Assembly (NCBI GenBank): GCA_020353195.1
Contig: CP070691.1
Span: 2,579,105 to 2,643,104 of the forward strand
Direction: 5' to 3'
DNA length: 64,000 nucleotides
Source of the DNA: Phycisphaerales bacterium
GTDB lineage: Bacteria > Planctomycetota > Phycisphaerae > UBA1845
Part shown: in pieces, positions 1 through 64,000 of the stretch
Layout of the letters: every line of letters starts with the position of its first letter
Position numbering within the stretch: the first letter of the stretch is position 1
The notes under the pieces: generated by a model
The model's database searches: none
Seen by the model: the letters and a program-made list of their open reading frames with translations, nothing else
What the model was told of the DNA's origin: nothing
Program-made: the position numbers and the translations under genes

Positions 1-1
1 G

Positions 2-1822
2 ACGGCTACAGTCGCCGGATCGCAACTTCCGGGTCTACCGGGTTCGACGGCGGAGCCGGCCAAGATCGTCCATTTCCGCGTGTCGGGTCCGCTGCTGGAG
101 CGTCCCGCGGGTGAGACGCTGATGTTGACGCTGGAACAGCCGCTCACGCTGCAGGAGCTGATCGCGCGGATGAAGAAGGCGCGAGACGACGAGTCGGTCA
201 AGGCCGTCGTGCTCACCTTCCGGCAGCCGTCGATGGGGTTCGCCCAACTGCAGGAGCTTCGACAGGCGATCATGCAGATCCGGGCGGTGGACAAGGACGT
301 GTACGTGCATGCCGACATGCTGTCCACCGGGCTGTATGCGCTGGCGTGCTCCGCCTCGCATGTCAGCATAGTGCCGACGGGCGACGTGTGGCTGATGGGG
401 CTGTACGGCGAGCAGCCGTACCTGCGGGGACTGCTCGACAAGATCGGCGTCGTGCCGGACTTCATCCAGATGGGCGATTACAAGAGCGCGGCCGAAATCC
501 TCACGCGCACGGGCCCGAGCGAACCGGCCGACGAAATGCTGACCTGGCTGCTCGACTCCCTGTATGGCAGCTTGGTGTCGATGATTGCGGAGTCTCGGGG
601 CATGACGCCGGAGAAGGTGAAGGAGATCATCGACACCGGTCCGCACACGGCCGAGAAAGCCCTTGAAGTCGGGCTGATCGACTCGGTGCAACACCGGCAG
701 GATTTCGTGGGGCACCTGAAGGAGCGCTACGGCGCAGCGACGAAGATCGTCCGCCGATACGGCGAGGACAAAGGCCCGGAAATCGACTTCTCGAACCCCC
801 TTATGGCCATCTGGGATCTGATCGCGGAAGTGACGAAGAAGGCCAAGAAGCCGACCAAGCCGGTTGTGGCGGTGGTGTACGTGGACGGCCCGATCCTCGT
901 CGGGTCGGAGGACCCGAGTCCGTTCGGGGCTTCGGGGCAGGCCCGCAGCACGACGATCCGCAAGGCGCTGGACAAGGCGAGGAAAGATTCGGCGGTCAAG
1001 GCGGTCGTGCTGCGCGTGGATTCGCCAGGGGGATCGGCGCTGGCGAGCGAGATCATCTGGGACGCCACGCAACGGGTGAAGGAGCAGAAGCCGCTCATCG
1101 CGTCGATGGGCAACGTTGCCGCCAGCGGCGGGTATTACGTCTCCTGCGGGGCCGACGCGATCTACGCGGACGAAACCACGATCACGGCGTCGATCGGAGT
1201 GATCGGGGGCAAGCTTGTCACGACCGGGATGTGGAACAAGCTCGGTGTGTCCTGGCACGCAAGGCAGCGCGGCAAGAACGCAGATCTGCTGAACACGTCG
1301 CGACCGTTCGCCGAGAAAGACCGCAAGAAGATCACCGAGTACATGGAAAACGTCTACACCGTGTTCAGGTCGCACGTGACGGCGGGACGCGGCGAGAAGC
1401 TCTCCAAGCCGCTGGACGAAATGGCCGGCGGGCGCGTCTATACGGGCGCTCAGGCGCTGGAGCTCGGGCTGGTCGACAAGATCGGGACGTTGGATGACGC
1501 GGTGAAGTTCGCCGCCGCCAAGGCGAACGTCAGCGACTACGAAATCCGCGTGCTGCCCGAGCCGAAGAAGCTGATGGACGTGTTCATGGAGATGTTCGCG
1601 GGCGACGACGACGAGGAAGAGGATATCACCCTGGACGGCCCGAGTTCGTGCCGCGTGAACCTCTTTGCGGAGAAGTCGCCCCTGGTCGACACTCTCCTGC
1701 CGCTGCTGCGAGAGCTGGACCCGATGCGAACGCAGGCTCTGCTGACCGCCCTGACGCGGCTGCAACTGATTCACGAAGAGGGCGTCATCACCATGATGCC
1801 ATACGATTTCGTGATCCGGTAG
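2..1822 (+). CDS. sppA: Signal peptide peptidase SppA (67K type, two S49/ClpP-fold halves). The 5' end probably runs off the window.
   Basis: The frame is open from nt 2, and the listed ORF start at 80 is GTG. The second half carries 'LRVDSPGGSALASE' and 'SMGNVAASGGYYVSCGADAIYADETTITASIGVIGGK', which are typical SppA motifs. Confidence 0.8.
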   Translation, partial: TATVAGSQLPGLPGSTAEPAKIVHFRVSGPLLERPAGETLMLTLEQPLTLQELIARMKKARDDESVKAVVLTFRQPSMGFAQLQELRQAIMQIRAVDKDVYVHADMLSTGLYALACSASHVSIVPTGDVWLMGLYGEQPYLRGLLDKIGVVPDFIQMGDYKSAAEILTRTGPSEPADEMLTWLLDSLYGSLVSMIAESRGMTPEKVKEIIDTGPHTAEKALEVGLIDSVQHRQDFVGHLKERYGAATKIVRRYGEDKGPEIDFSNPLMAIWDLIAEVTKKAKKPTKPVVAVVYVDGPILVGSEDPSPFGASGQARSTTIRKALDKARKDSAVKAVVLRVDSPGGSALASEIIWDATQRVKEQKPLIASMGNVAASGGYYVSCGADAIYADETTITASIGVIGGKLVTTGMWNKLGVSWHARQRGKNADLLNTSRPFAEKDRKKITEYMENVYTVFRSHVTAGRGEKLSKPLDEMAGGRVYTGAQALELGLVDKIGTLDDAVKFAAAKANVSDYEIRVLPEPKKLMDVFMEMFAGDDDEEEDITLDGPSSCRVNLFAEKSPLVDTLLPLLRELDPMRTQALLTALTRLQLIHEEGVITMMPYDFVIR

Positions 1823-2034
1823 AACCCGGATAGGCACAGGTCCTTATCCCGAGATATCGTTGACGACTCCGGCACCGCCCGTCCGCCGGCAGCGGTTGCC
1901 ACTTGCCAAGCATGGCAGTGGGGCATAGAGTGCCTGTGGGGCGGCGTTGCGGCCCGTACCCGGCAGCGCGGGGCTCGAGGCCCACGCTGGGAGCCCTCTG
2001 GCGGTCGATATTCGGATGTGGAGGTCAACGGATC

Positions 2035-2676
2035 ATGGTTACCGCGCGAGGTAAGATCGGGCTGGCGTGTCTGTCGGCGGCGCTATGCTTCGCCCTGGTG
2101 GTGATAGCGGAGCCTCGACTTGCACCGCCGGCCGACGAAAGCACGAAGCCAACAACACCACCGGCGAACGACGCTGAGCCCGAGGCGGCGCCCCAGGAGC
2201 CACCGACGGAGGCCGACCAACCGGCGGTCAAACCGGACCAACCCCCCGCCGACGGCACACCGCCGTCAGCACCGTCGGCGGAGGAGGTGATCAAGGCGTT
2301 TGAACAGGACCGCCCGAGAAACGTGGCCATCCCTCCGGTGAGCACGACCGCCGCGGCTGCGAAGCCGGCGGACCAAGAAGGTAAGAGGCCTCCGACGCGG
2401 TATCCCGACGGTTATCTGCTCATCGATCGGGCCGGTCGTGTGCGCCAGGACGGTCAGTGGTGGACCTTCGTCTTCGAGTCGGACAGCCCGTCGTTCGAGG
2501 AGCCACCGATGAAGCTCCTTCCCAACAGGATGCTCGAACGTGCGGTGTTCGAGGTGCGGGGCGCGCCGAACATCGTATTCATCGTGTCCGGGGAGATCAC
2601 CGATTATCAGGGTGAGAATTTCATGCTTCTTCGCAAGCTGCTTCGGCGGCGGGATCTGGGAAACCTCAAGAAGTAG
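2035..2676 (+). CDS. Hypothetical secreted protein with a Pro/Ala-rich linker and a C-terminal globular domain
   Basis: ATG 2035 gives the signal-like N-terminus 'MVTARGKIGLACLSAALCFALVVIA'. GGAGG lies about 11 nt upstream. I recognise no family. Confidence 0.5.
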   Translation: MVTARGKIGLACLSAALCFALVVIAEPRLAPPADESTKPTTPPANDAEPEAAPQEPPTEADQPAVKPDQPPADGTPPSAPSAEEVIKAFEQDRPRNVAIPPVSTTAAAAKPADQEGKRPPTRYPDGYLLIDRAGRVRQDGQWWTFVFESDSPSFEEPPMKLLPNRMLERAVFEVRGAPNIVFIVSGEITDYQGENFMLLRKLLRRRDLGNLKK

Positions 2677-2725
2677 GCACACCTGCGGCTGCCTTGACCG
2701 GCGGCCCCGATGCGGACGTTTGCCC

Positions 2726-3070
2726 ATGGAGCTTCGAATCGACAGTTCAGGACCCTATCCGGTCGCCCGGATCTGGGGAGAAATCCGGTCCGAGGACGCC
2801 CCCACGTTCGTGGAGGAGATCCACCCCCTGGTGGCGCAGTCGGATTCAAAGCTGGCGATTGACCTGTCCGGTGTTTCGTTTCTGGACTCGACCGGTCTCG
2901 CCTCGCTGATCAACGTCGTCACCCGCGCGCGGTTGGCCTCCGGACGGACCATCCTCGTATCGCCGACGCCGTTCGTCGCGGGCGTATTCGACGTGACCAA
3001 CCTCGATCAGTGGTTCGAGATCGCGGGCGATCTCGATGAAGCCGCGAAGTACTTCTCCGCGGGCGATTGA
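2726..3070 (+). CDS. STAS-domain protein (SpoIIAA/RsbV-type anti-sigma-factor antagonist)
   Basis: ATG 2726. 'LAIDLSGVSFLDSTGLASLINV' is the STAS phospho-serine loop (DSxG). Confidence 0.75.
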   Translation: MELRIDSSGPYPVARIWGEIRSEDAPTFVEEIHPLVAQSDSKLAIDLSGVSFLDSTGLASLINVVTRARLASGRTILVSPTPFVAGVFDVTNLDQWFEIAGDLDEAAKYFSAGD

Positions 3071-3128
3071 AACGGGCCGGATGACCCACCACGGCCGCGG
3101 CCCGGACGGGCCACCCGGGAACAAACGC

Positions 3129-3164
3129 CGCCAACGGCATGGAACGGTTCCGCGTTCGTTGGCG
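3129..3164. terminator. Hairpin between the convergent STAS and kinase genes; possible intrinsic terminator for the minus-strand operon
   Basis: CGCCAACG (3129-3136) pairs with CGTTGGCG (3157-3164). The loop contains the palindrome GGAACGGTTCC. On the minus strand the stem is followed by CGTTTGTT. Confidence 0.35.
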
Positions 3165-3227
3165 CGCTGCTCGGGCTGTTCATTACTCTGACGCCCGGGT
3201 CTGTGGGGCCGTCCGGCGGTGTGAAGG

Positions 3228-4121
3228 TCACGCGCTTCTCGCCCGGTGCCCCTCGGCGCGGTCAACGAGCTTCTCCACCACGTCGCACGTCTGTCTGATT
3301 TCGCCGGCCGTAAGCCGATAGCACGACGCTCCCCGGACGACGCCGGCCAGCACGTCCAGCCCGACGGCCCGGCAGCGCAGCAGGTTGAAGCAGAACCGGT
3401 GCAGCTCAAACGCGGCTTCGGCCCGGCTGATAGGTACCAGCGCGGGTCTGGCATTCCGCGCGTACTTCGGGAAGACGACATAGCGGATGGGGCAGGCGCG
3501 GCCGACCACGTCGGGCCTGACCGACGTCGGCTTGATGAAACCCACAAGCCCCTTGGCGGCTTTGACGTAGTGCCGGTTTCCGTGCACGGCGAGTCCGAGT
3601 GACTCGATGATGGGATGGGAAGCCCGCTTGATGCAGATGGCCCGGGGATACGGCTGCAGCTGGAGGGTCTTGGCGTGAATCAGCGCAAACTCGTCGCAGA
3701 GGTACCGCCATCCGCGAGCAAGCAGACCGGCGGTCAGCGTGGACTTGCCCACGCCTGACAGACCCGGCAAGATCACGCCTTGCCCGTCGATTTCCAACGC
3801 GGACGAATGAAGCTGAAGGCTCTGGGGCATGACCCGCGGGATCTGCAGGTTCAGCGACCACTCGACGTAGGGCAGGACTTCCTGGAACCTTGTGGGCTCG
3901 AAGTGCACGAACCCGTCGGCCGACACCTGGTATCGCCGGCGATGGCGCGCCGACAGCGGGGTCCGGCCGACCATGATCCGAATTTCCCCCTCACCGGGCC
4001 GGTCGGTCTGGAACTCGCGGTACAGGGACGTGTACTCGTCCAGAAGACGGGGCATGGACGTGGTCAGCGAGGCGTGAATGACGCCGATCCGGAAGTGCCT
4101 TGTACGCAGTTCGGGCTTCAT
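3228..4121 (-). CDS. HPr-kinase-related protein (P-loop C-terminal-domain type, 'HprK-related kinase A/B' class)
   Basis: Walker A 'GLSGVGKSTLTAGLLARG' followed by 'YLCDEFALI'. There is no HprK N-terminal domain. ATG 4121 lies 18 nt downstream of the stop of the upstream PqqD-fusion gene on the same strand. Confidence 0.7.
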   Translation of the reverse strand: MKPELRTRHFRIGVIHASLTTSMPRLLDEYTSLYREFQTDRPGEGEIRIMVGRTPLSARHRRRYQVSADGFVHFEPTRFQEVLPYVEWSLNLQIPRVMPQSLQLHSSALEIDGQGVILPGLSGVGKSTLTAGLLARGWRYLCDEFALIHAKTLQLQPYPRAICIKRASHPIIESLGLAVHGNRHYVKAAKGLVGFIKPTSVRPDVVGRACPIRYVVFPKYARNARPALVPISRAEAAFELHRFCFNLLRCRAVGLDVLAGVVRGASCYRLTAGEIRQTCDVVEKLVDRAEGHRARSA

Positions 4122-4139
4122 AGCGGGCGTCTTGTCGGC

Positions 4140-5966
4140 TCACTCTTCGCGCGTGGTCAGCCCCAGCTGGTCAAACTCGGCGATCATGCGCCGGACCTGG
4201 TTCATCGCGTCCGCCGCCGAGACGTCGTAGGTTTCAGCGAGGGCTTCGCCGATCTGAGCGGGGTCCGTCAAGCCGTCGCACCGGCGCCAGATGAACAGCG
4301 CAGTCTGGTTCAATCGATGCGTGTCGCCCGTCTCGGGGTCATAGATCAGCGCCTCATCGTCCAGCTCGTGAACGATCAGGTTCTTGGATCGGGTGGGGGT
4401 GCGTTCGCCGGCGGGGACGGGCGGCGGCTGATCAGGCTGGGAGGCGGACGCCGGGGCCGGTAGGTCCTGATCCGGGGTCCGCCCCGCAGGGGCGGCAGTG
4501 GCTGCCGCGTCGAGGTCGGCGGCATTCAGCACGCTACTGGGCGAGAGATTGTCTGGCGTCATGATCACCTCCTCCGGCCCGTGGTCCCAGTCATCATCAG
4601 AAGGTCCTGTCAGAAACATGGGTGTCACCGGGGGCAGTCCGGGGGCTTCCGGCACGTCGTTCAGGTTGGCGGCGATGGCCCTCCAGAACACGGAGCTATC
4701 CACACAGAGGTCCGGGACGCGTCGTCCGTTCAGGAACACCGTCGGCGTGGTGGTGACGCCGAGTCGTCTGGCCAGCGCCACGTCGCTCTGGACCGCTCGC
4801 CGGACGGCGTCGCTTTCCATGTCCGCCAGAAGTCGGTCGGCGTTCAGCCCGGATTGTCGGGCGAGCGCGGCGTAGTCCCAGTTGGGTCTGTCCTTGCGGT
4901 GCTCGAACAACAGGCGGTGCATTTCGTCGAACGCTCGTTGCCCGCCCTGGAGGCGCGCGGCCTCAGCCGCCAGACTGGCCGACGACACTGGCAGGTCCGG
5001 CACGGTAGGCTGCTCGGAAGCGCGATCGGTATCTTCGGCGGCGGCGGCAGGAAGATGCCGGATGTCCAAAGACAACTCGTCGCCGAAGACCTCGTTGATC
5101 ACGCGCTGGCGGCGCCGCTCGAAACACGCGCACCCGGCGCAGTCGTAATCGGTGAACACAACGATGACGACCCGGTCGGCATCGCCGGTAGCCGGCAAGG
5201 CCCGTACGTTCGAATCGCGCTGGGGGATGTACACGGTCGGCTGGGCGTAGTACTCGCGAAGAACAAAATCAGCGTCTCGCTGCAGAGCCGCCACCGCCTG
5301 CTTGATGCCGAAGGCTTTGCGCCACTGGCGGCGAGCCTCCGTCACGGCATTGAAGTAGAACCACATGCCGAGGCACGCGACACAGCATGCGGCAAAGGCG
5401 CAGGCACTGAGGCGCCGCTGGATGCGCGCGACCACCGGCGGATCGGTCAGCCCGCTGGACGTACGGCGCACGGATCTCGATCGCGACACACGCCGCAGGA
5501 TGAGCACGGTGAGAACGATGCCTGCGTTCAAACCGTTGGCCAGGGCGCAAAGCGGGCACCAACTGTCGACGGCCAACAGCATGATCGTCAGGAAGAAGAT
5601 CGAACCGATCAGCCCGCTGAATACGACCAGCAGCACCAGGCGCCACGTCCGCCGAGACCAGGCCGGCACCCGCCCCACCATGGTGAACCAGATGGCCACG
5701 CTGGTGAAGTAGGCCAGCCCCATCAGCGACGTGGGGACGACGAAACGACGCGTGCCGAAGTGGAAGTCGAACGAACCCCACCGGCTGTCCGCGACACCGG
5801 TGCAACTCGCGCTGGCAAAGATCTGGGATTCACAAAGCCGCAGGAGGAAGCTGGTCCCTTCGCCGGTAGCCTGCCAGCCGCCGTCGTGTTCGACCAGCAG
5901 TGTGCCCGACACCCAGGCGCCGCCGACCGCGAGAGCCACGATTGTAAAGACAAGAAATCGAACCAT
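4140..5966 (-). CDS. Fusion protein: VKOR membrane domain + DsbA/thioredoxin domain + Pro-rich linker + C-terminal PqqD (RRE) domain
   Basis: Start re-picked at ATG 5966 ('MVRFLVFTIVALAVGGAWVSG'). Five hydrophobic segments. VKOR loop Cys pair 'LCESQIFASASC' and TM CxxC 'WCPLC'. Thioredoxin 'FTDYDCAGCACF'. The last 81 aa, 'KNLIVHELDDEALIYDPETGDTHRLNQTALFIWRRCDG...IAEFDQLGL', are PqqD-like. Confidence 0.75.
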   Translation of the reverse strand: MVRFLVFTIVALAVGGAWVSGTLLVEHDGGWQATGEGTSFLLRLCESQIFASASCTGVADSRWGSFDFHFGTRRFVVPTSLMGLAYFTSVAIWFTMVGRVPAWSRRTWRLVLLVVFSGLIGSIFFLTIMLLAVDSWCPLCALANGLNAGIVLTVLILRRVSRSRSVRRTSSGLTDPPVVARIQRRLSACAFAACCVACLGMWFYFNAVTEARRQWRKAFGIKQAVAALQRDADFVLREYYAQPTVYIPQRDSNVRALPATGDADRVVIVVFTDYDCAGCACFERRRQRVINEVFGDELSLDIRHLPAAAAEDTDRASEQPTVPDLPVSSASLAAEAARLQGGQRAFDEMHRLLFEHRKDRPNWDYAALARQSGLNADRLLADMESDAVRRAVQSDVALARRLGVTTTPTVFLNGRRVPDLCVDSSVFWRAIAANLNDVPEAPGLPPVTPMFLTGPSDDDWDHGPEEVIMTPDNLSPSSVLNAADLDAAATAAPAGRTPDQDLPAPASASQPDQPPPVPAGERTPTRSKNLIVHELDDEALIYDPETGDTHRLNQTALFIWRRCDGLTDPAQIGEALAETYDVSAADAMNQVRRMIAEFDQLGLTTREE

Positions 5967-6472
5967 GTTCCTGGCCTGTGGAAATCCCGGGACCCTGTCG
6001 CAGATCGGCACCGCATGGCGCCGTCTCGCACCGGCGGGGACGCAAGCACCGACTCCCGGCATCCACCGCTGGACCTTCGCCGCTTCCCGGACGGCCTGGC
6101 GCGCCCTGGGGCGTCAGCTCGACGCTGATGCAGCGCTCTGTAGGCTCCGCGGGGCGTTTACTACACGGACCTTCCCATGTATCGGGCTTCTCGGGGGCGA
6201 GATGAAGTTGGCTCCGGATGGCCAGGGATTCGAGTGATGGCATCTGGCCCGGCAGCATGGCCCCGTCCGGCTGGCGTCCTGGCCAAGCTGCTCTCCGGGG
6301 GGGTGCCGCCGTGCCTTCGCCGGCCAGGCCGCCCGCTGCCGCTCATGGCGGCAGCCTGGTAGCGGCTCCGGGAAGCGGGCCTGGTGATACTGGTATCCGC
6401 TGCTTCGGGGCCGACCCACCTCGAGGGCTGCCGAAACCGCAGTTGCCCGCCCGCGTGACCGATAACCACCAT

Positions 6473-7609
6473 ATGAGTGGGTCACAGACTCCCCAATCCC
6501 TGCTGGCGATGTGCCTTGCCGGACGGGTGGCTGACGTTCCGAAGAGCGTCGATTGGCTTCATCTGGCCGACGGTGCCGGGAGCCTGGGCCTGTCGGGCCT
6601 GGTTCTCGAAGCGTTGGATCGGGCAGGCCTCCGCGTTCACGAGACGGCCTATCTGGCCCTGCGGGAGCAATCGACCGTAGTGGCCGGTCAGAACGCGCAC
6701 ATCACGCGCTGTTTCAAACCGATCGCCCGGGCGTTCGACGCCGCGGGGATTCCTCTTCTGCTGCTCAAAGGCGCGGCGCTGGGCTTGACGGTCTACCGCG
6801 AGCCGCGGCTGCGCCCGATGTCCGACGTGGACTGCATGGTGCGGTGCGAGCATCTGGACCAGGTCTGCGCCCTGCTCAAGCGTCTCGGTTGTCGGCGCGG
6901 CGCAGACCTGGTCCGGAGGGATTTTTTCCCGAGATACTTCAACGAGGTGGAGTACTTCACGCCTGATCGACGGTCCGTCCGGATCGATCTTCACGTTCGC
7001 CCCTTTCGGCCCTTACGGTATGCGCAGACCGTCCCGGCCGACGCGTTCTGGCGCGGTGCCGTACCGGCCGATCTGGGCGGCGCCGTCGCTTTGATGCCGA
7101 ACCCGAGCGATATGGTGATTCACCTGGCTGTCCATGCCGCCGTACACGGCGCGCGCCGCCCGCTCTGGCTGTACGACATTTACCGGTTCGCTCACGTTCA
7201 CCGCGACACGCTGGATTGGACGGCGGTGATCGAGCAGGCCGACGCCTGGCGACTGGTCTTGCCCCTCCGGGTCGCGCTGCAGCGGGTCGACGCGATGTTC
7301 GGACCGGCGGTGCCGCCGGACGTGATCGCGACACTGGACCGCCGGCGCGTGGGCCTGGCGGACCGGCTGACGCTGTGGCATGCCCCTCGGGACGAGGCGC
7401 ATCCGATGGGCCACCTGCTGGTGGACTTGTTGTGCACCCGCGGCTGGCGGTTCCGGCTTGGCTACCTGGCGGCAGTGCTTCTGCCGGGGCGGCCTCATCT
7501 CGAGTCGATCTACGCGGGGCGTCATCCGGGGTGGACGCTCTGCGCCCACGCGTGCCGAGTCATGCGCGCCATACGCCGGGCGCTGGGCCTGCGCGTCGAC
7601 ACGGCCTGA
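6473..7609 (+). CDS. Uncharacterised nucleotidyltransferase family protein (NTP_transf_5 / PF14907-like)
   Basis: ATG 6473 ('MSGSQTPQSLL'). 'IPLLLLKGAALGLTVYREPRLRPMSDVDCMVRCEHLDQVCALLKRLG' matches the family signature. Confidence 0.7.
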   Translation: MSGSQTPQSLLAMCLAGRVADVPKSVDWLHLADGAGSLGLSGLVLEALDRAGLRVHETAYLALREQSTVVAGQNAHITRCFKPIARAFDAAGIPLLLLKGAALGLTVYREPRLRPMSDVDCMVRCEHLDQVCALLKRLGCRRGADLVRRDFFPRYFNEVEYFTPDRRSVRIDLHVRPFRPLRYAQTVPADAFWRGAVPADLGGAVALMPNPSDMVIHLAVHAAVHGARRPLWLYDIYRFAHVHRDTLDWTAVIEQADAWRLVLPLRVALQRVDAMFGPAVPPDVIATLDRRRVGLADRLTLWHAPRDEAHPMGHLLVDLLCTRGWRFRLGYLAAVLLPGRPHLESIYAGRHPGWTLCAHACRVMRAIRRALGLRVDTA

Positions 7610-7805
7610 AAGCTCCGGGCCATCCTGCCGGCTCGAAGCCGACCTCACGAGTCACTGTCCAGGGAGCCGTAACGAACGCGCCACCAATGCACGTATCCGG
7701 CGGCTTGGTGACCGCGCATTGCTAGGGTCAAGGCGACCTCGCCCATGGACGGCCAGGTCGCGTGCGCCGCGCGGGCCGCTTGTCTGGCAGCCGCGGGCTC
7801 TTGGG

Positions 7806-8909
7806 CTAATCCACCATATCCCAGGCTACGCGGGTATCGGCGGGGATCGGTACGACGGCGCGTCGTCCGATCAGTTGTGCCATCTCGTCCGGGCTGATGC
7901 CGCCGGAGGGTCGTTTGGCGGTCAATATGTCGCGGTCCAGAACGTCGCCGGGGCGGACGTCGCGGGTAACGACAATGCTCTTGCGGCAGCCGTCGCGGAC
8001 CGGCTCTTCCGAAGCATGCATGGACAGTTCGCCATCGCCCAGGGCCTCTTCCGCCCGGCGCACCCTCGTGATGTACTCGGCCATGGCGTCGGGCGCAAGC
8101 GACAGCGCGTGGTCGGGGCCCGGCAGCGTGTCGTCCAGCGTGAAGTGCTTTTCGAGCAGGCATGCGCCGGCGGCGACGGCGAGGGCCCCCGTCTCGACAG
8201 AGCAAGTGTGGTCGCTGAATCCGGTGGGGCGACCGAAGCGTTCGCGCAGCGCTGCGATCCGGTGCAGGTTCGCATCCTCCCAGGCGGTGGGGTAGGCGCT
8301 GACACAATGCAGAAGAATGAGCCGTTCCCGACATCCCAGTTCGGTCAACCGGTTCACGGTCCGCTCGAGTTCGTGTGCAAGGGACGCCCCGGTCGACAGG
8401 ATGACCGGGAGGTTCGCGCGGGCCACTTCCTCCAGCAACGGATGGTTGTTCAAGTCGGTCGAGGCGATCTTGATGGCCCGCACGCCAAGGCCCGTAAGAA
8501 GGTGAAGGTCCGTGATCCCGAACGGCGTGGCCAGTAACTCGATCCCGCTCGCGCGGCAGTGTTCGCACAGAACCGAGAAATCATCGCGACCGAGTTCGAG
8601 CTGCCGGAGCATCTCCCGTTGACAGAGGTCACCCGTGGCGTTTCTCTGGTAGTCGACGGTGGCGGCGTCGGCGGTGACCAGGTCGGCCGCGCGAAAGGCC
8701 TGGAACTTGACCGCATCAGCGCCGGTGCCGAGCGCGGCGTCGACCAGTTGGACAGCGGTGTTGAGATCCCCGTTGTGATTGACCCCGGCTTCGGCGACAA
8801 CGTATACGCGCCGCCCCGGGCCTACGGATGTGGCGCCGATGGTCACCGGCGACGGGCGCTCCGCGGGCGCCGGAGCGAATCCTGTCTGTTGTCGGGAAAC
8901 CGGTCTCAT
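7806..8909 (-). CDS. Nonulosonic-acid synthase family (NeuB/PseI/LegI-like) with a C-terminal SAF domain
   Basis: 'VYVVAEAGVNHNGDLNTAVQLVDAALGTGADAVKFQ' plus a C-terminal 'VVTRDVRPGDVLDRDILTAKRP' SAF-like segment. ATG at 8909. Confidence 0.8.
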   Translation of the reverse strand: MRPVSRQQTGFAPAPAERPSPVTIGATSVGPGRRVYVVAEAGVNHNGDLNTAVQLVDAALGTGADAVKFQAFRAADLVTADAATVDYQRNATGDLCQREMLRQLELGRDDFSVLCEHCRASGIELLATPFGITDLHLLTGLGVRAIKIASTDLNNHPLLEEVARANLPVILSTGASLAHELERTVNRLTELGCRERLILLHCVSAYPTAWEDANLHRIAALRERFGRPTGFSDHTCSVETGALAVAAGACLLEKHFTLDDTLPGPDHALSLAPDAMAEYITRVRRAEEALGDGELSMHASEEPVRDGCRKSIVVTRDVRPGDVLDRDILTAKRPSGGISPDEMAQLIGRRAVVPIPADTRVAWDMVD

Positions 8910-9298
8910 CGGCAGATTCCGAGCAGTTCGAAATCCCCACTTGGGTATATCGGCAATCGCGCGGCTCCGTCTTGTCCGCGATCGCAGGAGCGCGAACTCG
9001 GATTCGGTCCGCCAAGGCCCGGCGGCTCGACGAGGGGCGACCGGCGGGGCACGGAGCCCGGATCACGAGAAGCGCGTGATGAGCCCGCAAGGACGCACTG
9101 ACGGAGCAGATCGGCAGGAAGCCGGGAACCGGCGGCCCGCCCTGCCACCGTCGGCACCCGGAGTGCGAGCGGATGAGACCGGAGGTGACCGAGGAGCTTG
9201 GCGCCCGCCCCCCGCCGGGCGGAACGGGTGACGGCGGCGGCGGGCCCGGCTCGACCCGCCACATTTCCTCGACCGTCGATCACCGACAAGACACGTTC

Positions 9299-11668
9299 TC
9301 AACTTGCCCGAACGGGCAACGTGAACTGAAACGTCGCACCGAATCGATCGTTGGGTCTGGCGGACAGGCAGCCGCGGTGGGCGTCAAGGATGGTCTTGCT
9401 GATGGAAAGCCCCAGCCCCGTGCCGTCCGATTTGGTCGTGAAGAACGGTTCGAACAGATGCTCGGACACGCCCGGTGAGAACCCCTCGCCGGTGTCCGTA
9501 ACCGTCACCTCCACCGCGTCCTTTCCGTGCCTGGCCGTTGTGACGCACAGTTCCCGCCGGCGCCCTTCGATGTGTTTCATCGCGTCGATCGCGTTGTGAA
9601 AGAGGTTCAGAAGCACCTGCTGAATCTGAATCTTGTCGACCTCGATGGGCGGAATCCCCGGCTCGGGCTCGAATCGGGTGTGAACGTTGTGCATCCGGGC
9701 CGCGTATTCCTCAAACTCGATCGCTTCTTGGATGACGGCGTTGAGGTCCACCGGCGCCATGCGCGGTTCCTGCCTGCGAGAGAACTCGCGGACGCGACGG
9801 ACGACGTCGGCCGCACGCTCCGACTGGCCGGCGATTTGCCTGACGGCCCCCAGCAACTCCTCAGTGGTGACGGTCTCCGATTCAATGCGGCGCAGGCAGG
9901 CCTCGGTGTAATTGTTGATGGCGGCCAACGGCTGATTGAGCTCATGGGCCAACTCGGTGGCCATCTCGCCCACCGTGCCGAGCCGGGCCAGGCGGCAGAA
10001 TTCCGCCTGCCGCTCGCGCGCCAGGGCGTCGGCCTGTTTTCGCTCCGTGGCGTCGCGGATGACGGCAAGAACGAACCTCTCCTTCGCGCTCCGGCCCGCG
10101 GAGAGAGACAGCTCTATAGGGAACACATTGCCGTCACTGCGCAACGCCGGCCGCTCAACGGTCTTGCCGATCACCCGACGGGACTCACCTGTAGCGAAGA
10201 AGCTCTTCACGAATTGCCGGTGTGGTTCGCGATAGTCCTCGGGCATCAGAACGTCCAGCGGCTGGCCGATCATCTCCTTCGCTTGGCGGCCGAACATCTC
10301 CTCGGCCGCAGGGTTGAACAGTGTTACCAGCCCCTGGGAATTGACGGCGACCATCGCGTCTTTGCTCGCGTGCACGACAGTGCGGAACCGCTCTTCGCTG
10401 CTCCGCAGCGCCTCTTCCGCCCGCCTCTTTTCGGTGACGTCTCTATGGCTCGCCATATGTGCGATGACGTTCCCCGCATCATCCACCACTCTTGATGAGC
10501 ATACCGCAACCGGAAAGAGATCACCGTTCTTCCTCTTGCCGATGAGCTCTCCTGACCAACCGCCTCTCACCGTGTCCTCAAGCGCCTGTTCCACTTCCCG
10601 TGTCTGTTCTTCGGGGTGCAGGGAGGCGATACTTTTGCCAATCATCTCTTCTCTTGAATACCCGAACATTTTGGCAAATGCTTCGTTCACATAGGTGATC
10701 CTGCTTTCAAGATCACCCATGGCCATTCCCTCGATCGAATTGTCAACCGCTTGCGCGAATAGCCTCAGTTTCTCCTCTGCCCGCTTGCTATCGGTGATGT
10801 CCCGGTTTACGGCAACAGTACCGATGCGGTTGCCTTTGCCATCAAGGACCGGAACGACAATCGTCTCGCAGACGCCCTCCGTCCCGTCCTTGCGGACGAA
10901 ACGAATATCGCCGCTCCACCGGTTCTCGCTGCGGAGCCCGTCTTGAACGGCCCGGGTCAGGGCGGCGGCTTCGGCGGGGCCATTCAGGACGTCCGGGCTC
11001 TTGCCCAGGATTTCCTCCTTCGCATAGCCGAACATGCGCTGCGCGCCGGGGTTCCAGTCGATGATCCGGCCATCAGCGCCGATCAGCAGCACGCCGTCGT
11101 GGATGCTCTTGAAAACCATCGCCTGGCGCCGCAGCGCGCGCTCGGCCCGTGCACGGTCCGCGACCGACCCGGCCCGTCTGACGAACAGGCCGGCGACGAG
11201 AACAGCGGCAGCCAGAATGCAGGCCCCTGCCACCGTGGCGAACCAGCCCGTGCGCCACGACGACGGCACGACCGACAACGCCGCCCCGATCACGTTCGGG
11301 CTTCTGAGCCCACGCGCATCGACACACCGCGCCGGGCAGGCGCCGCGCCCCGGCCCAAGCGCATCCGTGTCGATTCCGGCCCGTGACGTGAATTCTCCGA
11401 AGCCCTGGCAAACGTCGCGAATGATGACGCCTTGCGGATGGTCGAAGCGAGCCACCGGACCGCCGGCGCCACGCGCGGGGCACGCCCCCCAGAAGACGAG
11501 GAAGACCACGCAGAGGCTGATACAGTGAGTTCCTTTGAACGCGGACGGCTGCCCCGTGACCGGCCCGGGCACGGCTTCGCCGCCCACATGGATGCGAAAC
11601 GCGCGCGCACGGGGTGACGTGGATTCCGCACGGGCACGAAAGGTGGCGTTGATCTCAGTGAACTGCAT
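9299..11668 (-). CDS. Membrane sensor histidine kinase with three PAS domains (FixL-like architecture)
   Basis: Two N-terminal TM segments, then three PAS-like repeats ('GRIIDWNPGAQRMFGY', 'ITYVNEAFAKMFGY', 'VTLFNPAAEEMFG'). HisKA 'ELAHELNQPL' and HATPase 'DTGEGF...GTGLGLSI'. Confidence 0.85.
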   Translation of the reverse strand: MQFTEINATFRARAESTSPRARAFRIHVGGEAVPGPVTGQPSAFKGTHCISLCVVFLVFWGACPARGAGGPVARFDHPQGVIIRDVCQGFGEFTSRAGIDTDALGPGRGACPARCVDARGLRSPNVIGAALSVVPSSWRTGWFATVAGACILAAAVLVAGLFVRRAGSVADRARAERALRRQAMVFKSIHDGVLLIGADGRIIDWNPGAQRMFGYAKEEILGKSPDVLNGPAEAAALTRAVQDGLRSENRWSGDIRFVRKDGTEGVCETIVVPVLDGKGNRIGTVAVNRDITDSKRAEEKLRLFAQAVDNSIEGMAMGDLESRITYVNEAFAKMFGYSREEMIGKSIASLHPEEQTREVEQALEDTVRGGWSGELIGKRKNGDLFPVAVCSSRVVDDAGNVIAHMASHRDVTEKRRAEEALRSSEERFRTVVHASKDAMVAVNSQGLVTLFNPAAEEMFGRQAKEMIGQPLDVLMPEDYREPHRQFVKSFFATGESRRVIGKTVERPALRSDGNVFPIELSLSAGRSAKERFVLAVIRDATERKQADALARERQAEFCRLARLGTVGEMATELAHELNQPLAAINNYTEACLRRIESETVTTEELLGAVRQIAGQSERAADVVRRVREFSRRQEPRMAPVDLNAVIQEAIEFEEYAARMHNVHTRFEPEPGIPPIEVDKIQIQQVLLNLFHNAIDAMKHIEGRRRELCVTTARHGKDAVEVTVTDTGEGFSPGVSEHLFEPFFTTKSDGTGLGLSISKTILDAHRGCLSARPNDRFGATFQFTLPVRAS

Positions 11669-12018
11669 GACTGGCTACCCCCATTGCACTGGCTGAAGGC
11701 ATCGTGCCGCAGGCCCTTTGCGCTCCGCGCATTGCCCGATACGACAACTCGCGGAGTCTGCCATTATACCCGCCGACCGACGGCGGTGTGCAAGCGCGAG
11801 GTGCCAGGCCGGGGCATCGCCCCGGAGGCGATGAGCGGGGCCCGCATTGCCGCGTGCCGCAGGGACGGAAATAACCGACTTCGCGCGGCCCGCCGCCCCA
11901 CCCGAAAGTGACAGGCCCGCTACCGTCGGCGTTCGTCACCTCGAGATCGGCACGCTCGCCCCTCAGGCCGGAGCGTTGCGCGTGATGCGCGGCACGGCAC
12001 GACAGGAGTTGCGTTGCT

Positions 12019-12237
12019 TCATCTCTCTGCCCGCTTGGCAATCCAATCCCGGTGAAGCTGAGACGCGACGTCGTCCATCTCCCTCAGCAGCTCGGCCTTC
12101 CGGCGCGCCGATTGCGCGTCCGCGGGCGACCCCTGGCCCTCCGCGAGGTCGGCAAACTCGCTGCATAAACGCTTCCAGCGTTCAACGAGCTGCCACTGTT
12201 CGTACTCAGTCAGGCGCTTCTCAGGTCGATCGAACAT
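12019..12237 (-). CDS. Small hypothetical helical protein, paralog 1
   Basis: ATG 12237 is preceded by AAGGAG about 11 nt upstream. Similar to the 13018 gene (KRLTEYEQWQLVERW...ELLREMDDVASQLHRDWIA). Confidence 0.5.
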   Translation of the reverse strand: MFDRPEKRLTEYEQWQLVERWKRLCSEFADLAEGQGSPADAQSARRKAELLREMDDVASQLHRDWIAKRAER

Positions 12238-13017
12238 GATGCCGCGTTCTCCTTGCCCGCACCACAACAGCCAGGCGCCCCTTCCCGCCGCGTAGGACCG
12301 CTTGCGGGTCCACTGCCGGCCAAAAAACGACGCAGAATCCCGGTACTCGACGGGCGCTGCGCCTTGTTCCCGCTCCCGATAAACACGCGGGAACAGAGTG
12401 AGGTTGCACCACACGCACGATGGGGACACCAGTACCGAGGACTCCAGAGAAAAGAGGCACGCCTTGGTCCGGTTGTGGCCCTAAACCGCCCCTGGTACGC
12501 CCCGCAAAGGCACGAGTGCCCGGTCCGGGTCCTTCGGCGCCGCAAATGCTGCAACCCGATACCATGCCGTCGGATTCGGGGAAGCTGCCGTTGCGTTCAA
12601 TGCACCCTGCACCGCGCCGCCGGTGGCGGCCGAAGCCATGCGGCCGACATCCGCTGAAGCTCCGGACGGACCGCGTCACCCGTCCACCCCGATCGTTGAG
12701 CCTCGCGTCGCATCCGCACTGGCGCACCCGTTCCAATCTGCCGAACTCATTGGTGCGTAACACCAAAGTCCTTGTTCTCTGCCAATCTGCGCCAACGTGA
12801 CCTCGGTACACACGTTCAGGCCGAACGACCCCGTCAGGATCTCGGTTTCTGTTTTCATGAGGATCCGCCGCGGCCTCGGGCAACACGACCGAAAAAGCCG
12901 GGCCACTTGCGTTACATAACGTAACAGCGAAGTGGCCCCTGCGCTGGGATGGGTCGAATTATCTCCTGCCATTGCGCGCCGCTGCGCCGGTCCCACGGGG
13001 GCCCGGCTGCTCTGCTG

Positions 13018-13395
13018 TCACGTGCTACCTTCCATCTCTTGCCGCAACTGCGCAAACCAGTCTTCGCGCAGTTGAAGCGCGATCTGATCCATTTCCCGCG
13101 ACAACTCCTCTCTCCGTCCCGTCCCTTCCGCTGCCGCGCCCGGCGTCTCCTGCGCAGCAAGCGCGGCGAGCTCACCGTATAACAGATCCCAGCGCTCAAC
13201 GAGTTGTTGACGCTCCTGTGGCGTCAGGCGTTTGGCACGTCGTTCTGACACGGTCCAGAGCGTTCTCTGTCGCCGTGACCCCTGTGGCGCCTGCTCGGCG
13301 CTTGCGGTCAGCTGCCCACTCCAGGCGCAGCTTCTATAAAATGGCGCGGTGTTACACTGCATATCGGGCACCGCGCCATCTCTCGATACGCTCAT
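13018..13395 (-). CDS. Small hypothetical helical protein, paralog 2. Start uncertain: GTG 13251 would give a protein collinear with paralog 1.
   Basis: 'KRLTPQERQQLVERWDLLYGELAALA...ELSREMDQIALQLREDWFA' aligns with paralog 1. The N-terminal 48 aa of the long ORF have no counterpart. Confidence 0.5.
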   Translation of the reverse strand: MSVSRDGAVPDMQCNTAPFYRSCAWSGQLTASAEQAPQGSRRQRTLWTVSERRAKRLTPQERQQLVERWDLLYGELAALAAQETPGAAAEGTGRREELSREMDQIALQLREDWFAQLRQEMEGST

Positions 13396-13542
13396 GCCAT
13401 GAGCAAGAGGAGGATTACGTCAAAGACCATGGTACCGTCGCAGCCGACGGGGCGTCCATTGGGGAAAACCCTAGTACGGATGCGGAAAAACGAATTTGGC
13501 CGGCCCGCGTCCGGCGCCTCCTGTGGTGATGCCTGGCGCCCG

Positions 13543-14232
13543 TCATCGCCGGGGGGGGTGTCGGAGCCGGGGTCGACGCAAGCCATGCGGGGCATCGTCG
13601 GAGCCGCCTGGGGGATCGTCCGCGCCGCTGGCCAAAACGACCGACATCCGGACGAGATCGGCCAAGCTGTCGGCCTGCATCTTGCTCATGACGTGAGCGC
13701 GATGGGCCTCGACCGTCTTATGGCTCACTCTCAGTCGCCTTGCGACTCCCTTGTTGGACTCCCCCGCCACGACCAGGGCCATCGTCTCGCGTTCGCGCGG
13801 CGTCAGAAGCTCATACCGGACCGCCAGCTCGCTGCGAAACGCCCTGGCCCGGCGCATTTCCTTGTCCATCCGGAGCGCGTTCTCGATGCGGTCCAGAAAG
13901 ACGTGTTCCCTGAAGGGTTTCTCGAGGAAGTCGATCGCACCGGATTTCATGGCACGCACGGCGGTGGAGACGTCCGCATGCCCGGAAATCACGATGACGG
14001 GAATCATCGCCCCGAGGGAGCGGAGCCGCTCCTGAACACTCAAGCCGCTCATGCCCGGGAATCGGACGTCGAGGACCACACAGCCCGGCTGGTCGTCGTC
14101 GTAAGCGTCCAGGAATTCCTTCGCCGAGGCAAAACACTCGACGCGCAAGCCGGCTGATTCGATCAGCCAACTCAGGGAATCGCGGACCGCCTCGTCGTCA
14201 TCGACAACGAACACGATTGGTTCGTCCTGCAT
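13543..14232 (-). CDS. Response regulator, FixJ/NarL family (REC + LuxR-type HTH)
   Basis: 'IVFVVDDDEAVRDSL...VLDVRFPGMSG...MKSGAIDFLEKPF' and 'LTPRERETMALVVAGESNKGVARRLRVSHKTVEAHRAHVMSKM'. Confidence 0.9.
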   Translation of the reverse strand: MQDEPIVFVVDDDEAVRDSLSWLIESAGLRVECFASAKEFLDAYDDDQPGCVVLDVRFPGMSGLSVQERLRSLGAMIPVIVISGHADVSTAVRAMKSGAIDFLEKPFREHVFLDRIENALRMDKEMRRARAFRSELAVRYELLTPRERETMALVVAGESNKGVARRLRVSHKTVEAHRAHVMSKMQADSLADLVRMSVVLASGADDPPGGSDDAPHGLRRPRLRHPPRR

Positions 14233-14539
14233 AGCCGGTGCCCCCTCTGGACGCGTGCACGCCGAGCATCAGCCAACGAAATCACCCCGACCCCGAGTTC
14301 AGCATAACGGGCGCCGAGCGGCGTTCCTATTAGGGTTTTCCCTGAGTCCCATCCTCATGCCGCGCCGTTGACAGCGGCGTACCGGGTCTGCAGCCTGCCG
14401 GCGTCGTCGGCTGGAAATCCTTCTAAGCACTCACGTTAGCGTCGGCAGCCATGCGCCGGCCCGTGCTGCCGCGTTTCGAGCGGGCGTTGCCCCAGGTCTG
14501 ATCGCAGGCTACCCGCGCGGACCCCACTGTTGCCGGTGG

Positions 14540-17149
14540 TCATTGGTCGCGCCAGGCGAAGTCGCCTGAGTCTATGGTCCAGTCGATGCCGAAGTACCCT
14601 GCGACGCGTACGCCGCGGCCGCCGTCGGTCAGGACATCGGGCCCGAGCACGATGCAGTCGGGATAGGCGACGCCCGAAACAAAGTAGGGCAGGCGGTCGG
14701 TGAGACGCATGCCGGCCGACCCCGTGCCTGCGACTGCGCCGACCAGGGCGCGGTCGCTGCCCGGCCGAGGCCGGATCGTCAGGCAGGCGAGGTCATCACC
14801 CGGAAGTTCGCGCCGGCCGATCGTGATTCCGCCGGGGCGGACCTGGACCGGGCTGTCGGCCAGTAACGCTGCCCATGCCCGGTTGGAGGATGCGTTGCCG
14901 TAGAGGATGACGTTGCTATCGCGGTCCTTGTCCGGGTTGAACTCGGTATCGGCGATGACATCAACGGCCCCGTTTCCGCGATACCAGAACGTTTCGGCAT
15001 CGTAGCGTGCCTTGGAGAACGACCAGGCGTTCTGGCGGGCCGATCCCTTCGTGCCGTAGACAAGACGGAAGCGGTTTCGGAAAACCTGTTTGAACGGGCC
15101 GTACCGATGGGGTCCCTTCAACGACGGCGACGGCTTTCCGCTGACGGTCCAGGCGTCGCCGACATGGGTCAGCCACAGGCGCGGTTCGGGTTCGGGCCAG
15201 GGGATGTTCTCCAACGTCGTGCCGTCAAGTTCGACGGTCAGCGCATCACCGGCCGGCAGGACGGTGGCGTCGGTCTGCTCGCCGTCGACGTCGCCGTGCC
15301 GGGGGCGACTGAGTTCGGACAGATCCAGCGCCAGCCGGGCGACGTTGTCGGTCGTGCCCGAGAGTTTTCTCGTCTTGACGTCCAGGCCCAGCTTGACCGA
15401 ACTGACGTCGAGGGGGTGAATCTGGGCCTCGATCGCGGCCCAGCGGGATGTAGCGGAGACGGCCGGGTTGGCCGTAGCGAACTCCACGTGCCGAACATCG
15501 TGGGGTGCGGGGTTCGCGTGCCGACGGAGGAAGTCGAACAGGGGCGGCCAGTCCACGCATGTGTTGGTCCACCAGTGCCCCGCCTCGGGTTTTTCGTAAT
15601 ACGCGAAGTCGCAATGATAGGTACCCAGGTGCGCGCGCATCTTCCGGGCCTGGTCGACCGGCACGTTGTCGTCGCGTTCTCCGTGCAGGATGTACACGCC
15701 GTGGTGGAGGTAATTGCGCGAGAGCGCGAGCGTATCGCTGGGCGTCGTAGCCCGACGCAGCAGCCGCTCGACCGGAGATTTGCCCTCGTACTTGTGGGCC
15801 CCGGCGTAGGACCAGAAGCTGATCCAGCCCGCGCTGGGGGCGATGGCGGCGAACCGATCAGGAAACGTGGCGCCCACGTGCCACACTCCGTGCCCGCCCA
15901 TTGAATGCCCGGTAAGGTACGTGCGGCGGGGGTCGGTGTTCAGTTCTTGAGCGGCCAACGCCACCACTTCCATCGCGTCGAGCCGGCCCCAGTCCTCCCA
16001 GTCGAAGCCGAAGGGGCGTCGATTCGTCGGCGCCACGACGTGGCCCCAGTCCTTGCTCTGGTAAGCAGCCGCCTGCCCCGTGGCCTCCACGCCCGCTCCG
16101 TGCAGGGTGAGAAACAGGGCCGGTCGCGCCACGTCCTCGGCGGGTGGGCGCGCGGGGGTCACCGCGTAGTACTGCACGCTGCCGTCGATCTTGCTGACGA
16201 AGGTCTGTTTGTACCTGTCACCCACGTCGCGAGCAGCCAGCGCGATCTTTAGCGTGTCCAAGCGCGCAGCGGGCTGGTCAGAGGAGAACATGTCGAGTTG
16301 AACGTCGACCGGGCCTGACTTGGTCGGCGCCGGTCCGGCGAGCCGGAAGCCGACCTTCCGCAGGCTGAGTGCTGGAATCACCGGCGCCGGATTGACGGTC
16401 GTCTCACCGCCATCGTACGACGCTTTGATTTGCAGATTCGCTACGGGCTCGGTGGTGGCGTTGATCACGGGGATCGCGGCCCAGGTGTTCACGGATTCAC
16501 CGACGATCAGGTCCGGTAACGTCGCGTCGGACGGGTTGAGAACCAGGTTCGAACGCGGATCGACCAGCTTCGCCCGAACTCGTCCGCGACTGCAATGGAA
16601 CAGGAACGTGTTCGTGCCCGGTTGCAGCATCACCGGCAGCCGCACCCAGCCGGTGCGGTACGGGTCGCCCGCGCGGGGTTGGCCGTTTACGTACACCGTG
16701 CTATGCCCCGAGGCATCGAGCAGCATCACCCGAGCGGCGTCTACGGTGGTCGACGCGAAGGCATACCCGCCGCGGAGGGCGGCATGGTCCAGCCAGCCGT
16801 CTTCTGCCGGCGCTGCGGTTTGCCACGAGCGTTTGGCTCCGTCGGGCAGGGCGACGGTGTCCCCGGTTTTCGGGGCGGACCAGCGGCCGGCGACGATCCG
16901 GGCCTCTATGGCGTCGGTGTGCACGGCCGCCCGACCGTAGCGGCCTACCGGCTCGATCACGAGCCAGTTGCTCAGCACGAGGTCCGGCGCTGCTGCGGCA
17001 GGTTCATTTTTGGCGGCGGCGGCCTCCCGCGCAAATAACGGTGCGGCACCAGACGCCCAAGCCGCCGACAACACGACGATACGAGTAAAGCTCCTCTGCA
17101 CTGTCTTGCCCCCCGGGGAGTGTCGGACGCGAAACAGAGGCACGATCAT
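14540..17149 (-). CDS. Secreted alpha/beta-hydrolase (S9 prolyl-oligopeptidase/esterase-like) flanked by large unknown N- and C-terminal regions
   Basis: ATG 17149 gives a signal-like N-terminus. Nucleophile elbow 'LTGHSMGGHG'; 'HGERDDNVP' and 'PEAGHWW' could complete a Ser-Asp-His triad. Confidence 0.65.
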   Translation of the reverse strand: MIVPLFRVRHSPGGKTVQRSFTRIVVLSAAWASGAAPLFAREAAAAKNEPAAAAPDLVLSNWLVIEPVGRYGRAAVHTDAIEARIVAGRWSAPKTGDTVALPDGAKRSWQTAAPAEDGWLDHAALRGGYAFASTTVDAARVMLLDASGHSTVYVNGQPRAGDPYRTGWVRLPVMLQPGTNTFLFHCSRGRVRAKLVDPRSNLVLNPSDATLPDLIVGESVNTWAAIPVINATTEPVANLQIKASYDGGETTVNPAPVIPALSLRKVGFRLAGPAPTKSGPVDVQLDMFSSDQPAARLDTLKIALAARDVGDRYKQTFVSKIDGSVQYYAVTPARPPAEDVARPALFLTLHGAGVEATGQAAAYQSKDWGHVVAPTNRRPFGFDWEDWGRLDAMEVVALAAQELNTDPRRTYLTGHSMGGHGVWHVGATFPDRFAAIAPSAGWISFWSYAGAHKYEGKSPVERLLRRATTPSDTLALSRNYLHHGVYILHGERDDNVPVDQARKMRAHLGTYHCDFAYYEKPEAGHWWTNTCVDWPPLFDFLRRHANPAPHDVRHVEFATANPAVSATSRWAAIEAQIHPLDVSSVKLGLDVKTRKLSGTTDNVARLALDLSELSRPRHGDVDGEQTDATVLPAGDALTVELDGTTLENIPWPEPEPRLWLTHVGDAWTVSGKPSPSLKGPHRYGPFKQVFRNRFRLVYGTKGSARQNAWSFSKARYDAETFWYRGNGAVDVIADTEFNPDKDRDSNVILYGNASSNRAWAALLADSPVQVRPGGITIGRRELPGDDLACLTIRPRPGSDRALVGAVAGTGSAGMRLTDRLPYFVSGVAYPDCIVLGPDVLTDGGRGVRVAGYFGIDWTIDSGDFAWRDQ

Positions 17150-17671
17150 GCGGCCTCGACCCGGACATGTTACCGCCGTTCGACGCGCCGAACAGCCCGG
17201 CCAACCGGAGGCGATCCGCCACCCGGTTCGTCCGGGGGTCCGGTGTTCGACGGTGCGCATGAAGTGCTACTTCTCCCGCATTGATCCCGTAGCGGAGCGG
17301 TCTGCGGTGGATGTTCCGCACGCAGCCGTGTGCCGAGGGCGGCGTGTCCGCTCGTGTGAAGCACGGCCGGACGGCATGCCATGTATGCGCGTGCGCGGGC
17401 ATACTCGCGTGTCTATGCGGATAGCACGCAGACAAGCTGCCGGTGGCACGCTGTCGTTCATCATGGCGGTTTCCGGGTGGTGTTCGTTGACTGCGGGTTG
17501 TTAGCGTGATACGTTTACCATGTCTAGCTGATACGTGAGCTCTGGCGGAGGCGACGGTCAGTGGACGCACGCGGGTGGGCCATTTCGACGGTCACCTCCA
17601 AACGCAATCCAATCAGATGAGTCCATGGGGAGTCGCCGAGCGGGGCTTCGGCGAGATGCAGGAGGCAAATC

Positions 17672-18598
17672 ATGAACGGGCTACGACTGATTGCGGGGAT
17701 TGCCTTGTCGGCGTGCCTGGTGTCGTCAACCGCGGCAGATGGCCCGATGATCCGCTGCCCGGGCAGCGGATGGGCCGATCCTATCTCCAGGCCGTACACG
17801 TATGCGGATGACTTGGGCTCCAGCCGCTACGACGATGTGTTGATGTCGAAAGGATGGCACTTCGTGCGGGAGTCCCTGACGTTCGGTTCCGATCATGCGT
17901 GGCTTTGGAAGGACGCAGGATGGGAGCTGACCACCCCGCAAGAGGGGTCATCTGCGCAGCACGACACGTCTCAGGAGTCTTGGGCGGTGCCGATCGGCGG
18001 AGGATACACGCCGGTGGACGGGCCTCGGGTTTCGACGCAGGTGGGGGATCTCGATCTCGACGGCGATGTGGATCTGGATGATTACGTCGTGTTCGCGGCG
18101 TGCATGGCCGGGCCCGAGGGCGGCTTGATGACGGGCTGCGCGGTGGCGGACCTCGAGAACGACGGTGATGTGGACGTGCGGGACTTCCAGACTCTCCAGG
18201 GCGCCTTCGGCGCCGTGCTGTCGCCGCACGTAGCGACGTATTCCAACAGCGGGTGCCTGCCGGGAACCGACGGCTCCCCCTTGCGTGACTTCTATCCGTG
18301 CCCCGGTGACGATGAGATCGAACTGACCGTGCAGCCCAATACGCTTCACGTTGTCCATCGCAACGCAACGTACAACTGCTGTGCGTCCGACATCGTGATC
18401 TCGCTCTCGGTTCAGGGGAACCTGTTGACGCTGACGGAGGAGGAGATCCTCGTGGTTGGCTGCTTCTGTGTCTGCTGCTACGATGTGGAAGCGACGGTGG
18501 TGAACCTGGCGCCCGGCACGTACACCGTCGAATTCTGCTGGGAAGATTTTCAAACCGGAGGACAGCGCTGCCACGTGCAGGACGTCGTGATTCCTTAG
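17672..18598 (+). CDS. Secreted hypothetical protein with a dockerin/EF-hand-like repeat pair and a Cys-rich C-terminal domain
   Basis: AGGAGG lies 7 nt upstream of the ATG. Signal peptide 'MNGLRLIAGIALSACLVSSTAADG'. Repeats 'DLDLDGDVDLDDYVVF' and 'DLENDGDVDVRDFQTL'. C-terminal 'GCFCVCCYDVE'. Confidence 0.6.
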   Translation: MNGLRLIAGIALSACLVSSTAADGPMIRCPGSGWADPISRPYTYADDLGSSRYDDVLMSKGWHFVRESLTFGSDHAWLWKDAGWELTTPQEGSSAQHDTSQESWAVPIGGGYTPVDGPRVSTQVGDLDLDGDVDLDDYVVFAACMAGPEGGLMTGCAVADLENDGDVDVRDFQTLQGAFGAVLSPHVATYSNSGCLPGTDGSPLRDFYPCPGDDEIELTVQPNTLHVVHRNATYNCCASDIVISLSVQGNLLTLTEEEILVVGCFCVCCYDVEATVVNLAPGTYTVEFCWEDFQTGGQRCHVQDVVIP

Positions 18599-18771
18599 GC
18601 GCGCGGGGTCGCGACGTACGTGCGTGCAGAGCCGCTGGCAGCGATCCATCCTCGGTTTCGACGGTATCGAAGTCTGCCCGTATCGAGTATCATACGACCG
18701 CAGCGGCGCCTCGTGGCTGAGGGGCCAGGCGCGGTCCGTGAAGGCTCACTCATATGCGAAGGAGGAAGGTG

Positions 18772-19506
18772 ATGGAACAGACGCCCTGTACGCAATACGC
18801 AAACCGAATCCGGAGGCTCATCAGCAGAGTCCTGGGCACATGCGGGCTGGGCGGGTGCGGCCTGCTGTTGATGGGTTGTGCGGCGGCGGGGGTGATCGCG
18901 GCCGGAGTGCTCACGGGCATTTTCCTGGGCCGCATTCAGGCATCGCTCGCGGCCACGGCCCATTCGTATGGGTACACGGACACCGGTTCGGCTCTCTGGG
19001 GCGTCGGCGGGTCAGGGAATCCCAACAGCAATGTTGACGTGACGCACTTTGTAGGGCGGCTGCCGGGCTTTCATCTCGTCGTCATCAACATCAACACGGA
19101 CAAGGGAATCACGCGGTCCAACGCGCAGGAGCCGGTGCTCTTCAACACGGACGTGGAAATCGACTTCGAGAGCGTCCCGGCCACCCTTACCGGTACGATT
19201 CGCGAGGTTGACGGAGAGCAGGAGTTCGATCTGTTCGAGCTGTATCCCCAGGTCGGCCCGGTCTCGCTGAACGTGACGAACATCGACGCGAACGGACGCT
19301 TCGACGTATGGGTCACGATCGAAGCGCAGACCGCCGACGGGGATACGCTGGAGTACAGTCTGGTGTGGCACCCCCGGCTTACGACCGGCGGTCTGTCGCT
19401 TGAAGGCGACATCGACATCGAGCGCGTGCTGACGACCTCGCAGGGGGAGGAGTTCAGGAACGAGGGCAGCGGGACGCTGTCAACGACCAAGCAGGCAGCC
19501 GACTAG
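18772..19506 (+). CDS. Hypothetical membrane-anchored protein
   Basis: ATG 18772 has AAGGAGG about 6 nt upstream. TM segment 'GLLLMGCAAAGVIAAGVLTGIFLG'. No recognised family. Confidence 0.5.
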   Translation: MEQTPCTQYANRIRRLISRVLGTCGLGGCGLLLMGCAAAGVIAAGVLTGIFLGRIQASLAATAHSYGYTDTGSALWGVGGSGNPNSNVDVTHFVGRLPGFHLVVININTDKGITRSNAQEPVLFNTDVEIDFESVPATLTGTIREVDGEQEFDLFELYPQVGPVSLNVTNIDANGRFDVWVTIEAQTADGDTLEYSLVWHPRLTTGGLSLEGDIDIERVLTTSQGEEFRNEGSGTLSTTKQAAD

Positions 19507-19576
19507 AGGAACGCTCGCGGGGCGCACCGCGCCGTTCCGGGGCGTCACGGGCAATCAGGCAGGAGGGTCTCCGCCG

Positions 19577-21547
19577 TCACTCAGGCGTCTTCAGCAGCAG
19601 GTAATCCAGGCCGAACATGTAGTTCGACGATTTCTCGTTCTTGCCGACGATCTCGGCCGTGAGGGTATTCTCACCGGCGGTAAGGTCGAACGTGCCGAGG
19701 TCGACGTTGTCGGTCACTTTGATGCCGTCGGTGTACAAGTCGACCGGATCACCCGCGGGTTGGTCGTTGATCGACAGGGCGGCGATGCCGTAGTCGCCGG
19801 CGGTGACGAGCCGGGCGAGCACGCGATAGCGCCCGGGCTCTTCAACCTCAAAGCCCAGCGTCAGGCGATCGCCGGGCTTGTTGTCGGTCCACCACACGTG
19901 CTTCTCGTTGCTGAGTTTTTCGCCCAGGTTTTGCGGGCGGGCATTGCCGGTGACGTCGATCACGCGGAAGTTTTCGCCCTCCAGAGCGCCCTCGACCTTG
20001 GGGATCACGTAGGGCGGGATGAACGGTACGCGGAGGTCGGCGCGGGCCAGCGGCTTGTAGTTGTCCGTCCCGCCGGGGTGGGCGTACCAGTAGCAGATGG
20101 CGCCGACGGTGAGCTTGCAGTCACTCCAGTGCCAGATCTCCATGTCGAACTTGAAGTCGCGGGTGTACGGGATGTTGTCGATCACGTGCCAGCGGTTGAC
20201 GGCGGTGTGGCCGTAGTTGCCCGGACCGTCACAGCGGGGCTGGTTGTGATACGCGTGGTTGAACACGTCGGGCGTGCACCAGGCGTACCCGAAATAATCC
20301 TCGGTTCCGGTACCGAAATGGCTGGGGAATGTCTCGCCGTCGACGTAGATTTTCTCGTCGCCCTCTCCCCACCAGTTCCGCACCGGATTGGCGATGTACA
20401 TCGCGGAGCCGACGAAGACGCCCCTGCCGGTGGTCTCGACGAAGTTCCAGTCGCGCTTGGGCACGGTGGGGATGTCGCGTTCGATCCGCCACTCGGCGTG
20501 GAAGTACATGCTGCGATCGTCCCAGGTGTAGGGTTCGGTTTCGGTCGTGCATTTCAGGGCGATGCGGTTTTCGCCGCGGTTGGTGAGTGTCAGTGCCGCC
20601 TGTTTCCGGAACGGCATGCGCCAGTGGGACCACATCAGTCCCTTGTCAGTGACGCCGAGCGGGATGGACTCATAGGGGCTGAGCCCCGGCGCGGTGCCGA
20701 AGAAGTCACCCAGGGGCGCGCAGACGGTTTCCTTGCCGTCGAAGGCGATGGTCAGCACCGTGCTGCGCAGGGCGGCTTCGACATCGGGTGCTTTGAGGTC
20801 GAAAAACTGGAGGGCGGAGACGGCCATCGGGCCATCGGCGAAGCTGGCCACCGTCCTGGATTCTCCCGGCTCCAGTTCGACTGGGGTGGCCGCTGCGGCG
20901 GGTGAGCCAGCGTCGCCGCGCGGCGAGGCCAACCGGCGGGCGACCGGTTGGATCGGGCTTTCCGGGACCTGGGCCTGCGCGAAGGTCTTGACCTTCGTGC
21001 CGGGCGGATAGGTGCGGTAGTTGACGTGATAGTAGAAGCCGTTCTTGTCGCTGGTGATCTTACAGTGCTTTGCGTAGGGAATGGGGAAGTAGCTGTTCCA
21101 GCCCCTGCTGGCGACGTGTGAGATCGGCTCGGGATTGAAGTCGACCTTTCCGCCGGTCCAGTCGGCCAGCAGCACCTCGATGGCCGGCTCGGGGTTGCCG
21201 TCGAGGTACACGCGGAGTGTGCCGTTCGGGTTGGCGGACCAGATGCGCACGACAGCGCCGGGCCCGTTGGCGTCCATCATGACGTATTCGGTGCGCTTGC
21301 CGTTCGTTTCCTCGCGAAGGAAGTGCCCCGCATCGGCGTTGGCGAACCAGTTCTCCTGCGGTGACTTGGAGGCCCGGTCGTAGCTGGAGAACTGTTTGCA
21401 GGTGTAGGGCGGGTCGGGAAACCGCGTCAGTGCGGTCAGGTCGGTCATCTCGTCGACAAGCGTGTGGAGTGAGACCTCGCGGGCGCATGCACCCACGACC
21501 ACGGCGGACAGCACGCCCGCAACGGCGGCGCACGACGACTTGTTCAT
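19577..21547 (-). CDS. GH172 (DUF2961) glycoside hydrolase with a C-terminal carbohydrate-binding-like domain
   Basis: ATG 21547 gives signal 'MNKSSCAAVAGVLSAVVVGACA'. Hallmark DUF2961 segment 'WWGEGDEKIYVDGETFPSHFGTGTEDYFGYAW'. Confidence 0.75.
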   Translation of the reverse strand: MNKSSCAAVAGVLSAVVVGACAREVSLHTLVDEMTDLTALTRFPDPPYTCKQFSSYDRASKSPQENWFANADAGHFLREETNGKRTEYVMMDANGPGAVVRIWSANPNGTLRVYLDGNPEPAIEVLLADWTGGKVDFNPEPISHVASRGWNSYFPIPYAKHCKITSDKNGFYYHVNYRTYPPGTKVKTFAQAQVPESPIQPVARRLASPRGDAGSPAAAATPVELEPGESRTVASFADGPMAVSALQFFDLKAPDVEAALRSTVLTIAFDGKETVCAPLGDFFGTAPGLSPYESIPLGVTDKGLMWSHWRMPFRKQAALTLTNRGENRIALKCTTETEPYTWDDRSMYFHAEWRIERDIPTVPKRDWNFVETTGRGVFVGSAMYIANPVRNWWGEGDEKIYVDGETFPSHFGTGTEDYFGYAWCTPDVFNHAYHNQPRCDGPGNYGHTAVNRWHVIDNIPYTRDFKFDMEIWHWSDCKLTVGAICYWYAHPGGTDNYKPLARADLRVPFIPPYVIPKVEGALEGENFRVIDVTGNARPQNLGEKLSNEKHVWWTDNKPGDRLTLGFEVEEPGRYRVLARLVTAGDYGIAALSINDQPAGDPVDLYTDGIKVTDNVDLGTFDLTAGENTLTAEIVGKNEKSSNYMFGLDYLLLKTPE

Positions 21548-21798
21548 GATGGCTCCCTTTTCAGTACGGAAAGAACACGAAGCACCGATCACTCGACGCG
21601 GTAATGGTACAGTCCAGGTCGGCGGAAGCCAAACGCCGATGTGGGGGAGATTTTCACACGGCCGCCGTCGGCCGGCGGTTGATTCGGATCGGCCGAGGGG
21701 ATAGGCTGGTCGCGGCGCGGGGACGGGGATCGCAGGCTGTACCGTGCCGCCACCGCCGGTGCGGCGTCCTCTGGCCGCAAGGTCCAAACGCAATTGAC

Positions 21799-23094
21799 AT
21801 GAATCGATCGGTTGTTCAGCTGCTTGTCTTGGTCGGCGTTGTCGCGGGCACGTGGCCGGCGGGCTGCGCGAGGCAGGACGGAGAAGATGCGATCGTGCTG
21901 CGGGTGGCGAACTGGGGCAGCCCGGCCGTCGAGCAGGATTTCATGAAGGTCGAGCGGGAGATCTGGGGGGAGTTCGAGCGGGCGCACCCGGGGGTTACGG
22001 TTCGCGTCGAGCAGATTCCCGGGCTGGGCCAGTATGCTCCCAAGCTGATCATGATGCACGTGTCGGGCAGCGTGCCGGACGTGATTCACCTGGACGCGTC
22101 GTCGGCGGCGGTGTTTATCGACAACGACGTGCTGATGGATCTGACGCCTTTCATCGAGCGGGACCGGAGTTTTGAGCTGGACCGGTACTTCGAGAACGTG
22201 GTGAAGATCGCGCGGCGGGGCGACAAGCTCTATGCGATCCCCCTCGATTTCACCCCGATGGTGATGTACTACAACAAGAAGCTGTTCGACGACGCGGGCG
22301 TGCCGTACCCGCGTGACGGGTGGACGTGGGCCGAGTTCCGGCACGCGGCGGAGAAGCTCACGGTCTTTCCGCAGGGCGCCAGGCACCCCACGCAATACGG
22401 TTTCAATTTCGAGAACCACATGCCGCTCTGGGTGTTGTGGCTGTGGACGAACGGCGGCGACGTGCTCAACCCGGATGGGACGCGGGCCAGCGGTTATCTC
22501 GACGGCCCCGCCTCGATCGAGGCGATGCAGTTCCTGGTCGGGCTGATGCAGCCGGCGAACGGGCAGGCCCAGGTGGCTCCGAGCCTGGCCGAGCGGGCGG
22601 CAGCAGGTGTGGACCTGTTCCTCGATGGCCGGGCGGCGATGGACCTCAAAGGGCACTGGATGATGATCAACTACCGCGCCCGCAACTTCGACGTCGGCGT
22701 GGTCACCCTGCCCACGAACAACATCGAGCCGGTGACGGTGATCTACGAAGCCGGTCTGTCGATCACCAAGCTCGCGCGTCATCCGGAGGTGGCCTGGGAG
22801 TTCATCAAGTACATCACCAGCGCCGAGGTTCAGAAGCGGCGTGTGGCGACGGGACTCGCGATCTCGGCGAACAAGCAGGCGGCCGACCACTTCGCCGGCA
22901 ACCCGGTGGAGGACGCGTTTCTTCGCGCGGTTCGCTACGCCCGCCCGCCGTGGGGTGCCCGAGTCGAGACGTACGAACTCTGCGAAGACCTGGGCCGGGA
23001 GATGATGGAGGACATTCAATACAGCGGCGTGCCGGTGGAAGAGGCGATGCGGCGGAAGGCGAAGCTCATGGATGCGGTGCTGACGGAACATTGA
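21799..23094 (+). CDS. ABC transporter substrate-binding lipoprotein (family 1, CUT1 sugar type)
   Basis: ATG 21799. Lipobox 'VVAGTWPAGC'. 'LYAIPLDFTPMVMYYNKKLFDDAGVPYP' is typical of SBP_bac_1. Confidence 0.8.
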   Translation: MNRSVVQLLVLVGVVAGTWPAGCARQDGEDAIVLRVANWGSPAVEQDFMKVEREIWGEFERAHPGVTVRVEQIPGLGQYAPKLIMMHVSGSVPDVIHLDASSAAVFIDNDVLMDLTPFIERDRSFELDRYFENVVKIARRGDKLYAIPLDFTPMVMYYNKKLFDDAGVPYPRDGWTWAEFRHAAEKLTVFPQGARHPTQYGFNFENHMPLWVLWLWTNGGDVLNPDGTRASGYLDGPASIEAMQFLVGLMQPANGQAQVAPSLAERAAAGVDLFLDGRAAMDLKGHWMMINYRARNFDVGVVTLPTNNIEPVTVIYEAGLSITKLARHPEVAWEFIKYITSAEVQKRRVATGLAISANKQAADHFAGNPVEDAFLRAVRYARPPWGARVETYELCEDLGREMMEDIQYSGVPVEEAMRRKAKLMDAVLTEH

Positions 23095-24020
23095 ACACGC
23101 ACCAACGAACCAACTGGCGCGGGTATGCGTTCATTGCGCCCGCAACGATCTACCTGGTGATATTCTCGCTGCTGCCCATCGTGTTTGCAGGGTACATGAG
23201 CCTGCACCGCTGGCACCTGCTCAAGCCGGACAAGCCGTTCGTCGGTCTGGCCAACTTCCAGACGCTCGCGGCCGACCCGTTCTTTCGCAACGCCGTTTTC
23301 AACTCGTTCGTATACGCGATAGCGAGTGTTCCGCTTGGCGTGGTGACATCGTTGGCCGTGGCGCTGCTGGTCACCCGGCGGCTGCGGGGGGTCGGGGTCT
23401 TCCGTACGCTCTTCTACATTCCGGGGATCTGCTCGCAGGTGGCGATTTCGATGGTGTGGATCTGGATTTTGCTGCCCGAGACCGGGCTGATCAACTACTG
23501 TGTGGGGAAGGTCAACGGGTGGATCGCCGGCGCCGGGCTGGCGGATTCGGGCCTGATCCCCACGACCACGAACTTCCTCCAAGAGCCCGGCTGGGCGATG
23601 GCGGCGCTGGTCGCGATGAGCCTGTGGATCGGGTTGGGTCCGCGGATGATCATCTTCGTGGCCGGTCTGCAGAACATTTCCGAGGAGCTGTATGAGGCGG
23701 CGTCGCTGGACGGGTGCACCGGGGCGAAGAGCTTCTGGCATATCACGCTGCCTCAGTTGGCGCCGACCACGCTGTTCGTGACGGTCACGACGACGATTGC
23801 CGCGTTCCAGCTGTTCACGCCAGTGTACATGATGACCAAGGGCGGTCCCCAGCGGACGACCGATGTCGTGCTGTATCACATCTACAAGGAGGCCTGGCAG
23901 AAGTTCGAGCTGGGGATGGCCAGTGCCCAGTCCTACGTACTGTTCGCCATGATCGTGCTGATCGCGGCGGTTCAGTTGTGGCTCATGCGGGGCGGGCTGG
24001 CTACGGAGGAGGCACGATGA
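23091..24020 (+). CDS. CUT1 sugar ABC transporter permease (MalF/UgpA-like)
   Basis: No in-frame ATG near the N-terminus. An in-frame TTG at 23091 overlaps the SBP stop. 'WRGYAFIAPATIYLVIFSLLPIV' and the EAA loop 'EELYEAASLDGCTGAKSFWHITLP'. Confidence 0.75.
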   Translation: MNTHQRTNWRGYAFIAPATIYLVIFSLLPIVFAGYMSLHRWHLLKPDKPFVGLANFQTLAADPFFRNAVFNSFVYAIASVPLGVVTSLAVALLVTRRLRGVGVFRTLFYIPGICSQVAISMVWIWILLPETGLINYCVGKVNGWIAGAGLADSGLIPTTTNFLQEPGWAMAALVAMSLWIGLGPRMIIFVAGLQNISEELYEAASLDGCTGAKSFWHITLPQLAPTTLFVTVTTTIAAFQLFTPVYMMTKGGPQRTTDVVLYHIYKEAWQKFELGMASAQSYVLFAMIVLIAAVQLWLMRGGLATEEAR

Positions 24021-24880
24021 GCGCGGTCGGGCATCCGGTGCGGCGGTGCGTGGGTCGATCCCTCCTCTACCTCGCGCTCGTCGTGATCACGGTGACGACG
24101 GTTCTGCCGTTCGTGTGGATGTTCTTCACGTCGCTGCACCACAAGGACGCGCAGCTGCCGACGATTGACAACCTGTTTACGCCGGAGGGCGGATACCATT
24201 TCGGCAACTATGAATACGTTCTGACGTTCGGCGAGCTGCCGGTGTGGCGATTCGCGGTGAACAGCTGCGTGGTAACGTGCGGAGTCGTCGTGTTTCAATT
24301 AACGCTGTGTTCGCTGGCGGCGTACGGGTTTGCACGGCTGCGCTTTCGCGGGCGGGACGCGGTGTTCTTCGTGTTTCTGCTGACGATGATGATTCCGGCT
24401 CAGGTGCTGGTGGTGCCGCTGTTCGCCATCGTGCGGAACTTCGGGTGGCTGGACACGTATTGGGGCCTGATCATCCCGTATCCGTATTTGAGCACGGCCT
24501 TCGGCACCTTCTTGTTGCGGCAGTTCTTTCTGACCGTGCCGCGAAGCCTGGACGACGCCGCGCGGCTCGACGGATGCGGGGACTTGCGGATTTTCTGGCA
24601 TGTGATTCTGCCGTCGGCGAAGCCCGCGCTGGCCACGGTTGGCGCGTTCGCGTTCATCTGGACATGGACGGATTTCTATTGGCCGCTGCTGGCGTCGAGC
24701 TCGACGACGATGCGGACACTGGAGGTGGGGCTGTCGGTGTTCAGCGACGCGTACGCCGGAACGATGTGGGCGTTGCAGATGACGGCGGCCACCATCGTGT
24801 TGATTCCGGTACTGATCTTCTTTTTGGGCATGCAGCGTTTCTTCGTGCGTGGGATCGTCCAGAGCGGTATCAAGGGTTGA
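24017..24880 (+). CDS. CUT1 sugar ABC transporter permease (MalG/UgpE-like)
   Basis: ATGA overlap at 24017-24020. EAA loop 'SLDDAARLDGCGDLRIFWHVILP'. Confidence 0.8.
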   Translation: MSAVGHPVRRCVGRSLLYLALVVITVTTVLPFVWMFFTSLHHKDAQLPTIDNLFTPEGGYHFGNYEYVLTFGELPVWRFAVNSCVVTCGVVVFQLTLCSLAAYGFARLRFRGRDAVFFVFLLTMMIPAQVLVVPLFAIVRNFGWLDTYWGLIIPYPYLSTAFGTFLLRQFFLTVPRSLDDAARLDGCGDLRIFWHVILPSAKPALATVGAFAFIWTWTDFYWPLLASSSTTMRTLEVGLSVFSDAYAGTMWALQMTAATIVLIPVLIFFLGMQRFFVRGIVQSGIKG

Positions 24881-24934
24881 TGCGGTCGACTGATCCGGGG
24901 GCAGGCGCGTTTATTGCGATCGGGCGGAGCAGCC

Positions 24935-26695
24935 ATGAACAGGAAACAGCGATTTGTCATCGGCGTGGACGTGGGCACGGGCAGCGTGCGGGCCGGCGTG
25001 TTCGACTTGAAGGGCAAGAGCTACGGAATCGGCGTCAAGCCGATCAAGATGTGGCGGCCGAAGCCCGACTTCGTCGAGCAGTCGTCGGACGACATTTGGC
25101 GGGCGTGCGGTGCGGCCGTTAAGTCGGCGCTGAAGCAGGCCGGCGCGAAACGCGACGACGTGGCAGGGCTTTCCTTCGACGCCACGTGTTCGCTGGTCTG
25201 TCTCGACGCCCGGGACAAACCGCTGACCGTGTCTCCGACGGGAAAGCACGAGCAAAACGTCGTCGTGTGGATGGACCATCGGGCTATTGATCAGGCGGCG
25301 CGCATCAACGCCGCCGGGCACAAGGTATTGCGCTATGTGGGCGGCGGCGTGTCGCCGGAAATGGAACCGCCCAAGCTGCTGTGGCTCAAGGAGAATCTGA
25401 CCAGGACCTGGTCAAAGGCAGCCCGGTATCTGGACCTGGCGGACTTCATGACGTACAGGGCCACCGGGGTCGACGTGCGTTCGCTATGCACGACGGTGTG
25501 CAAGTGGACGTATCAAGGCCATCTCGGGGGCAAGGTCACACGGAAGAAGGTCTCCGGCGGCACGCGGGGCAGGAGCGTCGGACGATGGGAGGACACGTTC
25601 TGGGCGCAGATCGGGCTGGATGATCTCGTGACCGACGGGCATCGCCGCATCGGCGATCGGATTCGTCCGATGGGCGAACCGGTCGGCGAGGGACTGACGC
25701 CGGAGGCGGCCCGCAGTTTGGGACTGGCGGCAAAGACTCCGGTCGGAGTGGGGATCATCGACGCCCACGCGGGCGGGCTGGGGATGATCGGGGCGAAGAT
25801 CGACGGTCAGGCCTTTCGCGTCGACAGCGCTCAGCGGCGAGTGGCTCTGATCGGCGGGACATCGAGTTGTCACATGGCCGTCTCGCCGAAGCCCCAGTTC
25901 ATCCGCGGCGTGTGGGGGCCGTACTACTCGGCCATGGTCCCCGGACTGTGGCTGACCGAGGGCGGGCAGTCCGCCACCGGCGCGCTGGTCGACTATTGCA
26001 TCGAGTCCAGCCGGCATGCGGCCGCGTTGGGCACCCAAGCCCGGCGGTCGGGCAAGACCGTCTACGAGCTTCTCAATGACCGGCTCAAGGCCATGGCGGG
26101 CCCGCGCGGAAAGGTGCGGCCCGCAGCGGAGTCGGCTCGCCTGCGCATGGCGGAGCTGACGTCGCGGTTTCACGTGCTGGGCGACCACCACGGCAACCGT
26201 TCGCCGCGCGCCAACCCGTTGGCACGCGGAATGGTGTCCGGGCTGACGCTGAACGATACCATCGACGCGCTGGCGTTGGAGTACCTGGCGACCCTTCAGG
26301 CCGTCGCCTACGGTACGCGCCACATCATCGAAGCGATGAACGGCAAGGGCTTCGACATCGAGCATGTGCTCGCCTGCGGCGGGGGGACGAAGAACCCGGT
26401 GTTCGTGCAGCAGCACGCCGACGTCACCGGGTGCGAGATTCTGCTGCCCGCCGAGCCGGAGGCGGTGTTGTTGGGAGCCGCGGTGTTGGCGGCGGTGGCG
26501 GCGGGCGCGTACCCCGATTGTATTGCGGCCATGAGCGCGATGAACCGAATCGGGCGCTCGGTCAAGCCGGCCGGCGGCGCCGTCCGCAGCTATCACAACC
26601 GCAAGTTTGAAGTCTACAAACGGATGTATGGTGATCAGCAGCGGTACGACGTGATGATGGCGTGTATCGAGTCGGTGGGTGGTTGTTGCAGGTAG
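24935..26695 (+). CDS. FGGY-family carbohydrate kinase (pentulose / D-ribulokinase-like subgroup)
   Basis: 'FVIGVDVGTGSVRAGVFDLKG' N-terminal phosphate loop. About 590 aa, with 'LACGGGTKNPVFVQQHADVTG' near the C-terminus. Confidence 0.75.
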   Translation: MNRKQRFVIGVDVGTGSVRAGVFDLKGKSYGIGVKPIKMWRPKPDFVEQSSDDIWRACGAAVKSALKQAGAKRDDVAGLSFDATCSLVCLDARDKPLTVSPTGKHEQNVVVWMDHRAIDQAARINAAGHKVLRYVGGGVSPEMEPPKLLWLKENLTRTWSKAARYLDLADFMTYRATGVDVRSLCTTVCKWTYQGHLGGKVTRKKVSGGTRGRSVGRWEDTFWAQIGLDDLVTDGHRRIGDRIRPMGEPVGEGLTPEAARSLGLAAKTPVGVGIIDAHAGGLGMIGAKIDGQAFRVDSAQRRVALIGGTSSCHMAVSPKPQFIRGVWGPYYSAMVPGLWLTEGGQSATGALVDYCIESSRHAAALGTQARRSGKTVYELLNDRLKAMAGPRGKVRPAAESARLRMAELTSRFHVLGDHHGNRSPRANPLARGMVSGLTLNDTIDALALEYLATLQAVAYGTRHIIEAMNGKGFDIEHVLACGGGTKNPVFVQQHADVTGCEILLPAEPEAVLLGAAVLAAVAAGAYPDCIAAMSAMNRIGRSVKPAGGAVRSYHNRKFEVYKRMYGDQQRYDVMMACIESVGGCCR

Positions 26696-26701
26696 TTTTG
26701 G

Positions 26702-26726
26702 CCGCTTCCTTACGGGCGCGGCTCGG
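26702..26726 (+). repeat. Solo copy of the 29-bp repeat unit; overlaps the stop codon of the 26710 SBP gene
   Basis: 'ccgcttccttacgggcgcggctcgg' is identical to the unit of the array at 27837. The flanking 'tagt..tttgg' is also shared with the array's left edge. Confidence 0.85.
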
Positions 26727-27720
26727 TTTTTGGCGGTTCGGAATCTTGGGGTCTGGCGGGGGCGATGGGGTCGCCGCCCTTGTCGACGTTTTCTTTTGTG
26801 AACAGTCGGGAGCCGAGCGTGATCTCCTTGGGGGCCTTTTCACCGTTGAGGATGCGCAGCGCGGTGTCGATGGCCTCGGCTCCGCCGTTGGGATACTCGA
26901 ACGTCGCGTCGAGGATACCCTGCTTTACGTAAGCGACGCCTTCCTGGGGTAACGCGTCGATTCCCACGAACAGGATGTCTTGATTGCGGTTGGCGGCCCG
27001 GGCGGCCAGCCAAGCCCCGTGGGCGCCGGGATCGTTGTGGGCGTAGACCAGATCGATGTCATCGAACCGGGCGAGCGCGGACTCCATCTCCTTGCGGGCG
27101 TTGGGTTCCAGCCACTTCATGTCCGCTTCGAAGATCACGTCGATGTCGCTGCCCTTGATGCCGTCGCGAAAACCCGTATGACGGTCCTGGCCCGGGGTGG
27201 ACGTCATCAGGCCCTTGAGTTCGACGACCTTGCCCTTGCCGTCGAGCGTCTTGACGATCCAGTCGCCGGCGGCCTTGCCGATGGCCTTGTTGTCCGCGCC
27301 GATGAAGCAGGTGTACTTGTCGCCCAGCACTCGCCGGTCGAGCACGATCACCGGGATGCCGGCGTCCATGGCTTTGGCGACCGGCGGGGTCAGCGGGGCA
27401 GCCTCCTTCGGACTGATGATGATCAGGTCGACGCCCGCACTGACGAACTCCTCGACGTGCGCGCGCTGCTTGAGAGTGTCGTTCTGGGCGTCTTTGAAGA
27501 CGACGTTGAGTCGGGGGTGTTCCTCGGCCGCGCTTCGAACGTCAGCGTTCATCTGCACGCGCCACGGCTCGCCGAGGTTACACTGGCTCATGCCGATGGT
27601 GTAGACCCTGCCGGTGGAAGAACTCGCCTTCTCGTCCGCCGCGTGCAGCGTGTGCCCGCCCGGCCACGTCGGCACTGAGCAAAGTAACACCAGACTGACG
27701 ATACGCGGTACGCTTCTCAT
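26710..27720 (-). CDS. Periplasmic sugar-binding protein (PBP1/RbsB-like, CUT2 type)
   Basis: ATG 27720 with GGAGG 8 nt upstream (the track start at 27729 is GTG). 'YTIGMSQCNLGEPWRVQM...VDLIIISP...IPVIVLDRRV'. Confidence 0.8.
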   Translation of the reverse strand: MRSVPRIVSLVLLCSVPTWPGGHTLHAADEKASSSTGRVYTIGMSQCNLGEPWRVQMNADVRSAAEEHPRLNVVFKDAQNDTLKQRAHVEEFVSAGVDLIIISPKEAAPLTPPVAKAMDAGIPVIVLDRRVLGDKYTCFIGADNKAIGKAAGDWIVKTLDGKGKVVELKGLMTSTPGQDRHTGFRDGIKGSDIDVIFEADMKWLEPNARKEMESALARFDDIDLVYAHNDPGAHGAWLAARAANRNQDILFVGIDALPQEGVAYVKQGILDATFEYPNGGAEAIDTALRILNGEKAPKEITLGSRLFTKENVDKGGDPIAPARPQDSEPPKTEPRP

Positions 27721-27836
27721 GGTTGACACCTCCGGTTCTGAGCCGGATTGGCCTGGGCCATCCGGCGGTCGCCGTCAGGATGCTCGGGTCGGGCATCTGG
27801 TGCCGACGGTGTTGTCGGTGCTCTAGTGTTCTTTGG

Positions 27837-27947
27837 CCGCTTCCTTACGGGCGCGGCTCGTGATACCGCTTCCTTGCGGGCGCGGCTCGTGATACCGCTT
27901 CCTTACGGGCGCGGTTCGTGATACCGCTTCCTTGCGGGCGCGGCTCG
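27837..27947 (+). repeat. Tandem array of a 29-bp unit (3 full copies, 1 partial, and a degenerate remnant extending to about 27985), lying between genes of one operon
   Basis: Copies at 27837-27865, 27866-27894, 27895-27923 and 27924-27947. The unit is 'ccgcttcctt[a/g]cgggcgcggctcgtgata', and a/g alternates from copy to copy. The period is not a multiple of 3. Confidence 0.9.
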
Positions 27948-28146
27948 GATCGGGGCGTTGCCTTGCGAGCGACGCGGCTCGTGCCGGGCTGCCCGATGAT
28001 GCGCGACACGATGCCCAAAGACCGTCGCTGCTTGTACCGCAGCGTTCGCCCCATGTCAAAACGTCGGTCGGTCGAACCGGCCCGGCTGGTGGGCGCAGTT
28101 CGCGGTCAAGTGCAAGCGGGTACACCCTTCTGCGCGCGGGTTTGGC

Positions 28147-29226
28147 TCAGCGGCGCCGGCCCTGGACGAGGACGGCCGCTATGATGATCGCGCCAGTCAA
28201 CATCAGGCGACTGGCCTCGGGCACGGCGTTGATGCTCAGGATTTTCTCGAGATACCCGATAATCAGCGTTCCGAGAAGAGTCAGCCCGATCCCGCCGCGC
28301 CCGCCCATCAGGTTGGTTCCGCCGATGACAACGATCGCAATCGCGCTGAGCTCGTAGGCCACACCGGCCTCGGGGTCGCCCTGCAGCTCCTGGGCCGCCT
28401 GGCAGATGCCCGCGACGGCGGAGAAGAAGCCGGCCAGCGCATAGGCGGCCACTTTCATCACCGCGACGGGCACGCCGGACAGCCTGGCCGCCTCCTCGTT
28501 CCCGCCGATGGCGTAGATGTATCGCCCCCACCGCAACCGCGACAGCCCGACCCACGAGACGAGTACGCAGGCCAGGAAGATCAGACTCACCACGGAGACG
28601 TTACCGCCCAGTAACCGGGAGTCGATCGCGTTGAAGACAGCGGGCACGTCGACGTAGTCATAGGTGCCGTCGGGAGTTTGGACGACCGTCGAGACCTTCA
28701 TCCCGCCGGAGACTGACTTGGCAAGTCCGCGGGCGAAGACCATCATGGCCAGCGTCACGATAAACGGCTGGATGCGGAACCAAGCGGTCAATCCACCGGA
28801 TACCGCTCCGCAGGCCGCGCCGATCAGCAGGCACGCCGGAACCGCGACCCACGGCGACCATCCCCAGTGGATGCTGAAGATCGAGAACGTGACCGCGACA
28901 AGGGCTAGCACGCTCCCCACAGACAGATCGATGCCGGCGGTGATGATCACTACCGTCATCCCGCAGGCGAGGATGCCGAACACCGACGCCTGCCGGAGGG
29001 CGTCTCGATGTGTGGACCATTTGTAGAACGCGGCGGTGCCGGTGATCTCTTCGCCATCGGGGCCGTATTCCGTGGGCGCCGGGCCGGGGTAGGCCGCGCC
29101 AATGGCAAAGACCAGGGCCAAAGCCAGTATCGCAGTGGCGGCGGGATGATCCCGCATCCGGCGCACCAATGACGTCCGCGTGGGCGAGCCCGCAGAGGCG
29201 GCAGATGAGGTCGATTCGGGGGTCAT
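28147..29226 (-). CDS. CUT2 sugar ABC transporter permease (RbsC-like)
   Basis: ATG 29226 lies 1 nt after the ATPase stop. Multi-TM protein with 'GGIDLSVGSVLAL' and 'AIGGNEEAARLSGVPV' motifs. Confidence 0.8.
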   Translation of the reverse strand: MTPESTSSAASAGSPTRTSLVRRMRDHPAATAILALALVFAIGAAYPGPAPTEYGPDGEEITGTAAFYKWSTHRDALRQASVFGILACGMTVVIITAGIDLSVGSVLALVAVTFSIFSIHWGWSPWVAVPACLLIGAACGAVSGGLTAWFRIQPFIVTLAMMVFARGLAKSVSGGMKVSTVVQTPDGTYDYVDVPAVFNAIDSRLLGGNVSVVSLIFLACVLVSWVGLSRLRWGRYIYAIGGNEEAARLSGVPVAVMKVAAYALAGFFSAVAGICQAAQELQGDPEAGVAYELSAIAIVVIGGTNLMGGRGGIGLTLLGTLIIGYLEKILSINAVPEASRLMLTGAIIIAAVLVQGRRR

Positions 29227-29227
29227 G

Positions 29228-30793
29228 TCACTCACCCCCCATTGCGGCGTGCAGGATGCGTTCCTGCGTGGCTTCTCCGCGGCTGAACGTGGCCGTGGCT
29301 CGGCCCCGGTGCATGACAACAACGCGATCGCTCATCATCAGCAGTTCCGGCATCTCCGACGTAATCAGGACGATGGCATGTCCCGCACGGCGCCATTCGT
29401 TCATCAGCTCGTAGATCTCGCCTTTCGCCGCGACGTCGACTCCGCGGGTCGGCTCGTCCAGCAGCAGGACGCGAGGCTTCGTGCTGATCCACTTGGCCAG
29501 TACCACCTTCTGCTGATTCCCGCCCGATAATGTCACGGCGCGTTGCCGAAGCGAAGCCGCCCGCAGGCGCAGGGCGCCCGTCGTTTCAGCGGCCAACTGC
29601 ATTTCGCGGGACGCCCGCAGCCAGCCACCAGGCGAGACGCGGGGCAGCGACGCCAGCGTTGCGTTCGCGGCTACGCTCATCCCGAGCACCAGCCCGGTCC
29701 GTTGCCGATCGTTGGTGACCAGGGCCACGCCGTGCCGGATCGCCCGCCGCGGCGACGTCGGTCGAAACCGCTTTCCGTCGATCCGCATTGTGCCCGAGAC
29801 CCTTCGGCCGTACGCCCCAAACAGGGCCAACAGCAGGTCGCTATTACCGGACCCCTGCAGACCGGCCAGGCCCAAAATCTCCCCCGCGCGAACGTCGAAC
29901 GTGATGCCGTCAACCGGAGGTCTGCGCTGGCGGCCCACGGCCCGAACGGTGACGTTGTCGACGGCGAGGCGCACGGGCCGGTCGGCGAGGTCGCCCTGCC
30001 CGGCTGTGGTTGACGCTTCGGCCAGGTCTCGACCCACCATGTGGCGAATCAGCGAGGCCGGAGGCATGTCCGCCGCCGGCGCGGTGGCCATCCGGCATCC
30101 GTCGCGCAGCACCGTGATGCGGTCGGCTATCCGGTAGACCTCTTCCAGCTTATGGGTGATATAGATGATCCCGCAGCCGCGGGCTTTCAGCTCGCGGATC
30201 GTCACGAACAGGCGCTCGACCTCGGGCTCGTTCAGTGCGCTGGTGGGCTCGTCCATGACGATCACCTGGGCTTCGTATGCCAGGGCTTTGGCGATCTCGA
30301 TGATCTGCTGAATGGAAATCGGCAATGAGCCGACGGTCCGGCGGACGTCGAGGTCCAGGCCGAGGCGGTCCAGCGCACGGGCGGTCTGCTCGTGTTGCCG
30401 TGCATATCGCATCCATCCCCGCCACGATCGTTCGCGGCCCAGGAACATGTTGTCGGCCACCGACATTGACGGCACGAGCGACAACTCCTGATGAATGATG
30501 GCTACGCCGCGGGCGGCTGCGTCGCGCGGGGAGCGGAAACGAAGCCGCCGCCCGTGAATTCGGATCAGCCCGTCGTCGGGCGAGTGGACCCCGCCGAGGA
30601 TCTTGATCAGCGTCGACTTGCCGGCGCCGTTCTCGCCGACCAGAACGTGCACCTCGCCGGCGTTCAGATCGAAGTCCACGTTGTCGAGAACACATTGGCT
30701 CCCGAATGATTTCCGGATGCGGCTCATGCGAAGCAGCGGCGTTTCGGGCCGAGACGTGTCGCATTGTCCGCTACTCTGTTGGGCGGTGATCAA
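29228..30793 (-). CDS. CUT2 sugar ABC transporter ATP-binding protein (fused double ATPase, RbsA/MglA-like)
   Basis: Walker A 'GENGAGKSTL', and signature sequences 'LSGGNQQKV' in the second half. The start is TTG 30793 or ATG 30727. Confidence 0.85.
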   Translation of the reverse strand: MITAQQSSGQCDTSRPETPLLRMSRIRKSFGSQCVLDNVDFDLNAGEVHVLVGENGAGKSTLIKILGGVHSPDDGLIRIHGRRLRFRSPRDAAARGVAIIHQELSLVPSMSVADNMFLGRERSWRGWMRYARQHEQTARALDRLGLDLDVRRTVGSLPISIQQIIEIAKALAYEAQVIVMDEPTSALNEPEVERLFVTIRELKARGCGIIYITHKLEEVYRIADRITVLRDGCRMATAPAADMPPASLIRHMVGRDLAEASTTAGQGDLADRPVRLAVDNVTVRAVGRQRRPPVDGITFDVRAGEILGLAGLQGSGNSDLLLALFGAYGRRVSGTMRIDGKRFRPTSPRRAIRHGVALVTNDRQRTGLVLGMSVAANATLASLPRVSPGGWLRASREMQLAAETTGALRLRAASLRQRAVTLSGGNQQKVVLAKWISTKPRVLLLDEPTRGVDVAAKGEIYELMNEWRRAGHAIVLITSEMPELLMMSDRVVVMHRGRATATFSRGEATQERILHAAMGGE

Positions 30794-30985
30794 GTCAACT
30801 GGCTCCGACGCCTCGTCCCTATCCTCACGCCGGACTCGGCCTCCATCGAGCGGCGCGGTGATCCCGGTGTTGAAACCTGCGGAAGCTCAGTAGTATATCG
30901 GGGCCGCCGGTGTTGCACAGGCGCGGGCAACGACGGTGGCGTCCACAAAGGCGGCCGTGCCCATGCGGCAATGAAGGAGAAGCTC

Positions 30986-31447
30986 ATGAGCGTATCGGAC
31001 AGACTCAAGGAGTTGGGTATCCACGTGCCGGCAGTTCCGGCGCCGGTGGCGGCGTATGTGCCTGCCGTCCGCGTCGGGAACCTGGTGTTCACGTCGGGAC
31101 AGCTGCCTCTGGTGGAAGGGAAGCTCAAGTACGCCGGTGTTGTGGGCAAAGACCTGACGGTCGAGCAGGCGTATGACGCGGCCCGCATCTGCTGCCTGAA
31201 CGCGTTGGCGGCCGTCCGGAGCGTCGCCGGTGATCTGGACGCGGTGGCCCAGGTGGTCAAGCTGACAGGCTGGGTGGCGTCGGCCGACGGTTTCACGGAC
31301 CAGCCCAAGGTCATGAACGGTGCGTCCGAGCTGGTGGGCGAGATCTTCGGTGCGGCGGGTCGGCATGCCCGGGCCGCCGTCGCCGCCAACACCCTGCCTT
31401 TGGGGGCCGCGGTGGAGGTGGAAATGACCGTGAACCTGAGAGGTTGA
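30986..31447 (+). CDS. RidA/YjgF/UK114 family protein
   Basis: ATG 30986 with AAGGAG 6 nt upstream. 'VGNLVFTSGQLP...ARAAVAANTLPLGAAVEVEM'. Confidence 0.7.
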   Translation: MSVSDRLKELGIHVPAVPAPVAAYVPAVRVGNLVFTSGQLPLVEGKLKYAGVVGKDLTVEQAYDAARICCLNALAAVRSVAGDLDAVAQVVKLTGWVASADGFTDQPKVMNGASELVGEIFGAAGRHARAAVAANTLPLGAAVEVEMTVNLRG

Positions 31448-31687
31448 CCGGCCGCCCACCGGGGCTGCCGGTGACCGCCGAGCCCGCATAGCCTGCTGCA
31501 TTCGCCGCTGACGATCGGCTGCATCGTTGTAAGATCACGGCGGGCTGGGCATATTATAAACGGGCGGGCGGTAGCGGGCGGGGACAGACTCGCCCTGTCG
31601 GACGGGGGTCGTAGGTCGAGGCCCGCTGTCAAACGGAGTCGCCGGAGTCCTGGACAACGGGGAGGGAATGACGGCGCGCTGCAAGTC

Positions 31688-32839
31688 ATGAGCGATTCTC
31701 GTGAAACCGAGCCGTCGCGGGGCATCGTGCGGTTGGTGAGCGACGTGATCGCCAGGAGTCTGGCCGCCGGTGCCAGTGACATTCACTTCGAACCTTTAGC
31801 CGACCGCCTGCTCGTGCGGATTCGGGTTGACGGCCGGCTTGCGGACTTCGAGGGAATCCCGGCGGCGATCGCGGAGAACGTGATTGCCCGGTTGAAGGTT
31901 ATGGCCGGGCTGCTGACGTACCGCGTGGACATTCCTCAAGAGGGGAGCCTGCGGTGGCAGCCGGAGGGTGACGGCGCCGGGACCGGGCCCACCGACCTGC
32001 GTGTGGCCACGTTCCCGACGATTCGCGGGGAGCGGGCGGTGGTTCGCGCCTTTGGGGCCCGCGCTCCGGTGGAAACGCTTGACCAGCTGGGATTGGCACC
32101 GAGGCAGGTCGATCAACTCCGTTGGGCTACGTCACTTCCAAGCGGTCTGGTGCCGATCACGGGGCCTGCGGGCAGCGGCAAGACGACGACCCTGTACGCG
32201 ATGGTGCGACACATCGTGCAGACGACTCCGGATCGCAGCATCGTGACCTTGGAGGACCCCGTGGAGCAGCGTATTGATCGAGTTGCTCAAATCCAGATCA
32301 ATCCGTACGGCGAACTGAACTACGAACGATGCCTGCGATCGCTGCTGCGGCAGGACCCCCAAACCATTCTTCTGGGGGAGATCCGCGACGCCGCCACCGC
32401 GTCGGTTGCGGTGGAGGCGTCACTTACGGGTCATCTGATTCTCACCACGATGCACAGCGGCGACCCGGCGGAGGCGATTGTGCGGCTGCTGGAGATGGGG
32501 ATTGCCGCGTATCAGGTCGTGAGCTCGGTAGTGATGGTCTGCTCGCAACGGCTACTGCGCCGCGCTCAGACGGGGCAGCATGGTGAAGATGAGAGGTCGG
32601 CGCACCGTCAGTTCGGTCCGGGGGGCCGATACGTCGGTCGGGTCGCCTGCGCACAGATCGCCCGCATTGACGAGACGGTCCGCGAGTTGATTCTCGCTCA
32701 TCCTTCGGTGTCCCGTCTGCGGCAAGCGATCGCGGGGCAGGGGCCGGACCTGTATCAGCGCGCGTGTGAGCTTGCCGATCAGTGTGTTACCGATACGGAC
32801 GAAGTCCGGCGGATTCTCGGCGAACCGCTGGAGACATGA
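31688..32839 (+). CDS. GspE/PilB-family secretion ATPase, short form (no N1 domain, no tetra-Cys Zn site)
   Basis: 'ASDIHFEP', Walker A 'GPAGSGKTTTLYA', 'ILLGEIRD', 'GHLILTTMHSGD'. Confidence 0.8.
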   Translation: MSDSRETEPSRGIVRLVSDVIARSLAAGASDIHFEPLADRLLVRIRVDGRLADFEGIPAAIAENVIARLKVMAGLLTYRVDIPQEGSLRWQPEGDGAGTGPTDLRVATFPTIRGERAVVRAFGARAPVETLDQLGLAPRQVDQLRWATSLPSGLVPITGPAGSGKTTTLYAMVRHIVQTTPDRSIVTLEDPVEQRIDRVAQIQINPYGELNYERCLRSLLRQDPQTILLGEIRDAATASVAVEASLTGHLILTTMHSGDPAEAIVRLLEMGIAAYQVVSSVVMVCSQRLLRRAQTGQHGEDERSAHRQFGPGGRYVGRVACAQIARIDETVRELILAHPSVSRLRQAIAGQGPDLYQRACELADQCVTDTDEVRRILGEPLET

Positions 32840-34059
32840 GCGATGGCTCAGGGCGGGTGCAGACGATGAGGTTCTACTCTTACGAAGGTCAATGCCCGGG
32901 CGGCACGGCCATCAGCGGCACGATCGAAGCGGAGAGTCAGGACGACGCGATGGCGCATCTCGACGCCATGGGCGTGCAGGTGGTGCAGCTTTCGCAAGTC
33001 AAGCCGCCGAGGCCGGAGTCGGCCGTCGGATACGACGACTTCATCTTCTTCAACGAGCAGTTGGCGTCGCTGGCCGATGCCCGCGTTGCGCTGGACAAGG
33101 GGCTTCGCGAAATCGCGAGAGACATCCGGGGCGGCCGCCTGCGACGGGTGATCAACCGTATCGCCGACAAACTCGAGCACGGAGTGCCCCTGGACCAGGC
33201 GGTGGCGGCGCATGAATCCAGTCTGCCGGTCCTCTACAGCCGTGTCATTCGGGCGGGCATCCGCAGCGGTCAGCTCTCGGCGGCGCTGCTGAACCTGTCG
33301 CAGCATCTGCGGTTCATTGCCCAAGCCCGGAGAATCGTGTTCGAGGCCCTCTCGTATCCGATGACGGTCCTGTTCATCGCGTTGGCGCTATTCTCCCTGA
33401 TCATGCAGTGGGTGATTCCCCAATTCGAGGAAGTCATTCTGGATTTCAATGCTCCGGTGCCGCGTTTCTCGCGGTATGTGTTTTCGTTCGCCCGCGCCTA
33501 TCCGTGGTTGCTGATGGGGGTGGGGATCACCGCCGTCGCAGTCGTGGGTTTATGGGGCGCGCTTCAGGCCACCGCTCGTGGGCGACGGGTGCGTGAGCGA
33601 TTGGTGCTGGCGGTTCCCGTCGTGGGACGGCTGGTTCGCGTGTCGCTGATCGCTCGTTTCTTCCGCTCGGTCTCGCTCTCGGTGGCCGGCGGGATCCCTT
33701 TGCCGGAGACGCTGCGCATGGCGTCCCAGGCGACCGGTAGCCCGGGGTTAATCCGTGACGCCGATCGAGTCGCTGAAGGGATTGAGCGCGGGGAATCCGC
33801 CGCTCGGGCCGGTGAATCGGCACGGTTGCTTCCCCCCATGTTCGGATACGTCGTAGATACGGCTGCCGCCCGGAGCATCCTGCCGCAAGCGACGGCCGAA
33901 CTCGCGAAGGCGTACGAAATGCGGGCCGCCCATTACCAGAGCCTGTTGCGGACCTGGTTGGTTCCGTTGGCTGTGATCTTTGTCGGGGTCTCGGTGGGGC
34001 TCTGCGTGGTGGCCATGTTCTGGCCACTCGCGCGCCTTATCCAAGGTGTGAGCATCTGA
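32836..34059 (+). CDS. GspF/PilC-type inner-membrane platform protein (two T2SSF repeats), copy 1
   Basis: ATGA overlap with the ATPase gene. Canonical cytoplasmic N-terminus 'FYSYEGQCPGGTAISGTIEAESQDDAMAHLDAMGVQVVQL'. 'FFNEQLASLADARVALDKGL' and 'FFRSVSLSVAGGIPLPETL'. Confidence 0.8.
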   Translation: MSDGSGRVQTMRFYSYEGQCPGGTAISGTIEAESQDDAMAHLDAMGVQVVQLSQVKPPRPESAVGYDDFIFFNEQLASLADARVALDKGLREIARDIRGGRLRRVINRIADKLEHGVPLDQAVAAHESSLPVLYSRVIRAGIRSGQLSAALLNLSQHLRFIAQARRIVFEALSYPMTVLFIALALFSLIMQWVIPQFEEVILDFNAPVPRFSRYVFSFARAYPWLLMGVGITAVAVVGLWGALQATARGRRVRERLVLAVPVVGRLVRVSLIARFFRSVSLSVAGGIPLPETLRMASQATGSPGLIRDADRVAEGIERGESAARAGESARLLPPMFGYVVDTAAARSILPQATAELAKAYEMRAAHYQSLLRTWLVPLAVIFVGVSVGLCVVAMFWPLARLIQGVSI

Positions 34060-34151
34060 TCGAGTTCGCTGCAGAGGGGAGTGAATGAGTCGATGCGAAT
34101 CAACGCCGGCTTGATAATCTGCCCGGCCTGTTTGAGATCGGGCCGGGCCTC

Positions 34152-35405
34152 GTGGACCAACCACACCCCTGCGAGGGCAGCGCCGTGAGTGATGTTCCGT
34201 GCATCGTGATCTTGGGATTCGCCGGCGTTTTCATTTACATCGCCGACCGGTGCCTGACGTGGTTGGCCTGGCAGCTGTCAGGCATCAAAGGACCCCCCAT
34301 CCGCAGCACGATCGCTAGCCTGGTGCTGCGGTGGCGGATCCTCTCCTTCACCGGGATGACCATCGCCCATCTGTCCACCGCTGCCCGCCTCAATCTGCCT
34401 CTGGGACGGACGGTCCTTTTGGCCAGCCGCGACGAGCGCGGCCAGCTCCGCACGATACTTGGCCGGCTCGGGCAATGGCTGAACAAGGGCACGATGCTGT
34501 CCGTCGCCCTGGAGCACTCGATTCCGGCCTGCCCCTCGTTCGTCACCAGTATGGTTCGGGCCGGCGAAGACTCGGGCCAGCTGCGGCGGGCGTTGGCGAC
34601 GCTGGAGACGATGATCGAGGATCGCCAGCGGCGCATCCGTTCGGGCGTGCTCGGCAACTGGGTCTATCCGGTCGTGTTGTTCTTCGTGTGGGCCACTGTT
34701 GTGTCGTACACGATGGCCGTCATCGTACCGAGGTTCCGGGAGATCTTCCTGGACTTCGGCGCGGTCTTGCCACCGATCACGAGGGCGTTGATCGACTTCG
34801 CCGACGAGGTTGTCTTTTTCTCTTCTGTGTTATTCTTCGCCATGTTACTAGTGGGGGCTGCCCTGGCCGTTGTTGTCCTGCTGTCCGTGCGCCCGCGACG
34901 TGTGGACTCGCCCCGTCTGCTTTCGCGCGTCGGCGATACGCTGCGATGGTACCTGCCGATTCTGCACGGTATCGACCGCGGGTTCGGCTTTGCCGCCTCG
35001 GTCGACGCCCTGGCCATGGGGTTGGCCGGCGGGCTGCCGTTGGACCGGGCGGTGCAGCTCGCCGGCGACGTTGACGTGAACATCCATGTGCGTCGGCGGT
35101 TCAGGTGGTTCGGGAGACTCATGGGAGATGGCCAACCGCCGGGGGCGGCTGCCACGCAGGCCGGGTTGGGGCCGGTCATCACTGGCGCAATCAGGAGCGT
35201 TGTCCACGGGGCCCAGCCGCAGGCGGCCCTCGAACACGCCGCCCGGTATCACCGCGCCACGGCTTACCGATGGTGGCATTGTCTCGGGCACGTGATCGGT
35301 CCGATGGTCACGTTGATCGCCGCCTGCGCCGTGGGATTCGTCGCCGTCGCCCTGTTTACGCCGTTGATCACGCTGATGGACTCTGTTGTCACGGGATTGG
35401 AGTGA
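34152..35405 (+). CDS. GspF/PilC-type platform protein, copy 2 (divergent, with a hydrophobic N-terminus)
   Basis: 'LGQWLNKGTMLSVALEHSIPACPSFVTSMVRAGEDSGQLRRAL' and a second repeat 'FAASVDALAMGLAGGLPLDRAV'. The start is GTG 34152 or GTG 34185. Confidence 0.65.
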   Translation: MDQPHPCEGSAVSDVPCIVILGFAGVFIYIADRCLTWLAWQLSGIKGPPIRSTIASLVLRWRILSFTGMTIAHLSTAARLNLPLGRTVLLASRDERGQLRTILGRLGQWLNKGTMLSVALEHSIPACPSFVTSMVRAGEDSGQLRRALATLETMIEDRQRRIRSGVLGNWVYPVVLFFVWATVVSYTMAVIVPRFREIFLDFGAVLPPITRALIDFADEVVFFSSVLFFAMLLVGAALAVVVLLSVRPRRVDSPRLLSRVGDTLRWYLPILHGIDRGFGFAASVDALAMGLAGGLPLDRAVQLAGDVDVNIHVRRRFRWFGRLMGDGQPPGAAATQAGLGPVITGAIRSVVHGAQPQAALEHAARYHRATAYRWWHCLGHVIGPMVTLIAACAVGFVAVALFTPLITLMDSVVTGLE

Positions 35406-35893
35406 CGCCCGTGCCGTTGCCCTCCGTACGGAAACGAGGCGTTTTCGTTCTCGAAGCCGCAGTCGCGCTGGCGGTCATCGGTCTCGTGCTGTTGGCCGCC
35501 TCGACGCTGCTTGTGAGCTACCGGAAGGCGCACGATCACTTCATGGCCCGTAGGGCAGCTCAGTTGGCCGCTGAGGGGCAAATGGAGCGCTTCCGAGCCG
35601 GCCAGCCCATTAATGACGGACCGATCCAGAATCCGGAGGCAGCGCCGCGCGTGGAAATGCGCGTTGCAAGCTCACCCGGCGCCGGCGACTGGCGCGGCCT
35701 CCGGCGCGTCACTGTGACTGCCGCTGTTTCGGCCCGGCACGGGCGGCGCGTCGTCTACGCGCTGAGCGCGTATGTCGATCCGGCATCCTCCGGACCGACA
35801 CCCTCTCGTGTGACATCCGGGAGCCGCGCGTCGAAGTCGGGTGGAGGTTCGTCCGCCGCGGCGGATGCCCGGGAGGGAGAGTTCCGGCCATGA
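35402..35893 (+). CDS. Pseudopilin-like protein (prepilin-type N-terminus with Glu at +5)
   Basis: GTGA overlap with the upstream stop. 'KRG|VFVLEAAVALAVIGLVLLA' resembles the G|FTLxE class III signal. Confidence 0.5.
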   Translation: MTPVPLPSVRKRGVFVLEAAVALAVIGLVLLAASTLLVSYRKAHDHFMARRAAQLAAEGQMERFRAGQPINDGPIQNPEAAPRVEMRVASSPGAGDWRGLRRVTVTAAVSARHGRRVVYALSAYVDPASSGPTPSRVTSGSRASKSGGGSSAAADAREGEFRP

Positions 35894-36444
35894 GCAGCAG
35901 CGCCGTCAGAGCGAACCGCGCCGCCGGCCGCCGCCCCAACAAGCGTCTGCCCGGCTACGCGCTCGTGTATATCCTTGCAATGATACCGTTGTTCGCCGTG
36001 GCGATCACACTAACCTATCGTGGCGTCGTGATGATTGTGAACGCAGACCGGGTCCTAGTCGAACGCGGCAACGAGTACGCGACACTCAACACGTGGCTGG
36101 CCCAGTTACGCCGGGACACGCGACGGAGCAGGACGCTGTCGGTCCGCCGCGGTGATGACGGGATTCCTGATCAGTCCATTGTCTTGACCACCGCTGACGA
36201 GACGGTGACGTATGCACTCGTGGGGTCGAGCGTGAGACGTACCACGACCGGCGGTGCGGGACCGCCGACTTCAGGTTGCTGGACGTTGTCGAGAATGTCC
36301 GTGGAGATCAGCGCCGCGCCGGCGTCCGGGCCGGGGCACGTGCTCCACGTGACGGTGCGCTGGCACCGTGGCAAGCGTCGTCCGGAAGAGCCGGTTCGTC
36401 GGTTCGACACGTCGTTTTACGTCGGTCGGGGGTATGCAGAATGA
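35890..36444 (+). CDS. Small membrane-anchored protein, minor-pseudopilin-like (no Glu at +5)
   Basis: ATGA overlap. 'KRLPGYALVYILAMIPLFAVAITL'. Confidence 0.45.
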   Translation: MSSSAVRANRAAGRRPNKRLPGYALVYILAMIPLFAVAITLTYRGVVMIVNADRVLVERGNEYATLNTWLAQLRRDTRRSRTLSVRRGDDGIPDQSIVLTTADETVTYALVGSSVRRTTTGGAGPPTSGCWTLSRMSVEISAAPASGPGHVLHVTVRWHRGKRRPEEPVRRFDTSFYVGRGYAE

Positions 36445-36842
36445 ACCGGAGCCGATGCGGACGTGGCGTTGCGTTGGTGGTGGCCTTGGCATTGGTCGCG
36501 CTGGCCACCACTCTCCTGGTAGTGGTGGCCTTGAGTGTCAAGCATCTCACCCAACGGGATCTCATCGAATCCGACCAGGCTCTCCTGCGACAGATGATCG
36601 ACAGCGGCGCCGTCTGGGCCCGCGCACATCAAGACGATTGGCCGGCCGTCGATGGCCGCCCCCGCAGCGTGCAACTGAACGCCGATTCGCTGGTGCCGGC
36701 GTCCCGGCGAGGAACTCTCACTCTAATCCCAGTGCTCGGCTCGGACGGTCGCACGATCAAGGCCCGGCTGGAGGCGACCGTCGTCCGCTCTCGTGGCCAG
36801 ACAGCCTATCAGACCGCTACAGTGTCATTACCATCGCCCTAA
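36441..36842 (+). CDS. Small membrane-anchored protein with a GspK-like N-terminus
   Basis: ATGA overlap. 'GRGVALVVALALVALATTLLVV' resembles the GspK leader, but the protein is only 133 aa. Confidence 0.45.
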   Translation: MNRSRCGRGVALVVALALVALATTLLVVVALSVKHLTQRDLIESDQALLRQMIDSGAVWARAHQDDWPAVDGRPRSVQLNADSLVPASRRGTLTLIPVLGSDGRTIKARLEATVVRSRGQTAYQTATVSLPSP

Positions 36843-36951
36843 ACGACAGTCTCGAGGTCCGTCGCACAGAGCGCACATCACCAGCGCAGCGGTCCCAGAC
36901 CGGGGTGACGGGGGCCGTGTGGACGCGCGTTTGCGAAGGCGGTAGGCCGTG

Positions 36952-37437
36952 TTACCGTTTGTTGCCGACGGACCGGCCGATGGCGAAGGCGCGGTCGTTC
37001 AGCTTGTGCAGCTTTTCGGGCAGTGCGGCGTGGATCGCCTCCACCCAGTCCGATTCCGGAAGGTCCAGATGCGCGCTGAGCACGCCCAGCAGGGCGACGT
37101 TCAGGCTCTTTGCATGGGGCAGTGCCGTCGCATCGATGTCATCCGGTTTGATCAGGACGCCCCCGTCGCGCAAGCGCCCGCGATTGTTGTCGACTTCCTC
37201 CGGGGCCAATACGACAAGGTAGTCCGTCTCCCCTTCGGGCACCATCGGGCTGAGGACCTCGTCGCCGAAACGGACGTCACTGGTCACGGACCCACCCCGC
37301 TGGCTCATTCCGTGGATCTCGCTTTTCTTGACGTCGAACCCTTGTCGAAAAGCGGCCTGGGCCAGAATGTCGGAGGCCTTGAGCACACCCTGTCCACCGA
37401 GTCCGGCGAACACCACATTCGTAATGCGTTTCACCAT
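36952..37437 (-). CDS. iorB: Indolepyruvate/2-oxoacid:ferredoxin oxidoreductase, beta (gamma-domain) subunit
   Basis: 'NVVFAGLGGQGVLKASDILAQAAFRQGFDVKKSEIHGMSQRGGSV'. Confidence 0.8.
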   Translation of the reverse strand: MVKRITNVVFAGLGGQGVLKASDILAQAAFRQGFDVKKSEIHGMSQRGGSVTSDVRFGDEVLSPMVPEGETDYLVVLAPEEVDNNRGRLRDGGVLIKPDDIDATALPHAKSLNVALLGVLSAHLDLPESDWVEAIHAALPEKLHKLNDRAFAIGRSVGNKR

Positions 37438-37570
37438 GCTACCGACTTCCTGTCTTGCGATGCCGCTTCTAGAAGCTTCAGCATTGTTGGGGGATGGGCT
37501 TGGCGGGCGTGCCGTGTCGGCCCGGAGACCCTGGCGCGCGCAACGGCGCCGCCCATTCGGGCGCGCCCGT

Positions 37571-39199
37571 TCAGTTCCCCGTGTTTGTCACGGCCGAACA
37601 AAGTCGTTGCTCCTTTGCCGCCCGTTCGTACTGCTTGATCTTGCTGGCCGCCAGCAGGCAGGGGTGCCGCGCGATGATGACCGCAAGCTCGCTGGCTCCC
37701 AGAGCCGCCTTCAGCAGAATCCCGAATTCGTCCGGGTTGGCGAACGGATCCGTCACGTGCACGTTGCGAATGCCCAGCGACCGTGCCAGGTCTTCGTAGC
37801 ACACCTTTCCCGTAGGCTGATGATCGAGCGTTCGCCCGGTCCCGGGGTGTTCCTGCAGGCCGGTCATGGCCGTCGTGCCGTTATCCAGAATGATCACCAC
37901 GTGCCCGGTGGACGGCGGGTTATAGACCATCTCCACCAGGCCGGTGATGCCGCTATGAACGAACGTGCTGTCCCCGATGACGCTGACGACGCGGCGGGCC
38001 TGGTCTTCGGGGAGGGTGTGCCTCAGTCCCAATCCCACGCCGATGCTGGCGCCCATGCAGATACACGTATCCATGGCGCTGAATGGCGGCAGCGCGCCCA
38101 GCGTGTAGCAGCCGATGTCACCGGCCACGATGCAGTCCAAATCGTGCAGAGCGGTGAACGCCACTCGATGCGGGCATGTGTTGCAGAGTGCGGGCGGTTT
38201 CCCCTTCGGGGGGACCGGTTCGGGTGATTCGTCGTCGGCGAGAATTCGCCGGACCCGCTCGACGCTCAACTCACTGAACCGGTACATCTCCGCCTTGCCG
38301 TCCGCCGTGATGCCGGCCGCCCGGATCGCGTCGACAAGATACGGATCGCCTTCCTCGATCACGATGCACCGGTCCACGCTTCCCGCGAATCGCCGGATGG
38401 TCTCCACCGGCAGGGGGTAGGCCATCCCGAGCTTCAGCATGCTGGCGCGGGGGGCGGCCTCGGCGGCGTGCATGTAGGCGATGCCCGATGTTACTATCCC
38501 CAGCGTGTTGTCCCGTTCGATCCATCGATTGGGGCCCGACGACTCATTCCACGCCAGGATATCCGCGAGTTTCTCCCGCAGACGGTGGTGGGCGGGGCGG
38601 GCGTTCGCGGGAACCATGACTCGTCCCTTGATGTCATGCTCGAACCCCGGCGCGCCGGGAGGTCCGCCCACGTCACGCCGGCGCACGACGGTCAGCGAGT
38701 GACACACGCGCGTCGTCATGCGCAACAGGACGGGTATCCGCCAGCGCTCGGATATGTCGATGGCCGCCACCGTGAAGTCGTAGCACTCCTGCGAATCGGA
38801 CGGCTCGAGCATGGGCACGCCGGCGGCGACGGCGTAGCGCCGGTTGTCCTGCTCGTTCTGGCTCGAGGCCATTCCCGGGTCGTCGGCCGTTACGACCACC
38901 AACGCGCCGCTGACGCCGGTATACGCGGCGGTGAACAGCGGATCAGCGGCGACGTTCAGGCCCACGTGTTTCATCGTTACGAGCGCTCGCCCGCGGGCGA
39001 ACGCGGCACCGAGACCGACCTCCAGCGCCACTTTCTCATTCGGAGACCACTGGGCCCGCCCGCCCAGCTTGGCGAAGTGTTCCAGGATTTCCGTCGATGG
39101 CGTACCCGGGTAGCCCGTCCCCAGACCCACCCCGGCGTCCCTGGCGGCCTGGGCGACGGCCTCGTTGCCGCTCAACAGATACCGGTTGGATTCCTTCAT
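37571..39199 (-). CDS. iorA: Indolepyruvate:ferredoxin oxidoreductase, alpha (TPP-binding) subunit
   Basis: 'LLSGNEAVAQAARDAGVGLGTGYPGTPSTEILE', 'CNTCPHR', 'GDIGCYTLGA', 'VIGDSTFVHSGITGL'. AGGAAG lies upstream of ATG 39199. Confidence 0.8.
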   Translation of the reverse strand: MKESNRYLLSGNEAVAQAARDAGVGLGTGYPGTPSTEILEHFAKLGGRAQWSPNEKVALEVGLGAAFARGRALVTMKHVGLNVAADPLFTAAYTGVSGALVVVTADDPGMASSQNEQDNRRYAVAAGVPMLEPSDSQECYDFTVAAIDISERWRIPVLLRMTTRVCHSLTVVRRRDVGGPPGAPGFEHDIKGRVMVPANARPAHHRLREKLADILAWNESSGPNRWIERDNTLGIVTSGIAYMHAAEAAPRASMLKLGMAYPLPVETIRRFAGSVDRCIVIEEGDPYLVDAIRAAGITADGKAEMYRFSELSVERVRRILADDESPEPVPPKGKPPALCNTCPHRVAFTALHDLDCIVAGDIGCYTLGALPPFSAMDTCICMGASIGVGLGLRHTLPEDQARRVVSVIGDSTFVHSGITGLVEMVYNPPSTGHVVIILDNGTTAMTGLQEHPGTGRTLDHQPTGKVCYEDLARSLGIRNVHVTDPFANPDEFGILLKAALGASELAVIIARHPCLLAASKIKQYERAAKEQRLCSAVTNTGN

Positions 39200-39533
39200 G
39201 GTTTGTGCTTCCTGGCTTGGAGTGTTCGAGAGTCAAACGGCGTTCGTCGGACCGGTCCTGGTGGTGTGAACGCCATGCTCGCGAATCAATGCGTGCTGCT
39301 GTGCACGCAGACCTGTGGCTGTCGTGAACGGGCAGCCCCGGTCGATAACGGGACGTCTGGCATCCCCCGCCCGTTTCTCATATCAGATGTGCGATTCGGC
39401 TTCAACCCGTTGACCTGTAGGGTTGCAGATCCGCGCGGTCGGCCGCCGTCGGTGACGCGCCTTCGCGCGACGGAGGTCTCCGGCACGGCCCGGTCGGCGC
39501 CGCGAGCGATCGAGGCGTAACAGGCGGGCTAGG

Positions 39534-39571
39534 GGAAAAATCACCGGCTGCGGATGGGGCCGCAGCCGGTG
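39534..39571 (-). terminator. Rho-independent terminator downstream of xerC
   Basis: Perfect 12-bp stem, CACCGGCTGCGG (39542-39553) with CCGCAGCCGGTG (39560-39571), and a 6-nt loop. On the minus strand it is followed by ATTTTTCCCC. It lies about 30 nt past the xerC stop. Confidence 0.75.
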
Positions 39572-39602
39572 GGTTTCGGCGAGCTGTCGTGCCGCATGTC
39601 CA

Positions 39603-40592
39603 TCAGGCCCTGGGATGGGCGTCGTCGTAGGCCTGTTTGAGTCTCTTGGCGGTCAGGTGGGTGTATATCTGAGTCGTGGACAGTGACTGATGTCCGAGCA
39701 ACTCCTGGACCGATCGCAGGTCGGCTCCGTTGTTGAGCATGTGGGTAGCGAAGCTGTGCCGCAGGGTGTGGGGGCTGATGCTCGGGTCGAGGCCGGCTTC
39801 AGCCAGGTACTTGTCGAGCTTGCGGCGGACGCTTCGCGTGCTCAGCCGCTGTCCGTGCTTGTTGACGAACAGGGCGTCGGGGTCGAACGTGGCCGCCTTG
39901 GCGTCCGACCGCCGCAGTTCGAGGAACCGGTTGACGGCGCTCAAGGCGGTCGGCGCGATCGGGGTCCGCCTCTGCTTCTTTCCTTTGCCGCGTACCTGGA
40001 TGCACTGGCCGGTGAAGTCAACATCGGAGATGTTCAGATCGACGAGTTCGCTGACCCGGATGCCGGTGGAATACATGACCTCCAGCATGGCCCGGTCGCG
40101 GGCTCCGAGCAGCGTCGTGTCGTCGGGTGTATTGAGGAGTGTCGTGATCTTCTCCGGCTCCAGGAATTTGGGCAGCCGTCGTTCCTGTTTCGGCGTTCGT
40201 ATGGCGGCCAGGGGGTTGGAGTGGACGTAGCCCCGCCGCAGGCAGAATTTGTAGAAGCTGCGCAGGGTCGCGAGCTTTCGAGCGGTGGTGGACTTCGAGT
40301 AGTCCTGCTCGCTCAGGTACGTCAGGAACGTCTTGATGCCCTCCGTGGTGACGCTGACCAGCTTCTGGCGGACGCCGGTTTTTTCGAGTACGGCCGTCCC
40401 CGTCTGTGGCGCACCGAAGCCGGCGGCACCGCCGGTGGCTGTCCCTGCCGGCGCCTCACCGGCTCTTTGCCCGGTCAGGAACCCGCAGAACTGGCTGAGG
40501 TCCGCGGCATAGCACTTGGCCGTGTGCGGCGAGAAGTGCCGCTCGAACTTCAGGTAGTTCAGGAACTCGTTGATCAGATCGTTTTCGCTCAT
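39603..40592 (-). CDS. xerC: Tyrosine recombinase XerC/XerD family
   Basis: ATG 40592 ('MSENDLINEFLNYLKFERHFSPHT'). 'HTLRHSFATHMLNNGADLRSVQELLGHQSLSTTQIYTHL' carries the catalytic R..HxxR..Y. A Gly/Ala-rich insertion sits in the N-terminal domain. Confidence 0.85.
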   Translation of the reverse strand: MSENDLINEFLNYLKFERHFSPHTAKCYAADLSQFCGFLTGQRAGEAPAGTATGGAAGFGAPQTGTAVLEKTGVRQKLVSVTTEGIKTFLTYLSEQDYSKSTTARKLATLRSFYKFCLRRGYVHSNPLAAIRTPKQERRLPKFLEPEKITTLLNTPDDTTLLGARDRAMLEVMYSTGIRVSELVDLNISDVDFTGQCIQVRGKGKKQRRTPIAPTALSAVNRFLELRRSDAKAATFDPDALFVNKHGQRLSTRSVRRKLDKYLAEAGLDPSISPHTLRHSFATHMLNNGADLRSVQELLGHQSLSTTQIYTHLTAKRLKQAYDDAHPRA

Positions 40593-40691
40593 GGTCGCTA
40601 GCCACACCTCGGCGAAATCCACACGCACTTTCGCAGGAACCGCCCTGACTGGGTCGGTAGCCGAGCGGTACCTTTGACTCGCCTGCACGTC

Positions 40692-40901
40692 CTATGTGGC
40701 GATCCGGTCGAGCTCCATCTCAAGGCGTCGCCCCATCTGATAGCTCAACACCGCCGCATCGAACCACTCGAACGAACTCGACGTATCGGCGGCGAGGTCG
40801 GAGAAGGCATCGATCACGTCCGCCTCCCGCCCTGGTTGGTATCGGAAAACAAACCGTTCCGATCCCTTTATCAATGATAATTGGCGCATCCTGTCATCCA
40901 T
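40692..40901 (-). CDS. Hypothetical 69-aa protein
   Basis: ATG 40901. The composition looks like real protein ('FVFRYQPGREADVIDAFSDLAADTSSSFEWFDAAVLSYQM'). No family recognised. Confidence 0.4.
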   Translation of the reverse strand: MDDRMRQLSLIKGSERFVFRYQPGREADVIDAFSDLAADTSSSFEWFDAAVLSYQMGRRLEMELDRIAT

Positions 40902-40964
40902 GCCGGTCGAGCTCTCGCCGCTTCCTTCCCTGTCCGCCGGTTTTCGTGTTCCGCCCCGTCCGGT

Positions 40965-41711
40965 TTAGCGTTCGGCGGCCAACGCCAGGTCTACGCCGCC
41001 CCCGAACATCGATCGCAGGGTCCGCTGGCAGCAGTAGCGCATGAAATGCCGCTGGCTTTGGAGGTACAGGCGCCATCCAAACGGGCTGTCGGTTGCCTCC
41101 CGCTGCCTGGCGAACTCCTCTACGTCTTCCTCCGTGAATCCGTGCGCGGCGTCGAAGACTTGTTCGGCTTGGGCGAGGGGGCCGAACGACCGCGACGCAG
41201 CCTCAGTCGCAGTCGGACCGGCTTCTCGCGAAAGACGGACAGGATCGACGCCACCGGTTTCACCGACACGCCGAACGCCGTACAGTTGAGCGGCGATGCC
41301 CACGATTGGCGGATGGTAGGGTTCATATTCCGTCACCGCAAAAACGAGAATGGCGTCAGCGCCGAGGCGATTCACGACCTCCTCAGCGTGCGCCGGCGAG
41401 GCGATCTCATCACGCCCTTGTTCATCGAGCACGGCCAGCACCCGGCTCACGGGGATCACTTCCACACCGACGACCGCGCCCAGCTCGCTGGCCATGATGT
41501 CAGCCACCACGCTGCGATCGAAGTCCGTCGAGCCGCTGAAGTTCAGGGCCGGGGCCACTGCAATCGTCAACGGCCCCAGGTAGGCGTTGGCGATCCGAAC
41601 CGGTGCCACCTGCTTCTCACCACATCCGCCCGACGCCAGCAATGACAACAGCAGCACGCTCGTTATCGCGCGCCCGTGCGCCTGGTTGTCGACTGCTGAG
41701 CCCACCATCAT
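40965..41711 (-). CDS. Hypothetical lipoprotein
   Basis: ATG 41711/41708. 'ITSVLLLSLLASGGC' is lipobox-like. Family uncertain. Confidence 0.5.
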   Translation of the reverse strand: MMVGSAVDNQAHGRAITSVLLLSLLASGGCGEKQVAPVRIANAYLGPLTIAVAPALNFSGSTDFDRSVVADIMASELGAVVGVEVIPVSRVLAVLDEQGRDEIASPAHAEEVVNRLGADAILVFAVTEYEPYHPPIVGIAAQLYGVRRVGETGGVDPVRLSREAGPTATEAASRSFGPLAQAEQVFDAAHGFTEEDVEEFARQREATDSPFGWRLYLQSQRHFMRYCCQRTLRSMFGGGVDLALAAER

Positions 41712-41881
41712 CGATTCACTTCCTGTCGCGGTCGCCGCAGCGACGGCGGGGGTGACTGTCTCACGCACACTTGCTGCCGGGAGTCCGAGTCACGATCCTC
41801 CGAAACGCGGCGCCAGACTCCCTAGCTATCGTCGAACGGCGGAACGTCCTTGAGATCTGCAAGGACGGCGTCGTCCGGAAT

Positions 41882-43024
41882 TCAGGACGCCCCCGGGGGA
41901 GTTCTGGCCTCCAACTCACTCCCCTGGCTGATAACACCTTCTTCCGTCCCCACGTCGCGGGCGGGGTTCTGACCCGGAACCAGCGACCAGATGTTCTCGT
42001 GCCCGCCCCGAGTGCTGGTGAAGAAGATCCGCCCCTGGTTCGACCAGACGGGCCCATAATTCGAGCTGTGCCCGTCGGTCAGACGGGTCCGCGATCGTCC
42101 GTCGGCGTTGACGATCCAGACGTCCGCGATTTCCACGGCGGTGGCGAAATCCGGGTCGCTCGCCGGTGCCGTCCTGACGGTGCAGTACGTCAGCTTCTGC
42201 CCATCGGGGCTCCAGGAGGGGTTGATCAGCGCGTGCTCGGAGCTCGAGGCGATCTCCGTAGGATGCCGCGGCTCGCCTTGCACCAGTTCGACGGTCCAGA
42301 TGCTGAACCAGCGGCTGCCCCGCTGACGGGCACGCTGAAAGGCGATCACGCTGTGCGTCGGGCACCACTCCGGGAACACCCCGTACCCGATAAAACTCTT
42401 GGTGGCAGCGGCGGTGGCGTCGGCGATCCACACCTCCCACTGCCCGCTGCCCGGCGGCAAGCTGCAGAACACCACTTGCTTCCCGTCGGGCGACCAGCTT
42501 GGATGCACCTCGTCCTCCGGTCCCCGAGTGATCTGCGTTGGCTGCGTCCCGTCAACGCCGACCACCCAGATATCCCAGTTGCCGGCCCGGTCGCTGGCGA
42601 AGGCGACCCGCCGCCCGTCCGGGCTGAACGCGGGCTGAACGTCGGACGACGGGTCCGCCGTCAACTGGGTCACGGCCGTACCGTCCACGTTCTTGACGTA
42701 CAAGTCGGGGCGAATCGTGTGCCGCGTCGATGCGAAGACCATTCGCTCTCCCGTCGGATCGACGTTCGGATCGAAATCGGCGCCTTCTTCGGTGAACGTA
42801 TGGCGCAGCAGGGAAGTGGCACCGCGGCTGTAGAAGGGAATCTCTCCGCGGTCGGGCAGTTCGCCGAAGAGCGTGATCTGCGCGTCGCGTGATGCTGACA
42901 GCATGGGGCGAGGCTCGATCGTCAGTTGTTCGTCCTGGGCCGACTCCGGCTCGGCGCACCCTCCCATGCCGAAGCCGGGCAGAAGGATCGCGAAACCGAT
43001 CAGGGCGTGAATGCGTTTTCTCAT
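41882..43024 (-). CDS. TolB-like periplasmic beta-propeller lipoprotein (PD40/WD40-like repeats)
   Basis: Lipobox 'LLPGFGMGGC'. Repeated 'P.FSPDG..V.F.S.R.G..DIW' units. GGAAGAG upstream of the ATG. Confidence 0.75.
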   Translation of the reverse strand: MRKRIHALIGFAILLPGFGMGGCAEPESAQDEQLTIEPRPMLSASRDAQITLFGELPDRGEIPFYSRGATSLLRHTFTEEGADFDPNVDPTGERMVFASTRHTIRPDLYVKNVDGTAVTQLTADPSSDVQPAFSPDGRRVAFASDRAGNWDIWVVGVDGTQPTQITRGPEDEVHPSWSPDGKQVVFCSLPPGSGQWEVWIADATAAATKSFIGYGVFPEWCPTHSVIAFQRARQRGSRWFSIWTVELVQGEPRHPTEIASSSEHALINPSWSPDGQKLTYCTVRTAPASDPDFATAVEIADVWIVNADGRSRTRLTDGHSSNYGPVWSNQGRIFFTSTRGGHENIWSLVPGQNPARDVGTEEGVISQGSELEARTPPGAS

Positions 43025-43511
43025 GGTTTGGCTCTTCCAATGGGCGTCGTCGGCTGATTCACGTCCCGGGGTGCCGATTTCCGGGAAACCGGGCCGGGAG
43101 ACATTGACGATGACTCATCGGAAGGGAAAACGTCCGAAATTAGTTGTCGCGCGTACAAATACCGGTCCGAGCAATCCGTCCGATAACTAAGTCGTGTATC
43201 GACAGAAACGGGGGCAGAACTTGACCCATTAGCAGCAGATCGCAACAGGAACCTGGAGAACAAGCCCGTCGACCGGCCGGCGCCGAGCGCCGGGGGGCGG
43301 TTACGCGTCGCCGCGAGCGGCCCCGCGGGCCTCTTGGATGCACGAGAGTGCGGTGGTGGCGGGGCTCTCGGCTCGGCCGGCGTCGGCCGCAACGAACGAC
43401 ATGCATGGGTTCAGGGAGCATCGATTGCAATCGACGGAACCCGTCGTTACACTGCCCCCGTTGCCGCTTGCCTGCCCGGGCAAGGCCGGGGGCGGCAAGA
43501 AGTTTTTCCAC

Positions 43512-45194
43512 ATGGCGGATCCACCCTCGACGACCATACGATCGCCCGGTGCGGGCCCGGTTCGTGACCTTCCCGGGGTGGCCCGGCGCGTCCTGATCAT
43601 CGGCTTGGACGGCGCCACCTTCGACGTGCTCGACCCGATGATTCAGCGGGGGCGCATGCCTCGGCTGAAGGCGTTTCTGGCGGGCGGAACGTCCGGGATT
43701 CTGCGCTCGACCATACCCCCGATCACGCCGGCGGCCTGGACCACCTTCATGACCGGCAAGGGTCCCGGCACCCACGGCATCATTGACTTCGAGCGGTACG
43801 ACGCACGGGCCAACCGCCTGACCCTCAACACGACCAACTGCCTCAGACACGTACGGACGATCTGGCAGATTGTCGGCGACAAGGGCTTCGGTGTGGGATG
43901 CGTGAGCATCCCCATGACCTATCCGCCGACGGCGGTCAACGGATTCATGATCAGCGGGTTCGGCACGCCGGATCGCGACAGCGAGTTCACGTATCCGGCC
44001 GCCCTGAAGGACGAGGTCCTGCGGGTCTGCCCGGACTACGGCTTCGGGAGCAAGTGGCGGCGTAGGATGTTCGGCGGCGACGCGCTGCTCCGCGAGAACT
44101 TGGCTGCGGTCAAACGCAGCTTCCATCACGGTTACGAGTTGGCCTGCCATTGTGGCGAGCGGTTCGGATGGGACGTGCTGATGGTCGTTCTCAAGCTCGT
44201 GGACAACCTGCAGCATAAGACGTGGAGGTACCTCGATCCCCGATGGGCACCGCGCTGTCCGAAACGGGCGGAGATGGTGGCGGACTGCTTCGCCGACCTG
44301 GACGAGGCCTTCGGCCGACTGGTGGACTACGCCGGGCGAAACGACGCGCTGGTGTTTGTCATGTCCGACCACGGTCACGGCAGTCTGGAGGGCCAGGCCC
44401 AGCCCAACCTGCTGCTCAGGCAGTGGGGCTGCCTGGGCGTCAAACCGGGCGCCCAGTCGGCGGCCCGCGGGCGTCGCCTGCTGCGTCGCCTGACGAACAG
44501 GAAGCGAAGCCGGTTCACGGAGGGCCGCATCGGCATCGAGCAGGATCTGGCTATCGACATGAACCGGACGCAGGCGTGCGTCATGCACGCGGGGATGTCC
44601 GGGTTCCTTTACATCAACTTGGCGGGCCGGCAGCGCACGGGCACTGTCCCGCCCGACCAGTATGAGCCTCTGCGCAACGACCTGCGGCGCCGGTTTCTCG
44701 AGGTTACGGACGTCGAGCCGGGCGGCCGAACCGTCCGCGTCTTCCAGGAGGTCCACAAGCCCGAGGAGTTGTACGGCTGCTCGCGCGACGGACGGGAGTG
44801 GCTGCCGGACCTGCTGCTGGTTCCCCGCGACGGTCTGGCCGTGATCCGCAGGATCCGCACGTCGACGCCGGTGCGCTGGTTTCCCGTGCGCCGCATCGAG
44901 GGCACGCATCGTCGGGAGGGCATGTTCGCCGTCGCCGGGCCGGGGATTGCCCGCGGCAGAACCGTGGATGCGGACATCGTCGACTCGACGCCGACGATCC
45001 TGGCCATGCTGGGCCTGCGGATCCCCGACGACATGGAAGGGCGCGTGATCGAGGGCCTGTTCGATCCACCAATCCACTTCGAGTTCGAGAAGGCAGCGCC
45101 TGCCGGTGACGCGGGACCGGCCGACGAGGTCTATTCCGACCACGAGCTACAGAAGGTAACCGAGCGCCTTATTGACTTGGGTTACCTGCAGTAG
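43512..45194 (+). CDS. Alkaline-phosphatase superfamily protein (type I phosphodiesterase / nucleotide pyrophosphatase-like)
   Basis: 'RVLIIGLDGATFDVLDPM...RSTIPPITPAAWTTFMTGKGPGTHGI', 'VFVMSDHGH', and the family-typical C-terminus 'RLIDLGYLQ'. Confidence 0.7.
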   Translation: MADPPSTTIRSPGAGPVRDLPGVARRVLIIGLDGATFDVLDPMIQRGRMPRLKAFLAGGTSGILRSTIPPITPAAWTTFMTGKGPGTHGIIDFERYDARANRLTLNTTNCLRHVRTIWQIVGDKGFGVGCVSIPMTYPPTAVNGFMISGFGTPDRDSEFTYPAALKDEVLRVCPDYGFGSKWRRRMFGGDALLRENLAAVKRSFHHGYELACHCGERFGWDVLMVVLKLVDNLQHKTWRYLDPRWAPRCPKRAEMVADCFADLDEAFGRLVDYAGRNDALVFVMSDHGHGSLEGQAQPNLLLRQWGCLGVKPGAQSAARGRRLLRRLTNRKRSRFTEGRIGIEQDLAIDMNRTQACVMHAGMSGFLYINLAGRQRTGTVPPDQYEPLRNDLRRRFLEVTDVEPGGRTVRVFQEVHKPEELYGCSRDGREWLPDLLLVPRDGLAVIRRIRTSTPVRWFPVRRIEGTHRREGMFAVAGPGIARGRTVDADIVDSTPTILAMLGLRIPDDMEGRVIEGLFDPPIHFEFEKAAPAGDAGPADEVYSDHELQKVTERLIDLGYLQ

Positions 45195-46644
45195 ACGGCG
45201 GTGCGTTCCTGGGTTGTTGCCTGCTTCGGGACTGCCGGGCCAGCAGCTGCTTGTACCGAGACGCCAACGTCTTCCAGAAGTGGAGCTGCTCTCGGGCCAC
45301 GGACGGTATCTGTCTTCCTCCGACGAACGCCGACGGTGTCGCCTTGACGCCGAGATCGTGGCCGAGTTCGATGTCCTCAGCGATTCGCTCTGCGACGGCG
45401 TCCGACTTCATGTCCGTCACGAACCGGTCCGGGTCAAGTTCCAACCGCGCCGCGACCTTGCGGAAGTCGATGGTGTCCAGAATGTCCTTCTTCGCACTCC
45501 CCAGCTTGAACAACAGGTCGTGCGCTTTCCAGAAGGCTTCGTTGCCGCCCTGGAGCCGGGCGGCCTCGGCGGCCCTGGCGGCCTGGCAGGCAAACGCGTG
45601 GTACTCGGGCTTGATGTACGGGTTGCACAGGTTGCTTTGCGGGAAGTGCTTGAACACGATTTTCAGGCGGTTGTCGAACAGCGGATTGAACCTCTCCTCC
45701 AGCGAACGGGCAAACTTGCGGCAATGCCCGCACTGAAACTCGCTGAACACGATCACGGGCAGCAGACGCTTGCCGTCCGGGGGCTGCTTTATGGGATCAT
45801 CGGGGCGGATGATGACCCTGTCTTCCTCGCTGCTTCGCCCGGGCCGGTCGCCCTCCTGGCTGTCTCCTTCCTGCACGATCAGCCTGTTGTGTTTGAAGAG
45901 AACCTCGTTCACGTCGTACATTCGTACGAGAGACTGGGCGTCTTCCGTGAACGGCTTGAGCGTCTCGCTGCACTTGTCGTACTTGGCCAGACTGTCCGCC
46001 AGCTTCGGACGCATGACGGCCGCCGCCGTACCCTGCCACAGCCACGCCCCGCCGATCAGGGCCATCAGCAGGACTGCCAGCACCAGCCGCAGCGTCGGAT
46101 GCGAAGCCCCCGCCGGCGCGTCCGCCGCCGGCGTCCCGCTTGCCGACTGCGAGACCGTGTGCGCGGAGGTCGCCACGGCGGTCACCGGGGGGCGCCGAGG
46201 CCAGAACAGCACCGTCAGGATCAGGATCGTGAAGCTGATCGCGTGGCTGACCATGCACCAGAAGCAGCGATAGTCCAGCCGCGTGTACATGATCACAATA
46301 AAGAACACCGCCCCCGCCGCACCGCCGAGCGTGGCCAGACTGGGCAACAGATGATAGACGCGTCGGTCGAACGACGGTTGCCCGATGAACAGGAACCACA
46401 GTCCCAAGCCCATGAAGTAGGACAACCCCCAGTATGCGGTGGGCATCCCCCAGACTGTGCCCCACTCGGTCCTGGCGACCTGCTCGCAGGCGGAGACACC
46501 TTCCTGCTCGGTCGGCCCGCATGCGGCGTCAAACCAGGCGGGCGGTGACGCCTTGGGCAGGTGCTCCCGCAACAGCAGGCTGGACACCCACATCCCCGCG
46601 ATACAGAGGGCCACCAGGGCGACGTTGTGCACTGTTCGTAGCAT
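45169..46644 (-). CDS. VKOR-DsbA/thioredoxin fusion protein (disulfide-bond formation); paralog of 4140-5966 without a PqqD domain
   Basis: ATG 46644 ('MLRTVHNVALVALCIAGMWVSSLLLREH'). Loop Cys pair 'ACGPTEQEGVSAC', TM 'CFWC', thioredoxin 'FSEFQCGHCRKF'. Confidence 0.75.
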   Translation of the reverse strand: MLRTVHNVALVALCIAGMWVSSLLLREHLPKASPPAWFDAACGPTEQEGVSACEQVARTEWGTVWGMPTAYWGLSYFMGLGLWFLFIGQPSFDRRVYHLLPSLATLGGAAGAVFFIVIMYTRLDYRCFWCMVSHAISFTILILTVLFWPRRPPVTAVATSAHTVSQSASGTPAADAPAGASHPTLRLVLAVLLMALIGGAWLWQGTAAAVMRPKLADSLAKYDKCSETLKPFTEDAQSLVRMYDVNEVLFKHNRLIVQEGDSQEGDRPGRSSEEDRVIIRPDDPIKQPPDGKRLLPVIVFSEFQCGHCRKFARSLEERFNPLFDNRLKIVFKHFPQSNLCNPYIKPEYHAFACQAARAAEAARLQGGNEAFWKAHDLLFKLGSAKKDILDTIDFRKVAARLELDPDRFVTDMKSDAVAERIAEDIELGHDLGVKATPSAFVGGRQIPSVAREQLHFWKTLASRYKQLLARQSRSRQQPRNAPPSTAGNPSQ

Positions 46645-46733
46645 CGGCGGAGTTTTCCCCAGTTCCAAACCGGCATCGGCGCCGCAAGGCGCCCCCATAT
46701 GACGAGTGCGACGCGGCGGGAGCGCAGTCCGGC

Positions 46734-47438
46734 TCAAATCGGTCGCACGTGCAGGCGGGCCTCAAGGTGCCGCCGGACCAGTCGGTAACCGCGAGCGTAC
46801 CGGCTGTCGCCCACCAGCGCGATCAGCAGGGCCAGTGCCGGATACCCCAGGAACCGCACGTAGGACAGCACTTCGTGCAGGGGTTCGTCAAAGTCGGGGG
46901 AGAAGTCCTCGAGTTCGGCAAACGTCAGGAACACGCCGGGGATCTGCACGCCGCTGAGCCATCGCCCCCACGGAAACAACAGCGCCAACAAGACCAGCAT
47001 CCAGAAGAAGGCGGACAGACTGCCCCGCACACCGCCCAATCCACCGGCCAGGCAGATTTGCCCGGACGCCAGGAAGCAGAGCGCCAGCAGCGCGCAACTC
47101 GCCTGCCCGATGAACTCCGCGAGCGGTAGGAGCGTTTGCAGCAGGGTGCCCATATACTTCGCGTCAGCCGCGTTCTGGGCGTTCTCCGGTTCACCGGTGG
47201 CGATGACTGACACGTCAGACGACGCGATCTCCTCTTCCGCGGCGTCCACGACCGTCAGTATGTGGCCCCACCGAACGGCACAGAACGCGGCCACGTGCAC
47301 GAGAAGGGACAGGGTCAGCAGCACGAGGAAGACGCCCCGGGCGGACCGGACGGTCCGCAGCGCGGCCTCATAATCGCGAAACATCGCCTGTTCCTCCGCG
47401 GTCGGCTTTCCCTCCCTGCCGGCCAATCCCGTGTTCAT
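46734..47438 (-). CDS. Hypothetical polytopic membrane protein
   Basis: ATG 47438 forms an ATGA overlap with the hemL stop. Several hydrophobic segments. The upstream part of the 533-aa track ORF is a shadow of hemL. Confidence 0.5.
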   Translation of the reverse strand: MNTGLAGREGKPTAEEQAMFRDYEAALRTVRSARGVFLVLLTLSLLVHVAAFCAVRWGHILTVVDAAEEEIASSDVSVIATGEPENAQNAADAKYMGTLLQTLLPLAEFIGQASCALLALCFLASGQICLAGGLGGVRGSLSAFFWMLVLLALLFPWGRWLSGVQIPGVFLTFAELEDFSPDFDEPLHEVLSYVRFLGYPALALLIALVGDSRYARGYRLVRRHLEARLHVRPI

Positions 47439-48802
47439 GTCGCCATCCTTTCTCCTATGGGATCTGTCGAAGCCCGGGCGACCTCGGCAAATGCTCCGGC
47501 GGCTGCCGCCACCGTGCTCTCGATCAACTCGTCCGTATGAGCGGTTGAGACGAACATGCATTCGAACTGTGATGGGGCCAGATACACCCCACGGTCCAAC
47601 ATCGCGTGGAAGAATCGCGCGTAGGCCCGCACGTCCGACGTGGTCGCCGAGGCATAATCGGTGACCGGCCGGTGAGTGAAAAACGTACACAGCATGCTGC
47701 CGACCCGGTTGTGGGTGACCTGGACGCCGGCGTGTCGGGCGGCGTCGGCCAACCCGTGGGCCAGCTTGGCCGACCGGGCCTCCAGCGTTTCGTACACGTT
47801 CTCTTCGGCCAGCGCCTCGAGCGTCGCGATGCCCGCCGCCGTCGCCAGCGGATTGCCCGACAGTGTTCCCGCCTGGTACACCGGTCCTGCCGGCGAGACC
47901 CTCTCCATGATGTCCCGCCGACCGCCGTAGGCCGCCATGGGCAGTCCCCCGCCCAGCACCTTGCCCATGCAGGTCAGGTCCGGTTCGATGCCGAACAACT
48001 CCTGGGCCCCGCCGGGCGCGACCCGGAACCCTGTCATGACTTCGTCGAAGACCAGCAGCGCCTCGTGCTTGTCGCACAGCCCCCGCAAATAGCCCAGAAA
48101 CCCGTCCCTCGGGGGCACACAGCCCATGTTGCCCGCTACGGGCTCGACCAGCACCGCTGCGATCCGCTCGCCGTGCCTGGCAAACAGCCGTTCGGCCGCC
48201 TGGGGGTCGTTGTAGGGCAGTACGAACGTGTCGCCGGTCGTTCCCGCCGGCACGCCCGGGGACGAGGGCGTGCCGAACGTCAACAGCCCGGAGCCGGCCT
48301 GGACCAGCAGCGCGTCCGCGTGTCCATGGTAGCATCCCTCGAACTTGACCACCGCGTCGCGCCCGGTGAACGCCCGGGCCAGTCGCACGGCGCTCATGGC
48401 CGCTTCGGTGCCGGAATTGACGAGCCGCACCATCTCCACGCTGGGAACGCGGGCAATGATGAGTTCCGCCAGGCGGGTTTCGGCTTCGGTCGGTGCCCCG
48501 AACGAGCAGCCTCTGGCGGCTGCCTTGTTGATGGCGGCCACCACGCGTTCCTCGGCGTGCCCCAGTATCATCGGCCCCCAGGAGCCGACGTAGTCGGTGT
48601 AGTCGTTGCCGTCCACGTCGGTGACAACGGCGCCGCTGCCCTTGCCGATGAACCGCGGCGTCCCCCCTACCGCCCCGAACGCCCGCACCGGCGAATTCAC
48701 TCCGCCGGGCATCACGTCCTGCGCGGCTTTGAATGCCGATTCCGATTTGGTCACCGTGCGTGGGCCTGCTTCGTTGACTTCCCGGACTGTCATGCCGGAC
48801 AT
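47435..48802 (-). CDS. hemL: Glutamate-1-semialdehyde 2,1-aminomutase
   Basis: 'MPGGVNSPVRAFGAVGG.PRFI..G.G..V.DVDGN.Y.DYVGSWGP.ILGH' and 'GTLSGNPLA'. The start is ATG 48802 or 48793. Confidence 0.9.
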   Translation of the reverse strand: MSGMTVREVNEAGPRTVTKSESAFKAAQDVMPGGVNSPVRAFGAVGGTPRFIGKGSGAVVTDVDGNDYTDYVGSWGPMILGHAEERVVAAINKAAARGCSFGAPTEAETRLAELIIARVPSVEMVRLVNSGTEAAMSAVRLARAFTGRDAVVKFEGCYHGHADALLVQAGSGLLTFGTPSSPGVPAGTTGDTFVLPYNDPQAAERLFARHGERIAAVLVEPVAGNMGCVPPRDGFLGYLRGLCDKHEALLVFDEVMTGFRVAPGGAQELFGIEPDLTCMGKVLGGGLPMAAYGGRRDIMERVSPAGPVYQAGTLSGNPLATAAGIATLEALAEENVYETLEARSAKLAHGLADAARHAGVQVTHNRVGSMLCTFFTHRPVTDYASATTSDVRAYARFFHAMLDRGVYLAPSQFECMFVSTAHTDELIESTVAAAAGAFAEVARASTDPIGERMAT

Positions 48803-49100
48803 GATAAGACCCGGCGCCGCCGATGCAAGTAAGAACGTGACAGGCACAGACGCGACCGCGTGATGTCGGCGGATTCGTATCAAGGGGCCGTGCCTGAGTT
48901 TACGGCCCCTTCCCGCGGCCGGCACGGGCAAGGATTGCCTTCGACCGGCGCCGTGATGGGGAACGAGCCCCCCTGCCGGGCGCTGCGTGCCTGTTCCCGT
49001 TCGCGACTCGGTGCCGCCCCGGGCTGTTGCCTGATCCTTGATGCGGCGTATCAGGCTCCCGGCGGCTCAACCGGCGCGGAATCGCGCACCCCCGTGAAGG

Positions 49101-50594
49101 TCAGGGGGCCCTTCTCTCGCCGGGTAAGGGCGCGGGCGGCCCGAAGCGAATCGAGTACAAATCGGCATCTTTCATTACGAACCGGATCCGCACTGGCCGC
49201 CCCGCCAGCGTGCTGACGGCCGCACCATTCTCCCACGCCACCACTCGCTCCAGCTCATCGCCGTAGATCTCGATCGAACGTTGCAGCTCGAACCCCGGCA
49301 ACGCCTCGCCTTCTGCATCCTGCATCTCCACTTTCACGCCGCCCACAGCCGACGTGGCGACGTTGACGAACAGCGACCGCCCCTCGAACACCAGCGGTCG
49401 GGTGACGAACTCGCCGCCACGATGGGACGCGTTGACCGAACCGAAGCCGTCAAGCCGCACCGCCCCGCGACGCACTGACGGGACGGCGCCGTAGTTCTCC
49501 AACCAGTAGACGGATATCTCGGCGGGGCCGGTCTGCACGAGCCCCCACATGGGTGTGTTGTTACCGTGCGCGTTTCCCCAGTTGGCCGGGTCCAATCCGG
49601 GACGGATGAACGCCTCCATGAACGCTCGATGCCAATGCAGGCCGTCGTGGCTCGATATCAGCACCGCGTCCGACAGTCCGTCGGTGTCGCGCGGCGGCAG
49701 TCCAATGGTCGTTCGCTCGGGCACAAACCGCATGGGGAAGCCCAGATACAGGTGGGGGGCACGGAAGTACTGGACGATCCCGTTGGTGTAGAACTGTTCG
49801 AGGGGCGCGTGGCCGAAATCCAGCCATTCCGGTTTGCTCCAATGGACAAAATCGGGCGACGTGGCCCGCATGACGCTTCGGACCCCCTGGCGGCCGTGCC
49901 GGAGGTAGCACACGTACCGCCCGCGGACGGTGTCCCAGAACGCGGTGTTGTGCGAGTCGAACGAGCCCTCGGTGATGACGGGTGTCTCCTGAAGGCGCGT
50001 CCAACGGACCCCGTCCGGCGACACGAACCCCATGAGGACCTTGCGGGTCTCGCCGTCGATCTCATGGCGGGAGAGCGTCACGGCTTTGTAGCGCCGGGCC
50101 GGCGGCGCGGCGGGATTGGTGTCCTTGAACGGAGAGAAATTGTGCGATTCCCAGTAAGCCTTCTTGTGGCCGGTCCAGACGATGTTGTTGTCCGTGGAGC
50201 CGTCGAACTCAAAGAGCCCCAGCAACGGTCTTGTCCAGTGGATGCCGTCGTCACTCGTCGCCAGGCAGGTGCACTCCCGAGACAGATCCCCTCCTCCGCG
50301 GTAGTACATCCGAACCTGCTGTCCGTCCTTGAACACGGTGGCATAGCCGCTCTGTGGCCCCTCCCACGGTGCGTCAAAGCGGAAGACAGTCTCCTTCCTC
50401 ACCGGCCGGTGTAGACGAAGGCCGACGTCATCCATGCGGTCGATGAGCCAGTCGTCGACGAACAATACGAGCCCTGATCCGATGGTTCGCGGGAGTGGCT
50501 CCGACGGCCTCGGGGCACCGTGCGATCGCAGCGGGACGGCGATGACCACGACGGCGACCAGCGGCAGAACGGAAACCGCACTCGCTTTTCTCAT
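49101..50594 (-). CDS. Secreted hypothetical protein, probably a beta-propeller glycoside-hydrolase-like fold (family not assignable by eye)
   Basis: ATG 50594 with a signal peptide. 'FVDDWLIDRM...FDAPWEGPQSGYATVFKDGQQVRMYY...SDDGIHW' resembles GH32/43-clan-like planctomycetal proteins. Confidence 0.35.
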   Translation of the reverse strand: MRKASAVSVLPLVAVVVIAVPLRSHGAPRPSEPLPRTIGSGLVLFVDDWLIDRMDDVGLRLHRPVRKETVFRFDAPWEGPQSGYATVFKDGQQVRMYYRGGGDLSRECTCLATSDDGIHWTRPLLGLFEFDGSTDNNIVWTGHKKAYWESHNFSPFKDTNPAAPPARRYKAVTLSRHEIDGETRKVLMGFVSPDGVRWTRLQETPVITEGSFDSHNTAFWDTVRGRYVCYLRHGRQGVRSVMRATSPDFVHWSKPEWLDFGHAPLEQFYTNGIVQYFRAPHLYLGFPMRFVPERTTIGLPPRDTDGLSDAVLISSHDGLHWHRAFMEAFIRPGLDPANWGNAHGNNTPMWGLVQTGPAEISVYWLENYGAVPSVRRGAVRLDGFGSVNASHRGGEFVTRPLVFEGRSLFVNVATSAVGGVKVEMQDAEGEALPGFELQRSIEIYGDELERVVAWENGAAVSTLAGRPVRIRFVMKDADLYSIRFGPPAPLPGERRAP

Positions 50595-50661
50595 CGACTC
50601 TTCCCCTAGTCTCCTGCGCCGCCGGTTCACACGCGGCGGGCAGGCTTGAAGCGGCCGACGG

Positions 50662-51099
50662 TCACGCGCCGATGTCCTCATTCCACAGTTGGGGCCGGGC
50701 GCGGACGAATTCCTGCATGAGCCGGATGCACTCTGCGTCGTTGCAGATCTCCAGCACGACTCCGCGGGAGCGGAGGTAGTCCTCCGGTCCCCGGAACGTC
50801 CGGTTCTCGCCGACGACGACCTTTGGGATCCCGTACAGCAGGACCGCCCCGCTGCACATGTCGCACGGCGACAGCGTCGAGTAGAGCACCGCCCGCCGAT
50901 AGTCCCCGGCGGTCAGGCGGCCGGCGTTCTCCAGACAGGTCATCTCGGCGTGCAGGATCGCGCTGCCGTTCTGCACGCGCAGGTTGTGTCCTCGGCCGAC
51001 GATCTCGCCCTCGATGGCCAGGACGGAGCCGATCGGAATGCCGCCTTCGGCCAGGCCCTTCTTTGCCTCTTCGATCGCCGCCTGCAGAAACCGGTCCAT
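50662..51099 (-). CDS. Cytosine deaminase, yeast FCY1 type (CMP/dCMP-deaminase zinc-binding fold)
   Basis: 'HAEMTCLEN', 'LYSTLSPCDMCSGAVLLYGIPKVVVGEN' and the C-terminus 'RPQLWNEDIGA' closely parallel Fcy1 as I remember that sequence. Confidence 0.8.
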   Translation of the reverse strand: MDRFLQAAIEEAKKGLAEGGIPIGSVLAIEGEIVGRGHNLRVQNGSAILHAEMTCLENAGRLTAGDYRRAVLYSTLSPCDMCSGAVLLYGIPKVVVGENRTFRGPEDYLRSRGVVLEICNDAECIRLMQEFVRARPQLWNEDIGA

Positions 51100-51273
51100 G
51101 CTCGTTCTTCCCTGTTTGCACGCGGGGGCCGATTCGCCGGCAACCTCGCCCGGCGCGTCCGGCCATCCGACACGGCGAAACCCCGATTGTCAACATGGCG
51201 AATGTCCACAAACCAGACTACCATGACGCGCGGGGATTGAAACTCCTGCACGCGGCGTCAAGGAGGCAGCAGG

Positions 51274-52287
51274 ATGACGACGGTCCTGGGGATCGAGACT
51301 TCCTGCGACGAGACGGCGGCGGCCGTCGTCGTCGACGGCACGGACGTTCGCAGCAACGTCGTCGCGTCCCAGGTCGATCTGCACCGCAAGTACGGTGGGG
51401 TGGTTCCGGAGATCGCGTCGCGGGCTCACATCGAATGGCTCGACGGCGTGCTCCGCCAGGCGCTGGAGGAGGCCGCCTGCGGGCGAGACGACATCAATGT
51501 CATTGCTGTGACGCAGAAGCCGGGACTGGTCGGGTCGTTACTGATCGGTGTGACGATGGCCAAGGCGCTGAGTTGGGCGTGGTCGAAACCGCTGGTGTGC
51601 GTCGACCACGTTCTCGCCCACGCCTGCAGTGCGGCCATCGAGGTTCTGCCGCCGCCCTGGCCGGCGGTCGCGCTCATCGTGTCCGGCGGTCATTCATCGC
51701 TGTATCTGGTCCGGGATTTCGATTCCGTCGAGCGGTTGGGCTTCACGACCGACGACGCCGCCGGCGAGGCGTTTGACAAGGTTGCGGCTGTCCTCGGCCT
51801 GGCGTATCCCGGCGGGCCCGAGATCGAGCGTGTCTCCCGCCACGGAGACCCGAAGGCCGTCGATTTCCCCCGCACGATGTTGGCTCCGGATTCGCTGGAT
51901 TTTTCGTTCTCGGGGATCAAGACGGCGGTGCTGTATCACGTCCATGGGCCGGGCAAAACCAGCGGCGGGCTCGAGAAGCTCACGCCGCAGGACGTTGCCG
52001 ACATCGCCGCCAGCTTCCAGGCGGCGGTGGTGGACGTGCTGATTCGCAAAACGCTGCGCGCCGTGGACCGGGCCGGGGTTGACCGGGTGGTCCTCGGCGG
52101 GGGCGTCGCCGCCAACACCTGTCTGCGTGAAGGGCTGGCGGCGTCGTGTGCGGAGCGGCGTCTGACGTTTCACGCCGCCCCGCTGCGTTACTGCCTGGAT
52201 AACGCGGCCATGATCGCCGCCCTGGGATACCATCAGTTCGTTCGCGGCGACACGGCGGATTGGGACGTGGACGCCCAGGCTGACTAA
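51274..52287 (+). CDS. tsaD: tRNA N6-adenosine threonylcarbamoyltransferase
   Basis: 'VLGIETSCDETAAAVV', 'HIEWL', 'GGVAAN'. AAGGAGG upstream of the ATG. Confidence 0.9.
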   Translation: MTTVLGIETSCDETAAAVVVDGTDVRSNVVASQVDLHRKYGGVVPEIASRAHIEWLDGVLRQALEEAACGRDDINVIAVTQKPGLVGSLLIGVTMAKALSWAWSKPLVCVDHVLAHACSAAIEVLPPPWPAVALIVSGGHSSLYLVRDFDSVERLGFTTDDAAGEAFDKVAAVLGLAYPGGPEIERVSRHGDPKAVDFPRTMLAPDSLDFSFSGIKTAVLYHVHGPGKTSGGLEKLTPQDVADIAASFQAAVVDVLIRKTLRAVDRAGVDRVVLGGGVAANTCLREGLAASCAERRLTFHAAPLRYCLDNAAMIAALGYHQFVRGDTADWDVDAQAD

Positions 52288-52503
52288 CGCCATCGTGCGC
52301 GTTTGATTTCGGCTTGACCGTCAGGCCGAAGAGCCGCCGGCTTGGTCTTGCGGGGGGCAAAGTAGCGCGACGGGCCTCTGAATGCCGGCGACGGCGCCAG
52401 GCCGCGAACCGAAAGCCGCAGCTCGCGCCCGCCTTGCCCCATGCCTGGTTGCCGTCTACACTTAGGGCGTTCAACAGAGTAGAGTGTGTGCCGGGAAGGT
52501 TGC

Positions 52504-53343
52504 ATGGGACAGGCTTTGGCGTCTGTCGCGCGACCGGTTGGGAGGGCGGTCACACATTCTGTCAGGGTCGATCGGGCAGCGCTGAACGAAGACGTCTTGA
52601 GAAGAACGCTGGATTCGCTCGCGCGCGGCGATGTCACGGTGGACGACGTGATCACCCGCCTCCGCGCCCTGCCCTTCGAAGACCTGGGCTTTGCCAAGGT
52701 GGACCATCACCGGGCCATCCGCTGTGGCTTTCCCGAAGTGATTTACTGCGAAGGCAAGACGGTCGAGCAGGTGGTGGCCATCGTCGGCAAGCGGCTCGAC
52801 AGCGGCGGGAACGTGCTGGCGACACGGGCGTCGGCTCGGATGTTCGACGCCGTCGCAGCCCGGTTCGCCGACGCCCGGTACGAGGAAGCGGCCCGGGCCA
52901 TCACGATCCGCCAGGTCGAGCCTGAGTGGTCGCAGGGAACGATCGCCGTCGTTGCGGCGGGGACCAGTGATCTTCCGGTGGCCCAGGAGGTGCGGGTGAC
53001 CGCGGAGATCATGGACCAGCGAACGCAGATGATCTCTGACGTCGGTGTGGCAGGCATTCACCGGTTGCTTGCCCATGCGGAGGCGATTCAGTCGGCCAGT
53101 GTGATCGTCGCGGTGGCCGGCATGGAGGGGGCCCTGCCCAGTGTTGTCGCGGGGTTGGTGGACTGTCCGGTCATCGCCGTTCCGACCAGCATCGGGTACG
53201 GGGCGAGTTTTCAAGGTCTGGCCGCCCTGCTGGCCATGTTGAACAGTTGTGCGGCCGGTGTATCGGTTGTCAATATCGACAACGGTTTTGCCGGCGGCTA
53301 CGTTGCGGCGCTGATCAATCGCTGTGTTGGCAGCCGGTCCTGA
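52504..53343 (+). CDS. larB: LarB-type (AIR-carboxylase-like) pyridinium-3,5-biscarboxylic acid mononucleotide synthase
   Basis: 'DHHRAIRCGFPEVIYCEGKT', 'VAAGTSDLPVAQE', 'VAGMEGALPSVVAGLVDCPVIAVPTSIGYG'. Confidence 0.75.
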   Translation: MGQALASVARPVGRAVTHSVRVDRAALNEDVLRRTLDSLARGDVTVDDVITRLRALPFEDLGFAKVDHHRAIRCGFPEVIYCEGKTVEQVVAIVGKRLDSGGNVLATRASARMFDAVAARFADARYEEAARAITIRQVEPEWSQGTIAVVAAGTSDLPVAQEVRVTAEIMDQRTQMISDVGVAGIHRLLAHAEAIQSASVIVAVAGMEGALPSVVAGLVDCPVIAVPTSIGYGASFQGLAALLAMLNSCAAGVSVVNIDNGFAGGYVAALINRCVGSRS

Positions 53344-53375
53344 ATGGCCCGGTGCGTCGAACGCGGGTTGGCTAC

Positions 53376-54251
53376 ATGTCGGATCCCATCAAGATCGTCA
53401 CACGAATCCCCCCGTTGCCCACGCGGGCGGACAATGCCCACAAGGGGGACGTCGGCCGCATCGTCATCGTTGGCGGTCGGCTGGACGACATCGGCATGGT
53501 CGGCGCGCCGGCGCTGGCCGCCAATGCCGCCCTTCGGTGCGGCAGCGGGCTGGTTCAGGTCGCGACGGGGGCGGCGGCTCAGGCGACGGTGGGGCTGTTG
53601 GCACCGTGTGCCACGTCGCGGGCGTTGTTCGCGGACGCCGACACTTCGCTGGCATCGCTGGCGGTCCAGTTTGGAGCGGACGTAGTGGCGATCGGGCCCG
53701 GGCTCGATCCCCGGATCGACGCGCAGCAGATCAACGAACTGGTCAGCAAATTCTCCGGCGGCATCGTCATCGACGCTGACGGCTTGAACTTGCTCGCGTC
53801 CATGGGAAGCTGGGAGGCGGCCTGGCCGCATCAGATCGTGCTCACCCCCCATCCCGGCGAAATGCGCCGACTGCTTGACGGTTGGCGGGTTCAGACCGAT
53901 GCAGACGACCGTCAGCACATTGCCATCAGATTGGCGCAAGCGACCAACGCCATTGTCGTCCTCAAGGGCGCGGGGACAGTGGTCACCGATGGCCAGCGGT
54001 TGTACATCAATCAAACCGGCAATTCGGGCATGGCCACCGCGGGCGCCGGTGATGTGCTGACGGGGGTCATCGCGGCGTTTCTCGGCCAACAGATGCTGCC
54101 GTTCGAGGCGGCGGTGCTGGCGGTATACGTGCACGGATTGGCCGGTGATATCGTGGCGGAGGAGGTCGGCCGGCTGTCCGTGACCGCCACCGACCTCATC
54201 GAGTTCCTGCCCGACGCGCTGTGCGACGTGGCTGCCGAACCGGGCGATTGA
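53376..54251 (+). CDS. nnrD: ADP-dependent NAD(P)H-hydrate dehydratase (YjeF C-terminal type)
   Basis: 'HKGDVGRIVIVGG', 'VLTPHPGEMRRL', 'GMATAGAGDVLTGVIAAFLGQ'. Confidence 0.8.
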   Translation: MSDPIKIVTRIPPLPTRADNAHKGDVGRIVIVGGRLDDIGMVGAPALAANAALRCGSGLVQVATGAAAQATVGLLAPCATSRALFADADTSLASLAVQFGADVVAIGPGLDPRIDAQQINELVSKFSGGIVIDADGLNLLASMGSWEAAWPHQIVLTPHPGEMRRLLDGWRVQTDADDRQHIAIRLAQATNAIVVLKGAGTVVTDGQRLYINQTGNSGMATAGAGDVLTGVIAAFLGQQMLPFEAAVLAVYVHGLAGDIVAEEVGRLSVTATDLIEFLPDALCDVAAEPGD

Positions 54252-54455
54252 CGTTTCCTCCGAGCGGCTCCCGGCCGTTCGCCACTCGAGTCCTCAGGTC
54301 CGGCCCGCCCGTTTCGGGAAAACCCAGCTACTACCAGGCAGAGTCCCGGTATCGGACGTATTACCTCACGCAGTCCGGGCAACCCTGTCGGCGCCTTGTT
54401 TGCGTGTTCCGTATTTATATTCGACTCTTGTTCCGCACACTCGCCGTGTGGGGCC

Positions 54456-55220
54456 ATGGGGATGAAGACTGCTTCCGCGCTTCTCGGGACGGTCCTGCTG
54501 GCGAGTTGTCACGCAACCACGCCTTGTTTCCGGACACCGGCCTGCAGGTCGTTCGAAGCCGAGGCTCTGGCCGGCGCCCGGGCGGCGCCTGCGGTCGAGG
54601 CTCGCTACGGCGGCGTCATCTGCGCTCCCCGGGCCGAACAACGAATGTACGGTATCGGACGCCGCCTCACCCGGGGCACTCCGGAGATCCGGGGGGCTTA
54701 CCGGTACCGCCTTCTCAATGCCGACACACTCAACGCCGTGTCCCTGCCTGGCGGGCGAATCTACATGACGCGCGCCTTGTATAATCGCCTGGAGTCGGAT
54801 GAACAGATAGCGGCGATTCTCGCGCATGAAATCGCCCACCTCGCCTCGAAACACCACTTCAAGGCTCGCTGCGGCTCCAGAGCCCAAGCGCTCGATCGCG
54901 AGATGGCGGCCGACGGACGAGGCAGCATGTACCTGCACAGAGCCGGCATCGGAACGCAGGCGATGATCGACGTCATCCGACTGGTCAAGAACTCCCAGCC
55001 GAGGGGCTGGTCGGACAGCCGAATCCACTTCCTGTTGTCTGCCGCCGGCCGGTCCGACGCGTCGGAGCGCTCCGCCCGACGGGGGACAAGGCTGCACCAC
55101 GATCGGCAATCCCCGTGTGGACTGCCAGACGCCTGTCATCAAGACCTCTCTCGTGCTCGAGCAGGAACCCCTTGCGCCACAATCCGCCGCCGAATCCATG
55201 CAACTCCCCGGACGCGCTGA
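54456..55220 (+). CDS. M48-family zinc metalloprotease lipoprotein
   Basis: 'NAVSLPGGRIYMTRAL', 'ILAHEIAHLASKHH', 'EMAAD'. The last ~60 aa are an Arg-rich tail that overlaps ogt. Confidence 0.65.
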   Translation: MGMKTASALLGTVLLASCHATTPCFRTPACRSFEAEALAGARAAPAVEARYGGVICAPRAEQRMYGIGRRLTRGTPEIRGAYRYRLLNADTLNAVSLPGGRIYMTRALYNRLESDEQIAAILAHEIAHLASKHHFKARCGSRAQALDREMAADGRGSMYLHRAGIGTQAMIDVIRLVKNSQPRGWSDSRIHFLLSAAGRSDASERSARRGTRLHHDRQSPCGLPDACHQDLSRARAGTPCATIRRRIHATPRTR

Positions 55221-55641
55221 TCACCCGGTGGCACGGGATGATGATGGCGACAGGGTTCGCCCCAACAGCCTGCCCAACTGCGCGCTGGGCGTTCGGCTGC
55301 CCGATTCGCCGGGCGAGTTCGCCGTACGAGAGTGTTCGGCCGAACGGAATGGTCAGCAGCTCTCGCCAGACCTTGATCTGAAACGGCGTTCCCCGCAAAT
55401 CGAGTGGAACGATGAAGTCGCGGAGTCCAGCGGCGAAATAGGCTTCGAGCTCTTCGATGCCTCGCTGCAGATGTGGATTCGTTTCTTTTCCCGGCGAGCA
55501 TCCGCAGCGGCCGGCAAGCTCTTGCAGTTCCCGCTTGTCCGCGCGGTTGCCAAATGCCACGAGGCAAAGCCCGTTCTCGGTAGCGGCCAGCCGCAGCCGG
55601 CCCACCGGGCTGTCGATCGCTGTGCAAACCATGGTAGACAT
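54985..55641 (-). CDS. ogt: Methylated-DNA-protein-cysteine methyltransferase
   Basis: 'FQIKVWRELLTIPFGRTLSYGELA', active site 'IIIPCHRVI', 'GGLWRKGFLLEHE'. A non-conserved ~50-aa tail follows. Confidence 0.85.
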   Translation of the reverse strand: MSTMVCTAIDSPVGRLRLAATENGLCLVAFGNRADKRELQELAGRCGCSPGKETNPHLQRGIEELEAYFAAGLRDFIVPLDLRGTPFQIKVWRELLTIPFGRTLSYGELARRIGQPNAQRAVGQAVGANPVAIIIPCHRVISASGELHGFGGGLWRKGFLLEHERGLDDRRLAVHTGIADRGAALSPVGRSAPTRRTGRRQTTGSGFGCPTSPSAGSS

Positions 55642-55665
55642 CGCTTCTCTCCGTATCTCTAGGGG

Positions 55666-56748
55666 TCAGCGGATGGCCCAGTCTGCCCAGGGCGGACGCA
55701 GGTGTACGACCGGGCGGCCGCGCCTGGTGGGGGTTCGAACCAGTTCGACGGGTCGGCCCACCGGCAGCGGTGCGATCGGCCAGATGTGCCCCACGTCGCG
55801 CGTGGCCACCACCGGCAGTTCTCTGCGTTTGGGAAAGTGGTGCTTGAGCAGTGCCAGAACGGCGGCACGTTGATCGCCGTCCTTGTCGTGGAAATCGCCG
55901 AGCATCACGCCGCGGCATCGCGACCAGAACCCGGCCAGGGTCAGGTGGCCCAGCATGCGGTCGATGCGGTCCGGGGCTTCGTTGACGTCCTCGATGACGA
56001 TCCAACGGTCCGCAGGATCGACGGCCTTGGCGTAGGGCGTACCGAGCAGCGGCAGCATACAAGCCAGGTTTCCCCCGATGAACGTGGCCGATGTTCTGGC
56101 CGGCAGCCGACCGGCGACCAGCGTTCCGGTGACGGATCGGGTTGTTCCCCGGCCTTCGACGATGCCCACCACGTCTCGGAAGAACTCCGCGAATTTCGTG
56201 CGGAACTGCCCGGAACCCCAGCCGTCGGCGAACGCATCGGCCGCCTCCGATCCCGGTTCGATTTCCGGCTGAAGCGCTTTGATGCTTCGGCGAGCGTATT
56301 CGCTCATGCCCGCGCGGAGGAAGCCCGGTCCCAGGTCGTAGAAACTGTAGGCCCGGCGGTAGCGGCCGGCGATGTTGATTGCGGTGGTGATCTCGCTGAA
56401 GCCGAAGAGCGCCACGCCGGTTCGCCGGCGTTTCAATACGTCGAAATTCACGCAGGGCAGAATGCGTGTCAGCCACGCCCCTCCGCGCAACGTGACCGCC
56501 GCCGCCGTCGCGTCATCGGCCAAACACCGTTGAAAGTCCGTCGCCCGCGCGGCGTCGTCATCGCGTCCGCCATGGTAGTCGTCCTCCGGCGCTTCGATGA
56601 GCCGGGCGTTGCCCGTAACGCGATAGCCCTCGCCCACCGCCTGCTGCACGAACCGGATCAGCTCGCGGGCGGTGCGAAACCCGAGCCCCTCAAGCAGCCC
56701 CCGGCATGTCCCTGCAATCGCCAACAGATGGATCTTTGGTTTGCTCAT
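55666..56748 (-). CDS. LD-carboxypeptidase-like (peptidase S66 family)
   Basis: 'LRGGAWLTRILPCVNFDVL...ALFGFSEITTAINI' (nucleophile elbow), with a C-terminal His/Glu region. The ATGA overlap shows coupling to the upstream BtpA gene. Confidence 0.55.
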   Translation of the reverse strand: MSKPKIHLLAIAGTCRGLLEGLGFRTARELIRFVQQAVGEGYRVTGNARLIEAPEDDYHGGRDDDAARATDFQRCLADDATAAAVTLRGGAWLTRILPCVNFDVLKRRRTGVALFGFSEITTAINIAGRYRRAYSFYDLGPGFLRAGMSEYARRSIKALQPEIEPGSEAADAFADGWGSGQFRTKFAEFFRDVVGIVEGRGTTRSVTGTLVAGRLPARTSATFIGGNLACMLPLLGTPYAKAVDPADRWIVIEDVNEAPDRIDRMLGHLTLAGFWSRCRGVMLGDFHDKDGDQRAAVLALLKHHFPKRRELPVVATRDVGHIWPIAPLPVGRPVELVRTPTRRGRPVVHLRPPWADWAIR

Positions 56749-57542
56749 GTGTGTCCACCTACGATGCCCGCCGCCCGGACGAACGCCGCCGCCAATTGCG
56801 CGTCCACGGGCTGTTCGATCTGCCCGCCGGGTTTCAGACTCGAACCCACGATAACGCCGTCCGCATGGGTCAGCAGTTCGGCCACCGTGTTCACCGATGC
56901 GCCGCTGCCTACCAGCAGCGGGCGGTCGGGTACCGCCTGTTTGACGCGGCGGAGGTTCTCAAGATCCACCGCCCGCCCGGTGGTCTCGCCCGAGACGATC
57001 AGCATGTCCGCCTGTCCGCGATAGGCCGTCTCTTCCGCAGCCAGCCCGATGTCCGGCTGGCTCAACGGTGACGAATGCTTGACGTGTACATCCGCCAGGA
57101 TGCCGACCTCAGGAGCCAGCCTGTCTCGCAACCGTAGTGTGTCCGCCGCCTGTCCTTCGATGATACCCTGATCCGTCGCCGCGACGCCCACGTGGACGTT
57201 GACGCGGATGAAGGCGGCCCCGATCGCGGCCGCGATCGCCAACCCGGCCGCCGCATCGTTGCGTAGCACGTTAATACCCACCGGCAAGGCGGCTGCCTGG
57301 ATCACTTCCCGGGCGACCACCGCCATGGAAGCCACGGTGATCGGGTCGACGCGGTCTGCGGCAAACGGTGCGTCGCCGAAGTTCTCGACGATGACGGCGC
57401 CGAAACCCGCCCGCTCGAGGGTCGCCGCGTCATCGACGGCCCGGCCAACGATGTCGTCCAGCGGCAGGTGGTTCTGCGGACTGCCCGGCAGCGCCGGTAG
57501 ATGCACCATGCCGATCAGAATGGGACGACCCAGTTCCACCAT
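56745..57542 (-). CDS. BtpA/SgcQ-family protein
   Basis: 'LIGMVHLPALPGSP', 'AVIVENFGDAPF', 'GINVLRND'. ATG 57542 (the track start at 57557 is TTG). Confidence 0.7.
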   Translation of the reverse strand: MVELGRPILIGMVHLPALPGSPQNHLPLDDIVGRAVDDAATLERAGFGAVIVENFGDAPFAADRVDPITVASMAVVAREVIQAAALPVGINVLRNDAAAGLAIAAAIGAAFIRVNVHVGVAATDQGIIEGQAADTLRLRDRLAPEVGILADVHVKHSSPLSQPDIGLAAEETAYRGQADMLIVSGETTGRAVDLENLRRVKQAVPDRPLLVGSGASVNTVAELLTHADGVIVGSSLKPGGQIEQPVDAQLAAAFVRAAGIVGGHT

Positions 57543-57678
57543 GGCGAAGAACCTCAACCGCTTGCGGGCGCGCGCGGGTCACAGGGTTGTCTGGCAGAAT
57601 ACCTGTGGATCCTGCGGCGTCAAGACTCGGACCCGGGTGGCGCAACATCGCTCTTCCGCGGGTGAACGTTGTTTCGGC

Positions 57679-57684
57679 TATAAT
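57679..57684 (+). promoter_or_regulatory. Consensus -10 hexamer TATAAT 8 nt upstream of ATG 57693; possible leaderless transcript
   Basis: An exact TATAAT in otherwise GC-rich DNA. There is no SD between it and the ATG, and no good -35. Confidence 0.25.
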
Positions 57685-57692
57685 GTTCCGTC

Positions 57693-59867
57693 ATGAACGG
57701 TGCCGTGCAGCAAGAACGGCCCTTTGATCGACGCGCCGGACGACGGGCGATCGTCCTTGGCGTCTTGTGCGGCCTGACGGCGGCCGCGTGCTACCTCAAC
57801 GCGCTGGGCAACGGCTTCTGCGAGGACGACTGGCTGATCATCGTCCGCAATCCGCTGGTTACCGCGCCCGGTCAGTGGGGCGAACTCTGGCTGGAGGATT
57901 ACTGGCACTGCGATGCCGGCCTGGAGCCACACCGCGACCTGTTGTATCGCCCGGTCGCTATCCTGTCCTACCGGTTGAATCACGCGATCCACGGTTTGGA
58001 TCCGTTCGGCTATCACCTGACCAATCTGATACTGCATGTGCTGGTGTCGGCATTCGTATATCGCCTGGCCCTTCGGATGGCGCATTCGCAGGTATGTGCG
58101 GTGGTCGCGGGATGCGCCTTCGCCGCGCTGCCGATTCATACGGAAGCGGTCGCCCACGTGGTCGGCCGGGCGGAACTGCTGGTGGCGCTGTTTACCCTGT
58201 TAGCGCTGCAGTTGCTCGACCCATCTGAAGGAGCGTTGCGGCCTGGATGGCGCCGGCGGGCCGTCGTTCGGATCGTTGCGGCGGGTCTCTGCGTGTTTCT
58301 GGCCTTCGGTGCCAAGGAAACCGGCGCGGCGGCAGTGCTTCTGGTCCCGCTATTCGCTGCCTATCGGCGGCGATGGCCGCGCCGGTCCGGGCCTGCATCC
58401 GAGGGGGGACCAGGCTATTCAACCTGCGGGTGTTTCGGGGGTTGGATCGCGGTCGTCGTTCCGGCTGCGGTTTACGTCGCGCTGCGCTACGCTGCTCTGG
58501 AGGGTTCGTTGTTCCGGTCCGAGACCCCGAGCGTCGCGATGAACCTTCTGGTGGACGCGACGCCCCTGCAGCGGTTTTACGGGTTGTTGCAGTTGTGGGG
58601 CATGTACTGGGCCAAGACGTTCTGGCCGGCGGTCCTGGTGTTCGACTACTCGCCCTACGCCGTAACGCTCGCAGACCGCGTGACTCATCCGCACGTTCTG
58701 ATCGGGTTGTTGGCGGCCGTCGGATGTCCGGTCGTGGCGGTGGTGGCGTACCGCCGGGGAGACCCCGCACCGCTGGTCTGGGTGATCGCTCTGTGGATCA
58801 GCTACGCGCCGGTGTCGAATGCGCTCGTTCTGATCAAGACCACCTTTGCGGAGCGCGTGTGGTATTTCCCCTCCGTCTGGGTGGTGCTGCTGGTGTCCTG
58901 GTTGCTTTGCGTGATGGTGCCCCGATGGATCAGCCCGGCGCCGGGCGGGCAGCAAGCCGTCCGCCGGATCGTGGTGGTTCCGGTTGGCGTCCTGCTCGTC
59001 GCCGGATGGGCACGCAGTTGGCTTCGCAACGCGGAGTGGCATGACAACGGCACTCTGTTGGTCGCCGCCTACCGCGACCATCCGAACGCGTCAAACGTGT
59101 TGTTGTGCTATGGGAGCTTCCTGGCCCGGAACCACCGCTACGAAGAAGGGATCGAGATGCTGAACCGGGCGCTGCTGGTGGACCTGGGCAACACGCGGGC
59201 CCATCGGACGCTCGCCGAGGCCTATCTGGCCGTCGGCGAACCGGAAACGGCGCTGAAGCACCTGATGACGGCGGATGCGCAGTTGCCCGCCCACCCGCGC
59301 ACCCTCGAGTTGCTGCGACAGGCCCGGTCCGTCATCGCAGCCCGTTCGGCGATCGCGCTAGGCGAGCTGGAACGCCAAGTCGCCGCCGATCCCGACCGTC
59401 TCGATCCGCTCCTGGCGCTGGCGGATCGCCTGATGGAGGCGGGGCGTCCGGCGGATGCGGTCGATCGTTTGCGCCAAGCGGAATCTCGATTCGCCGCCGA
59501 GAGCCGGTATTGGCATCGGTTGGCCGTGGTCGCCGTGACAGCCGGGCAGCAGGAGGAAGGGGCCGCGTATTACCGCCGGGCAATCGAACGCGGACCGGAC
59601 AACGCGGTCCTGCTGGTCGAGTTGGCCATGTTGCTGCTGGATCGTCGCGCCGAGGGGGACATGGCGGAGGCCAGGTCGCTCATTGATTGCGCCGCCCGAC
59701 TGGCCCCGGACCACATCCAGGTGCGAATCGCCCGCGCGGAAGTGCTCGTCCTCGAAGGTCGGCGCATCCAGGCCGCCAGACTCTACCGCGCCATCGCGAA
59801 CTCCCTGCCTGAAGGAAGCGAGCAACGCCAACGCTATCAACTCCGGGCCGACTTCCTGGAAAAGTAG
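57693..59867 (+). CDS. Polytopic membrane protein with C-terminal TPR repeats (TMTC / PMT-like glycosyltransferase architecture)
   Basis: About 10 hydrophobic segments follow 'YLNALGNGFCEDDWLIIVRNPLV'. The C-terminal ~270 aa are TPR-like ('AHRTLAEAYLAVGEPETALKHL', 'YYRRAIERGPDN'). Confidence 0.55.
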   Translation: MNGAVQQERPFDRRAGRRAIVLGVLCGLTAAACYLNALGNGFCEDDWLIIVRNPLVTAPGQWGELWLEDYWHCDAGLEPHRDLLYRPVAILSYRLNHAIHGLDPFGYHLTNLILHVLVSAFVYRLALRMAHSQVCAVVAGCAFAALPIHTEAVAHVVGRAELLVALFTLLALQLLDPSEGALRPGWRRRAVVRIVAAGLCVFLAFGAKETGAAAVLLVPLFAAYRRRWPRRSGPASEGGPGYSTCGCFGGWIAVVVPAAVYVALRYAALEGSLFRSETPSVAMNLLVDATPLQRFYGLLQLWGMYWAKTFWPAVLVFDYSPYAVTLADRVTHPHVLIGLLAAVGCPVVAVVAYRRGDPAPLVWVIALWISYAPVSNALVLIKTTFAERVWYFPSVWVVLLVSWLLCVMVPRWISPAPGGQQAVRRIVVVPVGVLLVAGWARSWLRNAEWHDNGTLLVAAYRDHPNASNVLLCYGSFLARNHRYEEGIEMLNRALLVDLGNTRAHRTLAEAYLAVGEPETALKHLMTADAQLPAHPRTLELLRQARSVIAARSAIALGELERQVAADPDRLDPLLALADRLMEAGRPADAVDRLRQAESRFAAESRYWHRLAVVAVTAGQQEEGAAYYRRAIERGPDNAVLLVELAMLLLDRRAEGDMAEARSLIDCAARLAPDHIQVRIARAEVLVLEGRRIQAARLYRAIANSLPEGSEQRQRYQLRADFLEK

Positions 59868-60014
59868 GCCCGGGCCCGACCGCACCGGGCGCCGCCTCCT
59901 GCCGTGTCATCCGCCGTCGGCTTACGTTGCCTGACGAGAATCGATCTGTTCGGGCCCGCTCCGGAGAACAAGGCGCGATGCCTGCCACACCTCTCGTCTT
60001 GCCCGTCTGCCCTG

Positions 60015-61046
60015 CTATTCGATCGACTTCACCCATGCCACGCCCGTGCTGCCGGTGTTCGGATCGGCATAGGGGACCACCTTGCCGCCGAAGATCTCCA
60101 GCTCTTTCTCACCGGCGACGGTGTGGCCCACGACCATGCCCAGCACGGCGCCCATGAGGACGTCGGAGAGGTAGTGCTCGTCATCATCCAGCCGCTCCAT
60201 CGCCACCAGCGCTCCCAGACCGTACAGTGGAATTCCCGCCAGTGGACCGTACTCCTCGTGCATCACCGAGGCGAAGCAGAACGTGCTGGACGTGTGACCG
60301 CTGGGAAACGTCCCCCACTCGCCGTTCGGCGCGTCGTCCCACGACGCCATCTGCCCCAGCATCGTCGAGGTGCCGTTGATGATCAGCGCGCTGAAGAGTT
60401 TCTTGCCCACGTTGTAGGTCTTTTCGTCCTGGGTCTGCTGGCCGACGAGATACCACGCTCCTGCCAGCGCGAAATGCGTGCCCGGGTTGCCCAGTGCGGC
60501 GAAGGCGTCGTTGGCTCCGTCGGAGAAGATGTCGTGCCCTCGCAAGCCGTCCTCCACGGTGTTGTCCGGTCCGGTCGCCTGCACGGCCAGCGAGCCTCCG
60601 TAGCTCAAGCCCAGGATCAACAGGTTCGGCACGGAAGTGTAGACCTTCTTCGTGTCGCGCCACAGGTCGCTGGGCATGGCTTTGACATCGCGCTTGATCG
60701 TGTCCCACAGGCCCGGCAGTGGTCCGGGCCGCCGGGGCGTCTGTGTCGTTTGTGTTGATGTGTTTTCGATCGTTGCCGCCGATTCGTCGTCGCCCGGTGC
60801 CGTCCATAGGGCGAACCGGGCGCCGGCGTTCGCGGACGCCCTGAAATCGTTGTCGCGATACGACGCGAGGTGAAACACGGTGTCGGATCGGCCATGCCCC
60901 GCTGACGGTTCTGCGCCGCCTTGTCGACTACGTTCGATCTCGTCCAGTTGGCCGTTCATCTGGTCCAGCGATGCACCGGATCGCGTCCCGGAACAGCCGG
61001 CGATGATCACCACAATGGACCCGCAGATGATGAAACGCGAACTCAT
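60015..61046 (-). CDS. PAP2-family phosphatase lipoprotein
   Basis: Lipobox 'VVIIAGCSG'. 'FPSGHTSSTF' and 'DDEHYLSDVLMGAVLG' are PAP2 motifs 2 and 3. Confidence 0.75.
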   Translation of the reverse strand: MSSRFIICGSIVVIIAGCSGTRSGASLDQMNGQLDEIERSRQGGAEPSAGHGRSDTVFHLASYRDNDFRASANAGARFALWTAPGDDESAATIENTSTQTTQTPRRPGPLPGLWDTIKRDVKAMPSDLWRDTKKVYTSVPNLLILGLSYGGSLAVQATGPDNTVEDGLRGHDIFSDGANDAFAALGNPGTHFALAGAWYLVGQQTQDEKTYNVGKKLFSALIINGTSTMLGQMASWDDAPNGEWGTFPSGHTSSTFCFASVMHEEYGPLAGIPLYGLGALVAMERLDDDEHYLSDVLMGAVLGMVVGHTVAGEKELEIFGGKVVPYADPNTGSTGVAWVKSIE

Positions 61047-61192
61047 GAATGCGCCTCCATGCAACGAATCGACGTGCTGAATCGGAGTCATCAGAAGCGG
61101 GAGTCTACCGGAAACCGCGTCGGCGGGCCAGCACGGTCTCCATGCGGCGCGTCTCGCTCTTCATCACGCAAACGCGTGAGCGGGGCCTCGGG

Positions 61193-62992
61193 TCAGAACG
61201 GCCAGAACAGCGGGGCGAGCGTGACGGTTGTGACTCCCATCACCAGGTTCATGGGAATGCCGAGCTTCAAGTAGTCGGAGAAGCGGTAGCCCCCGGGGCC
61301 GTATACCATCAGGTTCGTCTGGTATCCGAGAGGCGTGGCGAAGCTCGCAGAGCCCGCAACCATGATGACAATAACGAACGGCATAAAGTTGACGCCGAGC
61401 TTGTCCGCGGTGGCCATCGCGATCGGGAATACAAGGGCAACGGCTGCATTGTTGGTGATGAGCTCGGTGAACATCATGGTGATGATGTAAACCGCCGCAA
61501 GTGCCACCCAGGGGTTCTGCCCGGCGACTCCGAGCACGGTCTCGGCGATAACTCGAGCGGTGCCGGTCTGGTCTATCGCGCGTCCGATGCCCAGCGCCGC
61601 GGCAATGACGATGAGGACGGACCAATCCACGCTGCGCCGAGCCGCGTCCGTCGAGCAGCAGCGGGTGATGATCATGAGTCCTGCCGCGAGCATTGATGCC
61701 ACGAGCATGCTCATCCATCCCAGAGTGACAACGGCAACCATTGCGGCGAGGATCAGCGTCGCGGTCCATGCCTTGTGATGGCGCCGCGGCGTCGAGTCTT
61801 CGACCGCGCTGACCAGGAAGAAATCTCGCGAGTTTCGCTGCTGCGTCGCGAAGGATGGATGTGCTTCAAGCAGAAGCGTATCGCCCGGACGGAGCACGAT
61901 GTCGCCGATCTTCGCCCGGATGCGTTCGTTATTGCGGGCAACGGCGATGACCGCTGCATGGTACAATGTACGGAAGCGACCGTCGCGGATCGTCTTGCCC
62001 ACCAGCGGACACGTGTTCGAGACGACCGCCTCGATCAAGCACCGGCGGTGTCGAGGCGCATCGAGCCTGAAGACCTGATCGGTGGCCGGCGTCAGTCCCC
62101 GGATCTTCTGGAGGTCCTTGATCGACTCCACGATCCCCACGAACACGAGCCGGTCGTGAGCCTTGAGGCGCTGCTCGGGCCCGACGGCGGGCAGGACATC
62201 TCCGTGCCGGTTGATCTCAACGAGGTAGGCCCCGGGAAGATGGCGCAGTCCCGCCGCGTCGATCGACTGGCCGTCCAGCGGGCTGCCGGCCTCCACCAGC
62301 ATCTCCATCGTATACTCACGCGGGTCTTCCATCCGGCTGGTGACTGAACGACGGTCCGGAAGCAGCCGGCGCCCGACGAGCATGAGATACGCCAGCCCGA
62401 CGAGCGTGCAAGGCAGCCCCACCCAGGTGATGTCAAACATTCCCAGCCCGGGCATGTCCGTTTCGGCGATGACCAGGCCGTTGACGACCAGGTTCGTGCT
62501 CGTCCCGATGAGTGTGCACATACCGCCGAGGATCGCCGCGTAGCTTAACGGGATCATCAGCTTCGAGGCGCTCAGGCCGAGCTTCTTCGCCCATTCGTCA
62601 ACCACCGGAATGAGCATCGCCACCACGGGCGTGTTGTTGAGAAAAGCACTCAGTCCCGCCACCGGACCGACGATGCGCAATTGAGCGCCATGGAGTGATC
62701 GAGGTCGACCGAGCACGCGCCGAGCAAGCCAGTCGACGCCGCCGGTCTCCCGGAGGCCCACCACCACAATGAAGAGCACGCCAACCGTCACGGGACCGGG
62801 GTTGCTCAGCCCGGAGATCGCCTCAGCAGGCGTCAGAACACCGAGTCGCCAGCCCTCCTCGCCCGGCACGGGGAACACCATCAGAAGTGTCAGGCTGCCG
62901 AGCAGGACCACGTCCGGTGCGATGCGAGTGAGCGCAAGCAGGCCAATGACCAGGGCGAGCACGGACAACATGACCACCACGTCGAGTCCCAC
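61193..62992 (-). CDS. SLC13/DASS-family anion transporter with two central TrkA-C (RCK_C) domains
   Basis: Permease halves flank 'EMLVEAGSPLDGQSI...VEINRHGDVL' and 'IEAVVSNTCPLVGKTIRD...AVARNNERI'. The start is GTG 62992 or ATG 62971. Confidence 0.75.
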   Translation of the reverse strand: MGLDVVVMLSVLALVIGLLALTRIAPDVVLLGSLTLLMVFPVPGEEGWRLGVLTPAEAISGLSNPGPVTVGVLFIVVVGLRETGGVDWLARRVLGRPRSLHGAQLRIVGPVAGLSAFLNNTPVVAMLIPVVDEWAKKLGLSASKLMIPLSYAAILGGMCTLIGTSTNLVVNGLVIAETDMPGLGMFDITWVGLPCTLVGLAYLMLVGRRLLPDRRSVTSRMEDPREYTMEMLVEAGSPLDGQSIDAAGLRHLPGAYLVEINRHGDVLPAVGPEQRLKAHDRLVFVGIVESIKDLQKIRGLTPATDQVFRLDAPRHRRCLIEAVVSNTCPLVGKTIRDGRFRTLYHAAVIAVARNNERIRAKIGDIVLRPGDTLLLEAHPSFATQQRNSRDFFLVSAVEDSTPRRHHKAWTATLILAAMVAVVTLGWMSMLVASMLAAGLMIITRCCSTDAARRSVDWSVLIVIAAALGIGRAIDQTGTARVIAETVLGVAGQNPWVALAAVYIITMMFTELITNNAAVALVFPIAMATADKLGVNFMPFVIVIMVAGSASFATPLGYQTNLMVYGPGGYRFSDYLKLGIPMNLVMGVTTVTLAPLFWPF

Positions 62993-63149
62993 CGGCAGGC
63001 TCCCGAGGTTACAGGCCGATTATACCCGGCGTCGGATACCGCGTGAACTGAAGGTCTGTCCAGTCGAGCAGCGCGTCGGCTGCGGAGACTCCAAACACCA
63101 CCGAAGCGGAGGGTATTGAACCGTCACACCCGGCTGCACCATACGAGAC

Positions 63150-63947
63150 TCACACCGATTGACTTGCGCACGCCAGCCGGTCGCGGGCGATGGCGACTGC
63201 CTGCTCGTTGATGTCGCAGCCGAGGAACCGCCGGCCCAGGCGTTGCGCCACGACCAGCGTGGTCCCGCTGCCGCAGAAGAAATCGGCCACCACATCACCC
63301 GGGTTGGAGCTGGCCAGGATGATCCGCTCCAGCAGGGCCTCAGGCTTCTGCGATGGGTAGCCCGTCCGCTCGTTCGAGACCGTGGACAGAAACGGAATGT
63401 CCCAAACGTCGCAGACCGCAGGACCATCCTTGTGGAAATACAACCGACCCTCCAGGGTGTTCTTGTAAGGCCGTCCGTCCTTGTCGTAGTTCAGCCCGTC
63501 GGTGCGGAACTTGCCCTCCCGCTGCACGTGAAACGTGTGTTCGCCGGCACGCTTGGCGTAGAGCAGGATCGTGTCGTGCTTACGGGCAAACCAGCGGTTG
63601 CTCCGCCCGCCGGTGCGATAGGCCCAGACGATCTCGTTGAGGAAGTTGCCGGAACCGAACAACTCGTCGAGCAGGACCTTGACGTAGTGCACGGTCCGCC
63701 AGTCCAGGTGAATGTAGAGACTCCCGTGCGGCGACAGCAGCCGATGCATCTGGGCTACCCGCGGACGCAGAAAATCCAGATACGACGACAACCCATCCGG
63801 CCAACGGTCGTCAAACACGGCCCGCCCCTGGCCGGAGCGGACTTTGTCGGACATGAATGGAGGGTCAACGTAGATGAGGTCGCAGCTGGCATCCTCCAGG
63901 GAGCTCATCCACTCAAGGTTGTCGCCGGCAACCAGCCCCCCCGCCAC
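63150..63947 (-). CDS. DNA methyltransferase, beta class (N6-adenine or N4-cytosine; N6_N4_Mtase family)
   Basis: Motif IV 'LIYVDPPF' is N-terminal and motif I 'DFFCGSGTTLVVAQRLGRRFLGCDI' is C-terminal. GTG start at 63947. Confidence 0.8.
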   Translation of the reverse strand: MAGGLVAGDNLEWMSSLEDASCDLIYVDPPFMSDKVRSGQGRAVFDDRWPDGLSSYLDFLRPRVAQMHRLLSPHGSLYIHLDWRTVHYVKVLLDELFGSGNFLNEIVWAYRTGGRSNRWFARKHDTILLYAKRAGEHTFHVQREGKFRTDGLNYDKDGRPYKNTLEGRLYFHKDGPAVCDVWDIPFLSTVSNERTGYPSQKPEALLERIILASSNPGDVVADFFCGSGTTLVVAQRLGRRFLGCDINEQAVAIARDRLACASQSV

Positions 63948-64000
63948 TCGATACGGATGACAGGGCTTGGATCCCCTTGCCGTCGTTTTCCGCCTCGGTT

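Follow-up and report, generated by a model that had tools for sequence, protein, structure and literature searches.

A kinase, a PqqD domain and a nucleotidyltransferase-fold enzyme encoded together in the genome of a Phycisphaerales bacterium probably constitute a Phycisphaerae HPr-rel-A cassette, dedicated to the leader-dependent maturation of small secreted peptides by a logic akin to that of the linear polyphosphorylated peptides (LPPs), a RiPP family of Bacillota. We infer the chemistry of this cassette from the loci of its relatives and from LPP and lasso-peptide precedents.

An HPr-rel-A Triad under Purifying Selection

The window, by which we mean the whole 64,000-nucleotide stretch of DNA that was analyzed, has the following source and features:

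Source DNA: Phycisphaerales bacterium, assembly GCA_020353195.1, contig CP070691.1, positions 2,579,105-2,643,104, forward strand
3228..4121, minus strand: HprK-related kinase A-like Ser kinase, 297 aa (TIGR04352, Pfam Hpr_kinase_C, alignment A1, AF2 model)
4140..5966, minus strand: VKOR-DsbA-PqqD fusion membrane protein, 608 aa from the likely ATG at 5966 (Pfam)
4158..4355, minus strand: PqqD/RRE domain of the fusion (Pfam PqqD, TIGR04353)
4713..5174, minus strand: DsbA-like thioredoxin domain of the fusion, with CAGC308 (Pfam Thioredoxin_4, DSBA)
5511..5945, minus strand: VKOR domain of the fusion, with loop Cys77/Cys87 and CPLC169 (Pfam, 57 bits; hydropathy and CxxC search)
5967..6472, no strand: divergent intergenic region, noncoding by alignment with the closest relative, L068
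6473..7609, plus strand: PF14907 (NTP_transf_5) nucleotidyltransferase-fold enzyme, 378 aa (Pfam, alignment A4, AF2 model)

A first-pass annotation had proposed a triad of kinase, PqqD and NTP_transf_5 at these positions, and profile searches confirm it far beyond chance, with matches to five of the models whose use had been suggested (Hpr_kinase_C, PqqD, NTP_transf_5, TIGR04352 and TIGR04353). The name HPr-rel-A system is likewise appropriate: both models of that system give matches, TIGR04353 above its cutoff and TIGR04352 below it, and PGAP marks such a trio side by side on a Sphingomonas plasmid. As in the triads that PGAP annotates on proteobacterial plasmids, the window's cassette unites these three families in an unchanged order. 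Its PqqD domain scores above cutoff, but its kinase falls just below (177 versus 200), and the PqqD domain is fused to VKOR-DsbA. All three genes evolve under purifying selection relative to L068 (dN/dS 0.16-0.31 at a dS of about 0.35-0.41), with values of 0.16 for the kinase, 0.26 for the fusion, whose indels are all in-frame, and 0.31 for the shared N-terminal part of the nucleotidyltransferase.

By far the best family for the kinase is TIGR04352 (HprK_rel_A), which aligns over model positions 2-280 of 280 with 177.1 bits (E=3.8e-52; curated cutoff 200), the next family reaching 33 bits. The protein is not an HprK/P proper, as TIGR00679 gives 33.4 bits against a cutoff of 240 and no full Hpr_kinase_C domain is found. 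The earlier description of this protein as only the P-loop half of HPr kinase is accurate at the sequence level, where Pfam Hpr_kinase_C covers profile positions 5-56 of 171 only (E=2e-7, below the gathering score), but does not extend to the fold. The AF2 model (pLDDT 92) matches PEPCK over most of its length as well as HprK/P catalytic domains in Foldseek searches, and thus the kinase fold is complete. Moreover, His105, the P-loop G123-T128 (GVGKST) and the pair D143-E144 are invariant in the family (alignment A1), and by an A1-derived profile the His, the P-loop and the acidic pair all align with the HprK/P structures 3tqf and 1knx. A lack of conserved catalytic residues, which would have spoken against the first-pass interpretation, is not seen. 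Distant homologues of the kinase occur on Mesorhizobium and Methylosinus plasmids, in differing gene contexts.

The divergently transcribed nucleotidyltransferase gene, about 500 bp from the fusion gene, was also correctly recognized: PF14907 matches with 160.5 bits (E=7e-47), and the gene call in the database starts at 6473 and encodes 378 aa. Residues K99-G100, D118xD120 and D172xH174 are invariant in alignment A4. Whereas a PDB sequence search with this enzyme gave no match, its AF2 model (pLDDT 90) shows weak Foldseek matches (E 1e-3 or worse) to ANT(2'')-Ia, LnuA and FKRP nucleotidyltransferase domains.

The PqqD Domain Is Carried by a VKOR-DsbA Fusion

The PqqD domain had been placed 18 nt upstream of the kinase. 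This position is correct, as the ORF that bears the domain ends at 4140 and so leaves 18 nt to the kinase start at 4121, but the domain is not a small gene; it is the C terminus of a 608-aa VKOR-DsbA membrane protein. The domain occupies residues 570-635 of ORF 4140-6062 (Pfam PF05402, E=2.1e-15, 57 bits), and TIGR04353 (PqqD_rel_X) matches residues 567-635 with 39.6 bits, above its cutoff of 35, as a domain rather than a free-standing protein. The other Pfam domains of this ORF are VKOR (residues 40-184) and DsbA/thioredoxin (residues 297-450). The open frame reaches 6062, and comparison with L068 makes the ATG at 5966 the likely start.

All hallmarks of a disulfide-forming VKOR-DsbA fusion are present, namely CPLC169, Cys77/Cys87, CAGC308 and five hydrophobic segments, all five predicted as transmembrane helices by a hydropathy scan. 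The protein thus resembles the bacterial VKOR-thioredoxin/DsbA fusions that replace DsbB, which share the five transmembrane segments, the loop Cys pair, a CxxC starting the fourth segment and a C-terminal thioredoxin-fold CxxC, but it differs from them in bearing a C-terminal RRE domain and in being linked to the cassette. The DsbA domain is predicted to be periplasmic by the count of transmembrane segments, and the PqqD domain follows a linker of roughly 120 aa that is acidic, rich in Pro and free of transmembrane segments. The fusion is a cassette-linked paralogue; a second VKOR-DsbA-type copy, at 45169-46737 of the window, carries no PqqD.

The same VKOR-DsbA-PqqD fusion is found in L068 and in four further related loci (L001, L012, L013 and L019), and a partial version in L023; no report of an RRE combined with VKOR-DsbA was found in two RRE survey papers. 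Most relatives have instead a standalone PqqD protein with neither a signal peptide nor a transmembrane segment, which should, by its sequence, be cytoplasmic.

A Family of Candidate Precursors beside Related Cassettes

The comparison set comprises 62 distinct related loci, nearly all from Phycisphaerae, and 56 related loci have the same triad. A conserved short ORF, for which the first-pass annotation had recommended a comparison of neighborhoods, does exist: a small precursor gene lies beside the cassette in 48 of the 62 loci, adjacent to VKOR-DsbA or PqqD and usually just upstream, and these ORFs are predicted independently by gene callers. The precursors are about 60-130 aa long, with cores of 5-80 residues. 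Their leaders are twin-arginine signals of the Tat type, [S/T]RRx[F/V][L/V], followed 12-13 residues past the RR by a [F/Y]xxPx[L/V/I] motif that itself stands about 16 residues ahead of an AxA site. The Tat-like pattern occurs at fixed spacing in 40 of 41 distinct leaders, a broader form of the motif ([FYW]xxPx[LIVFAM]) is present in all but one of the 48 precursors, and the RR pair and the Pro of the motif are invariant in alignment A3. The [F/Y]xxPx[L/V/I] element is the RRE-binding motif of lasso and LPP leaders. Neither a curated family nor a TAT-signal model of Pfam or NCBIfam (release 20) matches the precursor peptides, which gave only sub-threshold matches to knottin and conotoxin families and to one rSAM-RiPP peptide model.

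The core starts with a Ser-containing stretch, with a Ser within the first few residues in most precursors, and is either a knottin-like peptide with six (sometimes 12) Cys residues or a short one whose last residue is usually Ser. Where VKOR-DsbA is present, 23 precursors are of the Cys type and none is short, whereas in its absence nine are of the Cys type and 16 are short (14 of these ending in Ser), an association that is confounded by phylogeny. Immediately after the nucleotidyltransferase gene, 23 loci carry genes for GT2 and/or GT4 glycosyltransferases; together with an MBL hydrolase, these are the only recurrent extra neighbors. In three loci (L054, L057 and L060), kinase and precursor form one ORF in which the "signal" is internal, and this counts against a pure N-terminal export signal. 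An orphan precursor gene occurs in another complete genome, where no cassette lies within 8 kb of it.

The Window Lacks an Adjacent Precursor

The statement that no precursor is visible holds for the 64-kb window but is not a property of the system, given the precursor family seen in relatives. Searches of the window in all six frames, by tblastn with the peptides of two relatives and with full-length and leader-only HMMs, found no precursor-like ORF. The best match (12169-12654, plus strand, E=0.023) involves only the Cys-rich part, in an apparent alternative frame, and was rejected as chance, as was another (E=0.72).

The window shares its precursor-less state with L068 and about 12 other loci, and no credible divergent precursor was recognized upstream of such loci (L007, L015, L016, L020, L031 and others). 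The window and L068 also lack the GT2/GT4 genes seen elsewhere; no homologue of these occurs anywhere in the 64 kb. Four loci with the same gene order (L001, L012, L013 and L019) carry a precursor in the region corresponding to 5967..6472. The window's own version of this region aligns with L068 at 85% identity and is noncoding, because the indels between the two (1, 1, 1, 3, 10 and 4 bases) include lengths that are not multiples of three; the same indels rule out any other small ORF there. An Rfam search of the region returned no match.

As had been noted, the window contains no lasso cyclase, B2 protease, radical-SAM enzyme or YcaO protein (Pfam scans of 40 of 43 predicted genes). Its ABC components have the look of sugar or solute importers only and lie 15-25 kb from the cassette, near which there is no MsbA-like exporter. 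The scanned window genes include no signal peptidase I, the peptidase neighboring the cassette being an S49 SppA, and none occurs in the annotated sequence on either side of L001, L003 and L069. A NeuB-family gene adjoins the window's cassette and is not conserved in relatives. Membership in the SynChlorMet system is not indicated, with scores of 23.5 bits for ScmC (cutoff 125) and 40 for ScmD (cutoff 100) and no radical-SAM gene in the window.

Comparison with Characterized Systems

The proposal that the triad belongs to a pathway not yet described is out of date, since the LPP family of Bacillota (LppA/K/B/S/D/N; Popov et al., Nat Commun 2026, PMC13381572) is the closest characterized system. 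The type of pathway is already described, and the Phycisphaerae cassette is a form of a known, poorly understood peptide-modifying system. The LPP clusters combine an RRE, a kinase and an NTP transferase with no cyclase, LppK acts on Ser3 of a linear core, which it polyphosphorylates, and a signal-peptidase-I-like enzyme cleaves off the leader; LPPs have been reported as restricted to Bacillota (PMC13381572). A literature search on HPr-rel-A, PF14907, a Planctomycetota version or a twin-arginine RiPP leader found nothing beyond the LPP and lasso reports.

Both systems have a lasso-independent PqqD-like RRE, which is discrete in LPP clusters and fused in the window, together with an HprK-like kinase and an NTP transferase. 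Both also have an RRE-binding leader motif ([Y/W]xxP-type in LPPs, [F/Y]xxPx[L/V/I] in Phycisphaerae), a Ser near the start of the core that is modified in LPPs and is a candidate site in the Phycisphaerae sequences, and a signal-peptidase-I logic of leader removal (a dedicated LppS in LPPs, an AxA site in Phycisphaerae). However, the archaeal-type, SipW-like LppS and the MsbA exporter that are dedicated to LPPs are both absent from the Phycisphaerae cassette. The Phycisphaerae leader is instead a twin-arginine signal, many cores are six-Cys knots, and a dedicated VKOR-DsbA is present, fused to the RRE in the window's clade. The LPP consensus YxxPxVLxHQxIxFETxxS was not seen in the relatives' precursors, with only its [F/Y]xxPx[L/V/I] part in common.

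The paeninodin and pseudomycoidin lasso tailoring enzymes PadeK/PsmK and PsmN provide a second precedent. PsmK phosphorylates a C-terminal Ser, and the NTP transferase PsmN is needed for the addition of a hexose to that phosphate (PMC6993621). The essential acidic pair D158/D159 of PsmK has its counterpart in D143-E144 of the window's kinase, and the essential DxD of PsmN (D134/D136) in D118/D120 of the window's PF14907 enzyme (PMC6993621). The PsmN fold has been likened to ANT(2'')-Ia (PMC6993621), which is also among the top structural matches of the window's enzyme. The role of PF14907 enzymes is nevertheless uncertain, because LppN was inactive in the LPP study (PMC13381572). Unlike paeninodin and pseudomycoidin clusters, the Phycisphaerae cassette has no lasso cyclase and no B1 or B2 protein, and its putative substrate would be linear and, in this clade, rich in disulfides.

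Discussion

In the scheme that we favor, the PqqD/RRE domain would bind the [F/Y]xxP leader and the HprK-like kinase would phosphorylate or polyphosphorylate a Ser of the core. The PF14907 enzyme, along with GT2/GT4 enzymes where these are present, might then extend the phosphate with a sugar or a nucleotide-derived group. The peptide would be exported, its leader would be cut at the AxA site, probably by the housekeeping signal peptidase I, and the dedicated VKOR-DsbA module would form three disulfides. In the window's clade, an RRE tethered to the periplasmic DsbA could bring the peptide, exported with its leader still attached, to the oxidase. Several observations count against this scheme: the 64 kb encode no precursor, the kinase scores below its curated cutoff, and the fused PqqD domain, predicted to be periplasmic, would be separated from the cytoplasmic, ATP-dependent kinase. 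It may be that the RRE partner differs between clades, or that the topology prediction is misleading. It is a more tentative suggestion, which we hold to be somewhat improbable in its full form, that Phycisphaerae cassettes make a new class of peptides, with a Tat-type leader, cytoplasmic Ser phosphorylation or glycosylation, knottin-like three-disulfide cores folded by VKOR-DsbA and, in the window's clade, a periplasmic RRE on the oxidase.

Alternatively, the cassette might modify larger secreted or cell-envelope proteins with a Tat-type leader, for example by phospho-glycosylation, with Cys-rich peptides as one class of client. Two PGAP-annotated proteobacterial HPr-rel-A cassettes have a 161-aa or a 270-aa protein with an RR, hydrophobic and AxA leader upstream of PqqD or the kinase, LPP and paeninodin clusters are located in polysaccharide loci, and the window has no small precursor and a NeuB-family gene beside its cassette. 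However, this NeuB gene is not conserved in relatives, the proteobacterial examples considered number only two, and the partner ORFs in Phycisphaerae are nearly all short (about 60-130 aa); we regard larger clients as unlikely. Considerably less credible is a classical RiPP, such as a lasso peptide, with its core genes only a short way beyond the locus, a reading that we judge very improbable. It is in the lasso clusters of paeninodin and pseudomycoidin that HprK-like kinases and PF14907 enzymes are best known, and the PqqD domain does match lasso PqqD models weakly, but its scores are far under their cutoffs (27 versus 70 and 17 versus 80). Furthermore, no Asn-synthase-like cyclase, B2 protease, radical-SAM or YcaO gene appears among the 40 scanned window genes, in the annotated sequence around L001, L003 and L069, or among the families recurrent within 8 kb of the kinase in related loci. 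Lasso, radical-SAM and YcaO genes are hence not conserved beside the homologous triads.

The absent precursor could also mean that the window's cassette is an orphan remnant, its enzymes left without a cognate substrate after deletion of the precursor from the divergent intergenic region. Four relatives hold a precursor exactly where the window and L068 are noncoding, and neither a member of the precursor family nor a GT2/GT4 homologue occurs in the 64 kb. Against decay, the three genes are intact and have been under purifying selection between these two diverged genomes, both without an adjacent precursor, at least five other loci with full upstream sequence (L007, L015, L016, L020 and L031) also lack an adjacent precursor, and orphan precursors occur elsewhere. 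A remnant is thus quite unlikely, less so than the lasso reading but more so than larger clients. Since the cassette is intact and selected while its precursor is absent, the peptide-maturation scheme would require a precursor gene at some other site of the genome, on whose product the cassette acts.

The HPr-rel-A triad has stood in family databases for years with no assigned substrate, its characterized relatives being only lasso tailoring enzymes and the LPPs of Bacillota. Whereas the window alone yields an enzyme set without a precursor, the comparison of loci supplies a candidate substrate family for Phycisphaerae cassettes and a leader code (RR, 12-13 residues, [F/Y]xxPx[L/V/I], about 16 residues, AxA). 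It also links part to part, with VKOR-DsbA accompanying Cys-rich cores, kinases fused to precursors, and GT2/GT4 genes beside that of the nucleotidyltransferase. Taken together, these leads open the system to direct tests by expression and mass spectrometry. They suggest that a phylum in which natural products have been little explored secretes peptides with knotted disulfides and phospho modifications. The RRE-VKOR-DsbA fusion moreover invites one to ask whether a leader can be recognized in the periplasm; if so, the fusion would hold the first RiPP recognition element to work outside the cytoplasm and would be the first disulfide oxidase guided by a leader.

Cassette genes and their surroundings

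The triad of kinase, PqqD domain and nucleotidyltransferase proposed by the first-pass annotation stands, because HMM scans match its members to TIGR04352, TIGR04353 and PF14907. The map below was built from an ORF listing and HMM scans; window G+C is about 65% throughout.

Genes around the cassette, in window positions
80-1822 (+), SppA (S49 peptidase; signal peptide peptidase)
about 2038-2676 (+), unknown Pro-rich secreted-looking protein
about 2726-3070 (+), STAS anti-sigma antagonist
3228-4121 (-), HprK-like kinase
4140-5966 (-), frame open to 6062, VKOR-DsbA-PqqD fusion
6473-7609 (+), PF14907 nucleotidyltransferase
7806-8909 (-), NeuB-family synthase

The kinase aligns along the whole of the TIGR04352 model (HprK-related kinase A) and scores 177 bits (E=3.8e-52), where the curated cutoff is 200; its Pfam HPr-kinase match is confined to the P-loop region. 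Its earlier description as only the P-loop half of HPr kinase is thus accurate for the extent of the Pfam match but not for the fold, which is complete in the AF2 model (pLDDT 92). This model resembles PEP carboxykinase over most of its length, as well as the HprK/P catalytic domain, and so indicates a complete PEPCK/HprK-fold kinase rather than half of one. The catalytic residues, whose retention had been left to be checked, are kept: His105, G123-x-GKST128 and D143-E144 are invariant among 26 aligned family members, and a profile from this alignment places the His, P-loop and acidic pair onto those of solved HprK/P structures. In PsmK, a lasso kinase, the acidic pair is indispensable (PMC6993621).

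The nucleotidyltransferase matches PF14907 with 160 bits, and K99-G100, D118-x-D120 and D172-x-H174 are kept in 22 of 22 aligned proteins. Its AF2 model (pLDDT 90) gives weak structural matches only, to ANT(2'')-Ia, LnuA and the FKRP nucleotidyltransferase-fold domain, the first of which is also the relative noted for PsmN, the pseudomycoidin NTP transferase (PMC6993621). Judged by conserved residues and models, both enzymes look active. Many PF14907 homologues of more distant cassettes (e.g. P0211, P0219 and P0250) are fused to a SET domain (PF00856), a hint of an additional methyltransferase step.

The PqqD domain scores 39.6 against TIGR04353 ("HPr-rel-A system PqqD family peptide chaperone"), passing the curated cutoff of 35. 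It does lie upstream of the kinase, with 18 nt between ORF stop and kinase start as first described; what had been missed is that it forms the final 70 residues of a large membrane protein, the first 450 of which comprise a vitamin-K-epoxide-reductase (VKOR) domain and then a DsbA-like thioredoxin domain. Five TM segments emerge from a hydropathy scan. The loop Cys pair and CPLC lie on the same side as is expected in bacterial VKOR, a strongly basic loop joins TM4 to TM5, and the acidic, Pro-rich linker of 110-150 residues holds no further TM segment; DsbA and PqqD are therefore both predicted to be periplasmic. This fusion occurs only in the window, its closest relative L068 (kinase 90% identical), four other related loci (L001, L012, L013, L019) and, partially, L023. 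No signal peptide or TM segment was found in the standalone PqqD proteins of other loci. The window also encodes a second VKOR-DsbA paralogue, without PqqD (45169-46737 (-), 522 aa, CFWC and CGHC), which probably performs housekeeping disulfide formation; the cassette copy would then be a dedicated paralogue.

The NeuB-family nonulosonic-acid synthase (NeuB and SAF domains, under the equivalog cutoffs for NeuB and PseI) is convergent with the nucleotidyltransferase gene and is not kept beside the cassette in relatives. The SppA, Pro-rich and STAS genes just past the kinase (80-3070) are syntenic in 9-12 of the closest loci, which may reflect lineage synteny or a functional link, such as SppA clearing cleaved leaders. 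Neither a tyrosine recombinase/integrase gene (39603-40688 (-)) nor a T2SS/type IV pilus-like ATPase with two T2SSF platform genes (31688-35405 (+)) is related to the cassette.

A putative precursor family in related loci

Of 257 database relatives of the window kinase, almost all come from Phycisphaerae or Planctomycetota metagenome-assembled genomes. Scanning one genome per species gave 64 loci, mapped by our own ORF extraction and phmmer/HMM searches; after duplicate removal and inclusion of two loci retrieved beforehand, the table comprised 62 distinct loci. The usual order is small ORF, optional VKOR-DsbA, PqqD, kinase and PF14907, with the PF14907 gene at times upstream or divergent. When every ORF up to 8 kb from the kinase was clustered, the recurrent neighbours were, besides the core genes, GT2 and/or GT4 glycosyltransferase genes immediately 3' of the nucleotidyltransferase gene in 23 loci, a metallo-beta-lactamase-fold gene near the cassette in 15, and clade-limited synteny of the STAS gene (12 loci) and the unknown secreted-looking protein (9). 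The window itself is without homologues of these cassette-linked GT2/GT4 glycosyltransferases.

The neighbourhood comparison suggested earlier as a way to find a conserved short ORF yielded one in 48 of the 62 loci, also called as a gene by independent pipelines, and its sequence features point to a precursor family. A twin-arginine motif, [S/T]RRx[F/V/I][L/V/M], is present in 40 of 41 distinct leaders, and [F/Y/W]xxPx[L/I/V] lies within a moderately hydrophobic leader stretch in 47 of 48 precursors; the RR pair and the motif Pro are invariant in the precursor alignment. The aromatic follows the RR by 12-13 residues and mostly lies 16 residues before the residue after the last AxA. A similar motif, [Y/W]xxPx[L/V/I/F/A], is bound by the RREs of lasso peptides and of linear polyphosphorylated peptides (LPPs) (PMC13381572).

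Cores typically start with AGS, ASG, ANYS or similar. Cys-type cores continue as C-x6-C-x5-9-CC-x3-4-C-xn-C, a knottin-like spacing, with 12 Cys in some cases and sub-threshold matches to spider-toxin and conotoxin families; the alternative is a tail of 5-10 residues (e.g. ASPSS, ASGVSATS, GSGGSGVS), ending in Ser in 14 of 16 short cores. One locus, L055, has two tandem precursor genes. In a database of 5.8 billion proteins the family comprises 64 clusters, all "hypothetical" and all from Planctomycetota, and no NCBIfam or Pfam model covers the precursors scanned.

Of the loci with Cys-type precursors, 23 have VKOR-DsbA in the cassette and nine are without it; all 16 loci with short precursors lack it. 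This association fits a dedicated oxidase for Cys-rich cores, with the proviso that the loci, being related, do not count as independent samples. In three loci (L054:9926-11125, L057:9891-11081 and L060:3196-4275) the kinase frame runs stop-free through a linker of 30-50 residues into the RR-leader and core. These gene fusions, which make enzyme and precursor one polypeptide and recall the enzyme-precursor fusions of other RiPP classes, tie the kinase directly to the peptide. Because of these fusions and the predicted cytoplasmic standalone PqqDs, the leader appears to be more than an export signal. The partner of the RRE may differ between clades.

A cassette with no adjacent precursor

In relatives with the same divergent arrangement the precursor gene sits between the nucleotidyltransferase and VKOR genes, and no ORF homologous to the precursor is present in the corresponding 506-bp region of the window. 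This region is 85% identical to that of L068, with indels whose lengths are not divisible by three. Within it, a block of about 65 bp (6158-6222) is almost identical to L068, between flanks that have diverged; the two loci may share it as a promoter or operator, and it has no Rfam match. A Cys-rich stretch at 12169-12654 (+) (…ECPVRVLRRRKCCNPIPCRRIRGSCRCVQC…) was rejected as a precursor: its match to the precursor HMM, the best in the window, is insignificant (E=0.023), it lacks a leader, and it resembles an artefact of an alternative frame in high-GC DNA.

One explanation of the missing precursor is that the window's cassette is an orphan remnant. Purifying selection acts on all three genes: against L068, dN/dS is 0.16, 0.26 and 0.31 at dS of about 0.35-0.41, and the fusion frame is kept with in-frame indels only. 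We consider a remnant quite improbable. An adjacent precursor is also absent from other loci with complete upstream sequence. Moreover, a complete Phycisphaerales genome (CP070772.1) contains an orphan precursor (L070:8001-8288) with an RR-YVAP leader and a 6-Cys core and no cassette within 8 kb, so precursors can be unlinked from the cassette. This orphan adjoins FtsK/SpoIIIE-family, WXG100 and Imm33-like genes.

Relation to known systems

Lasso tailoring by these enzymes is scarcely credible. Phosphorylation of a C-terminal Ser by a kinase, and the requirement of an NTP transferase for hexose addition to that phosphate, are known from pseudomycoidin (PMC6993621). As first reported, the window has no lasso cyclase, radical-SAM enzyme or YcaO, nor a B2 protease, among the 40 of 43 predicted genes scanned, and none of the four is conserved within 8 kb of the kinase in related loci. 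A system that modifies whole proteins is unlikely, if less so. In two PGAP-annotated proteobacterial HPr-rel-A cassettes, the product of the gene just upstream begins with an RR, hydrophobic and AxA leader and has a mature part of 130-240 residues; the Phycisphaerae cores are small. These two cassettes lie on Sphingomonas and Vibrio plasmids, and the upstream genes (L072:6023-6508 and L071:5677-6489) encode proteins of 161 aa or 270 aa whose N-terminus resembles a twin-arginine signal; the annotation table of L071 lists no PqqD gene, and the gap is occupied by an 84-aa ORF (6514-6768).

Among characterised systems the LPP family comes closest. There, Ser3 of a linear core is polyphosphorylated by the kinase, and the NTP transferase was silent in a heterologous host; the authors of that study describe LPPs and paeninodins as restricted to Bacillota (PMC13381572). 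Common to both systems are the core of RRE, kinase and NTP transferase, the [F/Y]xxP motif and the signal-peptidase logic of leader removal. Unlike LPPs, the Phycisphaerae system has a Tat-type leader, Cys-knot cores and a dedicated VKOR-DsbA, fused to the RRE in the window's clade, and is without a dedicated peptidase and exporter. Our literature search found no paper on this variant of the system.

We therefore regard the cassette as very probably an HPr-rel-A, LPP-like unit for leader-dependent modification of peptides or proteins. Its specific chemistry is proposed only tentatively: the RRE, predicted to be periplasmic in the window's clade, would bind the [F/Y]xxP leader; the kinase would phosphorylate Ser; the PF14907 enzyme, with GT2/GT4 where present, would extend the phosphate; Tat or Sec export would be followed by cleavage at AxA; and VKOR-DsbA would form disulfides. 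In its own genome the window's cassette would act in trans. Overall, we moderately favor the view that the Phycisphaerae HPr-rel-A cassette serves the leader-dependent maturation of small secreted peptides.

Follow-up and report, generated by a model that had tools for sequence, protein, structure and literature searches.

Five-transmembrane (five-TM) VKOR-Trx proteins replace DsbB/DsbA. Among ribosomal peptides, pseudomycoidin is modified by an HprK-type kinase (PsmK) and an NTP-transferase (PsmN), with a phosphate being added to serine and then a hexose (PMC6993621). Bufferins are RiPPs whose precursors carry a Sec signal, are modified in the cytoplasm and are exported to the periplasm (PMC11626156), and the sublancin cluster includes the dedicated thiol-disulfide oxidoreductases BdbA/BdbB (PMC6405829). 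In arcB, an internal start yields a separate C-terminal protein (bioRxiv 10.1101/520783). No paper naming a substrate for the HPr-rel-A system was found in the literature searched, nor any on VKOR together with a RiPP or PqqD, or on 'HprK-related kinase'.

The window analysed here is a 64,000-nucleotide stretch of DNA from a Phycisphaerales bacterium (GCA_020353195.1, contig CP070691.1). An earlier note on this DNA had claimed that one reading frame joins VKOR, a DsbA-like thioredoxin and PqqD, and this was borne out by the open frame, by Pfam and NCBIfam matches, and by the presence of the same fusion in at least 12 assemblies. In order, the single 608-codon frame encodes VKOR, TM helix five (TM5), a DsbA-like domain, an 84-aa linker predicted to be disordered, and a PqqD/RiPP-recognition-element (RRE) domain:

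4140..5966, reverse strand: fused open reading frame, 608 aa, with the stop codon TGA at 4140-4142
5442..5966, reverse strand: VKOR four-helix core, aa 1-175 (Pfam VKOR, 57.2 bits)
5832-5834 and 5802-5804, reverse strand: VKOR loop cysteines C45 and C55
5547-5558, reverse strand: VKOR CPLC motif, C137-C140
5349..5411, reverse strand: fifth TM helix, aa 186-206 (hydropathy and AlphaFold2 helix)
4647..5234, reverse strand: DsbA-like thioredoxin-fold domain, aa 245-440 (Pfam Thioredoxin_4, DSBA and Thioredoxin_5; Foldseek)
5130-5141, reverse strand: DsbA-like active site, C276-A-G-C279
4401..4646, reverse strand: junction and Pro/Ala/Asp-rich linker, aa 441-522 (pLDDT and composition)
4143..4400, reverse strand: PqqD/RRE domain, aa 523-608 (Pfam PqqD, E=2e-15)

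The frame is open throughout 4140..6062 on the reverse strand (640 aa), and orthologues begin with MVRFLVF, which corresponds to the ATG at 5966 and gives the 608-aa fusion. High-GC genomes yield long spurious open frames, an example of which is the 515-aa antisense frame at 4581-6128. Pfam models identified VKOR (PF07884, which matched aa 40-184 of the 640-aa frame with 57.2 bits, cut-off 27.5), the DsbA-like part (Thioredoxin_4, 47.4 bits; DSBA, 42.7 bits), and PqqD (PF05402, 57.2 bits against a cut-off of 23.4). The PqqD domain also passed the NCBIfam model TIGR04353, 'HPr-rel-A system PqqD' (39.6 bits, cut-off 35), and it resembles the lasso RRE TfuB1 (6jx3_B, E=0.006, phmmer against PDB), while the best Foldseek matches to the DsbA-like domain were DsbA and BdbD (probability 1.00, TM-score on target ~0.65). 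The cysteine motifs are LCESQIFASASC (C45/C55), WCPLC (C137/C140), and DYDCAGCAC (C276/C279/C281). The VKOR loop pair and C137-P-L-C140 were at least 90% conserved among 57 homologues, and the DsbA-like domain contains two extra conserved cysteines, C281 and C421. Comparison of the window with a relative at 82% identity, L007, gave dN/dS values of 0.14, 0.22, and 0.34 for the domains (the last being PqqD) and 0.16 for the neighbouring kinase, at dS of ~0.3-0.4; the VKOR, DsbA, and PqqD domains and the kinase are under purifying selection. The linker (18 Pro, 13 Ala, 10 Asp) had a dN/dS of 0.79, versus 0.14-0.34 in the domains.

TM segments were called from Kyte-Doolittle hydropathy averaged over 19 residues, with a threshold of 1.6. 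Four segments of the window protein exceed the threshold, and TM2 (SLMGLAYFTSVAIWFTMVG) is slightly under it here and above it in orthologues, so that there are five TM segments in total, in agreement with the five hydrophobic helices bearing the VKOR cysteines that had been described before. Passing segments had values of 1.65-2.8, and no hydrophobic segment followed the DsbA domain in six fused orthologues, where the maximum was 0.45-1.05. The loops following TM2 and TM4, read from the translation, are strongly positive, and TM5, part of a continuous AlphaFold2 helix (177-230), takes the chain from an arginine-rich cytoplasmic loop to the periplasm. AlphaFold2 pLDDT was mostly >90 for VKOR, TM5, and DsbA, with CAGC at the N-terminus of helix 277-297; it was <50 for residues 449-524, the predicted disordered linker, and 67-87 for the PqqD part (residues 524-606), which consists of strands (531-552) and then three helices (554-600). 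By topology rules and the positive-inside loops, a five-TM N-in/C-out arrangement would place the DsbA domain outside the cytoplasm and the fused PqqD therefore outside as well. A sixth TM helix or a re-entrant segment after DsbA was ruled out by hydropathy in the six orthologues and by AlphaFold2, so the full-length protein would have its PqqD in the periplasm. PqqD passes both the HMM and the fold prediction, and the conflict pointed out in the earlier note, an extracytoplasmic PqqD and a kinase that has no signal peptide, is upheld by the inferred topology.

The same fusion was found in nine distinct sequences, which share 55-82% identity and come from at least 12 independent assemblies, a recurrence that rules out an assembly error or a lost stop or frameshift. 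A survey of orthologues showed that PqqD is a separate gene in ~15 other Phycisphaerae loci, after VKOR-DsbA and in another frame. In 11 unfused loci it comes directly after VKOR-DsbA; the PqqD start and the VKOR-DsbA stop overlap in several of these (ATGA at -4 in L017, L020, and L026; -8 or -11 in L021, L027, and L028), and the start lies 11-25 nt past the stop in the remainder. The Shine-Dalgarno (SD) sequence of the unfused PqqD gene is inside the 3' end of VKOR-DsbA, for example GGAGGTGA in L020, and in L057 a single in-frame stop separates the two genes. The fused sequences are monophyletic and branch from among the unfused ones, which indicates one lineage-specific fusion event and an ancestor with two neighbouring genes coupled in translation. 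Linkers in the fused clade are 47-139 aa long, versus the 20-30-aa N-terminal tails of stand-alone PqqDs, a greater length that hints at a functional tether. Ahead of the ATG, the junction has three inferred indels, of 12, 9, and 12 nt, each of which keeps the frame, and no re-separated lineage was seen among the nine fused sequences; together these hint that the full-length fusion may itself be under selection. A metagenome scan for further fused lineages returned five loci and no new subclade.

The genes around the fusion belong to a little-studied operon that recurs in related genomes, and its members in the window are:

3228..4121, reverse strand: HprK-related kinase A, 297 aa, with the P-loop GLSGVGKST (TIGR04352; Pfam Hpr_kinase_C)
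6473..7609, forward strand: NTP_transf_5 nucleotidyltransferase, divergently transcribed (PF14907, 160 bits)
5967..6472, between the divergent genes: intergenic region of 506 bp, the site of the precursor gene in relatives

The conserved order is a six-Cys precursor with a Tat signal, VKOR-DsbA, PqqD, HprK-related kinase A, and NTP_transf_5, and custom HMMs showed that the last four co-occur in ~25 Phycisphaerae loci. VKOR-DsbA proteins linked to this cluster form their own clade, and the second, ordinary VKOR-Trx paralogue in the window (45172-46761) falls outside it. The kinase scored 177.1 bits against TIGR04352, below the cut-off of 200, in a full-length alignment (2-280 of 280), and this was its best NCBIfam match by >140 bits. 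Its homologues formed 256 clusters, and the 120 of these that were listed were from Planctomycetes wherever named. The kinase ATG is 18 nt past the fusion stop and has no SD of its own; the PqqD and kinase genes, separated by that gap in the window, overlap or abut in relatives. For NTP_transf_5, position 6473 is a more likely start than 6218, as the match to its own HMM begins at 6473 and orthologues are 373-396 aa long. In the gene calls on either side of nine related loci, and among the scanned neighbours of the window operon, there was neither a lasso cyclase (Asn-synthetase-like) nor a transglutaminase-like leader peptidase.

A precursor gene was present in ~20 related loci, including five of the six other fused lineages for which the divergent intergenic region was available. 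The encoded peptides have a twin-arginine signal, an AxA cleavage site before the Cys-rich core, and a core of 30-40 aa with six cysteines spaced C-C-CC-C-C; across an alignment of 12 precursors the RR, one Pro, one Ala, and all six Cys did not vary. Exact matches to SRRxFL, within the Tat motif [ST]-R-R-x-[FVL]-[LV], occur in several of them, which suggests export by Tat. A profile search returned 73 clusters, none of them named ('hypothetical protein' or nameless in the sources), and no Pfam or NCBIfam family matched the precursors above threshold. The six-Cys spacing is that of an inhibitor cystine knot, with sub-threshold Pfam matches to Toxin_12 and Toxin_35, and several family members carry precomputed PF07740 matches. 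No precursor gene was recognisable in the window or in L007, so that both loci lack a recognisable form of the adjoining precursor gene by which RiPP clusters are defined. In the window, tblastn, three-frame reading, and two HMMs with filters off gave nothing better than E=0.6, and blastn of orthologous intergenic regions and a regular expression for an RR signal followed by at least four Cys likewise gave nothing. None of the 73 clusters was represented on the genome's 3.79-Mb contig.

Also described previously was a strong SD 5 nt before an in-frame ATG at 4562, and it is present: GGAGGAGGTGATC stands before this ATG, and the reverse strand at 4560-4575 reads GGAGGAGGTGATCATG, in which the ATG (4562-4560) is codon 469 and would start a 140-aa product. 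The elements of this region are:

4565..4575, reverse strand: SD-like GGAGGAGGTGA, an 8-nt match to the anti-SD complement, with the GGAGG core 5 nt before the ATG
4560..4562, reverse strand: in-frame ATG, codon 469, the proposed start of free PqqD, homologous to the ancestral PqqD start and retaining 'ATGA'
4563..4682, reverse strand: forty codons, 429-468, with the gene's lowest synonymous divergence, a proposed internal translation-initiation region
4617-4619, reverse strand: another candidate start, the ATG of codon 450, which a weak GGTGA precedes by five bases

The SD+ATG is not significant by itself, since GGAGG-N4-9-ATG was seen 14 times in the window versus 14.5 expected, and it gains weight only through position, conservation, and the synonymous trough. 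The acidic linker naturally encodes GAGGAG. Six of the seven in-frame sense-strand sites of this form are true gene starts, among them tsaD (51274) and the ORF at 17672, which had been named as confirmed genes with the same SD; the fusion's own start at 5966 has only a weak AGGA. L007, L001, and L008 likewise have an SD-like motif and ATG at the homologous 'MT' position, and L012 keeps the ATG there (ATGAC), with an SD-like AGGTGA that ends 1 nt before it and is too close to count. Five of the nine fused sequences thus retain the SD+ATG or the ATG, and the homologous Met is absent from the other four (L004, L009, L013, and L024), the L004-type subclade having a different conserved island, GEH[DG]-ATG-DP, with GGAG upstream. 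The 40 codons of lowest synonymous divergence between the window and L007 were 429-468 (102 of 5000 permutations), and those between L004 and L009 (5 of 5000) and between L004 and L013 (15 of 5000) span the alternative ATG. Many non-synonymous changes accompany these troughs, which might have a different origin, an RNA element or a further frame for example. RNA around the internal ATG was poorly structured (z=+2.2), and a sliding scan found three or four equally open stretches within the gene, so that the openness of the mRNA at this site supports internal initiation only weakly. No internal sigma-70-type promoter was found within 3100-6600, though Planctomycete promoters may differ, and no known RNA family was found in the window, including the intergenic region at 5900-6520. 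The recurrence of the SD+ATG, its position at the ancestral start, and the synonymous trough strengthen the idea of internal initiation put forward in the earlier note; the motif itself occurs at chance frequency, and its use is something we infer. The internal start probably still gives a free 140-aa cytoplasmic PqqD.

The side of the membrane on which PqqD acts can be judged from its relatives. Stand-alone PqqDs, which are 97-128 aa long when the most plausible start is taken (an SD-backed ATG where present), have no signal peptide, and in P0259 and L031 PqqD is joined to the precursor itself, on the N-terminal side of the signal peptide. A search at E<1e-10 gave 128 PqqD clusters, and the representatives among the best 150 matches were almost all small stand-alone proteins. 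Comparative sequence evidence thus indicates that PqqD belongs in the cytoplasm.

We consider it reasonably likely that the fusion is an accidental merger of neighbours, in which free PqqD is still available to the kinase in the cytoplasm and the exported peptide is oxidised by VKOR-DsbA. PqqD, as the RRE, would bind the precursor in the cytoplasm, and the HprK-like kinase, which would use ATP, and the nucleotidyltransferase would modify the peptide that PqqD presents. The peptide would then leave by its twin-arginine signal and be cleaved, and quinone-linked VKOR-DsbA, with its DsbA domain in the periplasm, would form three disulfides in it. In the window's clade the VKOR-DsbA stop would have been lost, so that the frame runs on through a short junction into PqqD, and the ribosome-binding site and ATG of the former PqqD gene (codon 469, perhaps also codon 450) would persist within it. 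Initiation there would supply the kinase with its free 140-aa partner, and ribosomes starting at 5966 would make full-length VKOR-DsbA with a periplasmic copy of PqqD on a disordered tether, which may be inert or may give some aid in substrate capture. It is unlikely that the full-length protein works as such; if it does, it would be the first extracytoplasmic RRE, tethered to a VKOR-driven DsbA for substrate-specific oxidative folding of a new class of bacterial modified peptides, Tat-exported and knottin-like, with two starts supplying both sides of the membrane.

We give rather little credence to a reading in which only the full-length protein matters, the periplasmic PqqD capturing exported peptide at the DsbA active site (perhaps by an element such as the conserved mature N-terminus AGSRHSCYPxGHxC) and the kinase and nucleotidyltransferase acting without an RRE. 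Such a role would fit a frame that has been kept over the clade down to 55% identity, through three junction indels that are all multiples of three and with reversion in no lineage; a linker that has grown to 47-139 aa solely in fused lineages; purifying selection on PqqD (dN/dS 0.34 and 0.08); and loss of the homologous internal Met in four of the nine fused sequences. However, it leaves the SD+ATG and the synonymous trough unaccounted for, and all other PqqDs are signal-less cytoplasmic proteins or lie on the cytoplasmic side of the precursor signal peptide. PqqD is also still translationally coupled to a cytoplasmic kinase, and no extracytoplasmic RRE was found in the literature searched.

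Absence of the precursor gene from the window and L007, and of all 73 precursor clusters from the window contig, raises the possibility that the fusion is a decaying remnant, a neutral read-through toward a pseudogene in which both forms of PqqD are functionless here. This is improbable, as every gene is intact and full length and, with dS at ~0.3-0.4, dN/dS for the three domains and the kinase is 0.14-0.34; both loci keep the enzymes without an adjacent precursor, so the substrate may be encoded elsewhere or be too divergent to recognise. An error of sequencing or assembly that hid a stop or frameshift between DsbA and PqqD, or a concealed sixth membrane pass that brings PqqD back to the cytoplasm, is scarcely credible given the identical fused frame in at least 12 independent assemblies, the post-DsbA hydropathy maximum of 0.45-1.05 versus 1.65-2.8 in passing TMs, and an AlphaFold2 model with a disordered linker instead of a helix.

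With the accidental merger as the preferred reading, the fusion appears to be a read-through product of adjacent, translationally coupled genes rather than a designed coupling. The idea of a disulfide machine joined to a recognition element survives at the level of the operon, where the coupling is widespread in Phycisphaerae, and not as a designed fusion; nor is it without precedent, dedicated oxidoreductases being known in peptide clusters (BdbA/BdbB; PMC6405829). The HPr-rel-A system of Phycisphaerae gains a proposed substrate and logic, a six-Cys peptide with a Tat signal that would be modified, exported, and oxidised by its own VKOR-DsbA. This would be a new, testable family of bacterial cysteine-rich modified peptides and a rare instance of a ribosomal-peptide pathway that runs across the membrane and has a disulfide machine of its own. 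The locus is also a clean natural example of overlapping, coupled genes merging; an old start can persist in the new frame, so a single gene may supply a product to each side of the membrane, and an architecture annotated from one long open frame can mislead on topology.

Compared with described systems, the fusion shares with five-TM VKOR-Trx proteins the four-helix core, the loop Cys pair, the CxxC at TM4, and a TM5 that leads to an extracytoplasmic thioredoxin-fold CxxC domain. It differs from them in that every member of its clade goes with a peptide-modification operon, in a thioredoxin part of DsbA type that has a helical insert and the active-site motif C-x-x-C-A-C, and, in this lineage, in an extra C-terminal PqqD. 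The adjacent, coupled kinase and PqqD match those of the HPr-rel-A system (TIGR04352, the kinase, and TIGR04353, a PqqD-family chaperone), and JGI so names the orthologues; the window kinase is under the curated cut-off (177 versus 200), and the Phycisphaerae version adds VKOR-DsbA, NTP_transf_5, and the twin-arginine six-Cys precursor.

The PadeK/PsmK and PsmN module of paeninodin and pseudomycoidin likewise has an HPr-kinase homologue, an uncharacterised enzyme of a nucleotidyltransferase family, and a PqqD-type RRE, which work jointly on a ribosomal peptide, whereas no lasso cyclase or leader peptidase was called beside any of the loci examined here, and the Phycisphaerae precursors have no terminal serine and carry export signals and six Cys. 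Bufferins also have a classical export signal instead of or besides a leader, an RRE-bearing partner, and a periplasmic product, but they rely on MNIO/DUF2063 enzymes and a Sec signal with no dedicated disulfide oxidase, where the signal here is of the twin-arginine type. Sublancin and glycocin clusters have their own membrane oxidase and thioredoxin-like partner, thought to form the product disulfides, and differ in their DsbB-type oxidase, Gram-positive host, lack of an RRE fusion, and other tailoring chemistry. As in arcB, an in-frame SD+ATG would let the gene of a membrane protein also yield its C-terminal domain as a soluble cytoplasmic product; unlike arcB, the two predicted products would be separated by the membrane, and the start would be the relic of a once-separate gene.

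On the minus strand, window positions 4140-6062 form a single uninterrupted open frame, and the fusion gene was placed at 4140-5966 (608 aa) because the N-termini of its orthologues read MVRFLVF. The genes considered below are as follows.

Features of the window
3228-4121, minus strand: HprK-related kinase A
4140-5966, minus strand: VKOR-DsbA-PqqD fusion
4581-6128, plus strand: antisense ORF of 515 aa, overlapping the fusion gene
5967-6472: intergenic region of 506 bp
6473-7609, plus strand: NTP_transf_5 protein
7806-8909, minus strand: NeuB-family sialic/pseudaminic acid synthase-like protein, below both NCBIfam equivalog cut-offs
9299-11668, minus strand: triple-PAS histidine kinase
45172-46761, minus strand: second VKOR and DsbA-like gene (Pfam VKOR 70 bits, DSBA 50 bits)

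The single frame joining VKOR, a DsbA-type thioredoxin and PqqD, described in the earlier note, was confirmed, with every domain above its Pfam cut-off. The identity of the C-terminus as PqqD also held, as it passed the NCBIfam model TIGR04353, 'HPr-rel-A system PqqD family peptide chaperone' (39.6 against a cut-off of 35), as well as Pfam, and residues 531-603 matched the lasso-peptide RRE TfuB1 in phmmer. All of the quoted motifs were present: LCESQIFASASC, WCPLC and DYDCAGC in the translation, and GGAGGAGGTGATCATG with the in-frame ATG at 4562-4560 (codon 469, ATG469); the SD-like stretch reads GAGGAGGTG.

Pfam domains of the fusion
VKOR: 57.2 bits, cut-off 27.5
Thioredoxin_4: 47.4 bits, cut-off 23.2
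DSBA: 42.7 bits, cut-off 25.6
PqqD: 57.2 bits, cut-off 23.4

The antisense ORF is probably a high-GC artefact, because the minus-strand fusion has strong domain matches and conserved orthologues; at a genome GC of 65%, the length of an ORF is by itself little evidence. The DsbA active site (window 5130-5141) reads C-A-G-C-A-C. Its third cysteine, C281, was at least 90% conserved in 57 homologues, exceeding the first two, and the site is reduced to C-A-C in homologue P0010. C421 (DLC) was invariant across ten sequences, seven fused and three close unfused, and unlike C281 was below 90% in the 57 homologues. This pattern may point to an additional structural disulfide or to an atypical active site.

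Hydropathy (maximum 19-residue Kyte-Doolittle value) gave five membrane segments, with TM2 passing the threshold in orthologues but falling marginally short of it in the window. Strongly positive loops follow TM2 (GRVPAWSRRTWR) and TM4 (RRVSRSRSVRRTSS...RIQRRLS), across the membrane from the loop cysteines and both CxxC motifs. In AlphaFold2 (57 homologues), VKOR, TM5 and DsbA had pLDDT mostly above 90, residues 449-524 were disordered (pLDDT below 50), and residues 524-606 formed a strand-then-three-helix domain (pLDDT 67-87); in Foldseek the thioredoxin part resembled DsbA and BdbD. The sixth helix that might have returned PqqD to the cytoplasm was absent, as no hydrophobic stretch was found C-terminal to DsbA in six fused orthologues (maximum 0.45-1.05, versus 1.65-2.8 for TM segments passing threshold). 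Given the five segments, the positive loops and nothing hydrophobic after DsbA, the full-length fusion would therefore put PqqD outside the cytoplasm, whereas the kinase, with a P-loop and no signal peptide, is therefore cytoplasmic. The topological conflict raised earlier is genuine.

The fused frame was found in nine distinct sequences with 55-82% identity (the window, its relative L007, and the related loci L001, L004, L008, L009, L012, L013 and L016+L024), from at least 12 assemblies of different projects. The fusion is real and restricted to one lineage. When the 140-aa C-terminal part of the fusion was searched exhaustively, 128 clusters were found at E<1e-10; among the best 150 matches the representatives were almost all stand-alone PqqDs of 80-170 aa, and the fused clade accounted for one entry and one DsbA-PqqD fragment among the matches listed. 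The same search returned P0375 (329 aa), a TonB-dependent-receptor Plug domain with a C-terminal PqqD, which may be a further extracytoplasmic context for PqqD or a gene-calling merger, and P0391 (769 aa), with a sulfotransferase, a GT2 and two PqqD domains.

dN/dS, window versus L007
VKOR: 0.14
DsbA: 0.22
PqqD: 0.34
Kinase: 0.16
Linker: 0.79

In eleven unfused loci PqqD has an ORF of its own, directly after VKOR-DsbA and out of frame with it. The PqqD start overlaps the VKOR-DsbA stop as ATGA in L017, L020 and L026, lies 8-11 nt within the upstream gene in L021, L027 and L028, and follows its stop by 11-25 nt in L018, L019, L025 and L037. The PqqD SD sits in the VKOR-DsbA 3' end (GGAGGTGA in L020, GGAGGT in L021, GGAGG in L027 and L028), and in L057 a single in-frame stop separates the two genes. 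In the tree the fused loci form a single clade that branches from within the unfused ones. In the window, 14 codons of junction follow the conserved TPMFLTG motif and end in GGAGGAGGTGATC-ATG-ACG, with ATGA still present. The likeliest history would be one loss of the VKOR-DsbA stop. The fusion is a read-through accident of overlapping genes rather than a designed machine.

Where PqqD acts is indicated by other arrangements of the same parts. All stand-alone PqqDs were without a signal peptide. In P0259 (157 aa) and L031 6690-7442 (plus strand), PqqD is in one frame with, and N-terminal to, a precursor's twin-arginine signal and Cys-rich core, and is therefore on the cytoplasmic side; P0259 has no internal Met between the two parts. 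In such proteins an RRE would be tethered in cis to its own substrate. A cytoplasmic PqqD agrees with a role beside an ATP-using kinase, and the signal-less stand-alone PqqDs and cytoplasmic-side fusions argue that the periplasmic copy of the full-length protein would not be the form around which the pathway was built. They likewise count against a full-length fusion that is itself functional. That alternative is kept alive by three inferred junction indels upstream of ATG469 (12, 9 and 12 nt), all frame-preserving, by the absence of re-separation in the nine fused sequences (0/9), and by long linkers (47-139 aa) confined to the fused clade.

Internal initiation best resolves the paradox, with comparative evidence that supports it, short of proof. 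An SD-like motif and an ATG occur at the homologous 'MT' position in L007 (AGGAG), L001 (GGAGG) and L008 (GGAG). L012 keeps the ATG, but with AGGTGA only 1 nt upstream, a spacing too short for an SD. The L004-type subclade has lost the 'MT' Met and has an alternative conserved island, GEH[DG]-ATG-DP with GGAG upstream, whose 103-aa product would be of stand-alone PqqD size. In every pair compared, the 40-codon window of lowest synonymous divergence in the whole gene fell in the junction/linker region, and these troughs were accompanied by many amino-acid changes.

Troughs of synonymous divergence (permutations reaching the observed value)
Window versus L007: codons 429-468, directly upstream of ATG469 (102/5000)
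L004 versus L009: codons 505-544, spanning the alternative ATG (5/5000)
L004 versus L013: codons 492-532, spanning the alternative ATG (15/5000)

The window has seven GGAGG-N4-9-ATG sites that lie on the sense strand and in frame. One is ATG469, and the other six all open real genes: tsaD, those for an ABC permease, a periplasmic binding protein and a PAP2 protein, and two more. The fusion's own start is preceded only by AGGA, and the kinase gene, without an SD, must be translationally coupled. Such motifs are as frequent in the window as chance predicts, EE is naturally encoded as GAGGAG, which is a caveat to reading an SD, and open RNA structure at the internal start is not unique within the gene. 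The same trough also contains another candidate start, ATG450, preceded by a weak GGTGA. The release of free PqqD suggested in the earlier note draws support from position, recurrence in L007, L001 and L008, and the synonymous trough, and none from motif count. The finding itself is real and more than chance.

The operon behind the fusion is a more interesting result than the fusion itself. When our own HMMs for five components were run over stop-to-stop segments of all fetched loci, VKOR-DsbA, PqqD, HprK-related kinase and NTP_transf_5 occurred together in about 25 Phycisphaerae loci, most of which add a small precursor ORF, usually at the operon's front. The precursors form a clear family with an invariant twin arginine in a [ST]RRx[FVL][LV] motif, a hydrophobic stretch, an AxA site, and a core of 30-40 aa with six invariant cysteines spaced C-C-CC-C-C, for example ...SRRELVRGGIRLVFIAPVLSTFFAHDAHA|AGSRHSCYPTGHACPGAEPCCNGPCAVNVCP. 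A profile search gave 73 clusters, all 'hypothetical protein' or nameless in their sources; some members matched cystine-knot toxin families weakly, and no Pfam or NCBIfam model covering the family was found. In a neighbor-joining tree the cluster-linked VKOR-DsbA proteins formed their own clade, apart from unlinked ones, and the VKOR-DsbA of the fusion is therefore a dedicated paralogue. The second VKOR-DsbA of the window falls outside this clade and is therefore probably a housekeeping disulfide oxidase.

Several loci varied in their precursors or neighbors. L031 7107-7442 (plus strand) has a doubled core (~13 cysteines, two CC motifs) that looks like a tandem of two knottin-like units, and P0219 is similar. 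L003 (7837-8004, 10848-11054) and L014 (9807-9974, 12870-13067) each have two precursor-like ORFs, a six-Cys one between NTP_transf_5 and PqqD, and one directly upstream of VKOR-DsbA that overlaps its start and, with two cysteines and a poor signal, looks degenerate. L019 is N-masked at the expected precursor position (~9671-9874), with the C-terminal CCPGLTCLGTVGSKTCQ alone readable. The NeuB-like and histidine kinase genes flanking NTP_transf_5 in the window are replaced by chorismate synthase in orthologous fused loci. Beside the kinase gene, the fused clade has a syntenic block of a STAS-domain protein and an unannotated secreted-looking protein (~200-257 aa), joined by an S49 peptidase in the window, L001 and L009 and with none called in L004.

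STAS block
Window: 80-3070, plus strand
L001: 13097-16337
L004: 10937-11992
L009: 10892-14023

Six other fused lineages could be compared over the region separating the fusion from NTP_transf_5, and in five of them it carries a precursor gene. None was recognisable in any frame of 5967-6472 in the window or L007 (74% identity there; L007 is an 82% relative), and none was found elsewhere within the 64-kb window or among called proteins of the genome's 3.79-Mb contig. Because the enzymes are under purifying selection, the window's substrate is probably encoded elsewhere, or has diverged beyond recognition. Several blocks of this divergent intergenic region are nearly identical to L007, such as CCGGAGCCAACTTCATCTCGCCCCCGAGAAGCCCGA at ~6165-6215 (minus strand); no conserved ORF or Rfam match was found in 5967-6472, and the region may hold a 5'-UTR or other regulatory element, or what is left of a lost precursor gene.

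From these parts a pathway can be proposed. In the cytoplasm PqqD would bind the precursor, as is the family's known role, and the HprK-like kinase and NTP_transf_5 would then modify it, on the model of PsmK and PsmN, the pseudomycoidin enzymes that phosphorylate a serine and then add a hexose (PMC6993621). The peptide would be exported through its twin-arginine signal; in the view of the bufferin authors, peptides with bulky modifications would be poor substrates for Sec export (PMC11626156). Topology and the six invariant cysteines suggest that the dedicated VKOR-DsbA would make three disulfides in the periplasm. Within the clade of the window, the VKOR-DsbA and PqqD genes share one frame, and an internal start most likely still gives free PqqD.

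In the literature searched, nothing was found on a VKOR-DsbA-PqqD fusion, on a peptide-modification cluster of this kind with VKOR-DsbA as a constant component, or on the six-Cys twin-arginine precursor family. The parts of the fusion are of known kinds, VKOR-Trx fusions and PqqD-type RREs, and the 'HPr-rel-A' pair is already catalogued. The window's kinase scores below the curated cut-off of TIGR04352. Tailoring by HprK and NTP-transferase, as proposed for this operon, is known in lasso peptides; identity as a lasso cluster was rejected because no cyclase or leader peptidase was called beside any related locus. RiPP precursors with signal peptides, as in the relatives' operons, are known in bufferins (PMC11626156), the dedicated VKOR-DsbA compares with the dedicated BdbA/BdbB of glycocin clusters (PMC6405829), and the candidate start at ATG469 compares with the known internal start of arcB (bioRxiv 10.1101/520783).
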